The position numbers were made by a program, and so were the translations under genes. A stretch of 41,599 nt of DNA, taken from NCBI GenBank assembly GCA_041738725.1, contig JBGSPG010000022.1, positions 1-41,599 of the forward strand, written 5' to 3'. Shown here piece by piece: positions 1 through 41,599 of this stretch (positions are counted from its first letter, which is position 1; every line of letters begins with the position of its first letter). The notes under the pieces are model-generated. The model searched no databases. It was not told where the DNA came from and was given only the letters and a program-made list of their open reading frames with translations. This DNA comes from Candidatus Saccharimonadales bacterium (GTDB lineage Bacteria; Patescibacteriota; Saccharimonadia; Saccharimonadales; UBA7683).

Positions 1-101
1 GTCAATACAGTTTTCTCAAGAATACGTTTCCAACTTGAAAAAGTCTTTGGCATAATTCTAATTGCACTCGGGGTAAAAGTAGCACTCGGAGCGCATAAAT
101 A

Positions 102-1202
102 ATGGCCAAGCAAGATTACTATGAATTACTGGGTATTTCTAAAGACGCCTCTGCTGATGAAATCAAAAAGGCCTTTCGGAAACTTGCTGTAAAACATCAC
201 CCAGATAAAGAAGGTGGTGATGAAGCTAAGTTTAAAGAAATTAGCGAAGCATACGAGGTCTTGAAGGATCAAACTAAACGACAGCGATACGATCAATTCG
301 GTCATGCCGGTGTTGGTGGTAATAGCGGAGCACCTGGTGGTAATCCATTTGAAGGTTTTGGTGGCCAAGGCCAGAGTATGCACTTTGATTTTGGAGATGG
401 TGGCCTCGGCGACATCTTCGGTAGCTTCTTCGGTGGTGGTCAAAGTCAGCGCCGCTCAGAAGATATGGGTAGAGATATTCAAACTGAAATTACCCTTACA
501 TTTGAAGAAGCCATTTTTGGTCTCGAACGGACAATCAGCCTTTCTATGAATGATGTCTGTACGCACTGTAAGGGCAAGCGTGCTGAGCCGGGCTACGAAC
601 TTAAAACCTGTGAGACCTGTCATGGCTCAGGGCAGGTGGTTCAGCAGATGAACACTATTTTTGGAGCTATTCAACAGGCCGCACTCTGCCGTGAATGTGA
701 AGGGCGAGGTAAAATACCAGAAAAAACCTGTTCAGTCTGTCATGCAACTGGCGTCGAGAGGGTTAAGCAAGAAATCACCATTAAGATTCCTGCTGGTATA
801 GACGACGGTGCTGTTATACGGCTTCGTGAGCACGGCGAGGCTGCCGCAAACGGTAATAAGGGTGATTTGTATGTACAGCTTAATGTGAAGCCCCACAAAC
901 ACTTCACGCGTGAAGGTGATTTAGTGCTTTCTAATGAACATATAGATATGGTAGATGCCGCGCTCGGTACAGAGATAGCGGTACAAACCGTCGATGGTCC
1001 AATTACCATGAAGGTACCGGCTGGTACGCAGAGTGGAACTGACTTCAAGCTTTCTGGTCACGGAGTCCCGCACCTCAGAGATAAAAACCGTGGTCCACAC
1101 ATTGTTACGGTGCTGGTAGACACCCCAACCAACCTTTCAAAAGCACAAAAAGAGATCCTCGAAGAAATTCGAAGCACAAAGAAAAAAGGCTTCTTCGGCT
1201 AG
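102..1202 (+). CDS. dnaJ: Molecular chaperone DnaJ
   Basis: J domain (DYYELLGI...KHHPDK), G/F-rich linker, four zinc-finger repeats (CTHCKGKR, CETCHGSG, CRECEGRG, CSVCHATG), C-terminal substrate-binding region; GGAG about 10 nt upstream of ATG. Confidence 0.95.
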   Translation: MAKQDYYELLGISKDASADEIKKAFRKLAVKHHPDKEGGDEAKFKEISEAYEVLKDQTKRQRYDQFGHAGVGGNSGAPGGNPFEGFGGQGQSMHFDFGDGGLGDIFGSFFGGGQSQRRSEDMGRDIQTEITLTFEEAIFGLERTISLSMNDVCTHCKGKRAEPGYELKTCETCHGSGQVVQQMNTIFGAIQQAALCRECEGRGKIPEKTCSVCHATGVERVKQEITIKIPAGIDDGAVIRLREHGEAAANGNKGDLYVQLNVKPHKHFTREGDLVLSNEHIDMVDAALGTEIAVQTVDGPITMKVPAGTQSGTDFKLSGHGVPHLRDKNRGPHIVTVLVDTPTNLSKAQKEILEEIRSTKKKGFFG

Positions 1203-1276
1203 TTCCATTCTGTGCCGCTTGCCCTATCGAATGATAGGGTCATCCGTATTCCGATACGGGATCCAATCATATAAAC

Positions 1277-1306
1277 CAAAAATGCCGCTATTACAGCGGC
1301 ACTTTT
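1277..1306. terminator. Bidirectional intrinsic terminator between convergent dnaJ and the membrane-protein gene
   Basis: Stem TGCCGCT(1283-1289)/AGCGGCA(1295-1301), 5-nt loop, A-run upstream and T-run downstream; preceded by two further perfect hairpins (CCCTATC-GAAT-GATAGGG at 1222-1239; CCGTAT-TCCG-ATACGG at 1244-1259). Confidence 0.7.
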
Positions 1307-1326
1307 TCAAAGTTAACTCAGAAAAG

Positions 1327-1686
1327 TTATTTTACAATCTGAATTTCACCAATCAGCGGTAATTTTTCCATCTTACCGTTAACTGCATTTATAATGCCGA
1401 TAATTGCAAGAACAAAGCTACCAATTGCTACAACTGGTAGAATTATGAACCAGCCGATAATCGGTAGAATACTACCAACCGTGCTACCGATAAAGCTCAG
1501 AATGAACAGGTTTATAGCTTGCTTAGCGTGGAACTGTGCAAATGCAGAGTCTTTAGCCACAAGTAGTGGTATAAGGAACAAAATTCCAATGTAGCCAATT
1601 GCTGCATATACTTTGTTATCTTCAACGTCTTTAGTTTGTGCCTCTGGCTTAACTGCCTTCGGTGCTGATTTTTTTGCTTCTGCCAT
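1327..1686 (-). CDS. Small integral membrane protein, DUF4870-like
   Basis: Charged N-terminus followed by three hydrophobic helices; segment YAAIGYIGILFLIPLL...AKDSAFAQFHAKQAINL resembles the DUF4870 family signature (from memory). Confidence 0.55.
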   Translation of the reverse strand: MAEAKKSAPKAVKPEAQTKDVEDNKVYAAIGYIGILFLIPLLVAKDSAFAQFHAKQAINLFILSFIGSTVGSILPIIGWFIILPVVAIGSFVLAIIGIINAVNGKMEKLPLIGEIQIVK

Positions 1687-1821
1687 GATGAATTCCTTAT
1701 CCGTTATTAGTATTTCTGCATTAATAATGCCAAAAGTATCGTAAAATTACAATCACATGGTGTATTGTTTATATTTCGTCATGGTACAGTAATGTATATA
1801 TTTATTAAATAGTATTCAAGA

Positions 1822-2838
1822 ATGAAAGTCATTATGCCTGAAGACGCAGTTCCAAATTTACTCGCCGAAGAATACTCTGCGATTAGCTTAATTACGGCTG
1901 AACTTAAAAAAATTGGTTATACACACGAGTATTTTTGGGTTGGCGATGAATCATATTCGAGGTTTCAACATACAAATTCGAGAACGTGGGTTACTAGGAA
2001 CGCGAGTATATCGTACCCAATGACCAACCCTGCAATATCACACCTTTGTAAACATAAAAATCTTACATATGAATATGTGTCGAATAACGGAATAACCGTA
2101 CCAGTCACGCTTCAGCGAGGCGGCGACAAAGACTCTGGCGCCACAGATATGAATGACTTACTAGATAGATTCAAAAAGCTCGTCATCAAACCTGTTGATT
2201 CGCTGTCATCGAAAGGTCTGACTATCGGAGTAACAGACAGTGTGTCGCTGAATATTGCCATCGACTACGCACTCGAGTACTCAGACACGGCTCTTGTACA
2301 ACAACAGATTGAGGGTGATGAAGTTAGGTTTGTACTCTTCGACGGAATAATTACAGCAGCGCTGATTCGGCAGACGCCTCAGGTAGTTGGCGATGGTACT
2401 AGTAGTATCAGAGAGCTCATTGAGCAAGAAAATGTTTCAAGGCGACTAATTGTAGATACCATGGTTACATATCCTGATATCGATGTCGATCAGCTGACTG
2501 GCATCAACTTGTCTTTAATTCCTGAGGATGGAGAGGTTATTGAACTCAGTAGGGCAACCTCTATCCGAAACGGAGCATCGATTTATAATGTAATTGATAA
2601 GGTGCATGAATCGTATATCAAGCTGGTTGAACTACTAATAGCAGATCTAGGTGCACGCTTCATCGTAGTAGATGTGATGTTTAAGGATTATACAATGCCG
2701 GCAGATGACCAAAACTATGCGCTTATTGAGTTCAATGAACTTCCATCGCTTCGACTTTGTTACAGTAGTAGAGACGGCAGTCACTACGATATTTTGAGTT
2801 ATTTAATCCCGATGATTGATTCCACGCTAAAGCATTGA
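1822..2838 (+). CDS. ATP-grasp ligase, RimK-related (alpha-L-glutamate-ligase-related type)
   Basis: 338 aa; ATP-grasp-like elements LVIKPVDSLSSKG, QQQIEGDEVRFVLFDG, ALIEFNELPS (E-x-N metal site); sits immediately upstream of a QEGLA-type gene, the partner such ligases usually have. Confidence 0.55.
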   Translation: MKVIMPEDAVPNLLAEEYSAISLITAELKKIGYTHEYFWVGDESYSRFQHTNSRTWVTRNASISYPMTNPAISHLCKHKNLTYEYVSNNGITVPVTLQRGGDKDSGATDMNDLLDRFKKLVIKPVDSLSSKGLTIGVTDSVSLNIAIDYALEYSDTALVQQQIEGDEVRFVLFDGIITAALIRQTPQVVGDGTSSIRELIEQENVSRRLIVDTMVTYPDIDVDQLTGINLSLIPEDGEVIELSRATSIRNGASIYNVIDKVHESYIKLVELLIADLGARFIVVDVMFKDYTMPADDQNYALIEFNELPSLRLCYSSRDGSHYDILSYLIPMIDSTLKH

Positions 2839-2864
2839 CAAAAAGGTATATTTAGTGCTATAAT
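2835..2864 (+). promoter_or_regulatory. Near-consensus sigma70 promoter with leaderless geometry for the 2872-5728 operon
   Basis: TTGACA (2835-2840), 18-nt spacer, TGc-TATAAT (-10 at 2859-2864), then 7 nt before ATG 2872; no Shine-Dalgarno sequence is possible. Confidence 0.7.
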
Positions 2865-2871
2865 ATTACAC

Positions 2872-4338
2872 ATGTTATCGGCACAAGAAACAGATGTAAA
2901 ACATGAAAAAAAAGTAGGCCTAAGCGAGTCACTTGCTCTACAATCCTATGAATTTTTTGATGGCGGTCCAGAACGTAAAACTTCTGTAGATCGTTTTGTT
3001 AGTGGTGAATCAAGCGAACTTGTGCTTGAATACCCCCTTCTTGATGATCATGAGATTGAAGCGCATGTCTCTAACTTATATGTTGAGGTTTCAGATGATA
3101 ACGAAGTTGCAACGGCCGAGTATAGACTTGCCGAAGCGTACTTCTTACTTGCTGCGAGACGCTTGAACTCTGCAGAACGCCCTGTATCTCAGCAAGAAAT
3201 CGATCATTTTCAAGAAATGAACGAAGCAATATATGGCAAGCCAGATGCCGCATCTACAGATAAGCTACTAACGCGTCTCTGGATATTAATAGATGGCATT
3301 AAAAATCCTATAGCCCAGTCAATACAAGCAGATTTGTCTACTGGCTTTGAGGTGATTCTGGAGGATGGATCGACTGTTGAGGTGCTCGCCTTACCACGCC
3401 CAGAGAATGATCAATCCGGGTCTCTACCAGAGCTTTCAGATGAGGCAGTCTCTTGGCTGCAAGAAACATTGCTTATTAAGTTTGCAGAAGCAAAAGATAT
3501 ATTCGAAGAATACTTTAATACACAGGCTGGCGAAGTCGGGGTTGGTCCTGAAGAGATAGCGACACTCTTTGAAGAGGCTATAGAAACTATGGGACTCGAC
3601 GTAGGTGTCATATTGAAAGAAAACGCGACAATGCTTAGCTGGTCATCAGCTGATGGCGCAGTGTGTGTTGGGTCTGAACGAGAGCCAATAAAAACAGCCA
3701 ACTCGTTACTTGGGGTGTTTGTGCACGAAGTTGGTGTACTTGGGATTAGATCTTCTAGGGGTAATAGCACTGGAATTGAAGCCCTGGGTTCAGGTTTGTT
3801 TACTGAAGCAGACGAAGGCGAAGATCCTAGCTATCTTGCATTTGAGGAGGGTCTAGCTTCTACACTACAAGCAGCCGTTCAGGGCAAAGCAGAGAAGTGG
3901 TCAGCTGTTAGTCTTGCACCTGATCTCTGTATTGCGCTAGCTCATCAGGGTTGGACGCCTCGTCAAACACAGGAACTGGTGACAAAAATTCGAACAGTTG
4001 TAGGAATCAAAAAAGACACGGAGCAGATCACCCCAGAGGTAATCCAAAAAGCCGCTAAGGCTACCGCGAACTATAACACCGTACGTGTATTTCGTGGCAC
4101 TCCAACTGATAGGCACTATAAAACATCAGAAGGCGTTACGCTTCATTATGCAAAAGACCTTGCGTACGTAGCAGGCAAGATTAAGGCAATACCACTCCTA
4201 AATCAATTAGCTTTACTACCAGCACAGGAGCGTGAGAACGAGCTTGAGTTACTACTCAGTTCAAAATATGACCCTACAAATAAGCGTCAGAAAACGTTAG
4301 TGGAATCCGTCGAGAGACATGATAAGGTAATGGTATGA
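2872..4338 (+). CDS. DUF1704 / QEGLA-motif-like protein (putative gluzincin-type carboxypeptidase, possibly degenerate)
   Basis: 488 aa; FVHEVGVLG (His285-Glu286, nt 3724-3729) followed ~40 residues later by FEEGLAS (nt 3844-3858), matching the HE...(Q/E)EGLA arrangement; C-terminal RVFRGTP...YAKDLAYVAGK; the second His of a canonical HExxH is not visible. Confidence 0.5.
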   Translation: MLSAQETDVKHEKKVGLSESLALQSYEFFDGGPERKTSVDRFVSGESSELVLEYPLLDDHEIEAHVSNLYVEVSDDNEVATAEYRLAEAYFLLAARRLNSAERPVSQQEIDHFQEMNEAIYGKPDAASTDKLLTRLWILIDGIKNPIAQSIQADLSTGFEVILEDGSTVEVLALPRPENDQSGSLPELSDEAVSWLQETLLIKFAEAKDIFEEYFNTQAGEVGVGPEEIATLFEEAIETMGLDVGVILKENATMLSWSSADGAVCVGSEREPIKTANSLLGVFVHEVGVLGIRSSRGNSTGIEALGSGLFTEADEGEDPSYLAFEEGLASTLQAAVQGKAEKWSAVSLAPDLCIALAHQGWTPRQTQELVTKIRTVVGIKKDTEQITPEVIQKAAKATANYNTVRVFRGTPTDRHYKTSEGVTLHYAKDLAYVAGKIKAIPLLNQLALLPAQERENELELLLSSKYDPTNKRQKTLVESVERHDKVMV

Positions 4339-4820
4339 GTAAGTATCAAGTAATTATTGGGCGTTTTGAGTATGTCGATATTACGGATGGTTTATGCGCT
4401 ATTCCTGCAAAAATTGATACCGGTGCAAACCGCTCGTCCATCCATGCATCAAAGATTCACGTTGTGACTACCGCCGGCAAAGAAGTACTTCACTTTACGC
4501 TTCTTAACCACCCCACTCATCCAGAGGGTGTTTCTATGTCTACAGACAAGTTTTCACAGATGCAAGTGAAGAGTTCAAATGGCCATATTTCTACACGATA
4601 TGAAATTAAGCTTAAAATTAAGCTCGGCTATAAAGTATTCGTAGCCTCATTCACACTTGCAGATCGTTCAAATAACGTCTTCCCGATATTAATTGGTAGA
4701 GAGGCGCTGCGTACTCGCTTTCTGGTTGACCCCGAAAGAGCAGGAGTTAAACGCAGTGAACTAAAATCTGCATTAGCTAAAACAACAATCGTCGAAGACA
4801 TAGAAGGAGTAAACGTATGA
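4335..4820 (+). CDS. RimB-like retropepsin-fold protease (DUF785, 'ATP-dependent zinc protease' family)
   Basis: 161 aa; IPAKIDTGANRSSIHA with an aspartic-protease D-T-G triad (nt 4416-4424); ATGA overlap with the upstream gene (4335-4338) and with the downstream rimK (4817-4820). Confidence 0.7.
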   Translation: MSKYQVIIGRFEYVDITDGLCAIPAKIDTGANRSSIHASKIHVVTTAGKEVLHFTLLNHPTHPEGVSMSTDKFSQMQVKSSNGHISTRYEIKLKIKLGYKVFVASFTLADRSNNVFPILIGREALRTRFLVDPERAGVKRSELKSALAKTTIVEDIEGVNV

Positions 4821-5728
4821 ACATAGTAATTCTCAGTAACGGCCCAAGTAACTACTCCACGAAGCGTCTTAAAGAAGAGGCGCTTGCCCGTGGGCATAAG
4901 GTACGGATTGTAAAATACCGTGATTGTTATGCAGGTATTGAACAGAGTAACCCGACCGTTAGTTATAAAGGAATTGATCTAATTGATGTTGATGCAATTA
5001 TCCCGCGTATCGCAAGTAACATGACTAGGTACGGAACCGCTATTGTCCGTCAGTTTGAAATGCAGGGAGTCTATACAACTGCCAGTTCAATCGCAATTGT
5101 TCGTTCACGAGATAAGCTCCGGTCTATGCAGTTGTTTGCAAAAGCTGGAGTTGGAATACCGAAGACTGTTTTTTCACGCAATACTCTCGATATTGACGAT
5201 CTCCTAGAACAGGTGGGTGGTACACCAGTTATCATTAAGCTTGCTCGCGGAACTCACGGTAACGGCGTTGTGCTTGCTGAAACAAAGAAGGCCGCAAAGT
5301 CGGTTCTTCAGGCACTTTATCTACATAACGAAGATGGAACGAACATCTTATTGCAAGAATTTGTAAAAGAGTCAGCGGGTGAAGACATTCGTGCATTTGT
5401 TGTGGGTGGTAGGGTTGTTGCAAGTATGAAGCGACAAAGTCTTGATGACGATTTCAGAAGTAACCTACACCAGGGAGGTGAGGGGGCTACAGTTAAATTG
5501 ACTGATGAAGAGAAGAAGGTTGCTCTCAAGGCTGCCAAGTCAATGGGTCTTGCTATATGTGGTGTAGATATGATGCGCTCAGCACGTGGGCCACTAGTTC
5601 TAGAAGTTAACTCTAGCCCTGGCTTCGGTATAGAAAAGGTGACAGGGCGTAACGTTGCAGCAAAAGTGATAGACTATATCGAGATCAATGCGAAACGGAA
5701 TAATAAAAAAGATAAGGTTGGTGCGTAA
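4817..5728 (+). CDS. rimK: RimK-family alpha-L-glutamate ligase (ribosomal protein S6 modification-type ATP-grasp)
   Basis: 303 aa; N-terminus MNIVILSNGPSNYSTKRLKEEALARGHKV, VIIKLARGTHGNGV, ILLQEFVKES..DIRAFVVGGRVV, VLEVNSSPG are typical RimK ATP-grasp blocks. Confidence 0.85.
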   Translation: MNIVILSNGPSNYSTKRLKEEALARGHKVRIVKYRDCYAGIEQSNPTVSYKGIDLIDVDAIIPRIASNMTRYGTAIVRQFEMQGVYTTASSIAIVRSRDKLRSMQLFAKAGVGIPKTVFSRNTLDIDDLLEQVGGTPVIIKLARGTHGNGVVLAETKKAAKSVLQALYLHNEDGTNILLQEFVKESAGEDIRAFVVGGRVVASMKRQSLDDDFRSNLHQGGEGATVKLTDEEKKVALKAAKSMGLAICGVDMMRSARGPLVLEVNSSPGFGIEKVTGRNVAAKVIDYIEINAKRNNKKDKVGA

Positions 5729-6149
5729 AGTATTCATAGGGGCGGGAATTTGTGTAATTGGTGCCCTATTATTTTTTGCGATAACTTCGCAAAAACAGCT
5801 TGTACCACTAACGATAGGTGGACAAAGTCTTAATGTAGAAATTGCGAATACGTCGCAAAAAAGAGAACAGGGTTTATGTTGCCGAGAGAACTTACCTTCT
5901 GATCAGGGTATGTTGTTTGTGTATGACTCACCTGGCGATTATCGATTTTGGATGAAAGACACTCAGATTCCGCTCGATATGTTTTGGATTGATTCTAAGA
6001 AGTCTGTTGTACATATAGAAGAGAACGTGCAGCCGAGCAGCTATCCGCAAACGTTTGGCACAAGTATTCCAGCACAATATGTACTTGAAACAAACGCAGG
6101 ATTCGCAAAAGAGTACGGTATTAAAAATCGCGACAAAGTCGCATTTTAG
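5688..6149 (+). CDS. DUF192 domain protein with an N-terminal membrane anchor
   Basis: TM helix, then LPSDQGMLFVY...FWMKDTQIPLDMFWID, typical of DUF192; the start is uncertain (overlaps the rimK end by 41 nt; an alternative GTG lies near 5721). Confidence 0.65.
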   Translation: MRNGIIKKIRLVRKVFIGAGICVIGALLFFAITSQKQLVPLTIGGQSLNVEIANTSQKREQGLCCRENLPSDQGMLFVYDSPGDYRFWMKDTQIPLDMFWIDSKKSVVHIEENVQPSSYPQTFGTSIPAQYVLETNAGFAKEYGIKNRDKVAF

Positions 6150-6200
6150 AAAAACCACGTATGCTTCCTCCCCTATGCCAAATCTGATACCATTAGCAGT

Positions 6201-6683
6201 ATGGTAGATATTATTGCACCCGTTGTGGTCCTTCTTGTTGTCTTGGTTGTTGTTCTTCATAGAACCAGTGCTGGCGTTGCCGTATTGGCATTACTTGCAG
6301 GTGTACTTTTAGACCAGCTGCTCAGTGCGTGGGTGATAGCAGCGCTGCCATCACAGCAGGCCCCACTTAATATATATGTTTCTGTAGTCGTACATCTGCT
6401 GATTACGTTCACTCCAATGGTGGTGGCTCTGGCATTTGTAAAGGCGACTCGTCAATCTCTAATTGTCCCGATATTAACAGGGCTTGTCCTGGGTTTCTTG
6501 GTTGTGTACTTTGGCCTAAGGATTGTTGCTCCGCTTCCTGCGGTTACTAAAGTTGCAAATAAATCAGGGTTGATTACGTTCTTGGGCCCATATCAGAACG
6601 CAATACTAGCAGCCAGCGCGGTGCTAGCAATTCTAGCTATGGTGATAGATCACCGCAAAATCAGAGGCAAAAAAGACAAATAA
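6201..6683 (+). CDS. Hypothetical polytopic membrane protein
   Basis: 160 aa, almost entirely hydrophobic helices, basic C-terminus (HRKIRGKKDK); no recognisable family motif. Confidence 0.5.
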   Translation: MVDIIAPVVVLLVVLVVVLHRTSAGVAVLALLAGVLLDQLLSAWVIAALPSQQAPLNIYVSVVVHLLITFTPMVVALAFVKATRQSLIVPILTGLVLGFLVVYFGLRIVAPLPAVTKVANKSGLITFLGPYQNAILAASAVLAILAMVIDHRKIRGKKDK

Positions 6684-6762
6684 CATTGCCTTTAACCTGT
6701 TATTATGAGAAAATACCCTAGTCTTCGTCAAACGGCGAACCGTACATTCCATTCTAAAATAA

Positions 6763-6783
6763 GGGCCAGTAGCTCGGCTGCCC
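6763..6783 (+). pseudogene. Internally deleted remnant of tRNA-Lys (5' acceptor/D-stem fused to the 3' acceptor strand)
   Basis: GGGCCAGTAGCTCgGCTGCCC equals tRNA positions 1-13 joined to GGCTG(G)CCC of the 3' end; the upstream ATAA context is also duplicated relative to the intact gene at 6890. Confidence 0.6.
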
Positions 6784-6820
6784 TTAAAAACACAGTTGTT
6801 AAAAAATAGATAATAAGCCT

Positions 6821-6832
6821 GTGCTCTAACCA
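6821..6832 (-). repeat. Inverted 12-nt fragment of the tRNA-Lys D-arm
   Basis: GTGCTCTAACCA is the exact reverse complement of TGGTTAGAGCAC in the tRNA at 6906-6917. Confidence 0.5.
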
Positions 6833-6889
6833 AACGGTAATCACAACAGTTTATTACAGAGCGTACCTTCCAAAATCACATATATATAA

Positions 6890-6966
6890 GGGCCAGTAGC
6901 TCAGCTGGTTAGAGCACCTGCCTTTTAAGCAGGGTGTCCCGGGTTCAAGTCCCGGCTGGCCCTCCA
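6890..6966 (+). tRNA. tRNA-Lys (anticodon UUU), CCA encoded
   Basis: Cloverleaf read by eye: acceptor GGGCCAG/CTGGCCC, D-stem GCTC/GAGC, anticodon stem CCTGC/GCAGG with loop CTTTTAA (anticodon TTT), T-stem CCGGG/CCCGG with loop TTCAAGT, discriminator T plus CCA. Confidence 0.9.
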
Positions 6967-7018
6967 ATATGGTTATGTTTAAAAGACGCGAAAGCGTCTT
7001 TTTTGGTATGATGAACAC
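6956..7018 (+). repeat. Junction repeat A (native tRNA 3' end + GAAA-loop terminator + extended -10)
   Basis: CTGGCCCTCCA-ATATGGTTATGTTTAAAAGACGC-GAAA-GCGTCTTTTTTGgTATGAT, then 6 nt to ATG 7019. Confidence 0.75.
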
Positions 7019-7693
7019 ATGAACCAACCTTCAATAAGTATCGTCATCCCAGCCTTCAACGAGGCTAAGAATATCGAACCGTGCATTAAAGCTATCCGGC
7101 CTCAACTTAAAGATGGTGATGAGCTTATTGTAGTTGATAACAACTCAATCGATGCTACAACAAAGCTAGCTAAACAATGTGGTGCAATTGTCCTGTATGA
7201 AGGAAAACAGGGTATAAGCTATGCTCGCAATAAAGGATTTAATTCAGCCAAGAACCCCATTATTGCTCGAACAGATGCCGATACGATTATTGGTGAGGAT
7301 TGGCTTGATAGTATACGTGAATATTATCAACAAGAAGATCTCCAAGATAATGCTGTAGGCGGTCCAGTGTACCTTAAAGAGTTCTTACCACTCAGGTTAG
7401 GCGTCCATCAGGGACTCACTAAGAAGATGCTTGGTCATGAAACCTTAATTGGTGGTAATTTTGCTCTATCAAAAAGTCTATGGGATAAAGTAAAAGGCAG
7501 AGTAAGTAATGACGATAGTATGTACGCCGAAGATATGGAGTTGGCAATTCTCATAACCAAGAGTGGCGGGCAAGTTGAGTTTCTGCCATCAATGATTGTC
7601 GCAACATCAGCTCGTTGGATGATACGGCATCCAATACACTCGCTTACTACTTGGCGAGCAAAGACCAAACAGACTAAGCGGCTGCAATTCTAG
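7019..7693 (+). CDS. Family 2 glycosyltransferase (cassette 1)
   Basis: ISIVIPAFNEAKNI, LIVVDNNSID, ARTDADT (DxD-like): typical GT-A/GT2 blocks. Confidence 0.8.
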   Translation: MNQPSISIVIPAFNEAKNIEPCIKAIRPQLKDGDELIVVDNNSIDATTKLAKQCGAIVLYEGKQGISYARNKGFNSAKNPIIARTDADTIIGEDWLDSIREYYQQEDLQDNAVGGPVYLKEFLPLRLGVHQGLTKKMLGHETLIGGNFALSKSLWDKVKGRVSNDDSMYAEDMELAILITKSGGQVEFLPSMIVATSARWMIRHPIHSLTTWRAKTKQTKRLQF

Positions 7694-7710
7694 TTCCGAT
7701 AGCATCTACG

Positions 7711-7750
7711 ATGGCCCTCCACGAATGAACCGTCCTTTTGGACGGTTTTT
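7711..7750 (+). repeat. Junction repeat B (core + different hairpin terminator, no following ORF)
   Basis: ATGGCCCTCCA (7711-7721), then CCGTCC-TTTT-GGACGG (7729-7744) plus a T-run. Confidence 0.6.
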
Positions 7751-7892
7751 TCGTGGTAAGGTTTGCCGAGATTTTTACCCGAGACACTCCAGGGTGTCGT
7801 GGGTGAAAAAAGCCAGTGGCATTTTGCAAGAGAATCTTACAGATTGACCACTTGTTGGCAGTATGTAAATTCTGGGGTCGCGCTAGTGTGAC

Positions 7893-7999
7893 CAAGTCCC
7901 GGCTGCCTGCGCACCGAAGCTATTGCGAAGGAGTGGCCCTCCAACACGCTTACGTTAAAACAGAGGTAATTAACCTCTGTTTTTGATATACTCTAAGTC
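7893..7999 (+). repeat. Junction repeat C (longer tRNA 3' fragment split by a 29-nt insertion + hairpin + extended -10)
   Basis: CAAGTCCCGGCTG (7893-7905, identical to tRNA 6946-6958), a 29-nt insert, then GGCCCTCCA (7935-7943), ACACGCTTACGTTAAAACAGAGG-TAATTAA-CCTCTGTTTTTGaTATACT, then 7 nt to ATG 8000. Confidence 0.75.
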
Positions 8000-8572
8000 A
8001 TGAAAACAGTTCTATTCATTCCAGGATTCCAAGAAGATATCAACACACGCGACTATAAAAGCACCCTTAAGGCTATCGCCAGTAAAGGTTATAAAGTCAA
8101 ATTCGTGCCTATAAGGTGGGCAAGAACCACCATAAAGGACTGGGTTATGGAGCTAGACAAAGAATACAAAAAACATGACCCAACCCAGACAATACTTGCT
8201 GGTTTTTCATACGGATCAATGACAGCATTCATGTCGGCTGTTAAGGAAAATCCCTCCGAACTCTGGCTATTTTCCTTTTCTCCGTATTTTTCTGACGACA
8301 TGCCACATATGAAGAAATCCTGGCTTAATAACATTGGTCACCGTCGAGCTGATGCATTTAGGCAACTGGACTTCAATGAGTTAGCAAAAAGTATTAAATG
8401 CAAAACACTGATTGTGGTTGGTGAAGCTGAGGCAGTGAAATATCCACTGATAGGCAATAGAGCACTTGTTGCCAGTCAAACCATAGTCAATAATACGCTT
8501 GTTACTGCCCCACAGAGTGGTCACGACGTAACAGACGAAAACTATATAAAAACTATTGAGAACGCCATCTAA
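8000..8572 (+). CDS. Small alpha/beta-fold hydrolase (cassette 3)
   Basis: 190 aa; nucleophile elbow GFSYGS (GxSxG), C-terminal SGHDV as candidate catalytic His. Confidence 0.6.
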   Translation: MKTVLFIPGFQEDINTRDYKSTLKAIASKGYKVKFVPIRWARTTIKDWVMELDKEYKKHDPTQTILAGFSYGSMTAFMSAVKENPSELWLFSFSPYFSDDMPHMKKSWLNNIGHRRADAFRQLDFNELAKSIKCKTLIVVGEAEAVKYPLIGNRALVASQTIVNNTLVTAPQSGHDVTDENYIKTIENAI

Positions 8573-8596
8573 GCTAGCGTTGCAATAATCTTCATC

Positions 8597-8661
8597 ATGG
8601 CCCTCCAATACGCTTATGCTTAAACTTCTCTTTCTGAGGAGTTTTTTGTTAATATTAAACA
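8597..8661 (+). repeat. Junction repeat D
   Basis: ATGGCCCTCCA-ATACGCTTATGCTT, hairpin AAACTTCTC(8622-8630)/GAGGAGTTT(8636-8644), T-run, TGtTAATAT (-10 at 8650-8655), then 6 nt to ATG 8662. Confidence 0.75.
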
Positions 8662-9057
8662 ATGCCTACTAATGCAGAATCATTTGTAATTAAGCCTTCT
8701 GGAATCCCTGCCTCTGGATCAGGTGTATTTGCTACTCACTGCATAAAAGCAGGAGACTACTTAGCGTTCAAACCAAAAAATACTACTATAGGTATCGTTC
8801 GTTCTGAGAATGATATACCGAGGAAATTTCTATCTTTATGTATTGCTCGAGATGATGGCAAATACCTATGTCCTGCTGATTTTGAGAACATTGAGACCGT
8901 GTGGTATCTTAATCACTCTAGCTGCCCTAACGCAGAGCAACGAAGCGATGGCTATTATGCCCTAAGCGACATTCCTAGAGGAGAAGAAATACTTATAGAT
9001 TACAATATATTTAACGAACCAGAAGATAAAAAGGAGGATTTTTATCGTAGTAGATAA
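8662..9057 (+). CDS. SET-domain protein (putative protein lysine methyltransferase; cassette 4)
   Basis: 131 aa; LNHSSCPNAE (NHSCxPN-like pseudoknot motif) and GEEILIDY (ELxxDY-like). Confidence 0.75.
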   Translation: MPTNAESFVIKPSGIPASGSGVFATHCIKAGDYLAFKPKNTTIGIVRSENDIPRKFLSLCIARDDGKYLCPADFENIETVWYLNHSSCPNAEQRSDGYYALSDIPRGEEILIDYNIFNEPEDKKEDFYRSR

Positions 9058-9077
9058 AGGTTGCGATATCATTCACT

Positions 9078-9144
9078 GTGGACCTCCAATACCGGTTATG
9101 TTTAAACAGAGGTAATAGGCCTCTGTTTTTGATACAATCAAGTC
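9078..9144 (+). repeat. Junction repeat E
   Basis: GTGGACCTCCA-ATACCGGTTATGTTTAAACAGAGG-TAATAGG-CCTCTGTTTTTGaTACAAT (-10 at 9133-9138), then 6 nt to ATG 9145; the hairpin is homologous to the one in repeat C. Confidence 0.75.
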
Positions 9145-9456
9145 ATGCAAGTTTTAGTCGAACTATTAAACCTGACTGAAATACAAAGATTATCACTACC
9201 TTCCAATTTCAAATATGGACAAGCCATTTATATTCGTGGTGCGGTCGAGTTTATAAGCAATGAACCGCTAGAAGTGGAGGCGTGGGTAGGGGGACTTGAT
9301 GGAGCAGTTATAGAAGGTGGCGGTTCGCGTCGCCGGGCTTACTTGTTTGTAACAAAAGAAGGCCTCTCGTGGCATTGCACTGGCAATCCTAAGAACCATG
9401 ATATTTTTTGCAAGCATTGTGTGGCACTAGCCCTAGCAGTTCTAGGCAATCAATGA
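9145..9456 (+). CDS. SWIM zinc-finger-like small protein (cassette 5)
   Basis: 103 aa; C-terminal WHCTGNPKNHDIFCKHCVALALAVL resembles the CxC...CxH SWIM signature followed by the usual hydrophobic helix. Confidence 0.5.
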   Translation: MQVLVELLNLTEIQRLSLPSNFKYGQAIYIRGAVEFISNEPLEVEAWVGGLDGAVIEGGGSRRRAYLFVTKEGLSWHCTGNPKNHDIFCKHCVALALAVLGNQ

Positions 9457-9492
9457 GATAGAATTCCTGACTATATTTGTAATAGCGTCTAA

Positions 9493-9560
9493 ATGGCCCT
9501 CCAGTACCGGCCATTTTAGAAAGACGTGAAAGTGTCTTTTCTGATATTATTAGGCGACTT
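9493..9560 (+). repeat. Junction repeat F (last copy)
   Basis: ATGGCCCTCCA-GTACCGGCCATTTTAGAAAGACGT-GAAA-GTGTCTTTTCTGaTATTAT (-10 at 9545-9550), then 10 nt to ATG 9561; the GAAA-loop hairpin is homologous to the one in repeat A. Confidence 0.75.
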
Positions 9561-10136
9561 ATGAAGACAAACAACAGTCAAGAATTAATCGTAGATTCAT
9601 CATTAACTGTGGAAGAGGCGCTTCGCCAAAATCCTGATTCTGTATGCCCGCCCGAAGTTATCGCTGAGCTCGAATTGTTCAACGTTCACTACTATTCGTT
9701 TGATGGTCGGATACACATCGGTCAAATTGTTGCACACAAAGATCTCGTAGAAGACATTAAAACTGCTTTTAATATTATGTTGGCTGAACGATTTCCTACA
9801 CAGTCAGCTATTCCAATTGCAGACGAGAGGTTCGGGTGGGACGATACTGCTTCAACTTCAGCAAATAATACGTCAGCTTTTAACTATCGAAACGTAAGGA
9901 ACACCAATGAAATTTCAAATCATGCTGCAGGCAGAGCAATAGATATAAACCCACTGCTAAACCCATACTTTCCTGGTGAAAAGGTATTTCCTGCACATGC
10001 CTCGTATGACCAAACAGTTCCCGGGACGATATTGGCGGGAAGTAGTTTGGTGCAGCATTTTACAGACTTGGGATGGGTTTGGGGTGCTAGCTGGGCCGAC
10101 GACCCCGATTACCAGCATTTCGAGAAATTAGCATAG
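9561..10136 (+). CDS. M15-family (LAS-type) zinc peptidase, D-Ala-D-Ala carboxypeptidase / cell-wall peptidase-like
   Basis: SNHAAGRAIDINP (H-x6-D zinc motif) and C-terminal DPDYQHFE (third His). Confidence 0.7.
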   Translation: MKTNNSQELIVDSSLTVEEALRQNPDSVCPPEVIAELELFNVHYYSFDGRIHIGQIVAHKDLVEDIKTAFNIMLAERFPTQSAIPIADERFGWDDTASTSANNTSAFNYRNVRNTNEISNHAAGRAIDINPLLNPYFPGEKVFPAHASYDQTVPGTILAGSSLVQHFTDLGWVWGASWADDPDYQHFEKLA

Positions 10137-10207
10137 CTGTACTGAAAATATGTACACTATCGCCTAAGTGAATAGCAAGCTCATTGGTTAGTTGGTATAC
10201 TCATTTT

Positions 10208-10639
10208 ATGAATACTCCCTCAAAAAAATTCAACGCCAAACAGCTACTTTTTAAAGAATTGTTTGTCGGGACACTAATTTATGCAGTCATACTCGGTTTT
10301 TTTAATGATTACACGTCTATTGTGTATGCAAAAAGCTTCTCGACTATTTTCTTGGCTTCGATTGTACTCGAGGTTTTAACCTATTTGGCGTTTGTGCTTA
10401 AGGGCAAGATCGTGACAGCACTAAAAGGACGTACCGGGGCATTGTATAAATTATTGATGTTTTTTAGTGTCTGGTTGATTATGTTTCTTTCTAAGTTTGT
10501 TTTTATATGGGTAATAGATATCATATTTGGTAATTATATAAATATAAATGGATTCTTCGGAATCTTATTTATAGTCCTCTGTGTAACGGTGGTACATAAA
10601 GCCGCAGATGCGGTATTCATAAAACTTGGTGATAACTAA
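10208..10639 (+). CDS. Hypothetical membrane protein
   Basis: Four hydrophobic helices. The start is moved from the TTG at 10184 to ATG 10208 because TGgTATACT (-10 at 10196-10201) lies 6 nt upstream of that ATG. Confidence 0.5.
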   Translation: MNTPSKKFNAKQLLFKELFVGTLIYAVILGFFNDYTSIVYAKSFSTIFLASIVLEVLTYLAFVLKGKIVTALKGRTGALYKLLMFFSVWLIMFLSKFVFIWVIDIIFGNYININGFFGILFIVLCVTVVHKAADAVFIKLGDN

Positions 10640-10676
10640 AAAAGACTGATAGAACAGATCAATCAAATATAAAAAA

Positions 10677-10701
10677 TAGCCCGGTCTCGCAGGCCGGGCT
10701 A
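10677..10701. terminator. Bidirectional intrinsic terminator
   Basis: TAGCCCGGTC-TCGCA-GGCCGGGCTA stem-loop flanked by an A-run and a T-run, between convergent genes. Confidence 0.75.
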
Positions 10702-10721
10702 TTTAAGGTTGCTATTACTTG

Positions 10722-11300
10722 TTAGCTAGGAAGCAGTACGCCACCAATTACGTGTACAACACCGTTATCTGCGTTAACGTCGGCTTTTTCTACCGTTACT
10801 TTATTACCTTTGGCATCAGTTAGGTAAACCATACCGTCCGTAATTGAGACCGTGAGTGTCCCGCCCTGAACAGTAGTTATTACTTGTCCGTCCTTAAGAT
10901 CTTGAGCCAGGATTTTTCCGGGTACAACATGATAGGTTAGTACTGATTTTAATTGCTCGACATTTTCGGGCTTCAGTAGGGAATCGAGTGTACCAGCTGG
11001 TAGCGCCGCAAAGGCTTCATTTGTTGGTGCGAAAACAGTGTACGGCCCTTTCCCCTGAAGTGTATCTACTAAGCTTGCCGCCTTAACAGCAGTAACTAAA
11101 GTAGACAGAGCAGGTGTGTCTGATGCAACTACAACAATCGATTTAGATACTTTCTTCTCGGTCTGGTTCATTTGTTGTGATTGGTTCGCCATGTCAGTTT
11201 CGCTTGAATTATCTCGGTTTACTGCCCAGAAGATTCCACCACCAATAACTAATACTGCAATGAGACCTACAATTATTCCTGTTGATTTATTACTTTCCAT
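10722..11300 (-). CDS. Fasciclin (FAS1) domain surface protein with an N-terminal anchor
   Basis: TM helix, then TVFAPTNEAFAALP...VLTYHVVPG...VHVIGGVLLP: classical FAS1 H1/YH/H2 blocks; AAGGAG RBS. Confidence 0.8.
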   Translation of the reverse strand: MESNKSTGIIVGLIAVLVIGGGIFWAVNRDNSSETDMANQSQQMNQTEKKVSKSIVVVASDTPALSTLVTAVKAASLVDTLQGKGPYTVFAPTNEAFAALPAGTLDSLLKPENVEQLKSVLTYHVVPGKILAQDLKDGQVITTVQGGTLTVSITDGMVYLTDAKGNKVTVEKADVNADNGVVHVIGGVLLPS

Positions 11301-11349
11301 GATTACTCCTTTATAATTTATTATGCGCTGCCAAAAGTAAATTACCCTC

Positions 11350-11937
11350 CTACTTCATTGCCACCTCCTTGTTTGTTAGACTCCGTATTAAAAAACTGTG
11401 TATAGATTTAGTAACGTCTACCAGCTCGGATCCTTTGGGTGTCTCCGGGTAGTATTCCAGTAGAAAACCATTGATTGCATGTGCAATAACCTTCGCCTGC
11501 TTTTCTATTTCAGATTGTTCTATATAAAATTCTCCGCTGTCTACACCAAACCGCAAAACTTCTTCTACGTGCAGGTATCCTTTATTTGGAATATAACCAC
11601 TTTCAAGCTTTAGGTAGTTTGGTCTGAAGTGCAGGTAGTACTTAAGTAGATAAACGACGTCTTCGATGTGGTTAAACTGAAATACTACGCGGCTCATCAG
11701 CATTTCTGAAGCTGAGTCACTTTCAGGCAATAGTGCTCTTTGCACACCTAGCTCCTTGCTAGTAGTATCGAAAATATCTTTCAATATCTCGTCTTTATCG
11801 CTAAAGAAGTGGTAGATACTAGATATTCCAATACCAGATTCTTTTGCGAGGGTCCGTATTGAAAAACCTTCATATCCATTTACAGCAAAGAGCTGCTTAG
11901 ATTTTTTTAAAATAGTGTGTCGAGTATCTTGCGTCAT
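11350..11937 (-). CDS. TetR/AcrR-family transcriptional regulator
   Basis: N-terminal HTH: ILKKSKQLFAVNGYEGFSIRTLAKESGIGISSIYHFFSDKDEIL. Confidence 0.85.
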   Translation of the reverse strand: MTQDTRHTILKKSKQLFAVNGYEGFSIRTLAKESGIGISSIYHFFSDKDEILKDIFDTTSKELGVQRALLPESDSASEMLMSRVVFQFNHIEDVVYLLKYYLHFRPNYLKLESGYIPNKGYLHVEEVLRFGVDSGEFYIEQSEIEKQAKVIAHAINGFLLEYYPETPKGSELVDVTKSIHSFLIRSLTNKEVAMK

Positions 11938-11943
11938 AATTTA

Positions 11944-11959
11944 TGTAACGTTCGTTACA
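11944..11959. promoter_or_regulatory. Candidate TetR operator 1 (perfect palindrome)
   Basis: TGTAACG-TT-CGTTACA immediately upstream of the TetR start codon. Confidence 0.6.
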
Positions 11960-11967
11960 ATAAGTAG

Positions 11968-11983
11968 TGTAACACTCGTTACA
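11968..11983. promoter_or_regulatory. Candidate TetR operator 2
   Basis: TGTAAC-ACTC-GTTACA; on the minus strand it contains TGtTACACT (extended -10 for the TetR gene), and on the plus strand it runs into TACAAT. Confidence 0.55.
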
Positions 11984-12093
11984 ATATGTACGCAAGTCTT
12001 TTCCATATAAACTTACAAATTCCGACTTAATTTGTATTAAAACTAACAAAAATTGCTATCGACATCACCCATTTCTATCTGTAATATATAGGT

Positions 12094-12423
12094 ATGTCAG
12101 CTATAGACGAATATTTAGTAACTGTGGATAAACCACGACAAGCTGCACTCGAACGTGTCAGAGAAATAGTTAAAAAGGTGGTTCCAGCCGCGGAAGAAAC
12201 TATTAATTACGGTATGCCAGTATTTAAACTTCGCGGTAAATATGTAATAGGTATGTCAGCTTTCAAAAATCATATGAGTGTATTCCCTGGATCTGAACCA
12301 GTCGAAGCACTTAAAAAAGATCTTGAAGCATTCAAAACTTCAAAAGGTACAATTCAGTTCACTGTCGAAAAACCTATTCCTGAAGACCTGCTCATAAAAG
12401 TTATTCAACACTGTATCAAGTAG
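12094..12423 (+). CDS. DUF1801 (YdhG-like) domain protein
   Basis: 109 aa; IDEYL...AALERVREIVKKVVPAAEETINYGMPVF...KNHMSVFPG pattern typical of DUF1801. Confidence 0.55.
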   Translation: MSAIDEYLVTVDKPRQAALERVREIVKKVVPAAEETINYGMPVFKLRGKYVIGMSAFKNHMSVFPGSEPVEALKKDLEAFKTSKGTIQFTVEKPIPEDLLIKVIQHCIK

Positions 12424-12425
12424 TT

Positions 12426-12929
12426 TTAAATTGCGAGCGCGTTACCAACTACTATTCCGATACCTGTAGCAAGCCCACCAATAACAACAATTTCTAGCGC
12501 ACTTCTAATTGGCGATACCTTTACGAACTTACCTTTAAAATAGCCGAGTAAGAATAGGCCAACCATTGCTGCGACGATCGCAACTTCTCGTGAATATTCT
12601 ATTGGGAAGAGGATGATAGGTAAGAGTGGTACGAGGCCAGCTAAAAAGTATGATACGAACATTATAAGGCCACTTGTTATTGAGACTTTAAAGTGTTTGC
12701 TGTTTGCCATTTGGTGTACAGATTTTGAGCTGAGGTATTGACCGGACCCCATAGAAAGAGCTTCGACTAATATGGTCACGAAGCCAGCAAGCAGTACAAT
12801 TTCTTTATTGCTCGTACCGGTACTTACACCAACAATAACCCCGGTAGTAGAAACCAGGGCATCGTTAAATCCAAAAAGTGCGCTCTGTATGTATTCTCTA
12901 TTCATCTTCATAATGCTACAGTATAGCAA
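12426..12929 (-). CDS. VIT1/CCC1-family (iron/manganese) transporter, membrane domain only
   Basis: GFNDALVSTTGVIVGV and the C-terminal helices match the VIT-family pattern; the true start may be the internal MKMNREY. Confidence 0.65.
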   Translation of the reverse strand: MLYCSIMKMNREYIQSALFGFNDALVSTTGVIVGVSTGTSNKEIVLLAGFVTILVEALSMGSGQYLSSKSVHQMANSKHFKVSITSGLIMFVSYFLAGLVPLLPIILFPIEYSREVAIVAAMVGLFLLGYFKGKFVKVSPIRSALEIVVIGGLATGIGIVVGNALAI

Positions 12930-13014
12930 TATTAAGCCATTCGCTCAGCTCAAAGAATTTTTGTTAGTGAAGAATAAATCTAGTATGTAATAATAACTCT
13001 GCTAGTATTAGGCC

Positions 13015-14478
13015 ATGAAGAGGTGGGCCACTTTTATGCCAACTCGTCCTACCTGGATTGGCGCCGGGTTACTTGGTATTTGCGTCGGATTGTACGTAGG
13101 AAGATTCACCCAAGTATCACTTTCCGTAGTCCTGGTTGTTATTGTTGTTCTACTTTTGGTTACATATAAAGTTCGCAGATGGCACACTATACTTTTACTC
13201 TGCTTAGTTAGCGGTTGTTGTCTGGGTCTAATTAGGGGTCAGCAGTATGCGCAGCGAGTTTCAGTTTACAGTCAGTACTTCGGTGAACCTGTTGTTCTGC
13301 AAGGGAGGGTCTCTGATGATGCCGGATATGATAAAAATAAGCTAACAGAATTTCATATTAATAATGTCAGTATTGACGAGTCCTCGCTGCCTGGCAGGGT
13401 TAGGGTTCGTGCACTGAGTGCAACTGGTATCAGTCGTGGAGATAGCGTAGAGGTCCGCGGTACACTCAGAAAAACCCTCGGGACTAGTCGCCAAGGTTCA
13501 ATAAGTTACGGTCAAGTTACGATACTAAAAAATAACACCAGCGTTGCAGAATCACTGCGAGCGCGGTTTTTCACTGCTATTTACTCTAGCTTGCCAGAGC
13601 CGCAAGCAAGTCTTGGGCTTGGATACCTTGTAGGTGTACGCACGGCTTTACCGCCCGAATTTGCAGTAGCACTCTCTGCTATTGGGCTAACGCATATTGT
13701 TGCGGTGAGCGGTTATAATCTGACGATAATTGTTCAGTTTGTAAAACGCCTGTTCGAGAAGGTATCTGCATACCAAACTGTCTTATTCTCCGTGTTATTA
13801 ATCGCCGGTTTTTTAGTTGTAACTGGGTGGAGTCCAAGTATTATGCGTGCTGCAATTATCTCGGGCTTTAGTTTGCTGGCTTGGTATTACGGACGTTCAT
13901 TTCAGCCGCTGATAATAATTCTACTCGGCGCAGCACTGACGGGTTTTGCAAACCCACTCTATATTTGGGGCGATGTTGGCTGGTACCTATCGTTCCTAGC
14001 CTTCACTGGAGTTCTATTGGTTGCACCACTCATACTGTTCTTTCTTGGACCACGGTATGCAAAAAACTTTTTGCTACTAATTCTTTTAGAAACACTTTCT
14101 GCACAACTACTAACTGTGCCGTATATTGCATATATTTTTGGGCGCATTTCCGTCATATCGCCACTCGCTAATATGATAGTAATTCCATTTATCCCAGTTT
14201 CAATGTTGCTGGTATTCGTTACTGGTGTGGTTGGTATGTTTGCACCTGCCCTTGCGCTGTGGGTAGCCGTTCCTGCACGAATAATTATGACACTTACAGT
14301 CTGGGTAGTGCAAAAACTAAGTAGTGCACCATGGGCTCAGCGAACGATTAAGCTTTCAATATACCAAGTCGTTATGTTGTACCTAGTCATGGCTCTTGCC
14401 ATCATTCTGGGATGGGTTGTTTATAGAAGGCGTGTTGCACGTGGACATGAAGCAGCAATAGATTGGAATCTGTTATAA
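13015..14478 (+). CDS. comEC: ComEC/Rec2-family DNA internalisation channel (short form)
   Basis: N-terminal OB/DUF4131-like region, then the competence domain with GLTHIVAVSGYNLTI; 487 aa with no C-terminal metallo-beta-lactamase domain; TGcTAGTAT lies 6 nt upstream of the ATG. Confidence 0.85.
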   Translation: MKRWATFMPTRPTWIGAGLLGICVGLYVGRFTQVSLSVVLVVIVVLLLVTYKVRRWHTILLLCLVSGCCLGLIRGQQYAQRVSVYSQYFGEPVVLQGRVSDDAGYDKNKLTEFHINNVSIDESSLPGRVRVRALSATGISRGDSVEVRGTLRKTLGTSRQGSISYGQVTILKNNTSVAESLRARFFTAIYSSLPEPQASLGLGYLVGVRTALPPEFAVALSAIGLTHIVAVSGYNLTIIVQFVKRLFEKVSAYQTVLFSVLLIAGFLVVTGWSPSIMRAAIISGFSLLAWYYGRSFQPLIIILLGAALTGFANPLYIWGDVGWYLSFLAFTGVLLVAPLILFFLGPRYAKNFLLLILLETLSAQLLTVPYIAYIFGRISVISPLANMIVIPFIPVSMLLVFVTGVVGMFAPALALWVAVPARIIMTLTVWVVQKLSSAPWAQRTIKLSIYQVVMLYLVMALAIILGWVVYRRRVARGHEAAIDWNLL

Positions 14479-14515
14479 TAGAGACAATCATTAGGTAATA
14501 ACGCAAGGAAAAGAT

Positions 14516-15226
14516 ATGTCTGGACACAGCAAATGGTCTACCATTAAGCGGCAGAAAGAAGCAACTGATGCTAAGCGTGGCGCAGTTTTTACTAAAATTG
14601 GTAACCAAATTGCCGTTGCCGCAAAAGCCGGCACTGATCCAGACACAAACTCAACCCTTGCACTTGCAATTGAAAAAGGCAAGGCAGCAAATATGCCGCT
14701 TGCAAATATTCAACGTGCAATCGACAGAGCAAAAGATAAAAATAATGCTGCACTTGAAGAGGTTTTATACGAGGCATACGGCCCGGGTGGAATCGGTATT
14801 ATTGTAGAGGCTGCAACCGACAACAAAAACAGAACGTATCCAGAAGTTCGCACTGCACTAACAAAAAATGGTGGCACAATGGCAGACCCTGGCAGTGTTG
14901 CATTTCAGTTTACACGTAAGGGTGTGATTCGCGTGAAGGCGAGTGGCGAAGATGCGCTACTAGCAGTTTTAGATTCTGGTGCCGAAGACGCCGTCGAAGA
15001 AGAAGGTGAAATTATTGTTTATACTATCGCAAAAGAGCTTGCTCTTGTACGCCAGGCTTTGAAGGATGCAGGAATTGAAATTATTGATGCCGAACTGCAA
15101 TATGTACCTAATAACATCATTGAAATATCAGATTCAGAAGTAGAGCGTAAAATTAATAACATAATGGATGCCCTCGATGAAATCGACGATGTTTCAAGCG
15201 TGCATAGCAACTTTGATATCGTGTAG
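14516..15226 (+). CDS. yebC: YebC/PmpR-family transcriptional regulator
   Basis: MSGHSKWSTIKRQKEATDAKRG...: canonical YebC N-terminus; TGtTATAAT at 14471-14479 and an AAGGAAAAG RBS. Confidence 0.9.
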   Translation: MSGHSKWSTIKRQKEATDAKRGAVFTKIGNQIAVAAKAGTDPDTNSTLALAIEKGKAANMPLANIQRAIDRAKDKNNAALEEVLYEAYGPGGIGIIVEAATDNKNRTYPEVRTALTKNGGTMADPGSVAFQFTRKGVIRVKASGEDALLAVLDSGAEDAVEEEGEIIVYTIAKELALVRQALKDAGIEIIDAELQYVPNNIIEISDSEVERKINNIMDALDEIDDVSSVHSNFDIV

Positions 15227-15243
15227 CGTGCTATAATTTTGGT

Positions 15244-15594
15244 ATGACTACAGCAGCAACTAAAAATGATCTTAACGCTCTTAATACAGAGCTTTCAGGC
15301 AAGATTGATGACCTCTCGAATAAAATAGATGTCAAAATCAATAGTGCTGTAGATGAACTCTCTGGAATTATGAAAGGCTTCATGCAGCAAGTGGCTGGTG
15401 AGTTTGAACAAGTACATATCAAACTTAACAAACACGATGCAGATATTTCACGCATTCTTGGGTACCTTGATTCAATAGAAAAGCAGGTTGAGCTCGATGA
15501 AACCGAAAGACAAGTAATGTCACTACAACTTACACGGTTGCATGAATGGGTAGTCCAAGCAGGTAAACAGATCGGTCTTGAATTTAAGGTTTAG
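15244..15594 (+). CDS. Hypothetical coiled-coil protein
   Basis: 116 aa with heptad-like charged/hydrophobic periodicity; TGcTATAAT (-10 at 15232-15237) lies 6 nt upstream of the ATG. Confidence 0.45.
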   Translation: MTTAATKNDLNALNTELSGKIDDLSNKIDVKINSAVDELSGIMKGFMQQVAGEFEQVHIKLNKHDADISRILGYLDSIEKQVELDETERQVMSLQLTRLHEWVVQAGKQIGLEFKV

Positions 15595-15646
15595 CAGTTT
15601 TTATAATAGGCTTGCTATTTGCGCATTGTAGTAGCAGAATGAGCGT

Positions 15647-17146
15647 ATGCAAACAGCTACGCGGTGGGTCGTTGCGCTGGTATTTCTTTGTAGCCTAGTG
15701 CTACTATCACCTGCCCGTGTCTACGCCACAGCTACAGTAATCGCACCTCCAACAGTTAATGAAATCTACCCAAACGCACCCGGCTCATCTGAGTCGGGTT
15801 TTGAATTTATAGAGTTATTCAACAATTCAACAACAGATTTAGATGTTTCAGGCTATCAATTGCAGATTAAAGATAAAACGAAGGTCATGCTACTTACTGG
15901 AAGTATTCCGGCAGGTGGGTATAAGGCCTTTATTACAAGTTTCAGTTTACTTAATAGCGGTGAGATTGTGCAGTTAGCTCAGATTCAAGCCGGTGTGCCA
16001 GTTGTTATAGAAGAAGTCTCATATGGTTCGGGCGCCTTAGATACACAGTCGTGGTCAATATTTGAATCTGGTTGGGAGCTGGCACCAGTTACCAAAGATT
16101 CTATAAACACAAAATATACTGAAGAGTCTCCGGCTACAGACGCCTGTCCTGCTACGCCAGAGATTGATATCACGGTTCCCGATGGATATGTAATTAATCC
16201 AGATGGTAGTTGTACCCTTGTCGTAATTGCACCAGTCTGTTCAAACCAAATAGTCGTTAACGAAGTATTTTCAGATCCGATAGGGCTCGAGGCTGATGGC
16301 GGTGAATTTATAGAACTCTATAATCCTTCAGATCAAGCTGCATCCCTTGGTGCGTGTCAGTTACGTTCGAGTAAAAGCTCTCAGCTCATCCAAGTATTCA
16401 CCGATGCAGACACAGTTTCAGCAAAGGGTTACTACGTTGTCTATTCTGCCGATAAGTTAACTAACGCGAGCGGTTCAGTTACGTTTATGACTGACCAGAG
16501 GGAAGACGTGGTTTCATATTCCAATATGTATGAAGGTGATTCAATGTCGCTGTTTTCGTCTGGCTGGGAGATTACAAATGTCGCCACACCACAGTTAGAA
16601 AACCAACATAGCCTTGCCGCCGTCGAAGATCCAGCAGTAAACGCTACTACAACCGTTGCGGTCTTGTCACCATGCCCCGAAGGTAAATATAGAAGCCTGG
16701 AAACCAATAGATGCCGCTCTATCGAGGCTGCATCAGCAGCACTAACTGCATGTGATGAAGGCCAATATCGAAGTCCAGAAACTAACCGTTGCCGCAAAGT
16801 GACGAATGCGGTCGCCTCGCTTGCACCGTGCGGTGCGGGTGAAGAACGGAACCTTTCTACAAACCGCTGTCGTAAAATTGCCGCTGCGAGTACTCTAAAA
16901 GCCTGCGAGCCTGGCTCCGAGCGTAGCCCAGAAACTAACCGTTGTCGCAAAGTCTCAACGTTAAAAAATCCCGCACAATTAGCATCGCAAACAGAATCGG
17001 GTGGGTCAATTAGAATCGGACCAGGAATTGCCGGAGCGGTACTTGTGGCCGCTCTCGGCTATGGAATATACGAATATAGGTCTGATATTAAATCTGGGTT
17101 TACCAAGCTCAGGACTCATTTTATAAAGGGGAGGCCACCTGATTAG
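15647..17146 (+). CDS. Surface protein: signal peptide, two lamin-tail (LTD) domains, four Cys-pair repeats, C-terminal TM anchor
   Basis: VNEIYPNAPGSSESGFEFIELFNNS and VVNEVFSDPIGLEADGGEFIELYNPS (LTD signatures); four repeats of C-x2-G-x2-R-x3-TNRCR(K/S); C-terminal hydrophobic helix followed by basic residues. Confidence 0.7.
   Translation: MQTATRWVVALVFLCSLVLLSPARVYATATVIAPPTVNEIYPNAPGSSESGFEFIELFNNSTTDLDVSGYQLQIKDKTKVMLLTGSIPAGGYKAFITSFSLLNSGEIVQLAQIQAGVPVVIEEVSYGSGALDTQSWSIFESGWELAPVTKDSINTKYTEESPATDACPATPEIDITVPDGYVINPDGSCTLVVIAPVCSNQIVVNEVFSDPIGLEADGGEFIELYNPSDQAASLGACQLRSSKSSQLIQVFTDADTVSAKGYYVVYSADKLTNASGSVTFMTDQREDVVSYSNMYEGDSMSLFSSGWEITNVATPQLENQHSLAAVEDPAVNATTTVAVLSPCPEGKYRSLETNRCRSIEAASAALTACDEGQYRSPETNRCRKVTNAVASLAPCGAGEERNLSTNRCRKIAAASTLKACEPGSERSPETNRCRKVSTLKNPAQLASQTESGGSIRIGPGIAGAVLVAALGYGIYEYRSDIKSGFTKLRTHFIKGRPPD
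16673..16951 (+). repeat. Four in-frame tandem coding repeats (~75-81 nt) encoding the CxxGxxRxxxTNRCR motif
   Basis: CPEGKYRSLETNRCRS / CDEGQYRSPETNRCRK / CGAGEERNLSTNRCRK / CEPGSERSPETNRCRK. Confidence 0.85.
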
Positions 17147-17166
17147 TAGGCAGATAGTAGTAGTAT

Positions 17167-17190
17167 AAACTGGCACATTCGTGTCAGTTT
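17167..17190 (+). terminator. Intrinsic terminator after the LTD gene
   Basis: AAACTGGCAC-ATTC-GTGTCAGTTT (one G:T pair) followed by T-rich sequence. Confidence 0.6.
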
Positions 17191-17225
17191 ATTATTTACG
17201 GAGGGTTTACCAGGTATACTAGTAG

Positions 17226-18035
17226 ATGATGACTGCAAAAACACTGACAGAATATAAAGAATTTGGGTTGATGATGGCTCGTGAGGCCGGCGCAATTATG
17301 CGTAAGTACTCTCAGATCGATCAAGAGGTCGAACGTAAGAGTGATAACACCCCAGTTACCATTGCAGATAAAACTATTAATACGCTATTAATCGAACACG
17401 TTAAAATGACGTTTCCTGAACACGGCGTACTCGGTGAAGAAGAAAGTTACGAATCTGGACGTAAAATACTTTGGGTGTGTGATCCAATAGACGGAACGGT
17501 CTCGTATATTCTACACAGTCCACACAGTATGTTTTCACTTGCTTTGGTGCAAGACGGCACGGTACTCATTGCCGTTACCTACAACCCGTGGACAGATGAG
17601 TTATTTACGGCAGTAAAAGGAGAAGGTGCTACTTTGAACGGTCAGCAGATTTCTGTTAGTGACAGAAAATGGGGGCAGGAGGCTCGAATAGTAAGTACGT
17701 CAGACCCAATGCACAAGCCGTATCCAACAGATAGCCCAGAATCAATTTTAAAGATTCGCTCAGAAGGCAATAGGCTTTTTCACCTTTCTGGCGGTGTGTT
17801 TAAAGGAATGTTAGTTGCGCAAGGCTTTGCAGATGGCTTCACCTTCCCCTACACCTCAACTCATGATATCGCCGCAATTAAACTTATAGTTGAAGAGGCC
17901 GGCGGTACAGTTACAAACTTATCTGGCCACGAGCAGCGTTACGATGTACCAATCAATGGAGCAATTGTCAGTAACGGAAAAATCCACAAAGAACTAACAG
18001 ATATTGTGAGTGATTATGCGTATTCTGGGGATTGA
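17226..18035 (+). CDS. Inositol monophosphatase-family phosphatase
   Basis: GEEESY..., WVCDPIDGT, and the C-terminal HDIAAIKLIVEEAGG are typical IMPase/SuhB motifs. Confidence 0.8.
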   Translation: MMTAKTLTEYKEFGLMMAREAGAIMRKYSQIDQEVERKSDNTPVTIADKTINTLLIEHVKMTFPEHGVLGEEESYESGRKILWVCDPIDGTVSYILHSPHSMFSLALVQDGTVLIAVTYNPWTDELFTAVKGEGATLNGQQISVSDRKWGQEARIVSTSDPMHKPYPTDSPESILKIRSEGNRLFHLSGGVFKGMLVAQGFADGFTFPYTSTHDIAAIKLIVEEAGGTVTNLSGHEQRYDVPINGAIVSNGKIHKELTDIVSDYAYSGD

Positions 18036-18477
18036 TCCAGGCACAGGAATTGTCGGTTTTGGGGTTATAGACGCAGTCGGCCAGAAGAAGACTATGGTTG
18101 ATGCAGGGGTGATTCGGACACCAGCCCATCAGCCACTTGAAGAGCGATTACTGACTATATATAACGAAATCACAGAAATAATTGCCCTTAATAAGCCTGA
18201 GGTAATGTCTATCGAGCAACTATTTTTTGGCCGTAACGTTACTACGGCTATTAGCGTGAGTCATGCACGCGGGGTAATAGTTCTGGCTGCTCAGCAGGCA
18301 GGCCTTAAAATTGTAGAATACACCCCACCACAGATCAAACAGGCACTCACCGGAACGGGTAGTGCAGATAAAAAGCAGGTCCAAGCAATGGTAATGTTAC
18401 AGCTAAAACTGACCGAAGTACCCCAGCCAGACGACTGCGCAGATGCTCTTGCAGCCGCCCTGACATTTGCCCCGTAA
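18016..18477 (+). CDS. ruvC: Holliday junction resolvase RuvC
   Basis: MRILGIDPGTGIVGFG..., IEQLFFGRN, DDCADALAAAL; start taken at ATG 18016 (the ORF track begins at GTG 18010). Confidence 0.9.
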   Translation: MRILGIDPGTGIVGFGVIDAVGQKKTMVDAGVIRTPAHQPLEERLLTIYNEITEIIALNKPEVMSIEQLFFGRNVTTAISVSHARGVIVLAAQQAGLKIVEYTPPQIKQALTGTGSADKKQVQAMVMLQLKLTEVPQPDDCADALAAALTFAP

Positions 18478-18506
18478 ACACTTTACTTGATTTATTGTAA
18501 AAAGTA

Positions 18507-18535
18507 TTGACAAACATAAGCTTTTCTGCTAGTAT
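18507..18535 (+). promoter_or_regulatory. Strong sigma70-type promoter inside the ruvC-ruvA gap
   Basis: TTGACA (18507-18512), 17-nt spacer, TGc-TAGTAT (18530-18535). Confidence 0.6.
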
Positions 18536-18577
18536 AAAAGAGTAAACAATAAAACAAACACGAAAGGAACGAGCATC

Positions 18578-18721
18578 ATGCCCGAACATCTTAAAGACGC
18601 CCCAGAAACAGAAGAATTTCACAATTACTTACAAAGTTTTGTGAAGACGAAAGAGAAGCAACATCGACGTAAAGTACTTTCAGAAGTAATGACTTCGCTT
18701 TCCTTAATGATTGCAGGGTAG
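18578..18721 (+). CDS. Candidate 47-codon small ORF (MPEHLKDAPETEEFHNYLQSFVKTKEKQHRRKVLSEVMTSLSLMIAG)
   Basis: ATG preceded by AAAGGAA about 10 nt upstream and by the promoter at 18507; below the 60-aa ORF-track cutoff; no family recognised. Confidence 0.25.
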   Translation: MPEHLKDAPETEEFHNYLQSFVKTKEKQHRRKVLSEVMTSLSLMIAG

Positions 18722-18962
18722 GGTAGCCTACAGTGAACGCCGTTGTTGTGTTAATGAGCTTACGGATGAGTTTAAACTCCGAGATGGTGATACTCGACTC
18801 ACGAAGATCCGCCAATCTCAGACAAAATTTGAGCGGTAAAAACTAATTTTTCTTTCCTCATTGTAGCCACAGCTACACTTCTGGCAGATAAAATTACTTT
18901 TACCTCACTCAAAATATAATCTGAACAGTGCCAGTTCTTTGTAACTCGAGTATACTTACAGT

Positions 18963-19544
18963 ATGATCGCAACACTTCACGGCTTGGTAACCGAAAAAAA
19001 CAATAACATTGTTATTGAATGTCACGGCGTTGGTTACGGGGTAGTTGTAACACTTTCAGATTTTGGTGTGCTTCATACCGGTACAGAAGCAAAACTGTAT
19101 ATATATGAGCACATTAAAGAAGATGCACACGATTTGTATGGATTTATCTCAAAAGAAACAAAACAACTTTTTATACAACTTCTTGGGGTAAAAAATGTAG
19201 GTCCTAAAGTTGCACTCGCAGTGGTTGATATTGGTCAGCTCGGTTCAGTACGCGCCGCAATTGCACAGGGTGATGTTAAGTTACTGCAAACAGCAAAAGG
19301 TGTTGGTAAACGTGCAGCCGAACAGATAGTTGTAGAGCTAAGAGACAAAATGGGTGCGCCAGTAGGTGACGGCGCCGAACAGCTTATAAACAGAGCGGGG
19401 ATTAATCAGCACGACGAGGCACTTCAGGCACTCGTTTCTTTAGGGTACAGCGAGTATGATGCCTCAGCCGTACTTTCAACTATAGATCCCCTACTTTCAG
19501 TTGAAGATCGTATCAAACTTGCGTTGAAGGGTGGTAACGCGTGA
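18963..19544 (+). CDS. ruvA: Holliday junction branch-migration complex subunit RuvA
   Basis: MIATLHG...GVGYGV..., HhH region LLGVKNVGPKVALAV / TAKGVGKRAAEQIVVEL, C-terminal domain III. Confidence 0.9.
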   Translation: MIATLHGLVTEKNNNIVIECHGVGYGVVVTLSDFGVLHTGTEAKLYIYEHIKEDAHDLYGFISKETKQLFIQLLGVKNVGPKVALAVVDIGQLGSVRAAIAQGDVKLLQTAKGVGKRAAEQIVVELRDKMGAPVGDGAEQLINRAGINQHDEALQALVSLGYSEYDASAVLSTIDPLLSVEDRIKLALKGGNA

Positions 19545-20329
19545 GTACTGACAAAAAAACTGTCGCAGCATATAATGCTGGTGCCGATGAGTATGACTCT
19601 CATGTGTCGAACCCTGACGAGTCTATTTACCACTCATACTATGAGAAGCCATCAATGCACACTTTGGTAGGTGACGTGAAGGGTAAAACAATTCTGAGTA
19701 TTGGATGCGGCAGCGGAGTCGATACCCAGTGGTTTGTAGATCAAGGTGCAAAAAAAGTAGTCGGAGTAGATATATCAGAGGGTCTGATAACAATAGCAAA
19801 GAAGAAGTTCCCGGATATTGTATTTAAAGTTATGGACATGGAGTCTCTGGACTTTGAAGATGAGACATTTGATCTAACGTATTCTAGTTTGGCAATTCAT
19901 TATCTTGCTGACTGGACTACTGCACTTAAAGAAGCACGGCGAGCACTAAAGCCAGGAGGAAGGTATGTGTTCTCATGTGGACATCCAATTGATAGTGCAA
20001 AAGAATATTTTAAAGACGAAATGCAAGAAGGAAGCTTGATTGGTAAAGTGAAGTATCTCAAGTCTGGCGAGAGCAGGCAGTTTGGTGATTATATTCATAT
20101 TGAGACTGGGGGCGTAACACCACTCTATATGCCCCTGACAGAAAACCTAAGAGTAACCACATACACGCAAACATTCTCTAATATGGTGCGCTATATAACA
20201 GACTCAGGGTTTACGATTGAACAATGTGTTGATCCACTACCGATTAAAGACATGCAGAGAGTTGATAGCAGTACATACAACAGGCTGAGAAAGTACCCGT
20301 TTTTTATACTATGGAGTCTGAGGAAATAA
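19541..20329 (+). CDS. Class I SAM-dependent methyltransferase
   Basis: [11 protein letters not shown] (motif I), [16 protein letters not shown]; GTGA overlap with the ruvA stop. Confidence 0.8.
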
Positions 20330-20330
20330 T

Positions 20331-21368
20331 ATGGCGATAGACAGAATTGTTAACACTACTGTAGATGAGGTTGATCAGGTTGAAGAGCGGTTTGAAAACA
20401 CGCTTCGGCCGAAGGATTTTGCTAACTATATCGGGCAAGAGAGACTAAAGAAGAACTTAAAGCTGGCGATTGATGCGGCCAAGATGCGCGGTGAACCAGT
20501 AGACCATGTGCTTTTGTATGGGCCTCCCGGCCTTGGTAAAACCACAATGGCTAGCGTGATTGCGAACGAAATGGGTGCGCAGATTCGTATCACGAGCGGT
20601 CCGGCAATATCACGAGCAGCTGATCTCGCAAGTCTGCTGACTAGCCTGCAAGACGGTGACATTTTATTTATAGATGAGATCCACCGGCTCAGTACTACAA
20701 TTGAAGAGGTGCTCTACGCCGCAATGGAAGATTTTAAATTAGACATTATGCTTGGCAAGGGCCCAACAGCGAAGAGCCTGCGTTTAGATTTACCAAAGTT
20801 TACGATTATCGGTGCAACTACTCGCATGGGTGATTTGGCCGCACCACTTCGAGATAGATTTGGTATTATGCACCGTCTAGAGTTTTATACCGAGCAAGAA
20901 ATTGAACAGATTATATCCCGTTCAGCAGACATTTTAAAAGTGAAGATTCAACCTGGCGCCACAAAAGAACTTGCTACAAGGGCACGCCTGACGCCACGTA
21001 TTGCCAATAGGCTTCTGAAGCGAACGAGAGATTACGCAGACATTAACGGTGACGGTATTATTGATACGGTGATTGCAGATCATGCACTGACACTGCTAGA
21101 GATAGATCACATTGGGCTTGATCCAGCAGACAGAAGGCTACTCGAAACAATAATTAACAATCATAATGGTGGCCCCGTTGGTGTTGAGACGCTAGCTGCG
21201 ATTACGGGTGATGAACGTTCAACGATAGAAGATTTTTTTGAGCCGTACTTGCTTCAAATCGGGTTCTTAGAACGGACACCTCGCGGCCGCAAGGTTACAC
21301 CACGTGCGTATGAACATCTTGGCAAAGTAAAAATATCAGATTCTGACATTCAAGAATCATTGCTATAA
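20331..21368 (+). CDS. ruvB: Holliday junction DNA helicase RuvB
   Basis: [13 protein letters not shown], Walker [10 protein letters not shown], Walker [10 protein letters not shown], sensor [16 protein letters not shown]. Confidence 0.95.
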
Positions 21369-21375
21369 TACCAAC

Positions 21376-22098
21376 ATGGTAAAAAGCACAGACAACCAAG
21401 CAGTAAAACGAATTAAAGATGTTGCTCGCGTTGCACTCGGAAGACCGAATGCCTCTACTAATTCAACGGAGCCACAAGCCGAGCTTACCGGTGTCACGCC
21501 AAACTATCGTGAAGATGCATCGGGAAAAACTGAAGATAGGGCGGGTGTTCCCAAAGAGTTTTTGTATTTGTTCGAACACGACCCAAGCGAAATAATTTTA
21601 GAACAAGCGCTGCGCCACCCATTTGGGATGTATCTAATATATGCAGTAACTATTTTTGTTGTGATGCTCGTGATGACATTTATGGGTGCGGTGATGGTAG
21701 ACCCTGAAGCAGTACTGGGAATGGGACTGAGCGAATCCGCAGCCACCTTTTTGGGCTTGGCTGGAATACTAGTGATGTCAGGAAGTGTTATTGGCGGGAT
21801 GCTATCAGCTTATGTGTACGGTAAAAGTCGGATCATACTAACAAACCAGAAGGTAGTACTAATTCAGTACCATAGTTTGTTTGCTCGGGAAGTTTCTCAG
21901 CTAAACATTGCAGAGGTTGAAGACGTAAACGTCTCTCAGCCGACAATTATCAATAGAATATTTAAGGCAGGTACAATTACCATAGAGACTGCCGGTGAGC
22001 AGAATAACTATACTCTTACCTGGGTAAGTAAACCGTATGAATTTGCGAATCACACTATTCAGGCGCATGAAGGATCTATCGCCGAATACGGCGCGTAA
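21376..22098 (+). CDS. Membrane protein with a bacterial PH (bPH_2/YdbT-like) domain
   Basis: Two TM helices, then ILTNQKVVLIQYHSLFAREVSQLNIAEVEDVNVSQP...ITIETAG, typical of bPH_2; TGcTATAAT (-10 at 21364-21369) lies 6 nt upstream of the ATG. Confidence 0.55.
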   Translation: MVKSTDNQAVKRIKDVARVALGRPNASTNSTEPQAELTGVTPNYREDASGKTEDRAGVPKEFLYLFEHDPSEIILEQALRHPFGMYLIYAVTIFVVMLVMTFMGAVMVDPEAVLGMGLSESAATFLGLAGILVMSGSVIGGMLSAYVYGKSRIILTNQKVVLIQYHSLFAREVSQLNIAEVEDVNVSQPTIINRIFKAGTITIETAGEQNNYTLTWVSKPYEFANHTIQAHEGSIAEYGA

Positions 22099-22105
22099 TT
22101 GAGAC

Positions 22106-22507
22106 TTAGCGTATTAGGCTGAGTTTTATAAATGGTGCTTCTTTTTCGAGTTCTGTTGCAAGGGTGAAGCTCTTACATTTTGCCTCTGTGCATCCGGTCG
22201 GAGTATACACATACAAACTATCTGTTTGACCAATTGCATTCCCGTTACTGTCTTTGAGACTTTCGGGATCGATACCTTTTAGAATTGCGACACTAATAGC
22301 TTGGGGGTAGTGGCCATTCTTTTCATGAAATGCCTCGAGTTGGTAATACACAGAGTTGACATCACTTTTACGGGTAGCGTCTCTTTGCTCTGCACGTACC
22401 CCGCGGATGTTAGTCAGCGCCAATACGGTGACTGCAGAGAGTGCAACTATGCACACCATTAGTTCAATAATTGTGAAACCGCCTGAAGTGAGTGATTGTT
22501 TTTTCAT
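22106..22507 (-). CDS. Type IV pilin-like protein (orphan)
   Basis: Prepilin leader and processing site MKKQSLTSGG/FTIIELMVCIVAL with Glu at +5; two C-terminal Cys (CTEAKC). Confidence 0.75.
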   Translation of the reverse strand: MKKQSLTSGGFTIIELMVCIVALSAVTVLALTNIRGVRAEQRDATRKSDVNSVYYQLEAFHEKNGHYPQAISVAILKGIDPESLKDSNGNAIGQTDSLYVYTPTGCTEAKCKSFTLATELEKEAPFIKLSLIR

Positions 22508-22587
22508 ATACTCCTATTGTAGCAAACTGCTGAGTAGTTATAATAGTACATGATGAGGGTGGATAATCACTGAAAGTGAGGGCAGTA

Positions 22588-23649
22588 ATGGTAAAATCAA
22601 GTACTAAGACTACAAAAAAATCGGAAGTAGTAGAAAAATCTGGTAATCAAAAGGAACTGACCGGTAAGCAAAAGGCGCTTGGGCTTGCAATGGAACAGAT
22701 CACCAAACAATTTGGTGATGGGGCAATTATGAAGTTGGGTGAATCTCACGCTTCTGATGTTGAACTCTTTAGTTCTGGTGCACTTTCAGTTGATCTAGCA
22801 CTCGGCGGTGGTTTTCCGAAAGGGCGAATTATAGAAGTATATGGTCCAGAATCGAGTGGTAAAACTACTCTCACGCTTCATGCGATTGCTGAAATTCAAA
22901 GACAGGGTGGCACAGCAGCTTTTATAGATGCAGAGCATGCACTCGACCCTCAGTACGCCAAGCGGCTTGGTGTAGATACCGAAAATTTATTTGTATCTCA
23001 ACCAGATAACGGTGAGCAGGCCCTAGAAATCTGTGAAACACTCGTGCGCTCGAACGCGGTTGATCTAGTAGTGGTAGATTCAGTTGCAGCACTGACTCCA
23101 CAGGCAGAGATCGAAGGAGAAATGGGCGATAGCCACATGGGGCTTCAGGCACGCTTAATGAGCCAGGCGCTTAGAAAACTAACGGGTATTATAAATAAGA
23201 GTCAGTGTACAGTCATCTTTATTAACCAGATTCGCATGAAGATAGGTGTCATGTTTGGTAACCCAGAAACTACAACGGGTGGTAACGCGTTGAAGTTTTA
23301 TTCATCCGTTCGTATTGATATTCGCCGAATAGGGCAGATTAAAGATGGTGATAACATTGTCGGCAACAGAACCAAGGTCAAGGTTGTTAAAAATAAGGTT
23401 GCTCCCCCATTTAGAATTGCCGAATTCGACATTATGTATAACGAAGGAATTTCTAAAACGGGTGATGCGGTAGACCTAGGTGTCCTATACGGAATAGTTG
23501 GTAAGGCCGGCGCGTGGTTCGATTACAACGATGCCAAAATTGGCCAAGGCCGCGAAGCCTCGAAGCGCTACTTGCAGGAAAATCCAAAAGTTTTAGAAGA
23601 GATCATTACAAAAGTGAAGGCTGCCGCAGCTGCGAAGGCTGCTGAATAA
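22588..23649 (+). CDS. recA: Recombinase RecA
   Basis: [19 protein letters not shown], Walker [27 protein letters not shown]; start set at ATG 22588 (GAGGG 5 nt upstream) rather than GTG 22576. Confidence 0.95.
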
Positions 23650-23659
23650 TAGAGCAGTA

Positions 23660-24100
23660 ATGACGACTACTGGTCACGCAGTAACTGGTGCATTAATTGC
23701 AACGCTTGTGAGGCAGCCGCTTCTGGCTATACCGCTTGCCTTCGCGAGTCATTTTGTGTGTGACGCCCTACCTCATTTTGGGCTTGGTATGAAGTTTGGC
23801 AGTAAAAAAATGTATTACTGGTTAGTAATAGATGGACTTGTTGCTCTTTGTATCGCAGTGTTTCTTATATACATAGGGGTTGCAGACCCAGTACTGCTTG
23901 CAGTCTGTGGTTTTGCGGCGATGTCTCCAGATTTGGCGTGGCTCTATTATGGGCTCAGAGGTGAGCATGGTGACTATAAAAAATATGACTGGATCTCACG
24001 GTTTCACTCCAAAATACAGTGGTACGAAAAACCTCAAGGAATACTAGTCGATCTAGTGTGGTCAATTGTAATGGTGGCTGGTATTGTAAGTTTACAATGA
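23660..24100 (+). CDS. Small membrane protein, possibly DUF457/YdjM-like membrane-bound metal-dependent hydrolase
   Basis: 146 aa, four helices; N-terminal TTGHAVTG and SHFVCDALPH resemble the DUF457 His/Asp pattern (weak). Confidence 0.4.
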   Translation: MTTTGHAVTGALIATLVRQPLLAIPLAFASHFVCDALPHFGLGMKFGSKKMYYWLVIDGLVALCIAVFLIYIGVADPVLLAVCGFAAMSPDLAWLYYGLRGEHGDYKKYDWISRFHSKIQWYEKPQGILVDLVWSIVMVAGIVSLQ

Positions 24101-24780
24101 AGATTACTAAGATTTCTCAGCAGGTAAAGCGGCCAGATCGGTATTCGATCTATATTGATGAGACCTACTCATTTTCTTTAAATGAGTATCAATTGGCGGG
24201 ATCCGGGCTGCGTATTGGTAGGGAGTTTACACTAGTAGAACTAGAAGAACTTCAGCAAGAATCTCAGTTTGGTAAGGCGTACGAACGGACATTAAACTAC
24301 ATTCTAATCAGACCACGTTCTGAAAAAGAGATTCGCGATTACTTAACACGGACGTTTATGTATCCAAAGCCAAAAGTATTTATGGATAAAGCGGGGAATA
24401 GAGTTATTCAAAAACGTGAGGTTAATAAAACCCAGGTTAGCCAGGTAATTGAAAGAGTCCTGGAACGCTTAAACGAAAAAAAGTACATAAACGACGAGGC
24501 GTTCGCTCGCGCCTGGGTGCAATCACGACAGTTTACAAAAAAATCGAGTACGAGAAGAATGCAACAAGAGCTACAAGCAAAAGGTGTTGACCAAGAAATA
24601 ATTGCGACAGTATTGCAAAATGAAGACATTGATGAACGAGATAACCTGAGGCTTTTAGTTGAAAAAAAGCGGAAGTTAAGTCGGTATCAAGATGATGCAA
24701 AGCTTATCCCCTATTTGGTTCGTCAGGGTTTCACGTATAGTGATGTTAAGGCAGTGCTAGAGGGGATGGATGATGAGTAG
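24097..24780 (+). CDS. recX: Recombination regulator RecX
   Basis: MKITKISQQVKRPDRYSIYIDE..., repeated three-helix modules (ERTLNYILIRPRSEKEIRDYL, ERVLERLNEKKYINDEAFARAW); ATGA overlap with the upstream gene; the track's longer N-terminus lies out of frame inside the upstream CDS. Confidence 0.8.
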   Translation: MKITKISQQVKRPDRYSIYIDETYSFSLNEYQLAGSGLRIGREFTLVELEELQQESQFGKAYERTLNYILIRPRSEKEIRDYLTRTFMYPKPKVFMDKAGNRVIQKREVNKTQVSQVIERVLERLNEKKYINDEAFARAWVQSRQFTKKSSTRRMQQELQAKGVDQEIIATVLQNEDIDERDNLRLLVEKKRKLSRYQDDAKLIPYLVRQGFTYSDVKAVLEGMDDE

Positions 24781-25012
24781 CAAGGAGGGTGCCCCAAAGA
24801 TCACGCTCGAACTTCAGATAGAGCAAGAAGCTTCTAGGCTTGACTGCGAACTACGTGGTGCGCTGGCTGACTTGATCAAATTATTTGCGTGCTTACTGAA
24901 GAGCTCGTGGCCTCCGAGGGTCAACCTGGCAGCCTCGATACAACTGAACTAAGTGACGCGATAAAACAGTACAAAACCGCGCGTAAAGAGTTACTTAAAG
25001 CGGCGGAAATTT

Positions 25013-25591
25013 TCAACGTTTCTGATGTAGGCTCGCGTCAGAGCTAAGGGATCCAGAGGTTTTTCGAAACGGGTTAAGCATTTGACCAAGCCCGGTTGGT
25101 TGCTGAACTGTTGCCGAACGAACGATAATTTCTTTATCGGTAATTTCCATAATCTGCGAACGGTTAATAATTAAACTCGAGCTAGTAATGTTCTTCATTA
25201 TTGATTGAGCAACATGTATTTTTTGAATAGTGAAACCATCGGTCTCCAGTGTGTATTCCGAGACTTTCCCGAGTTTTTTACGAGTATCATCTACTACGAC
25301 CTTATCAACGAGTGTAAAACGCATATTTATTACTTCTTGCAGGCGAATCAGGCTACCATCTAAGGGCATAATTTCATCCGCATCGTTGATTATTATCCCG
25401 AGTGGTCCAATTTCTCGAATATCAGTTGTATGTAGCACACTCTCTTCATGAATGCGCGGCCCACCAACATGAAACGCAATAACCTGCAGCTTACGTGGGT
25501 CAATAATTGGATCAAGAAGTGTACCAAGCTGGCTACCACTCTGCAGACTCATAATCGGAGAATTATATAAAGAACTATGTAACACAAGCAT
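25013..25591 (-). CDS. Hypothetical protein, possibly a tandem PRC-barrel protein
   Basis: Two similar halves (SPIMSLQSGSQLGTLLDPIIDP...; VVVDDTRKKLGKVSEYTLETD...) resembling PRC-barrel repeats; TGaTATACT lies 6 nt upstream of the ATG on the minus strand. Confidence 0.4.
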   Translation of the reverse strand: MLVLHSSLYNSPIMSLQSGSQLGTLLDPIIDPRKLQVIAFHVGGPRIHEESVLHTTDIREIGPLGIIINDADEIMPLDGSLIRLQEVINMRFTLVDKVVVDDTRKKLGKVSEYTLETDGFTIQKIHVAQSIMKNITSSSLIINRSQIMEITDKEIIVRSATVQQPTGLGQMLNPFRKTSGSLSSDASLHQKR

Positions 25592-25664
25592 GTATGTAGT
25601 ATATCACTCACGCCTATAATGAATATACAACCTAAATGCTTATGTTTTGGTATACTAATACGTA

Positions 25665-27446
25665 ATGAAGATTGTTGATAAAACTACAAAGCAGTTATTG
25701 CTGGACCATAAGAAGCTTTCAGAAGCCGACCTTACAAAGCTTTCTGCAGTAAGTGTTCAGCAGAAAAAGACGCTTCAAGACATTGCTATTAAGCGTGGCG
25801 TGGTTACTGAAGAAGAGCTTGATTTATGGTATTCAGATGTTATTGATATACCCTATGTCCAAATTGAAACAACTAAGATAGATCCAGAGTACCTAAAGCT
25901 CATTCCTGAGCGAATTGCTCGACGATATAAGGCTATTGTATTCGGCGAAAAAGACGGCATCTATAAGCTTGCAATGGAAGATCCAGACGATGTCGAGGCG
26001 GTAGATTTTTTGCAGAAGCAACTAAAAGCAAAACCTACGCTGTACCTCGCGACAAAACAAAATATTAGTTCAGCGCTAGAACTATATCGTGGTGACATGA
26101 GCGGCGAACTTACGAAAGTAATGGCAGACGATGTCGACGGTGAAGGCGAGCAGGTTGAAGTAAGCGAGGAAGATCTTGCTGAAGATTCGCCGATTGCACA
26201 GACAGTGACACTTTTAATCGAGTATGCAATTAAGTCTGGTGCATCTGATATACATATAGAACCACGAGAAGAATATGTTCAAATTCGCTACCGTGTTGAT
26301 GGCGTACTTAAAGAGGCAGACAAGTTACCTAAAAAGGTCCAGGCAGCTCTGACAAGCCGTATTAAAATTTTAGCAAATCTTAAAATTGATGAACGGCGAA
26401 TCCCACAGGACGGAAGATTCAAAATAACACAGGCGGGCAAAATGTTTGCCCTGCGTATTTCAACATTACCGATCGCTGATGGCGAAAAGGTAGTAATTCG
26501 CTTGCTCGATGAATCCAACAAGGCACTCTCTATGGAGGCGCTTGGGTTCTGGGGCACATCACTTAACACTATCAACAACGCTATTATTCAGCCACATGGT
26601 ATGGTGCTGGTTACAGGCCCAACTGGCTCCGGTAAGTCGACTACCCTGTTTAGCGTTCTCTCACTCCTAAATAATCACACGGTTAATATTTCTACTGTCG
26701 AAGATCCGATTGAGTATCGAATTCTCGGGGCAAATCAGACACAGGTTAACGTAAAAGCTGGGATGACATTTGCATCCGGGCTTCGGGCGCTGCTTCGTCA
26801 AGATCCAAATATTATTATGGTGGGTGAGATCCGTGATGGTGAGACCGCAGACATGGGCGTCCAGGCCGCACTTACCGGACACTTGGTGTTCTCAACCCTG
26901 CATACAAATAATGCAGCCACATGTCTACCGCGCCTTCTCGATATGGGTATAGAGCCGTTCTTAATCGCCTCAACAGTACGAGCCGTTATCGGTCAGCGAC
27001 TTGTGCGGCATGCCTGTCCTGAATGCCGCATTTCGTATGTTCCAAATCACGAAGAGCTAGAAGAAATCAGTAAGATGTTTGGTGTCGGATCCGCTGAAGA
27101 CTTAAAGAAGATTAATGATTTAGAAAAAGTTGCACAATCTCATGGCGTTGGTAAAAAAGATACTGATCTTGCAACAGACGGTAAAAAGATTACTCGACTC
27201 TGGCACGCCAGCGAAAAAGGATGCGATGCCTGTAATGGTAATGGATACAAAGGGCGTATCGGTATTTACGAGGTGCTTGAAAACACTGTTGATATTCAAC
27301 ACTTAATTATGGGCAATACAACGAGTGATGTTATTCAAGATGAATGCATTAAGGCGGGTATGGTTACTATGCAGATGGATGGGCTTATAAAAGCACTCCG
27401 TGGTGAAACAACAGTTGAAGAAATTTTGAGGGTAACGAGAGAATAG
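25665..27446 (+). CDS. pilB: Type IV pilus assembly ATPase PilB (GspE family)
   Basis: N-terminal T2SSE_N domain, Walker A GPTGSGKST, Asp box, Walker B IIMVGEIRD, His box, tetracysteine CPEC...CDAC. Confidence 0.9.
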   Translation: MKIVDKTTKQLLLDHKKLSEADLTKLSAVSVQQKKTLQDIAIKRGVVTEEELDLWYSDVIDIPYVQIETTKIDPEYLKLIPERIARRYKAIVFGEKDGIYKLAMEDPDDVEAVDFLQKQLKAKPTLYLATKQNISSALELYRGDMSGELTKVMADDVDGEGEQVEVSEEDLAEDSPIAQTVTLLIEYAIKSGASDIHIEPREEYVQIRYRVDGVLKEADKLPKKVQAALTSRIKILANLKIDERRIPQDGRFKITQAGKMFALRISTLPIADGEKVVIRLLDESNKALSMEALGFWGTSLNTINNAIIQPHGMVLVTGPTGSGKSTTLFSVLSLLNNHTVNISTVEDPIEYRILGANQTQVNVKAGMTFASGLRALLRQDPNIIMVGEIRDGETADMGVQAALTGHLVFSTLHTNNAATCLPRLLDMGIEPFLIASTVRAVIGQRLVRHACPECRISYVPNHEELEEISKMFGVGSAEDLKKINDLEKVAQSHGVGKKDTDLATDGKKITRLWHASEKGCDACNGNGYKGRIGIYEVLENTVDIQHLIMGNTTSDVIQDECIKAGMVTMQMDGLIKALRGETTVEEILRVTRE

Positions 27447-27455
27447 GATTAGCAT

Positions 27456-28679
27456 ATGAGTCAATTTAGCTATGTTGCGACAAAAAAGAATGGCGAAAGC
27501 GAGAAGGGTACTATTGAAGCCGATGATCAGGCTGCTGCGCTAGAGGCTGTCCGCAAATTAGGCCTTCATCCACTCTCGGTACGTCCTGCTCGTAAAGGCG
27601 CGGGGCTTGGCTCGATGTCTATAGGTAGTAAGGTAAAAGTTAAAGACCTGGTTATTTTCACTAGGCAGCTGGCAACACTTGTTAATGCAGGTGTTCCGCT
27701 GGTACGCTCGCTCAGTACATTACAGATGCAGTCTGAGAACCAAGTCTTAAAGAAGCAGCTAGGGGTGATTGTTAAGAAGGTCGAGGCTGGGTCTTCGCTT
27801 GGCGATGCCCTAGAGGTGTATCCAAAAACATTCTCACCAATTTATGTGAATATGGTTAAAGCTGGTGAAGAAGGTGGTATTTTGGACGAGGTATTAAATA
27901 GACTTGCAGTCCAGCAAGAAAAAGATGCAGCCATACGCGGCAAAATTAAAAGTGCCATGACGTACCCGGCAGTCATCTCGTTCATTACATTCGTTGCGTT
28001 CTTCTTCTTGATGACAACAATTGTGCCGAAGATTGGTGATATTATTGTCAGCCTTGGTGGTACAAAGGATTCGCTGCCGATTTACACAAAAGTGCTTCTC
28101 AGTATTAGTGTAATATTAAAGTCACCGAGTTTTTTACTTGCACTTTTGGTTGGCCTTCCAATATTTATAGTGGGCTTTAAAAAGTACACAAGTACACCTA
28201 AAGGTAGGTATGTTTGGCATTCGGTTTTACTTCGGACGCCAATAATTAAGACTCTTAATACAAAAGTAGCTATTGCACGTTTTGCCAGAACCTTTTCTTC
28301 CCTAATGGGAGCTGGGGTTTCAATAGTTCAGGCGATTAATACTACTGCTGGCGCCATTGGCAACGCAGTTATAGAAAAAGAGTTACTCGATAGTGCCAAG
28401 GCAATACAGTCGGGAGAACAACTGTCCACACAGCTTGAAAAAAGTAAGCATTTCCCTCCTCTGGTTAGCCAGATGCTTGCTGTTGGTGAAGAGACTGGCC
28501 AGACAGATCAGATTCTTATAAAAGTTGCTGAATTTTATGAAGAAGAGGTAGACACATTTGTTGGAGCATTGTCATCAATTTTAGAGCCCATCATGATTGT
28601 TGTTCTTGGAAGTATTGTCGGAGTGATTGCGGCTAGTGTGTTCGGGCCTATCAGTAACATCTCTAATAACATTCAGTAG
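27456..28679 (+). CDS. pilC: Type IV pilus platform protein PilC (GspF family)
   Basis: Two T2SSF repeats (LATLVNAGVPL...; FSSLMGAGVSIVQAI...), three TM segments, 407 aa. Confidence 0.9.
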   Translation: MSQFSYVATKKNGESEKGTIEADDQAAALEAVRKLGLHPLSVRPARKGAGLGSMSIGSKVKVKDLVIFTRQLATLVNAGVPLVRSLSTLQMQSENQVLKKQLGVIVKKVEAGSSLGDALEVYPKTFSPIYVNMVKAGEEGGILDEVLNRLAVQQEKDAAIRGKIKSAMTYPAVISFITFVAFFFLMTTIVPKIGDIIVSLGGTKDSLPIYTKVLLSISVILKSPSFLLALLVGLPIFIVGFKKYTSTPKGRYVWHSVLLRTPIIKTLNTKVAIARFARTFSSLMGAGVSIVQAINTTAGAIGNAVIEKELLDSAKAIQSGEQLSTQLEKSKHFPPLVSQMLAVGEETGQTDQILIKVAEFYEEEVDTFVGALSSILEPIMIVVLGSIVGVIAASVFGPISNISNNIQ

Positions 28680-28725
28680 TGGTAAAAGTTTTACACAGGT
28701 TTCACGCTGATCTGTTATTTACCTG

Positions 28726-28754
28726 TTGACAAGTATATAAGCATAAGCAATAAT
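28726..28754 (+). promoter_or_regulatory. Promoter of the major pilin gene
   Basis: TTGACA (28726-28731), 17-nt spacer, AATAAT (28749-28754); about 70-nt leader ending in a strong AAGGAGG RBS. Confidence 0.55.
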
Positions 28755-28767
28755 CATGTACAGGACA

Positions 28768-28785
28768 GAACAGCTTAAGCTGTTC
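28768..28785. promoter_or_regulatory. Perfect 18-nt palindrome in the pilA 5' leader (operator or 5' stabilising hairpin)
   Basis: GAACAGCTT|AAGCTGTTC, starting about 8 nt downstream of the predicted transcription start. Confidence 0.45.
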
Positions 28786-28826
28786 GCCGAAAAAATACCA
28801 ATACACCTAAGGAGGGTGGGCAAAAT

Positions 28827-29237
28827 ATGAAAAGAACTAAATTAGGTTCACAAGGTTTCACAATCGTAGAACTTTTGATCGTTATTGTGATCATTGGTAT
28901 CTTGGCAACAATTGGTTTTGTGTCTTTCTCAAGCGCACAGAACAAAGCAAAAAAGAGCAAAGCTCAGTCAACAGTTTCACAAGTTAAATCTAAACTTGGT
29001 GAATACTTCTCTGAAAACAACTCTTACCCAGAAGATAAAGCTGGTGTAGTTTCATACCTAGCAGGTAACGGTGGTGCTACAACATCAACAGAGTTCAGTG
29101 CAGCAGCTTATGGCTACGCAGCAGAACCAACTGGTTGTACAACTGCAGCTGATGACTGTACTACATTTACACTTACAGCAGCAAAGACTTACTGGAACGG
29201 TGATACCGCTGATACAGATATCTCAGTTACTCCGTAA
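28827..29237 (+). CDS. pilA: Major type IV pilin
   Basis: MKRTKLGSQG/FTIVELLIVIVIIGILA (class III signal, Glu+5), 136 aa, C-terminal Cys pair (CTTAADDC). Confidence 0.85.
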   Translation: MKRTKLGSQGFTIVELLIVIVIIGILATIGFVSFSSAQNKAKKSKAQSTVSQVKSKLGEYFSENNSYPEDKAGVVSYLAGNGGATTSTEFSAAAYGYAAEPTGCTTAADDCTTFTLTAAKTYWNGDTADTDISVTP

Positions 29238-29249
29238 TTACGAGTACAT

Positions 29250-29292
29250 CTAGTTATAAAAAGAGCCACTCAGTGGCTCTTTTTATAACTAG
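29250..29292 (+). terminator. Very strong hairpin terminator/attenuator after pilA
   Basis: A 20-bp perfect inverted repeat, CTAGTTATAAAAAGAGCCAC-TCA-GTGGCTCTTTTTATAACTAG, with a T-run in the descending arm. Confidence 0.8.
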
Positions 29293-29332
29293 TGTATCTG
29301 GCTTGGTAGATGGTATTATAGACACAAGCACT

Positions 29333-30826
29333 ATGAATAAATTTCGAACGATGAAGGAGGATGGGTTTACAATTGCCGAACTGGTGGTTTCAATGGTTAT
29401 TTTAATAACCTTTTCGCTCGGTGTCATGGGTACGTACTTTATTATGGTAGGATCTGCGGCAACAGCACGAATGAAGTCCGCAGGACTTTCACTTGCAACC
29501 GAGCAGTTAGAGTACCTCCGGTCACTTCCATATGATCAATTGGCAACTCAGGGCGGTGCGATTAATACAACTGGAGCAAAACTGCCTCCAACAAAAGAAC
29601 GTACGGTTGGGCCGTATACGTTCGTCGTTACGACAGCCATCAATTACGCAGATGACGCATTTGACGGCTGTCTTATCTATCCAAGTGCACAAAGTTATCT
29701 TTGTAGAAACGGGCCCATAAAAACAGGTACTCCTGTTGACGCTAATCCGAGAGACTACAAAATTATTGACGTATTCGTAAAGGAGAAGAACTCGAATAAA
29801 GAAGCCTCCAGGGTGAGCACCCAGATTGCGGCTCGGGTGGCAGAGACTGGCGGAGGCACTGGGGCAATAGTTGTTTCCGTTGTAGACTCCACGGGTCAGG
29901 TTATTGGTGACGCTCAGGTTACTGTTGTGAATACCACGGTAACCCCAAATATTAACCAAACGATTAATACAGATGTAAATGGTGTGGCACTGTTCTTAGA
30001 CGTAACTCCCGATAGTGGTAAGGACTATATTGTATCGGTATCGAAATCGGGGTACAGCAGTCTATCTACCATACCGGTATCCGGTAGCTTATTGCCGACA
30101 TACCCAAATATAAGCGTTATATCACAGCAGGTTACGAGTTCAACAATGAAGATAGATCGAACTGCTACGGATAGCTTGCTGATACGCATAGTCGATACTT
30201 CGGGCAATCCGATTTCCGGCAGTTCATTCTCTATTCGCGGTGGGGTAAAGTTATATACAAGCGTTGCTGACCAAAGCTATGGTTACACACAGACAGGAGT
30301 CACGACAAACATAAGTGGAGAATACTTGTTTAATAACCTAACACCTGGGCAGTATCAGGTTTGCTACACAAGCAGTCTTTGTTCGCCAGGAAGATACCTC
30401 GTCTCGGCTCAGGCAATGTATGGGTCTCAATCTTGGCAACCGTTTACAGTAGACGCCGGAGTTATTAACCAAAACGGTACACTACCGATGCAGACAGTCG
30501 TCCTCACCACTACAAGCTCATCTTCGTTCCCGCGGGTATCAAGCACGAGCCCAAGTAGTATATCTTCGGCAAGTGGTACACTCGGCGAGGTTGAGGTAAT
30601 TATTAATGGCTCAAACCTCATAGGCGCAGTAGTTTTTATGCGACAGTCTGCCGTTCAAGTCCCAGGTACACTTATTGGTACTGATTCGGCGAGTTCAATT
30701 AGAAGATCCTTCGACTTAACCGGTAAAACCGGCGCGTGGGAGCTCGTTGTTACTACAGGTAGCGGTACGGTAATGCAGGATGGACTACTACCTGGTACAC
30801 TCGGAGGTTTTAATGTCACGCCGTAG
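29333..30826 (+). CDS. Large pilin-like protein with carboxypeptidase-regulatory-like (Ig-like beta-sandwich) repeats
   Basis: MNKFRTMKEDG/FTIAELVVSMVIL prepilin N-terminus; repeats such as VVSVVDSTGQVIGDAQVTVVN...TDVNGVA and IRIVDTSGNPISGSSFSIRGG; start moved from 29273 because that codon lies inside the pilA terminator. Confidence 0.65.
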   Translation: MNKFRTMKEDGFTIAELVVSMVILITFSLGVMGTYFIMVGSAATARMKSAGLSLATEQLEYLRSLPYDQLATQGGAINTTGAKLPPTKERTVGPYTFVVTTAINYADDAFDGCLIYPSAQSYLCRNGPIKTGTPVDANPRDYKIIDVFVKEKNSNKEASRVSTQIAARVAETGGGTGAIVVSVVDSTGQVIGDAQVTVVNTTVTPNINQTINTDVNGVALFLDVTPDSGKDYIVSVSKSGYSSLSTIPVSGSLLPTYPNISVISQQVTSSTMKIDRTATDSLLIRIVDTSGNPISGSSFSIRGGVKLYTSVADQSYGYTQTGVTTNISGEYLFNNLTPGQYQVCYTSSLCSPGRYLVSAQAMYGSQSWQPFTVDAGVINQNGTLPMQTVVLTTTSSSSFPRVSSTSPSSISSASGTLGEVEVIINGSNLIGAVVFMRQSAVQVPGTLIGTDSASSIRRSFDLTGKTGAWELVVTTGSGTVMQDGLLPGTLGGFNVTP

Positions 30827-31406
30827 CCGGAATCAAGTAGGCTTCACCATTTCTGAAATGGTCATCGTAATTAGTTTACTTTCAATTGTAGCGATCTTAT
30901 TTGCTAATTTTTTCAGCGATAATTACAAGTCGTATATTCAGCTGCAGCAAAATACCGTTCGTGTTAATACACTTAGTAGTGCAAGTCAACGCATCGCCCG
31001 GGTACTACGGGGCCTGACTACAATTTCCACTGCCGAACCCACCGATATTACAGGATACGCGTACTTTACCCCACGGGATACTACTCTTTCGCGGGTCCGG
31101 TACTATTTTGACGGATCAAGTAATAGTATTAAGGTTAGTGTTATTCCTGCAAGCGGTACCGCACCGAATTATGTCTATAACAGTGCAAGTGAGCGCGTTA
31201 CAACTATTGCTGAAAACATAGACGGTACGGTTGCTATATTTACATACCTCGACACGGCTAACCAGCCTGCCACATTCACAACTGATACGTATAAAGACAT
31301 TAAAGGCATTGGGCTGCATCTTAAGGGCAGTACCGTTGCAGGGTATTCAAGTCCGTTTGAAATAAAAACATCAATCTCACTACGAAACAGAAAGACTAAT
31401 TTATGA
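30813..31406 (+). CDS. Minor pilin / pseudopilin
   Basis: MSRRSRNQVG/FTISEMVIVISLL; GGAGG 6 nt upstream of ATG 30813; overlaps the upstream stop. Confidence 0.65.
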   Translation: MSRRSRNQVGFTISEMVIVISLLSIVAILFANFFSDNYKSYIQLQQNTVRVNTLSSASQRIARVLRGLTTISTAEPTDITGYAYFTPRDTTLSRVRYYFDGSSNSIKVSVIPASGTAPNYVYNSASERVTTIAENIDGTVAIFTYLDTANQPATFTTDTYKDIKGIGLHLKGSTVAGYSSPFEIKTSISLRNRKTNL

Positions 31407-32917
31407 AGCTGCGCCTAAATCAAAATGAAGGATTTATTATACCCGCACTACTGGTGGTTATAGTTACTTTTAGCGTGTTACTGATTGGCCTGGGCGATGT
31501 TATTAATAATACACTTGGTGATGCTGCTCGAACTCAATCAAAACAAATGTCACTCAACATTGCCGAGGCGGGTATTAATTACTATCTATGGCATATTAGC
31601 CATAGCCCCACCGATTACAAAGACGGAAACACAACTCCAGCAACTCCAGACCCAAACCTTGGGTATGGGCCCTATGTACGCACCTATAGAGACGCGAACG
31701 GTGTAGAAAGAGGGACCTTCACATTATACATACAACCCGATACTACGGGATCTAATTTGGTGACCGTCAGGTCAATTGGCAAGTCGAGTAACCTGTTAAA
31801 TACTACGCGTACGGTGGAAGCTAAAATCGGCGCACCATCTTTTAGTACTTATGCAGTTGTCGGTAACTCAGAGCTTTGGTTCGGCTCTACTGAGACCGCC
31901 GACGGCCCCGTGCATTCGAATGCGGGCGTAAAGATGGACGGTCCCAATAATAGTGATGTAACAAGCGCGAATACAACATATATTCCATCTTCTACAAGCG
32001 GCCCAGGTTCCGGTACTAGTCAGTCGGGTGTCTGGTGTAATACTTCAGTTTCAACACCAAACTGTAACACGCGGTCAAAGGCGAGTTGGCGGTACCCCGT
32101 TGCAAGCGTCGATTTCAATAAGGTGACTGCGGATCTGTGCCAGCTCAAAAAGAACGCAACTAACAACCAGGCTTCAAATGCTTGTAGTGCGAGGCCAGCC
32201 CGAACTGGATCGTATATTCCAGCACGTACAAATAACTTTTCTATAAATAGTGGCTACCTAATAATTCTAAATACGAACGGCACTTACAGTTTGCGCTCCG
32301 TTACAAATGAACGAGATGATCGAGCAAATTACAGCGCTGCACTCAGTAGCACGGTAATTGCAAATAATATCGCAATTCCGGCCAATGGAGTTATCTTTGT
32401 TGAAGATAATGTATGGGTACTTTCTGAGTCGGGTGGGTTTAATGGCAGGGTTACCATTGCCTCGGCTCGATTAGCCACGAGTGGCTCGACAACTATTACT
32501 GTCGCCGATAAGCTGGCCTATCAAGATCAGTATAACGGTAACGATGTGATTGGGTTGATAGCAGAAAACGACGTCGATATTGCACCCTATGTGCCCATAC
32601 CCCTAACAGTACATGCAGCCATGATTGCACAATCTGGTAGGGTACAGTTTCGACCGCAGTACAACTACAACGGTAACAATACACCAGGCTATATAAACAC
32701 AAACCAGACGCTCAAGTTTTTTGGCTCAATAGCGTCGAACGAACAATGGACCTGGTCGTGGATCCGTTGCGGCAGCAACAGTACTGCTTGCTGGAGCGGT
32801 TTTAAGAATAACGAAACTAAGTATGATGAAAACTTACGTTACAGACCACCACCAAGCTTTCCGGTTACGAGTACATACGACATTTTAGAATGGCGAGAGA
32901 TTATTATAGCTCCGTAG
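31403..32917 (+). CDS. Large pilus-associated protein with a PilX-like N-terminal helix
   Basis: MKLRLNQNEG/FIIPALLVVIVTF, then a 480-aa Ser/Thr/Asn-rich secreted domain; ATGA overlap with the upstream gene. Confidence 0.5.
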   Translation: MKLRLNQNEGFIIPALLVVIVTFSVLLIGLGDVINNTLGDAARTQSKQMSLNIAEAGINYYLWHISHSPTDYKDGNTTPATPDPNLGYGPYVRTYRDANGVERGTFTLYIQPDTTGSNLVTVRSIGKSSNLLNTTRTVEAKIGAPSFSTYAVVGNSELWFGSTETADGPVHSNAGVKMDGPNNSDVTSANTTYIPSSTSGPGSGTSQSGVWCNTSVSTPNCNTRSKASWRYPVASVDFNKVTADLCQLKKNATNNQASNACSARPARTGSYIPARTNNFSINSGYLIILNTNGTYSLRSVTNERDDRANYSAALSSTVIANNIAIPANGVIFVEDNVWVLSESGGFNGRVTIASARLATSGSTTITVADKLAYQDQYNGNDVIGLIAENDVDIAPYVPIPLTVHAAMIAQSGRVQFRPQYNYNGNNTPGYINTNQTLKFFGSIASNEQWTWSWIRCGSNSTACWSGFKNNETKYDENLRYRPPPSFPVTSTYDILEWREIIIAP

Positions 32918-32962
32918 TAATTAGTTGCGATCAGAGCTGAAAACAGTTATGCTTAGTACAAG

Positions 32963-34039
32963 ATGAAGACGCCATTGTTCTATCATAAGAAGCCTGTATT
33001 TGGTCTCGACATTGGGTCGCAGGCTGTAAAGGTGATGCAGCTTGAATCGAGTGGTAAACATGCTCACGTTAGGGCATATGGTAGCATTAGCACTGACGAA
33101 AAAATGATGAAAGACGGCGTTATTAGCAATATACCTGGTGCCGCTAAGCTGATTGATGAACTGCTCGCTGATCATATGAACGGTACATTAACTACAAATC
33201 GTGTTGTTATGAGTGTACCGGTTTCACACGTGTTCACCAGAGTACTCACTCTGCCGTTAATGTCAAAAAAGGAACTGGCCGATGCGGTTCAACTTGAAGT
33301 TGAACAATCCGTTCCTGTTGCACCTAAGAATTTGTATTACGACTTTGAGACTATTGATATCGGTGATCCAAATAATTTACTCATACGGATGGTGGCGGTC
33401 CCGAAGGCAATCGTAGATTCATATTCAGCAGTTTGTGAGCTTCTCAACTTAGATCTTGCGCTCATACAAACTAATATTCGTGCTGATGCACAGCTTTGTA
33501 TGCTGTACGAAGACCTGGAGTCTAATAACCCTTATATTATTCTTGATGTCGGCGGGAACGCCATAGATATCGGTATATTAGATGAAACACTCCGTGTGAC
33601 TGGTACGGTGGATGAAGGCGGTAATAGCTTAACTGACGCGATTGCTAAGGCACTGCATGTATCCCCCGCAAAAGCCCATCACATTAAAGTCACGCAGGGT
33701 CTGGGTGCTGGTGCGCAGCAAAAAAAGATTCTCACAGCAGTATCGCCAATACTGGATAAGGTTATAAAAGAAATTGAAAAAATGGTTCGTTTCCATCAAG
33801 AGCGAATTAAGCCCGGTAGTGAAATATCACAGATTTTGATTGTCGGTGGTGGCGCTAATATGCCAGGCTTTGGTGATTACCTAACAAATGCGACTCATAT
33901 TGCAACAAGACTGTCTTCACCTTGGGGTGGGCACATCACATTTGGCAATTTGGAACCACCCGAATCGGCAGATCTACCACGATTCCTAACCTGTGCAGGC
34001 TCTGCCGTGGCTTCAGATAAAGAGGTGTTCGGGTTATGA
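32963..34039 (+). CDS. pilM: Type IV pilus assembly protein PilM (actin-like ATPase fold)
   Basis: FGLDIGSQAVKVMQL, ILDVGGNAIDI, ILIVGGGANMPG phosphate/adenosine motifs. Confidence 0.85.
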   Translation: MKTPLFYHKKPVFGLDIGSQAVKVMQLESSGKHAHVRAYGSISTDEKMMKDGVISNIPGAAKLIDELLADHMNGTLTTNRVVMSVPVSHVFTRVLTLPLMSKKELADAVQLEVEQSVPVAPKNLYYDFETIDIGDPNNLLIRMVAVPKAIVDSYSAVCELLNLDLALIQTNIRADAQLCMLYEDLESNNPYIILDVGGNAIDIGILDETLRVTGTVDEGGNSLTDAIAKALHVSPAKAHHIKVTQGLGAGAQQKKILTAVSPILDKVIKEIEKMVRFHQERIKPGSEISQILIVGGGANMPGFGDYLTNATHIATRLSSPWGGHITFGNLEPPESADLPRFLTCAGSAVASDKEVFGL

Positions 34040-34668
34040 TCAATTTATTACCGCCCCAGCAACTCGCAAACATTCGTATCGCAAGAAGCAATACACTACT
34101 CCGGAGGTATATAGAACTAGTACTACTTGCGCTACTCGTAATAATTACTGCACTGACGGCAGGGTATTATTTCATGAATGTCCAGCAGTCTAATGTTCAG
34201 CTTGTAGTTGAGGCAGATCAAAAAAAGATTGCAGAACTTGAGCCGGTACAGAAGCAAGCCGAGCAACTCTCCAGTACGGTGAATACGATCGCAGGCTTGT
34301 TTTCCAGAGATGTGCCGTTCTCAGACATGCTAGTCCAAATTGGCGGGTTAATGCCACAGGGTGCAGTACTTACGGGTCTTCAATTTTCTATTGAAGATTT
34401 TAAATCACCGCTTGTCATTAGCGCACAGGTAGACTCAGAGGCAAAGGCAGCTATACTTTTAAAAAATTTACAGAGTTCAGAATTGTTTAAGAGCGCAGAA
34501 ATAAAAACAATCGATCAGGTTGAACAAGATGAATCAACAAGCTCACCAACTACATTAGCTCCAGCTACAGCATCCCAGATAGCAGACAGTCAGTATAAGT
34601 TCACAACAGTTATTAATGCGTACTTCAAGCAGAACCAAACACCCGCAAGTACGAAGGTGGGTCAATAA
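34036..34668 (+). CDS. pilN: PilN-like pilus assembly protein
   Basis: MINLLPPQQ... N-terminus, single TM, coiled coil; ATGA overlap with pilM. Confidence 0.7.
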   Translation: MINLLPPQQLANIRIARSNTLLRRYIELVLLALLVIITALTAGYYFMNVQQSNVQLVVEADQKKIAELEPVQKQAEQLSSTVNTIAGLFSRDVPFSDMLVQIGGLMPQGAVLTGLQFSIEDFKSPLVISAQVDSEAKAAILLKNLQSSELFKSAEIKTIDQVEQDESTSSPTTLAPATASQIADSQYKFTTVINAYFKQNQTPASTKVGQ

Positions 34669-35267
34669 TGACACCGCGACTACTTAATAAATTACTAAAA
34701 GTAGCGTTGGCCCTGCTTATTATTGCTGCAATTGCGATACTCTACTTAGGTGATAAGCAAGTGGTTACGGTTGCAAATGAGACTGCTCGGCTGAAGGCGC
34801 AGGTGCAGGTGAATGAGAAGCAACTTTCAACATATCAGAAGACAAAGGTGAAGGTTGATTCACTTAGTTATGTTAATGATCTCGCCAATAAGGTGCTACC
34901 AGCTGAGAAGGAACAATCAGCAATTGTTGCAGAAATATCACAATTCGCGCTCAGATCTAGTCTGGGTATAGAACAGATTGCATTCGTGGAGGTACCAAAA
35001 ACTGCTGCAGGAACGAGTAAGTCAAAGTCTAAGGTGGCCATTCCAAAAGGCGTAGAAGTTGTACCCATTACCGTTCAGTTTAATTCGGGTTCAAAATATC
35101 AAAACATCCTTGATTTTCTAGAATCAGTAGAGAACAACAGGCGTAAAATGCAGGTTACAAATATTAATTTAAAACCCGATCCGAACGACAGGCAATTACT
35201 TAACCAGGTCACGGTTTCTATGAACCTGTATGCCAAGCAGGCTGCGGTAGAAAAGGTAAAACAATGA
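34668..35267 (+). CDS. PilO-like pilus assembly protein
   Basis: Single N-terminal TM, coiled coil, then an alpha/beta core; position after pilMN; overlapping start/stop. Confidence 0.5.
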   Translation: MTPRLLNKLLKVALALLIIAAIAILYLGDKQVVTVANETARLKAQVQVNEKQLSTYQKTKVKVDSLSYVNDLANKVLPAEKEQSAIVAEISQFALRSSLGIEQIAFVEVPKTAAGTSKSKSKVAIPKGVEVVPITVQFNSGSKYQNILDFLESVENNRRKMQVTNINLKPDPNDRQLLNQVTVSMNLYAKQAAVEKVKQ

Positions 35268-35557
35268 ACCAGCGGATAAATATGTATCGCTATAAGGTCA
35301 CAAAGCTATTCCATACCCATGAGGCATTCGTAATCGCAACCGTCGTTCTACTACTACTTATGGGTGTAATACTAAGAATTAACACATTGAGTAATCTCCC
35401 AGTGGATGAAGGTTATTTTACTGAGAAGACGGACCAAGTGAAGAGTGTGACTTTCGATCAAGATGCAATTGAAAAAATCGAAGAATTACGTGATAGTAAC
35501 GTAACTGCTCCTGGTGCTGAGCTACCTACAAATAGGAACAATCCTTTCACCGAGTAG
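35264..35557 (+). CDS. Small single-pass membrane protein at the end of the pilus operon
   Basis: 97 aa, one TM helix (AFVIATVVLLLLMGVILRI), ATGA overlap with the upstream gene. Confidence 0.4.
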   Translation: MNQRINMYRYKVTKLFHTHEAFVIATVVLLLLMGVILRINTLSNLPVDEGYFTEKTDQVKSVTFDQDAIEKIEELRDSNVTAPGAELPTNRNNPFTE

Positions 35558-35593
35558 TTCTTCCTTGTAACCAAGCTTGCTATACTAGCATTC

Positions 35594-36055
35594 ATGGAAG
35601 AAGCTACTCTACAAACACGTAATCTCGATGAAACTATACAGCTCGGCAAAAAGCTAGGTGAAAATTTGCGTGGTGGTGAAGTTATTGAACTTACGAGTGA
35701 TCTAGGTGGCGGTAAAACTAGTTTGGTACGTGGCATTGCCGAGGGGTTTGGATCGGTGGACCCTGTATCGAGCCCTAGTTTTACTATCTGCAATACGTAT
35801 TCTCGTTCTGATGGTAAGCAGATATTTCATTTTGATTTTTACCGGTTAGATAATCCGGGAATAGTTGCAGACGAGCTAGCAGAAGTTATTGGAGACGAAA
35901 ATGTTGTTACTATTGTTGAATGGGGCGCTACCGTCCATGATGTACTACCGCCGAATAAAATTCTGATAACAATTACGACCGAATCTGAAGATGAACGTAC
36001 CGTAACATTTCAATATACTAAAGAATTTATATACGTTTATAAGGGGATAAAATGA
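35594..36055 (+). CDS. tsaE: tRNA t6A37 biosynthesis ATPase TsaE
   Basis: GGEVIELTSDLGGGKTSLVRGI (P-loop), SPSFTI, HFDFYRL, VEWG; TGcTATACT lies 7 nt upstream of the ATG. Confidence 0.85.
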   Translation: MEEATLQTRNLDETIQLGKKLGENLRGGEVIELTSDLGGGKTSLVRGIAEGFGSVDPVSSPSFTICNTYSRSDGKQIFHFDFYRLDNPGIVADELAEVIGDENVVTIVEWGATVHDVLPPNKILITITTESEDERTVTFQYTKEFIYVYKGIK

Positions 36056-36438
36056 TACTTGGACTCAGAACAGACAAACCAGAGGCAGAGCTGTACCTGG
36101 TTGAAGACAGCGCTATTGTTGATTCTCACAAGTGGCATGCGCATCGTGAACTTTCAGATACGCTGATTTCTAAAATTGAGGTACTCCTGTCTACTTATAA
36201 TGTGGCTGTGAATGAATTGGATGGAATTATCGTCTACCGCGGCCCGGGTTCATTCACCGGCCTGAGAATAGGTATTACGGTTGCGAACACACTGGCCTAC
36301 GCTGGTCAGATTAAGATCGTGGGTTCAGAAGGTGATGACTGGCTGAGTGATGGTATAGAAGCACTGCCGAATGCGCTGCAGAGCATAGTAACGCCGCTGT
36401 ATGGCAGCGATGCCCATATCACACAGCCCAGAAAGTAG
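36052..36438 (+). CDS. tsaB: TsaB-like protein, N-terminal half only
   Basis: MILGLRTD..., IVYRGPGSFTGLRIGITVANTLA; only 128 aa (typical TsaB is about 220-230 aa, from memory). Confidence 0.65.
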   Translation: MILGLRTDKPEAELYLVEDSAIVDSHKWHAHRELSDTLISKIEVLLSTYNVAVNELDGIIVYRGPGSFTGLRIGITVANTLAYAGQIKIVGSEGDDWLSDGIEALPNALQSIVTPLYGSDAHITQPRK

Positions 36439-36508
36439 TTTAAAGTAAATACTTGCAATCGGGATCTATACACGCTAAAATCATAAGCATAAACGGAAAA
36501 AATACACC

Positions 36509-36790
36509 ATGAAAAAAATTAGCAACCTACTCGCGTCATTCATCATCACCGCATCATTAGTATTCACGCCTGCAATTGCATTTGCTCAGGACGTGCCTGA
36601 AGTTACTGTTAGCGAGACGACTACCCCAACGTCAACACCAACCACTACAGCAGGTGTTCCTGAAACCGGTGTTGCTCCAGCGCCAAGTAAACTTGCCCAA
36701 AATACACTTGTTTTCGCAATCGGTGGTACCGTAGGTGCTGCTATAGGCCTCGGTATTATTACCCTGCGCAAAAAAAATACTCGTTCTTAA
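36509..36790 (+). CDS. Small Thr/Pro-rich secreted protein with an LPXTG-like sorting signal
   Basis: Signal peptide ending AFAQD, TTPTSTPTTT linker, VPETG, hydrophobic segment, RKKNTRS tail. Confidence 0.5.
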   Translation: MKKISNLLASFIITASLVFTPAIAFAQDVPEVTVSETTTPTSTPTTTAGVPETGVAPAPSKLAQNTLVFAIGGTVGAAIGLGIITLRKKNTRS

Positions 36791-36975
36791 TTTTTGTAAT
36801 TCCAAAACCCTACGTATTACTGTAAACTAAATGTAGTGTCGGCACTTTTACTGAAAAAGCGCCCGTAACTGCTAGATTTACTGAATAATACATACGCCCG
36901 ACACGCTCAACGATTTACCTAAATAAGTTCACTTAGATCTGTATTGGTCGTTGTCGTGCGTAGGAAGGATACAAC

Positions 36976-38493
36976 ATGGAAGTATTTGTGATACTCGCTG
37001 CGATCGCAGGGTTAACTGTTGGTTTTGGTGGAGCAACAGTAAGCACAAAAAAGAAGATCGGTTCTGCTGCTGAAAAGGCCTCAAAAGAGCTAGAAAAAGC
37101 AAAAAAGACATCAGAACAGATGGTGCTCGATGCCAAGAAGGATGCAGTCAAGGTTGCGGAAGATGCCAAGAAGGCTGACGACTCCAGGCGTAGAGAGTTA
37201 AAAGAAGTCGAGAACAGACTACTTAATCGAGAAGAGTCACTCGATAAAAAGTTTGATGATATAGACAAGCGAACAGAAAAACTTCGTGCCAATGAATCTG
37301 AGCTTGAAGATCTTAAAAATGAGGTACGCGCGATTCGTACCTCAGCTCAGGAAAAGTTAGAGAAAATTGCCAAACTCTCTAAAGCAGATGCTGCCGACAA
37401 ACTCATGCAAATGACCGAACGAGATATCAAGCATGATATGGAAGGTTTGATTGCTAAGCTCCAGAATGAAGCAGTAGAAACTGCTGAAGAAAACGCCCAA
37501 GTGATTCTTACTCAGGCAATGGAACGAATGGCCAGCGAAGTTACTGCTGAAAAAACAGTAACAGCAGTTCGTCTTGAAGACGAAGAGATGAAGGGTCGCA
37601 TTATTGGTAAAGAGGGTCGGAATATTCAAGCCCTACAGCGCGCAACCGGTGTCGATATTTTAGTAGACGACACACCAGGTATGATTATTCTTTCTTGCTT
37701 TGATCCTATCCGTCGGCAGGTTGCCAGAGTTGCAATGGAAACACTCCTAAAAGATGGTCGTGTTCATCCAGGACGTATTGAAGAGGTTGTAGAAAAGGCA
37801 CAGAAGCAGATAGATAAAGATATCGACCGTGCCGGAGAAGACGCAGTTAGAGAAATTGGTGTAGTCGGGCTGGTACCAAAAGAAATGATGCGCCTGCTCG
37901 GTGAACTTAAGTTTCGTACCAGTTACGGTCAGAACGTACTGAAGCACAGTACTGAAATGGCTCAAATTGGTGCGCTGATTGCAGAAGAAATTGGTGCCGA
38001 TGTTAAAACCGTGAAGGTTGCAGCGTTGCTCCACGATGTTGGTAAGGCGCTGACTCATAAAATTGAAGGTAAGCACCACCACATTAGTGCAGAGATGGCT
38101 CGTAAGTACGGCATGAGTGAGGCAATCTCGCACGCTATTGAAGCTCACCACGATGACGTAGAGGCAACTACACCAGAAGCACTCGTTGTACGTGTTGTAG
38201 ACGCTCTTTCAGCAGCTCGGCCAGGTGCGCGCAACATCAGCGCAGAAAACTTTGCGGAACGTATGCGTGAGCTTGAGAACGTTGCAATGGGATTCCCAGG
38301 AATAGACAAAGCTTACGCAATTTCTGCTGGGCGTGAAATAAGAATTATGGTTATGCCAGAAAAAATTGATGATTTAAGTGCTATTAAGCTTGCTCGTGAC
38401 ATTGCCAATAAAATAGAAAGCACCATGCAGTACCCGGGTACTATTAAGGTGAATGTCATCCGTGAAACTCGCGCGACTGAATACGCAAAGTAG
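36976..38493 (+). CDS. rny: Ribonuclease Y
   Basis: N-terminal TM helix, long coiled coil, KH domain (GRIIGKEGRNIQAL), HD domain (LLHDVGKA...HHDD). Confidence 0.95.
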   Translation: MEVFVILAAIAGLTVGFGGATVSTKKKIGSAAEKASKELEKAKKTSEQMVLDAKKDAVKVAEDAKKADDSRRRELKEVENRLLNREESLDKKFDDIDKRTEKLRANESELEDLKNEVRAIRTSAQEKLEKIAKLSKADAADKLMQMTERDIKHDMEGLIAKLQNEAVETAEENAQVILTQAMERMASEVTAEKTVTAVRLEDEEMKGRIIGKEGRNIQALQRATGVDILVDDTPGMIILSCFDPIRRQVARVAMETLLKDGRVHPGRIEEVVEKAQKQIDKDIDRAGEDAVREIGVVGLVPKEMMRLLGELKFRTSYGQNVLKHSTEMAQIGALIAEEIGADVKTVKVAALLHDVGKALTHKIEGKHHHISAEMARKYGMSEAISHAIEAHHDDVEATTPEALVVRVVDALSAARPGARNISAENFAERMRELENVAMGFPGIDKAYAISAGREIRIMVMPEKIDDLSAIKLARDIANKIESTMQYPGTIKVNVIRETRATEYAK

Positions 38494-38592
38494 CATACGC
38501 CGATCGTTAATTTCAATCTTATAATCTTGTTTGGATAAGCATAACAATTTTGTTACAATATCTGTATAGATTAAATAAGGAATAATTTTTAC

Positions 38593-39504
38593 ATGGATAA
38601 TTTTGGCGTAGCGACTCCACCCCAACCAGAAGGGCCTCGGCTTGATACGAATCCACAACAGCCTACATTTGTAGACCCAAATGTAGCCCAGATGCAAGGC
38701 TTTGCCTCTGTTCCAATGACAGATCCCAATGCACCACAACCGATGATGCAGCCTACTCCAGCTCCAGTTATGCCACAGATGAATCAAATAGATTCAATAC
38801 TTGATCCTCAGCCGATGCAAGCCGCTTCTGCTCAGGGTGGTGGCAAGGGTAAGAAGATTATCCTCATCATTGTAATGATACTCGTATTTGTCGGTGTCGG
38901 CGTAGGTGCATACTTCGTAGGTTTCACTGCAGGTAAAACTGCCGGAAGAACCGAAGCTGATGCTAAATACCAAGCAGAACAAGCCGCACTTCAAGAAGAA
39001 GACAAGGATTCAGGTACTTCCGAAAAACCCGAAGAGTTAGATCTGAGCGAACCTAAAGACCCAGACTATACTAAAGACGAGACACTTGAAGGCGCAATAA
39101 GTGAGGTCCTTACGGCGAGTGACGGTTTTGTGCTTCGAGTGAATAATATCGAGCGGAACTACAAAACAGATGACCCAGAATACAAGGCTGATGAAACGAA
39201 AGAACTTGTGAAAGTTAACTTCCAGATTGGTAACGGAACAAAATCTAAAACTATGGATGTGAACAACACGCCATTCCGTTTGACTGACTCAACTGATGCT
39301 GAGGTAGTTCCCGTCACACTCGCTGACTATGAAGGTAAGTTTGATGTAACTAAATTAGATCCGGGTGCTCAGTCAAACGCATCGCTTGTGTTTGCCGTAA
39401 CAAAAGACGATAAGCCACTTAAGTTTTCTCGAACACAGCCATATAGAATAAGTAATCAAAATAGAGAAGTCACCTTCAAATCTATCGTTACAATAGCAGA
39501 ATAA
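38593..39504 (+). CDS. Membrane-anchored protein: P/Q-rich N-terminus, TM helix, DUF4352-like beta-sandwich
   Basis: PQ-rich 80 aa, TM IILIIVMILVFVGVGVGAYFVGF, C-terminal region LVKVNFQIGNGT...FRLTDS...ASLVFAV resembling DUF4352. Confidence 0.5.
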   Translation: MDNFGVATPPQPEGPRLDTNPQQPTFVDPNVAQMQGFASVPMTDPNAPQPMMQPTPAPVMPQMNQIDSILDPQPMQAASAQGGGKGKKIILIIVMILVFVGVGVGAYFVGFTAGKTAGRTEADAKYQAEQAALQEEDKDSGTSEKPEELDLSEPKDPDYTKDETLEGAISEVLTASDGFVLRVNNIERNYKTDDPEYKADETKELVKVNFQIGNGTKSKTMDVNNTPFRLTDSTDAEVVPVTLADYEGKFDVTKLDPGAQSNASLVFAVTKDDKPLKFSRTQPYRISNQNREVTFKSIVTIAE

Positions 39505-39511
39505 GTATCCT

Positions 39512-39631
39512 GTCATTCCTGTGACCTGTGCCCCGAAGCCTAGGTGAAGGTGTAAGGCAGGAATCTCTGATCTATACTATAAAGATTCCTGATGGAGTTT
39601 ATGCTCGGCTACGATCGAGTACAGGAATGAC
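39512..39631. other. Structured ~120-nt intergenic element with two ATTCCTG and two CAGGAAT segments
   Basis: Outer stem GTCATTCCTGT (39512-39522)/ACAGGAATGAC (39621-39631) and inner stem CAGGAATCT (39558-39566)/AGATTCCTG (39583-39591), both perfect; segments 1:2 and 3:4 could pair alternatively. Confidence 0.5.
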
Positions 39632-39660
39632 TACTACTGATTGGCGTTTCAGTTAGCGTC

Positions 39661-39849
39661 TTAGACGTCTTGGCCACCGCGGAAGCCGAGTATGGCGATA
39701 ATGCAGCTTGCAAACAAGTTGATGATCATAACATTAATGACATCAAGCTCTGAGCTGATTCCGAGTAAAATTGCAGTACCTATCCACATAGTAGCAATTA
39801 TGCCGGCTGTGTAGGGGTATTTTACAAATAAGATTACGTCTTTAAACAT
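39661..39849 (-). CDS. Small two-helix membrane protein
   Basis: 62 aa, two hydrophobic helices; immediately downstream of the ABC1 kinase gene on the same strand. Confidence 0.4.
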   Translation of the reverse strand: MFKDVILFVKYPYTAGIIATMWIGTAILLGISSELDVINVMIINLFASCIIAILGFRGGQDV

Positions 39850-39881
39850 GTTATTATTATATCACAATCGTCAAATATTCG

Positions 39882-41474
39882 CTAGTCTTTCGATTCTTTG
39901 TCAGAATCAGAGGCCGGTACTTCTTTTACAAGATTCTTAGTAGCCGCCTTGGCAGCTTGTGGCTGCGCAGCGTTCATTTTATTAATGAATGTCTGGAACA
40001 GGGCCGGGTCTTTGTCTGCAACGCGCTCAAGCCACTTACTTATAGTCTCCATAGCACGGTTTACCGTCGGGAGCTGGGTGGTGTCCTGCGTGTATTCCGG
40101 AAAGTCGTTAGCGACCCGAGCTAGCGCAATATCTAGCATCTTTGGAATTACCGTAGTTTTACCACCAACGCTATCAACCAGTGTTATGTAGCTTTGGGCT
40201 GCACGCAGCATTTCACTATCGGTAATCTTCATAACAAGTCCGAATCGGTTTCCTTTGTTCACAACTTGGTTCATCATGGTCAAGATATTGCCATTTTCAA
40301 TTATATTTTCAAGCTCGTCTTGGTTCATACCACTCTTAAAGTTTTTTTCTGCGACTCTCCCCATTTGCCGCGTCAAATCGTTAGACGCATCGTCACCAGG
40401 AAGCATGGAGGTGATTTTTTTAAGCGCACGGTATAAATCACTTACAAAGAAGCGTAGAAACTGACCGAATAGTGCTGGAATGTCCATTTCGCCGCGCATA
40501 ACCTTGGCATATTCAACAAGTACGGCATAAAAAGCCGCCTTTTCTTTTGGACTCTGAGCGGAAATACCAAAATCTATCATTCCAATTTTGTTGTTTGGAA
40601 GCAGTTTTACATTTCCTGGGTGTGGATCACCTTGAATACGAGGCAGTGCAAATATACCGTAAATAAGTTCTACCCCAGCAATGGTGAGCTGCTCATCCAT
40701 ATCAGAGTTCAGTTGCTCCCGCACATACTGTTTAATATCTATACCTTGTTCACGAAGCTTTATCAGGTGAGCTACAGAAATTCCAGGCAAGTATTCTTGT
40801 ACAATTATATCTGGTGTACAGAGTTCAGTATAGGTTTTAGGAATAATAAAATCTGGGTGATCTTTGTATGCCTCGTATAACTCATTCGCAAACCGGGCCT
40901 CTTCAATGTAGTCAGTTTCACGAAGTGTAGCTCGCTTAAAATCTTCTACCGCCTGCTTTATATCGAGCTGCATATTACGCACCTTGCCGAGCGAAGTCTT
41001 CATAAATATACCAAGCAACTTCAGGTCGAAGGCAAGCGTTTCTCTAATCATTGGCCGGAGTACTTTTATAACTATTTGCGTACCATCTACGTGTTGACCG
41101 TAGTAAACTTGGCCAAAACTACCTGCTGCAAACGGCTCGGGGCTGATCGCAGTTACTTGTTTAATTTTAGTCGGTCCAAGTTCTGTCTGTAGGATTTCTT
41201 GAATGTTAAGTGGTTCAGACTCCAGGTTTTCAAAAATGTTGAGCCTATTTGGACTGCGCCAGTTCTTCATCATGGTACTTTTAAGCAGAACACCTTGTAA
41301 AAACTTAATATAGACGCCACCGAGTGCGGTAAATTCATCACATATAAGGTTATGCATTTCTGCGTCCATGTTTTTGCGGTGCAGAGCATATGCTTTTACA
41401 CCAACGCCGAGCACGGTTTTGGTCCGGTACCGTTTAATTAGTTTTATTTGTTTTGCGTGAGCGCTTGCAGCCAC
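39882..41474 (-). CDS. ABC1/UbiB/AarF-family atypical protein kinase
   Basis: PFAAGSFGQVYYG...VIKVLRP (Gly-rich loop and Lys), GDPHPGNV catalytic loop, IDFG; GTG start as in the track, N-terminus uncertain. Confidence 0.85.
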   Translation of the reverse strand: MAASAHAKQIKLIKRYRTKTVLGVGVKAYALHRKNMDAEMHNLICDEFTALGGVYIKFLQGVLLKSTMMKNWRSPNRLNIFENLESEPLNIQEILQTELGPTKIKQVTAISPEPFAAGSFGQVYYGQHVDGTQIVIKVLRPMIRETLAFDLKLLGIFMKTSLGKVRNMQLDIKQAVEDFKRATLRETDYIEEARFANELYEAYKDHPDFIIPKTYTELCTPDIIVQEYLPGISVAHLIKLREQGIDIKQYVREQLNSDMDEQLTIAGVELIYGIFALPRIQGDPHPGNVKLLPNNKIGMIDFGISAQSPKEKAAFYAVLVEYAKVMRGEMDIPALFGQFLRFFVSDLYRALKKITSMLPGDDASNDLTRQMGRVAEKNFKSGMNQDELENIIENGNILTMMNQVVNKGNRFGLVMKITDSEMLRAAQSYITLVDSVGGKTTVIPKMLDIALARVANDFPEYTQDTTQLPTVNRAMETISKWLERVADKDPALFQTFINKMNAAQPQAAKAATKNLVKEVPASDSDKESKD

Positions 41475-41485
41475 GGTGTAACCTA

Positions 41486-41599
41486 TTTTCCTGATCCAAA
41501 GCCGATAACAAATAAGGTTAGGGTGAATGCAGTCAGTGCGACATAGAGTTTGAACATATCACCAGGGTCTTGCACAAAAAATGCCATCAGGATTACGGC
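41486..41599 (-). CDS. C-terminal fragment of a membrane protein, truncated by the window edge
   Basis: The minus-strand frame reads ...AVILMAFFVQDPGDMFKLYVALTAFTLTLFVIGFGSGK-stop, ending 9 nt before the kinase start. Confidence 0.25.

Follow-up and report, generated by a model that had tools for sequence, protein, structure and literature searches.

The window, by which we mean the whole 41,599-nucleotide stretch of DNA that was analysed, carries on its forward strand a compact gene cluster encoding two ATP-grasp enzymes and two peptidase-like proteins, followed by a DUF192 protein and a membrane protein. The features of this region are as follows.

1822–2838, + strand: ATP-grasp ligase, 338 aa
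2835–2864, + strand: sigma-70-type consensus promoter, TTGACA-N18-TGcTATAAT, a 12/12 match by direct sequence reading
2872–4338, + strand: MATCAP/DUF1704-like protein, 488 aa
3724–3741, + strand: metal-site motif H285-E286-V-G-V-L290, from alignment and DNA reading
3844–3852, + strand: EEG motif E325-E326-G327, intact, presumed third metal ligand
4335–4820, + strand: RimB-like retropepsin, 161 aa
4416–4424, + strand: catalytic DTG motif, D28-T29-G30
4817–5728, + strand: RimK, 303 aa
5688–6149, + strand: DUF192 protein, 153 aa
6201–6683, + strand: polytopic membrane protein, 160 aa

The coordinates of the first five ORFs are exact, all five lie on the + strand, and their order agrees with an initial annotation of this DNA, as do two ATGA stop/start overlaps at 4335–4338 (MATCAP-like gene and rimB) and 4817–4820 (rimB and rimK). 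Together with a 41-nt overlap between rimK and the DUF192 gene, these overlaps confirm the translational coupling proposed there. The consensus leaderless promoter of that annotation was also recovered. It consists of a −35 element TTGACA at 2835–2840 and, after an 18-nt spacer with TG 5′ of the −10, a −10 element TATAAT at 2859–2864; it overlaps the stop codon of the ATP-grasp ligase gene and is the sole 12/12 match in a scan of 1200–7100. The ATG at 2872 follows the promoter after 7 nt, a spacing that predicts a leaderless transcript. The layout TTGACA-N18-TATAAT-N6/7-ATG is also present 5′ of the MATCAP-like orthologue in two other loci (L001 and L006), and therefore the promoter is no chance match. 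A −10-like hexamer lies 4–10 nt 5′ of the start codon in about 14 of the 47 genes of the contig; since leaderless-style starts are common there, the promoter marks an ordinary start of a transcription unit and is no special feature.

The RimK, RimB-like and stand-alone ATP-grasp enzymes

The product of 4817–5728 is a bona fide RimK, an alpha-L-glutamate ligase, as annotated before. The ATP-grasp and pre-ATP-grasp domains are both present (PF08443, 2.5e-59; PF18030, 2.2e-34), the score against TIGR00768 is 250.7 bits (cutoff 143.4), and that against NF007764, the S6-glutamate ligase equivalog, is 328.4 bits, just under the cutoff of 331. RimK of Pseudomonas (7qyr, E 2.2e-90) and of E. coli (4iwx, 9e-85) match over the full length. 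RimK identity across Saccharibacteria is 65–88%, comparable to the 58–81% of DnaJ. The rimB gene lies directly upstream of rimK in every related locus. Its product in the window is a cytoplasmic RimB-like aspartic endopeptidase of the retropepsin type with a match to PF05618 (3.8e-22, 79 bits, cutoff 27), confirming the earlier assignment to RimB/DUF785-like retropepsins with a DTG motif, and no signal peptide is found at its N-terminus. Since its score against the RimB model NF052261 is 68.6 bits, under the equivalog cutoff of 200, the protein is called RimB-like here and is not counted as a curated equivalog.

The RimABK system of Pseudomonas, in which RimB and RimK act in the polyglutamylation of RpsF (PMC4741518, PMC7343187, PMC11957791), provides the closest comparison for these two genes. 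RimB removes glutamate from polyglutamylated RpsF and stimulates RimK, and RimK also produces free poly-alpha-glutamate, the production of which is boosted by RimB (PMC11957791). The window shares with this system the overlapping rimB–rimK pair in the same order, the full-length RimK match (E 2e-90) and a DTG-containing RimB-like protein without a signal peptide. In contrast, the window has no RimA, its operon adds a MATCAP-like peptidase, a CphA-G-like ligase and a DUF192 protein, and its host is a reduced-genome CPR bacterium in which S6 is a putative target. The RloABC system of Pseudomonas aeruginosa, an offshoot of the rim theme whose retropepsins are linked to tolerance of osmotic stress (PMC12239564), likewise places a retropepsin-like peptidase beside an ATP-grasp protein. 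However, RloA is secreted and RloB, an inactive transglutaminase with seven transmembrane segments, is absent from the window module. The 25 NCBIfam matches listed for the product of 1822–2838, out of 26, do not include TIGR02291, the RloC-type model, which gives a weak match to RimK.

The product of 1822–2838 had been described as a RimK-related ATP-grasp protein. NCBIfam, PDB and Foldseek matches support the ATP-grasp part of this description, whereas the RimK-related part is rejected because the closest relatives are the G domain of cyanophycin synthetase (CphA), the C-terminal domain of GshF and NAGGN synthetase. The protein is a stand-alone ATP-grasp ligase of this clade, with domain-level NCBIfam matches to TIGR03103 (1.7e-31), TIGR02068 (1.8e-30) and NF002688 (7.8e-25) and PDB sequence matches to CphA1 (7lgn, E 7.7e-18) and GshAB (3ln6). 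The AF2 model (pLDDT 88) gives GshF (3ln7/3ln6), CphA1 and CphA2 as the best Foldseek matches (E ~1e-20, TMq 0.6–0.7), and the best 50 of the 382 matches at E ≤1e-3 are all ATP-grasp enzymes. Lys-123, Asp-284, Glu-303 and Asn-305 are invariant among 15 homologues, and we take them to be the ATP/Mg2+ ligands of the ATP-grasp superfamily. The G domain of CphA1/CphA2 and the ATP-grasp domain of GshF both join an amino acid or a dipeptide to a peptide C-terminal carboxylate. The window protein differs from them in being a lone 338-aa domain without the N and M domains of CphA or the GshA module. An identity as cyanophycin synthetase was rejected, since the G domain alone is matched and not the full N-G-M architecture (residues 72–331 on 207–469 of the 862 positions of TIGR02068; 105.7 bits, cutoff 850), and glutathione synthetase was rejected for want of the GshA module.

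The MATCAP/DUF1704-like protein and its metal site

Profile comparison, with tentative support from the fold, rather than single-sequence comparison places the product of 2872–4338 in the MATCAP/DUF1704 metallopeptidase family, within a divergent clade from Saccharibacteria and other CPR bacteria; it is a MATCAP-like gluzincin and a predicted metallocarboxypeptidase. The protein alone scores 13 bits against PF08014 (E 0.05, cutoff 27); PF08014 matches 24 of 26 clade members at E ≤0.01, the best at 1.1e-9. A profile of 140 sequences (A2) matches human MATCAP (7z5g) with an E of 5.8e-9, aligning the HExxxH, EEGLA, RxxRG and KDxxYxxG motifs. In the Foldseek search of the PDB with the AF2 model (pLDDT 90.4), MATCAP 7z5g is the sole match at E <1e-3 (2.8e-4, probability 1.00), with a low global TM of 0.29/0.40 and an rmsd of 12 Å. 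At the level of the clade, the profile matches uphold the DUF1704 assignment of the initial annotation. Membership in the bacterial DUF1704 branch TIGR02421, the gammaproteobacterial "flavohemoglobin expression-modulating QEGLA motif protein", was rejected because the window protein has FEEGLA in place of QEGLA and does not match the profile at E ≤0.1; distant relatives of the protein score 25–83 bits against TIGR02421 (cutoff 338.65).

The eukaryotic members MATCAP/TMCP1 and TMCP2 (KIAA0895L/KIAA0895; 7z5g) are carboxypeptidases with acidic tails as substrates, and they also shorten polyglutamate chains that are alpha-linked (PMC10499314). The window clade is of the same family by profile and probably by fold, and its HExxxH, EEG(LA) and the downstream RxxRG and KDxxYxxG align with those of MATCAP. 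However, identity is only ~15% and the human catalytic domain is matched with a low global TM; the bacterial protein is ~240 residues longer at the N-terminus, there is no tubulin, and in the window copy Leu occupies the position of the second His.

The initial annotation had read this site as HEVGV-L lacking the second His of an HExxH motif. The reading itself is correct in both alignment and DNA: His-285 and Glu-286 are encoded at 3724–3726 and 3727–3729, and codon 290 at 3739–3741 is CTT for Leu instead of CAT or CAC for His, CTT differing from CAT by one base. The motif of the family is not HExxH, however, but HExxxH plus EEG, as in MATCAP. The second His is kept in all 75 relatives examined (25/25 close homologues of set A1 and 50/50 locus-encoded homologues) and is nearly invariant across the 140 sequences of the family, so that Leu-290 is private to the window copy among these relatives. 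The EEG motif, which provides the third ligand in TMCP1/MATCAP (PMC10499314), stands in the window in the context F-E325-E326-G-L-A and aligns to the EEGLA of MATCAP; among the 140 sequences Glu-326 is invariant, and Glu-325 and Gly-327 are at least 90% conserved. A second change, Y351D, falls at a position that is conserved in 25/25 homologues. Because H290L affects a metal-ligand position and is accompanied by Y351D, catalysis by the window copy is probably impaired, barring an error in the base call.

These substitutions bear on the earlier suggestion that the protein is a non-catalytic reader. At the family level this is excluded, since HExxxH and EEG are kept in every other homologue examined, including the second His of the 25/25 and 50/50 sets. 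What may be inactive is the window copy and not the family. A reader or scaffold role limited to this copy, as a pseudoenzyme or as a gene in early decay, would fit Leu-290 and Y351D, and the otherwise intact ORF, in which 64 of the 66 best-conserved positions are unchanged, would be consistent with a gene kept for binding. It is nevertheless a very improbable explanation. The sequence is known from one contig, and an assembly error of one base or a variant from a minority of the population could account for the substitution.

Gene-neighbourhood linkage in Saccharibacteria

Linkage was counted over 47 GTDB species-level loci with a MATCAP-like gene. The rimB–rimK pair lies within 8 kb of this gene on the same strand in 30 of them, in the orders MATCAP-rimB-rimK, MATCAP-ligase-rimB-rimK and rimB-rimK-MATCAP, and the survival of the linkage through such rearrangement argues for a shared function. 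Eleven loci also hold a CphA-G-like ligase. The ligase family of 1822–2838 adjoins the MATCAP-like gene in 12/47, and this ligase is an accessory member of the module. An operon that joins RimK and RimB to a second ligase and a MATCAP relative is conserved across Saccharibacteria. This strengthens the picture of two ligases and two peptidases drawn in the initial annotation, which had also called the arrangement unusual; that description holds outside Saccharibacteria but not within the phylum. No paper on this combined module was found in the literature.

The partnership is facultative, since 17 of the 47 loci have no rimK near the MATCAP-like gene and many rimBK loci of Saccharibacteria have no MATCAP-like gene, other accessory genes being present there instead. 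What lies between dnaJ and rimB varies from locus to locus, and the alternative occupants of this slot include ATP-grasp ligases and RimB fusions. A ligase/MATCAP-like pair without RimK occurs in a Gracilibacteria genome (L048), and in Photobacterium (L134) the gene for a canonical QEGLA protein directly follows that for a GshB-like ATP-grasp ligase; ATP-grasp and MATCAP-family proteins are therefore a recurrent pair. The Photobacterium system differs from that of the window in that the partner ligase is from another ATP-grasp subfamily and has no rimBK link. In other bacteria rimK is followed by the gene for an AstE/AspA (M14-clan) enzyme, and thus a partner of the metallo-carboxypeptidase type is a recurring theme for RimK.

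Putative building and trimming of acidic C-terminal chains

Beyond the identities of the module genes and their conserved linkage, which are direct observations, we propose with about even confidence that the saccharibacterial rimB–rimK pair plus its two accessory enzymes form a module of two ligases and two peptidases by which acidic C-terminal chains with alpha linkages are built up and trimmed back. It would be transcribed mainly from the leaderless promoter at 2835–2864. By analogy with E. coli and Pseudomonas, RimK would add alpha-linked glutamates to a C-terminal carboxylate, either of ribosomal protein S6 or of free poly-alpha-glutamate, and RimB would bind RimK and cut glutamate runs endoproteolytically. 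The MATCAP-like gluzincin, modelled on eukaryotic MATCAP/TMCP acting on tubulin tails and polyglutamate chains, would proceed from the C-terminal end inward, one residue at a time, to shorten or uncap the acidic chain. The CphA-G/GshF-like ligase would add a different residue to the peptide C-terminus as a cap or primer, and as such would be the counterpart of the MATCAP-like peptidase. No rpsF gene occurs in the window or in any of the 134 loci searched (~1.28 Mb).

The substrate may instead be a free peptide or polymer that acts as a store of amino acids or as a compatible solute, with poly-alpha-glutamate and a short acidic peptide as candidates. It would be synthesised by RimK and the CphA-G-like ligase and mobilised by RimB as an endopeptidase and the MATCAP-like protein as an exopeptidase. 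Since Saccharibacteria, to our knowledge, lack amino-acid biosynthesis, a reserve polymer is plausible. The RimB-stimulated synthesis of free poly-alpha-glutamate by RimK (PMC11957791) and the osmotic stress tolerance linked to the related Rlo retropepsins (PMC12239564) point the same way, as does the fact that the closest relatives of the second ligase make free molecules, namely cyanophycin, glutathione and NAGGN. This last point also weighs against a protein tail as substrate, since CphA, GshF and NAGGN synthetase act on small peptides and polymers rather than on proteins. However, the RimK identity of 65–88% across the phylum, beside 58–81% for DnaJ, and a RimK score that misses the cutoff of the S6-glutamate ligase equivalog by less than 3 bits are easier to reconcile with a conserved macromolecule as substrate. 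Genes for export or storage are not evident, nor has any polymer been described from these organisms. A free product is therefore a possible but rather doubtful alternative. It is quite unlikely that two unrelated systems are simply neighbours because the genome is compact, with rimB–rimK acting on S6 and the ATP-grasp/MATCAP-like pair acting elsewhere, for example in cell-wall or small-peptide metabolism. The pair without rimK in Gracilibacteria, the 17/47 loci with the MATCAP-like gene alone, the variable dnaJ–rimB slot and a Legionella QEGLA gene that adjoins murI and dapA would suit such independence. In contrast, same-strand adjacency in 30/47 species through three gene orders and the ATGA overlaps by which the MATCAP-like gene, rimB and rimK are joined in the window speak for one system, and the other genes found in the slot likewise encode ATP-grasp ligases and RimB fusions, so that the slot is functionally themed and not random.

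The proposed building-and-trimming module has an analogue in the tubulin-tail enzymes of eukaryotes, where an ATP-grasp writer (TTL/TTLL) and carboxypeptidase erasers (MATCAP/TMCP and M14 enzymes) may be likened to the pairing seen here. An extension that we consider unlikely is a prokaryotic "tail code" in Saccharibacteria and some other CPR bacteria, in which RimK would polyglutamylate S6 or another C-terminus, the second ligase would cap the chain, and the exo-acting MATCAP-like protein and endo-acting RimB would erase it; this would be a bacterial counterpart, possibly the evolutionary source, of the tubulin TTL/TTLL–MATCAP/TMCP cycle. If the substrate is indeed S6, organisms shorn of most regulatory machinery would have retained a device of translational control. 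Bacterial MATCAP/DUF1704/QEGLA proteins have so far had no demonstrated function, and here a whole MATCAP-like clade is genetically tied, across a small-genome phylum, to the polyglutamate writer RimK and its known eraser RimB. The linkage thus offers a concrete and cheap biochemical question, namely whether the bacterial MATCAP relative is a C-terminal deglutamylase or an uncapping carboxypeptidase, and it brings CPR bacteria into the range of the RimK system, on which work has so far concerned Pseudomonas and E. coli.

The DUF192 assignment of 5688–6149 is confirmed by PF02643 (4.2e-33, 113.8 bits, cutoff 27), and the protein has a hydrophobic anchor at its N-terminus. The membrane protein of 6201–6683, which has no Pfam or NCBIfam match, is an uncertain candidate member of the module; tblastn places its homologue after the DUF192 gene in the closest relatives (L001–L003, L006, L009 and L010). 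A DUF192 gene lies 3′ of rimK in 15/47 species loci and in many metagenomic saccharibacterial rimK loci with or without a MATCAP-like gene. Both the DUF192 gene and the membrane protein gene behind it accompany rimK.

Operon layout and the products of its genes

The five open reading frames of the operon, all on the plus strand, are present exactly as the initial annotation had placed them:

1822-2838, plus strand: second ligase, resembling the ATP-grasp (G) domain of cyanophycin synthetase, CphA (CphA-G-like)
2872-4338, plus strand: MATCAP-like protein, a relative of the human tubulin-trimming metallopeptidase MATCAP (DUF1704/PF08014)
4335-4820, plus strand: RimB-like retropepsin
4817-5728, plus strand: RimK
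5688-6149, plus strand: DUF192 protein

The DNA bears out both ATGA stop/start overlaps, at 4335-4338 and 4817-4820, and the RimK and DUF192 genes share 41 nt. Between the second ligase gene and the MATCAP-like gene, a gap of 33 nt contains the promoter claimed for it, with TTGACA at 2835-2840, an 18-nt spacer with TG ahead of the -10 element, and TATAAT at 2859-2864, only 7 nt from the ATG of the MATCAP-like gene. This promoter is the sole 12/12 sigma-70 match in the examined region, and its layout is identical upstream of the MATCAP-like orthologue in two related genomes (loci L001 and L006) and is therefore conserved. A -10-like hexamer lies 4-10 nt before the start codon in about 14 of the 47 window genes (e.g. 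15244, 21376 and 35594), so a leaderless start is the general habit of the contig and is not special to the operon; leaderless transcription seems frequent across the genome. A Shine-Dalgarno-like motif is found at about 18 of the 47 gene starts over the whole contig. An Rfam scan of positions 1-7200 detected only tRNA-Lys(UUU) at 6890-6966 and no further RNA element.

The 4817-5728 product is RimK, as proposed, with PF18030 and PF08443 domains, a TIGR00768 score of 250.7 bits (cutoff 143), a full-length PDB match to Pseudomonas RimK (7qyr, E 2e-90) and a further match to E. coli RimK; it scores 328.4 bits with the S6-glutamate ligase model NF007764, whose cutoff is 331. The RimB-like assignment of 4335-4820 also stands, with PF05618 at 79 bits and the D28-T29-G30 triad in place; the protein has no signal peptide and scores under the NCBI RimB equivalog cutoff. 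A Pfam match identifies 5688-6149 as a DUF192 protein, which carries a hydrophobic anchor at its N-terminus.

The second ligase had been called a RimK-related ATP-grasp protein. NCBIfam, PDB and Foldseek matches confirm the ATP-grasp fold and do not place it in the RimK type. In NCBIfam it aligns best with the ATP-grasp domain found in NAGGN synthetase, cyanophycin synthetase and GshAB (1e-31 to 1e-25), with scores far under the whole-protein cutoffs, and its PDB sequence matches are CphA1 and GshF. The AF2 model (pLDDT 88) has GshF, CphA1 and CphA2 as structural matches (E ~1e-20, TMq 0.6-0.7). NAGGN synthetase, CphA and GshAB/GshF activate a peptide C-terminal carboxylate and attach an amino acid or dipeptide. 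Residues K123, D284, E303 and N305, which we take to be the ATP/Mg2+ residues of ATP-grasp enzymes, are invariant among 15 homologues. Identification as a cyanophycin synthetase or as a D-Ala-D-Ala ligase is rejected, each match being limited to the domain and far under its cutoff.

The MATCAP-like protein and its metal site

The initial annotation described 2872-4338 as DUF1704/QEGLA-like. As a single sequence, the protein matches PF08014 marginally (E 0.05), and a PDB sequence search with it alone yields only chance matches (NKP1, E 0.027). Its 25 homologues at 30-57% identity, of which the two with an organism name are both from Saccharibacteria, form with it a clade in which 24 of the 26 members match PF08014. 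A PDB search with the 26-sequence profile did not reach MATCAP. An exhaustive profile search collected 1033 relatives at E <= 1e-3, and a 140-sequence profile matches human MATCAP/KIAA0895L (7z5g) at E 5.8e-9, the sole sequence or profile search of the PDB to do so, with HEvGvH aligned to HEIGTH, EEGLA to EEGLA, vRifRG to VRAKRG and KDlaYleG to KDQVYLDG. MATCAP is also the sole significant PDB structural neighbour of the AF2 model (pLDDT 90.4, pTM 0.88; E 2.8e-4, prob 1.0), at a low global TM of 0.29/0.40, and the next match is a Thermus M32 carboxypeptidase. TIGR02421, the QEGLA branch, is matched weakly by distant relatives. Therefore, the DUF1704 half of the assignment holds and the QEGLA half does not: the protein is a member of a divergent CPR clade within the MATCAP/DUF1704 gluzincins and is not a QEGLA equivalog.

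The relevant motif is not HExxH, as had been assumed, but HExxxH with EEG, the motif reported for TMCP1/MATCAP (PMC10499314). The second His is indeed missing from the window copy, which has Leu290 (CTT), one base from the His codon CAT (CAC also encodes His). The second His is kept in all 25 close homologues and in 50 of 50 homologues encoded by the collected loci (GTDB and other assemblies), and conservation at its position reaches 90% or more across the 140 sequences of the larger profile. The window protein retains 64 of the 66 most conserved positions, its other departure from those conserved in 25/25 being Y351D, and its sequence is known from this one contig only. Judged from these alignments, the loss is a change private to the window copy, which is probably impaired unless the base was miscalled, and the family looks catalytic. 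The idea that the whole family consists of pseudoenzymes is rejected because the homologues keep the second His, and a non-catalytic reader at the family level likewise falls, since HExxxH is kept in every other sequence examined.

Conservation of the arrangement and related pairings

Sampling one genome per GTDB species gave 47 loci that encode a MATCAP-like protein, almost all of them from Saccharibacteria, the complete oral-taxon-488 chromosome included. The rimB-rimK pair lies within 8 kb on the same strand in 30 of them, usually adjoining dnaJ, in three gene orders: MATCAP-rimB-rimK, MATCAP-ligase-rimB-rimK and rimB-rimK-MATCAP. The CphA-G-like ligase occurs in 12 loci, 11 of which also have rimK, and DUF192 in 15. 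The exact order of the window is also that of L001-L003, which are three assemblies of a single relative, of the matching species representative L009, and of L006. In Saccharibacteria of the oral type, among them the complete genome of oral taxon 488, the ligase gene between the MATCAP-like gene and rimB is reduced to short fragments (L019:9653-10168, L021:9794-10168 and L026:9559-9795), a sign that this accessory gene may have decayed recently. DUF192 follows rimK in many Saccharibacteria loci, with or without a MATCAP-like gene, and carries a membrane anchor; the RimK-DUF192 association appears to be unreported so far.

Among Saccharibacteria-type metagenomic loci found with the window RimK, a MATCAP-like gene is present in L058, L062-L067 and L071; in others, dnaJ is followed directly by rimB or the slot is filled otherwise, so that the partnership between the MATCAP-like gene and rimBK is facultative. 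The alternative fillers comprise another RimK-like ligase, a fusion between RimB and a ligase, a 758-aa protein of ligase-X-RimB architecture, and a hybrid of RimB and RimK accompanied by two additional ATP-grasp genes. RimB is joined N- or C-terminally to an additional RimK-like ATP-grasp domain at L054:4723-6999, L064:5652-7001, L088:5638-6990, L090:493-1905 and L135:7498-8898; earlier reports of RimBK hybrids came chiefly from Flavobacteriales and Rhodobacterales (PMC11957791). Another conserved domain, roughly 320 aa long, is free-standing next to rimB (L068:2088-3062 and L087:5499-6482, both minus strand) or fused between ATP-grasp and RimB domains (middle of L054:4723-6999). It has no significant Pfam match: the L054 copy alone matches DUF3541 weakly (18 bits, cutoff 28), and the L068 protein gave none at E <= 0.01. 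The product of L068:312-2051, a gene in the slot usual for the MATCAP-like gene, is 579 aa long and contains an HELEH motif, which hhalign aligns to HExxxH of the MATCAP-like family without significance (prob 14%).

Ligase/peptidase pairings also occur elsewhere. In a Gracilibacteria MAG (L048:6381-10758), a CphA-G-like gene precedes a tandem pair of MATCAP-like genes, and rimK is absent from the vicinity; the first of the two MATCAP-like proteins ends in ...CDGEEEE, and its TAA stop is followed by a terminator-like hairpin. The TIGRFAMs family annotation places QEGLA proteins beside ATP-grasp genes, and one such adjacency was confirmed directly: in plasmid pDA100 of Photobacterium sp. DA100 (L134:3735-6729, which carries no annotation in the plasmid table), a canonical QEGLA gene (TIGR02421, 460 bits) lies immediately behind a GshB-like ATP-grasp gene (NF009110, 488 bits), with which it overlaps. 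In Legionella adelaidensis plasmid 9 (L133), an annotated QEGLA-motif gene at 5662-6951 is flanked by dapA and by murI, the glutamate racemase gene, and has no ATP-grasp gene beside it, so not every member of the family shows the pairing. In other bacteria, with RimK 47-54% identical, an AstE/AspA (M14-clan) enzyme of 347 aa ending in ...DEDEII is encoded directly after rimK (L094, L097-L102, L104, L107, L114 and L119; e.g. L100:7903-8946), which is another RimK/metallo-hydrolase pairing.

Substrate and mechanism

RimK extends a C-terminus with alpha-linked Glu, while RimB cleaves Glu runs and stimulates RimK (PMC11957791). In eukaryotes, MATCAP/TMCP enzymes take Tyr or Glu off the C-terminal end of acidic tails and also trim polyglutamate chains (PMC10499314). 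The parts of the module are identified, and their linkage is conserved and resists rearrangement. The most economical model of its chemistry, as we infer it, is that the two ligases would lengthen an acidic C-terminal chain and the two peptidases would trim it, one from its end and the other internally. Two unrelated systems that are merely adjacent are less likely, the linkage data counting against them. The main rival is a cycle of free poly-Glu or peptide, serving as a reserve or osmolyte, which the affinities of the second ligase favour. A conserved macromolecular target such as S6 may be favoured because RimK is about as conserved across the phylum (65-88% identity) as DnaJ (58-81%), whereas RimB (34-62%) and the MATCAP-like protein (24-50%) are less so. 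Queries with E. coli and B. subtilis S6 detected no rpsF, either in the window or across the ~1.3 Mb of related loci, and a scan of these loci for substrates encoded in the operon and ending in an acidic C-terminus gave no recurrent candidate near Saccharibacteria operons.

RimB-RimK has already been characterised experimentally, and modules of ATP-grasp enzymes with peptidases are a known theme. A literature search that did not extend to the amidoligase survey of Iyer et al. (2009) found no paper tying bacterial MATCAP-family proteins to RimK, no mention of RimK in Saccharibacteria, and nothing relevant on QEGLA, bacterial MATCAP/DUF1704 or DUF192. The main value of the module is that the function of bacterial MATCAP relatives becomes directly testable.

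Elsewhere in the window, Pfam identifies RecX at 24019-24780, and prepilin-like N-termini (GFTIIEL/GFTIVELL) at 22106-22507 (minus strand), 28827-29237, 30780-31406 and 31403-32917 suggest a putative type IV pilus or pseudopilin cluster around 22-35 kb.

Follow-up and report, generated by a model that had tools for sequence, protein, structure and literature searches.

Arrays of mostly single-gene cassettes at the 3' end of tRNA-Lys in Saccharibacteria and a candidate large serine recombinase

The 41.6-kb stretch of Saccharibacteria DNA analyzed here (the window) carries, immediately downstream of tRNA-Lys(UUU), an array of cassettes separated by repeats of the tRNA 3' end. On balance, the array probably formed by serial site-specific accretion at the tRNA-Lys 3' end, with recombinase-less cassettes served by a serine recombinase acting in trans. 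By analogy with known systems, it may best be read as a functional parallel of integrons with an SCC-island-like enzymology.

A unit begins just after one core, extends through the last base of the following core and comprises, in this order, a spacer, a terminator closing the transcript from upstream, its own extended -10 promoter, usually one gene, a 21-nt arm and a 10-nt core. Internal junctions (arm, core and spacer, ~50 bp) have the make-up of attP, and under the proposed mechanism the tRNA-proximal and distal junctions would correspond to attL and attR, respectively. The enzyme would belong to a family of large serine recombinases that occurs throughout Saccharibacteria and whose own elements, of 8-12 kb, use the same core and arm. 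The small cassettes, which lack a recombinase gene, would be recombined in trans and would resemble recombinase-less pseudo-SCC units or CIMEs, while matching integron cassettes in size and in the diversity of their cargo.

Organization of the array

The tRNA acts as the attachment site, providing the left half of attB plus the core, and its final 10 nt form the first core (Table 1). Exact copies of this 3' end, TGGCCCTCCA, start at 6957, 7712, 7934, 8598 and 9494, spanning 2.6 kb, and a core with one mismatch, TGGACCTCCA, starts at 9079. A previous sequence-only reading of this DNA had recognized these copies, which are real, but placed each start one base too low. Across the entire window, 8 core matches with at most one mismatch were found against 1.37 expected, a number reached in none of 100 shuffles.

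Table 1. Coordinates and composition of the tRNA-Lys array and adjacent features in the window
Feature	Coordinates	Strand	Description
Scrambled tRNA-Lys fragments	6763..6832	.	k-mer scan; direct copy of tRNA bases 1-13 at 6763-6775; inverted D-arm copy at 6821-6832
tRNA-Lys(UUU)	6890..6966	+	ARAGORN; Rfam tRNA, 72.5 bits; first core 6957-6966
Cassette 1	6967..7721	+	Spacer ATATGGTTATGTTTAAA; hairpin AAGACGCGAAAGCGTCTT and T-run; TGGTATGAT; GT2 glycosyltransferase ORF 7019-7693 (Pfam Glycos_transf_2, E 1.5e-23); arm 7691-7711; core 7712-7721
Noncoding cassette	7722..7905	+	Terminator hairpin, then conserved multi-hairpin element
Remnant and core	7906..7943	+	Remnant CCTGCGCACCGAAGCTATTGCGAAGGAG (28 nt, truncated arm); core 7934-7943
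Cassette 3	7944..8607	+	Spacer ACACGCTTACGTTAAAA; hairpin CAGAGG..CCTCTG; TGATATACT; ORF 8000-8572 (190 aa, weak serine-hydrolase similarity); degenerate arm; core 8598-8607
Cassette 4	8608..9088	+	Spacer ATACGCTTATGCTTAAA (agrees with family consensus); terminator hairpin (terminator-like site 8622-8644); SET-domain ORF 8662-9057 (Pfam SET, E 5e-9); arm AGGTTGCGATATCATTCACTG; one-mismatch core 9079-9088
Cassette 5	9089..9503	+	Spacer; hairpin CAGAGG..CCTCTG; TGATACAAT; ORF 9145-9456 (103 aa, no family); arm TTTGTAATAGCGTCTAAA; core 9494-9503
Distal flank (putative attR side)	9504..10136	+	Spacer; hairpin AAGACGTGAAAGTGTCTT; TGATATTAT; M15 peptidase ORF 9561-10136 (Pfam Peptidase_M15_4)

At each junction, a conserved 21-nt arm (TAGTTGCGATAGCGTCTACGA) leads into the 10-nt core, which is followed in turn by spacer, terminator and extended -10 promoter. 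The original description of the spacers, the TGnTAnnnT boxes and the two hairpin pairs (A/F, AAGACGyGAAAGyGTCTT; C/E, CAGAGG-N7-CCTCTG) was correct; the repeat is larger than had been appreciated, the upstream arm having been overlooked. The clearest arm in the window, TAGTTCCGATAGCATCTACGA at 7691-7711, is the sole match to the arm motif there, with 2 mismatches to the consensus, and its TAG is the stop codon of the GT2 ORF. The hairpins are variable terminators, and the conserved recombination determinant is the 21-nt upstream arm together with the core. Within the window, the core-plus-arm motif is restricted to the array and is not dispersed along the sequence.

The core follows the stop codon by 18, 25, 21 and 37 nt, and the next ATG lies 52, 56, 54, 56 and 57 nt after the CCA. 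In each cassette, TGnTAnnnT is located downstream of the terminator, 7-12 nt 5' of the ATG. The GT2, SET and M15 gene calls were confirmed by Pfam; the call of an alpha/beta hydrolase obtained sub-threshold Pfam support only (E 0.04-0.17), and that of a SWIM protein none. The SET gene of cassette 4 has a 56%-identical counterpart in another tRNA-Lys array (L155/L156). No junction was found downstream of M15 in the window.

On the 5' side, the tRNA neighbors are RimK, DUF192 and a 160-aa protein of unknown kind. The two scrambled tRNA-Lys fragments that precede the tRNA are both absent from the syntenic relative L001 (see below), as judged by sequence comparison.

A structured noncoding cassette

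The slot previously taken to be empty is occupied by a noncoding unit of ~185 nt (7722-7905) followed by a 28-nt remnant. The 3' end of the unit is a tRNA T-loop/acceptor fragment, CAAGTCCCGGCTG (7893-7905). Homologs were identified in L091 (three copies), L117, L123, L088, L125 and L006. Compensatory changes were detected in 24 of the 51 consensus pairs, folding of an L091 copy gave z = -6.8, and there was no match in Rfam. The unit is a conserved, structured noncoding cassette. The 28-nt insertion at 7906-7933 is missing from every other copy compared and has the appearance of a scar left by cassette deletion.

Replacement and reassortment of cassettes in related loci

Comparison of the interval between tRNA-Lys and M15 with that of a syntenic relative, as the sequence-only reading had proposed, revealed different genes between the same flanks. 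Locus L001 is syntenic with the window on both sides, with the tRNA identical up to the CCA; it then contains three other genes, and homology is regained at the hairpin preceding M15, with the link between M15 and the next gene also retained. No recombinase was found in this 17.9-kb syntenic locus. The junction cores of L001 are decayed, which implies that some arrays are no longer active. The suggestion that repeat F and M15 are the ancestral tRNA flank is borne out only in part: L001 shares both the hairpin and M15, but in L004 the first cassette position is taken by M15.

Scanning metagenomes with the junction motif yielded 55 loci, almost all of which have several cores on the same strand; because these loci were chosen by the motif itself, prevalence cannot be read from them. 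Arrays start at tRNA-Lys in 17 of these loci, and the largest array contains 10 cores within 8.6 kb. The arm consensus is common to 140 unique junctions, and among the 103 junctions located via the arm, 90 contain the exact core. Homology between loci ends in a cluster at core positions 9-11. Of 35 junction pairs homologous on at least one side, 31 show one-sided homology, several with 97-100% identity on the homologous side. In the pair L090:5165 and L115:4102, the arms are unlike up to position -1 and the core is followed by 170 identical nt, which maps the exchange within the 10-nt core. Neighboring cassettes reassort, with breakpoints within or just after the core. Together with the replacement in L001, this reassortment across the 55 loci supports the earlier proposal that site-specific insertion occurred repeatedly at the 3' end of tRNA-Lys and regenerated the core each time.

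Such reassortment could instead be driven by homology, with the junction block serving as portable homology for RecA-dependent exchange after natural transformation and the serine recombinase moving only large elements. RecA-type shuffling on homology blocks has been proposed for promoter-stem-loop cassettes of T4-type phages. In the present case, at least 31 nt are near-identical in all internal junctions; ComEC, type IV pilus genes, RecA and RuvABC are encoded in the window; and spacers and hairpins are homogenized within individual genomes, for example in L004. However, the sequence common to the tRNA and the cassettes is only the 10-nt core, yet first cassettes diverge exactly after the CCA, and at least one exchange occurred within the core between unlike arms. 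Homology also leaves unexplained how a new gene acquires an arm and a core, and the recombinase elements described below have this arm in their attP. We consider this explanation unlikely, albeit the foremost of the alternatives. As a separate point against site-specific accretion, the 31-nt arm plus core common to internal junctions could support some homologous exchange.

A candidate large serine recombinase

Neither a recombinase nor a Phage_integrase domain was detected in a Pfam scan of 49 larger ORFs of the window, drawn from its 167 listed ORFs of at least 50 aa, in agreement with the initial impression that an integrase is missing; the candidate comes from a serine recombinase family in related arrays. 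L135 and L104 encode a protein of 560 aa that combines Resolvase, Recombinase and Zn_ribbon_recom domains and directly abuts tRNA-Lys, such that its final 13 codons are tRNA antisense starting at the core. These elements have the tRNA core at one end and arm plus core at the far end. In L135, the element shares one array with at least two small cassettes located downstream of it.

The family comprises 597 homologs at E<=1e-20, and the tRNA-antisense tail ends 95 of the top 120. In P0138, the C-terminal tail is instead arm antisense. This protein is encoded on L146, a contig of 8,060 nt whose ends overlap by 30 nt, a signature of circularity in the assembly only, and arm plus core abut the 3' end of its recombinase gene; this arrangement is a putative attP. 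Another family member, in L157, is inserted in a tRNA-Lys(CUU) whose 3' half is identical to that of the window tRNA. Several observations weigh against the accretion model, beyond the lack of a recombinase in the window and in L001. The recombinase is present in only 2 of the 55 motif-selected loci, and the spacers of small cassettes bear no resemblance to the equivalent half of the recombinase elements' own attP, which is coding sequence. Large serine recombinases use att sites of ~40-50 bp that are imperfectly dyad-symmetric about a central dinucleotide. The conserved att span here is ~50 bp, with the best symmetry center between TGG and CCC, but the bases flanking the core show little dyad symmetry (0.37 complementary vs ~0.23 background). 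We infer that this family moves the single-gene cassettes, and the enzyme serving the window would be encoded elsewhere in its genome or brought in by a transient element.

Canonical large serine recombinases join attP with attB only, and their directionality is controlled by an RDF. The reaction needed for accretion, between a tRNA-plus-spacer site and an arm-plus-spacer site, would fall outside the attP x attB rule, which counts against the model. The spacer that a cassette leaves beside the tRNA resembles the displaced one, so that, speculatively, the tRNA-proximal site may stay insertion-competent. More tentatively, and with somewhat less than even confidence, the arrays could represent a serine-recombinase counterpart of integrons in the ultra-small Saccharibacteria, in which an enzyme acting in trans inserts and excises gene-sized, self-expressing cassettes via a ~50-bp site. 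If so, the tRNA-Lys site would be left insertion-competent after each insertion, allowing arrays to grow without limit; recombinase behavior outside the canonical rule would be required; and the conserved tRNA-like structured RNA cassette might participate in or regulate recombination.

Two further explanations concern the nature of the motif. A housekeeping XerC/D-like recombinase could act on core plus spacer as a dif-like site, by analogy with IMEX and Acinetobacter pdif (a 28-bp XerC-spacer-XerD site), which would explain the missing local integrase. The window spacers TTATGTTTAAA and TTATGCTTAAA resemble the XerD arm of Escherichia coli dif, TTATGTTAAAT, and an XerC-type cut would fall directly after the CCA, where the breakpoints lie. 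The resemblance is confined to the right arm of a single spacer type. The second common spacer type, AGCATAAGCATTATGA, is out of register, with TTATG 4 nt more distant from the core; the CATAA inner motif is missing from the left arm; no terminus is indicated by GC skew at the array locus; and serine recombinase elements have this motif as their attP. Xer-type action is considered very improbable. Even less credible is a role at the RNA level, with arm plus core as a 3'-UTR mimic of the tRNA-Lys 3' end involved in mRNA processing or stability and duplicated as useful. The core always lies between stop codon and terminator and hence is transcribed, but the arm has neither a complementary 5' strand nor covarying pairs, the motif is confined to one locus, cores decay in L001, and the motif marks cassette exchange points and lies beside a recombinase gene on a contig with a circular signature.

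Cargo and expression layout

The 152 array proteins form 133 clusters, and 106 Pfam families, including GNAT, NUDIX and PIN/RelB, were identified among the 150 proteins scanned. Units range from 0.2 to 2.5 kb, mostly with a single gene and its own terminator and promoter. The TGnTAnnnT box was detected in 79 of 152 family flanks, compared with 23 in shuffled controls; the arm TAG is the stop codon in 22 of ~105 cases; and 77% of array genes are co-oriented.

This layout bears on the idea that the cassettes are decay products, that is, full-length recombinase elements that inserted and lost nearly all genes, without the cassettes ever being mobile singly. Deletion scars, such as the 28-nt remnant in the window, and the decayed junctions of L001 fit this scheme, and serial insertion followed by degeneration is documented for tycheposon islands (10.1101/2020.12.28.424599). 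However, more than 100 units share one compact layout (terminator, promoter, one gene, arm), and random deletion would not yield the observed regularity of arm-derived stop codons and gene orientation. Furthermore, the backbone families of the recombinase elements (DnaD_N, SRAP and IMS) are absent from the 25 commonest of the 106 Pfam families, large recombinase-bearing units aside. Decay thus appears doubtful, more so than homology-driven shuffling, and accretion of individually mobile cassettes is the preferred reading.

Relationship to known systems

No published description of such arrays was found in the literature. The sequence-only reading likewise knew of no system with this architecture; there are, however, close analogs, namely SCC composite islands, tycheposons and CIME accretion.

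SCC elements enter at the 3' end of a single conserved gene through a large serine recombinase, and units are arranged in tandem with short direct site repeats between them, some lacking a recombinase and served in trans (for an example, see PMC3900703). Similarly, the window contains five tandem units split by direct repeats without a recombinase, and in L135 a recombinase element precedes the small cassettes. The likeness is one of analogy rather than membership: SCC targets rlmH (orfX) via Ccr in staphylococci, compared with tRNA-Lys in Saccharibacteria, and its units are tens of kb as opposed to 0.2-2.5 kb here. Further differences from SCC are the conserved 21-nt arm before every repeat, the array size of at least 10 units and a recombinase ORF that continues through the site into antisense tRNA. 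Among the hallmarks of large-serine-recombinase elements, the Resolvase, Recombinase and zinc-ribbon domains are found in L135, L104 and the 597-member family, not in the window; bounding attL and attR occur in L135 and L104, and the circular attP form corresponds to the assembly signature of L146 only.

The label integron-like, applied earlier, holds as a functional analogy: there is one insertion point, cassettes are co-oriented and mostly single-gene with a recombination site at each 3' end, cargo is very diverse (GNAT, NUDIX, toxin-antitoxin), and the site sometimes supplies the stop codon. None of the defining features of integrons is present, however. Integrons encode the IntI tyrosine recombinase beside the array, whereas none was found among the 49 larger window ORFs and the candidate is serine-type. 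Their attC site is a folded palindrome, whereas here the arms show no Watson-Crick covariation and weak dyad symmetry, and the hairpins are sequence-variable and occupy the 5' portion of the following cassette. Finally, integron cassettes are promoterless and read from Pc, whereas those described here have their own promoter and 5' terminator, and the site is a tRNA 3' end.

Tycheposons of Prochlorococcus form tRNA-seeded islands in which newcomers push older units distally, with partial tRNA repeats between units and decayed remnants piling up (10.1101/2020.12.28.424599). The tRNA seeding, partial tRNA repeats as unit borders and decayed remnants are shared with the present arrays, as would be the distal displacement of older units, but tycheposons employ tyrosine recombinases, multi-kb cargo and ~40-nt repeats. 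The Saccharibacteria arrays, by comparison, involve a serine-type candidate, a 10-nt tRNA-derived repeat plus a non-tRNA arm, and gene-sized, mostly recombinase-less units.

CIMEs are integrase-less, att-bounded elements stacked with autonomous ICEs or IMEs, for example, at streptococcal tRNA-Lys(CUU), and mobilized in trans. The arrays likewise contain integrase-less, att-bounded units at the tRNA-Lys 3' end beside an autonomous element; CIMEs, however, are ICE decay products of several kb, few per site and mostly associated with tyrosine integrases, in contrast to the uniform single-gene expression cassettes observed here. In PeSL cassettes of T4-type phages, repeated terminator-hairpin and promoter modules surround small ORFs and are tied to modular shuffling. 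Comparable modules flank the small ORFs of the arrays, but PeSLs are thought to rely on homologous recombination and have no tRNA-derived core, fixed anchor or dedicated recombinase.

The tRNA-Lys anchor and its repeats

The best explanation for the array in the window is that recombinase-less, self-expressing cassettes accumulated at tRNA-Lys one after another by site-specific recombination. The window derives from the chromosome of a Candidatus Saccharibacteria bacterium; the top match of its M15 peptidase, 87% identical, carries that annotation. Its gene content is housekeeping (DnaJ, RimK, ComEC, RuvABC, RecA, type IV pilus genes and RNase Y). Exact-match look-ups of the proteins encoded by window genes found no record. 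A phage origin was rejected, as the tRNA alone matches phage records, and so was a foreign composition of the array, with a GC content of 0.40-0.44 inside it compared with 0.38-0.47 over the window.

The recurrence of the tRNA-Lys 3' end downstream of the gene, proposed in the sequence-only reading, is borne out by four exact copies of the core and one with a single mismatch, each located one base further along than had been given there. At up to one mismatch, the window holds eight core matches versus 1.37 expected, and no shuffle attained eight. The spacings, the spacers, the paired hairpin types and the TGnTAnnnT boxes also match that description, as do the identities of the GT2, SET and M15 genes and the absence of a recombinase or integrase from the window; the similarity behind the hydrolase call is below threshold, and the SWIM call found no support.

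Features of the tRNA-Lys array in the window and copies of its noncoding unit elsewhere
Feature	Position	Remarks
tRNA-Lys(UUU)	6890-6966	3' 10 bases are the core, TGGCCCTCCA
Exact core repeats	7712, 7934, 8598, 9494	TGGCCCTCCA
Core with one mismatch	9079	
Clearest arm in the window	7691-7711	other window arms more diverged
Conserved noncoding unit	7722-7905	about 185 nt; terminator, then a multi-hairpin element whose end is a tRNA-Lys T-loop/acceptor fragment
Noncoding-unit copies, metagenome contigs	L091:102-298, 682-880, 1491-1689; L117:5408-5601(-); L123:745-950	
Noncoding-unit copy, related locus	L006:67-234	

Upstream of the intact tRNA-Lys, bases 1-13 of the tRNA are repeated in direct orientation (6763-6775) and its D-arm in inverted orientation (6821-6832), both within a stretch of about 127 nt that is missing from the related locus L001. 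These fragments look like scars of earlier rearrangement at tRNA-Lys.

Junction anatomy

Pooling the window with related loci gave 140 unique junctions, in which a 21-nt arm (consensus TAGTTGCGATAGCGTCTACGr) leads into the 10-nt core. Beyond the core lie a spacer, for which there are two main types (ATACGCTTATGCTTAAA and AGCATAAGCAtTATGAAAG), a terminator hairpin that varies between junctions, and an extended -10 box. The module of core, spacer, hairpin and extended -10 box had been recognized previously, and the repeat is larger than was then reported, the arm having been missed. Direct pattern counts found TGnTAnnnT in 79 of 152 flanks versus 23 in shuffled controls; a dedicated tool for predicting sigma-70 promoters and terminators was set aside as overly stringent towards extended -10 promoters and most junction hairpins.

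A rival reading takes the repeats for an RNA motif. An Rfam search of the junctions returned no match. The mutual information within the arm reflects subfamily structure alone, without Watson-Crick covariation; a hairpin or attC-like fold was therefore rejected, which leaves the arm as a motif of sequence rather than of folding. Its interpretation as a genome-wide uptake sequence was likewise discarded, because within the window it is confined to the array.

The opening TAG of the arm is the stop codon of the cassette gene in 22 of about 105 cassettes of related loci, and also in the window (7691-7693). Another TAG in the same frame, 9 nt further on, provides a back-up stop and terminates 4 more cassette genes, and none of the remaining ORFs extends beyond the arm start. 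Coding sequences thus seem to run directly into the arm at their ends, a hint of the way in which cassettes arise.

The same word of about 10 nt is found in both common spacer types in opposite orientation (CGCTTATGCT versus AGCATAAGCG; junctions of the metagenome contigs L087-L141 and window 8608-8624), being an inverted repeat of the arm in one orientation and a direct repeat in the other. At the end of one contig (L156:1-31, reverse strand), two cores lie 11 nt apart (TGGCCCTCCA-AGCATACCACC-TGGCCCTCCA), perhaps because the assembly passed through alternative junctions present in a mixed population.

Related arrays and their cargo

The comparison of the interval between tRNA-Lys and the M15 gene across relatives, suggested in the sequence-only reading, revealed other genes between the same two flanks. 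Locus L001 (GCA_018061375.1) is syntenic with the window on both sides of the array; identity runs through the tRNA to the CCA, homology returns at the hairpin before M15, and the place of the window cassettes is taken by a deaminase gene, a 76-aa gene and a 314-aa gene, with decayed junction cores. In the more distant genome L004, tRNA-Lys(CUU) is followed by four units delimited by five exact cores. The M15 peptidase is the first cassette there (9862-10604), with a core on each side, and a fixed flank after the array, without a downstream junction, in the window (9504-10136) and L001. A search of genome contigs by M15 alignment met a family too widespread to be informative (80 mostly unrelated phyla), the sole useful return, L007, being the L004 contig.

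Scanning metagenomes for the arm plus core pattern yielded 55 loci, nearly all with additional cores on the same strand, the maximum being 10 within 8.6 kb; 17 of these arrays start at tRNA-Lys. The units span 0.2-2.5 kb and are mostly single-gene, 77% of the genes are co-oriented, and the core is exact at 90 of the 103 junctions located by the arm alone. The cargo is diverse, with 152 proteins falling into 133 clusters and a Pfam scan of 150 array proteins identifying 106 families, led by GNAT, NUDIX, 2'-5' RNA ligase-like, PIN/RelB and nucleotidyltransferases. The SET gene of the window has a 56%-identical homologue in another tRNA-Lys array. Among viral contigs, a strict scan for the junction motif gave no matches, and the four matches to a relaxed pattern, which have neither tRNA nor array, were dismissed as chance.

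One metagenomic array (L109) includes a 6.6-kb unit with an IS1595-family transposase and a Replic_Relax protein (L109:5838-6800(-), 1374-2258), which indicates that other mobile elements also settle in such arrays.

The exchanged unit

Cassettes are replaced and reassorted at the core. Between loci, homology ends cluster at core positions 9-11 and homology starts coincide with the generic arm; hence, the exchanged unit consists of spacer, terminator, promoter, gene, arm and core. Since the terminator and promoter, which precede the transcription start, belong to this unit, tRNA-primed reverse transcription was rejected as the source of the CCA junction. Among 35 junction pairs that are homologous on at least one side, 31 show homology on one side only, several of them at 97-100% identity.

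Homology-driven shuffling of cassettes is a rival explanation. In one pair of metagenomic junctions (L090:5165 and L115:4102), the arms are unlike right up to the core and the 170 nt beyond it are identical, which places the crossover inside the 10-nt core, and this core is the only sequence common to the tRNA and the cassettes. Together, these two observations favour site-specific recombination over general homologous exchange, at least for the proximal junction.

A large serine recombinase family at the same site

In two metagenomic arrays, L135 and L104, the unit adjoining tRNA-Lys is 8.5 and 7.7 kb long, respectively, and its first gene, facing the tRNA, specifies a large serine recombinase of 560 aa, composed of Resolvase, Recombinase and Zn_ribbon_recom domains. 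The final 13 codons (WRARRDSNPRHSA) read the 3' half of the tRNA in antisense, starting at the core, and the distal end of both elements is a canonical arm plus core. In L135, small cassettes come after the recombinase element within one array. The decay of full elements into single-gene units is another rival reading.

The family comprises 597 matches at E<=1e-20, and the tRNA-antisense tail is present in 95 of the best 120. In locus L157, a member is inserted in a tRNA-Lys that differs from the window tRNA at one anticodon base only; antisense translation of the window tRNA gives the tail WRASRDLNPGHPA, matching this member. The family resides at the tRNA-Lys site, and its circular form is probable. 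The C-terminus of another member, P0138, is antisense to core plus arm, not to tRNA, and its 8,060-nt contig has a 30-nt overlap between the ends, a length that would equal k-1 for Logan assemblies built at k = 31. We read the overlap as the signature of a circular assembly and therefore of an excised element, with an attP composed of arm, core and the recombinase 3' end. Other members are carried by elements of 10-12 kb that also hold genes for DnaD-like, FtsK-like and SRAP proteins and for Y-family polymerase.

The recombinase ORF spans the attachment site (L135:741-782(-), L104, L149, L157 and the best-listed homologues P0121-P0240). When integrated, it takes its 13 C-terminal residues from antisense tRNA and stops within the anticodon loop, and when excised it continues into the antisense arm (WRAIVDA...). 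Accordingly, the two states have different recombinase C-termini, and the gene is in convergent transcription with the tRNA.

The cassette junctions appear to share the make-up and length of the attP of this family, and we infer that the family acts on single-gene cassettes, such that recombinase-less cassettes would be recombined in trans. Against this trans-action stand the cassette spacers, which are unlike the right half-site of the recombinase elements, the weak dyad symmetry, and the restriction of canonical large serine recombinases to joining attP with attB. Xer-type recombination is a further rival; phmmer searches with E. coli XerD and Hin gave no matches and also missed the true serine recombinases of L104 and L135, and are uninformative.

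Relation to known systems and implications

Tandem accretion at a recombinase target, with recombinase-less units among those accreted, is known from CIMEs. The principle also holds for tycheposon islands (10.1101/2020.12.28.424599) and for SCC composite islands (PMC3900703). The present arrays are set apart by their gene-sized insulated cassettes, a site made of arm plus tRNA end, their length, cargo like that of integrons, and the host phylum. Full-text literature searches, with incomplete coverage, yielded no account of arrays like these, or of the recombinase family, in Saccharibacteria.

Saccharibacteria and other Patescibacteria are epibionts with genomes of about 1 Mb and few recognised routes of gene gain. 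If the proposed mechanism is correct, the tRNA-Lys cassette platform, seen in dozens of contigs from the environment, would rank among the major sources of strain-level variation, and an integron-like solution, with one anchor and many gene-sized cassettes of diverse accessory cargo, would have arisen convergently with another recombinase class. Genetic tools for these bacteria are still limited; the recombinase, with its short, defined and highly conserved target, and the cassettes, as ready-made insulated expression units, are of interest for their engineering. How cassettes are created is still unsettled for integrons, and the arm-derived stop codon in about a fifth of the cassettes offers a handle on this question.

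A conserved noncoding unit and neighbouring genes

What had been taken for an empty slot in the array is a conserved noncoding unit with copies in other arrays, including further ones in L088 and L125; the 28-nt stretch directly after it in the window is, by its sequence, probably the remnant of a lost cassette. Across six copies, compensatory changes affect 24 of the 51 pairs of the consensus fold, and one copy folds with z = -6.8, its 5' end pairing with the core-containing 3' end. An Rfam search with the unit gave no match. The unit is apparently structured, as predicted by these folds; it could represent an RNA derived from a tRNA, or an additional attachment site.

ComEC and a complete set of clustered type IV pilus/competence pilin genes (13015-14478; 25665-35267) are encoded less than 30 kb from the array, with RecA, RecX and RuvABC nearby, and these competence and pilus genes might bear on the possible entry of cassettes into cells.
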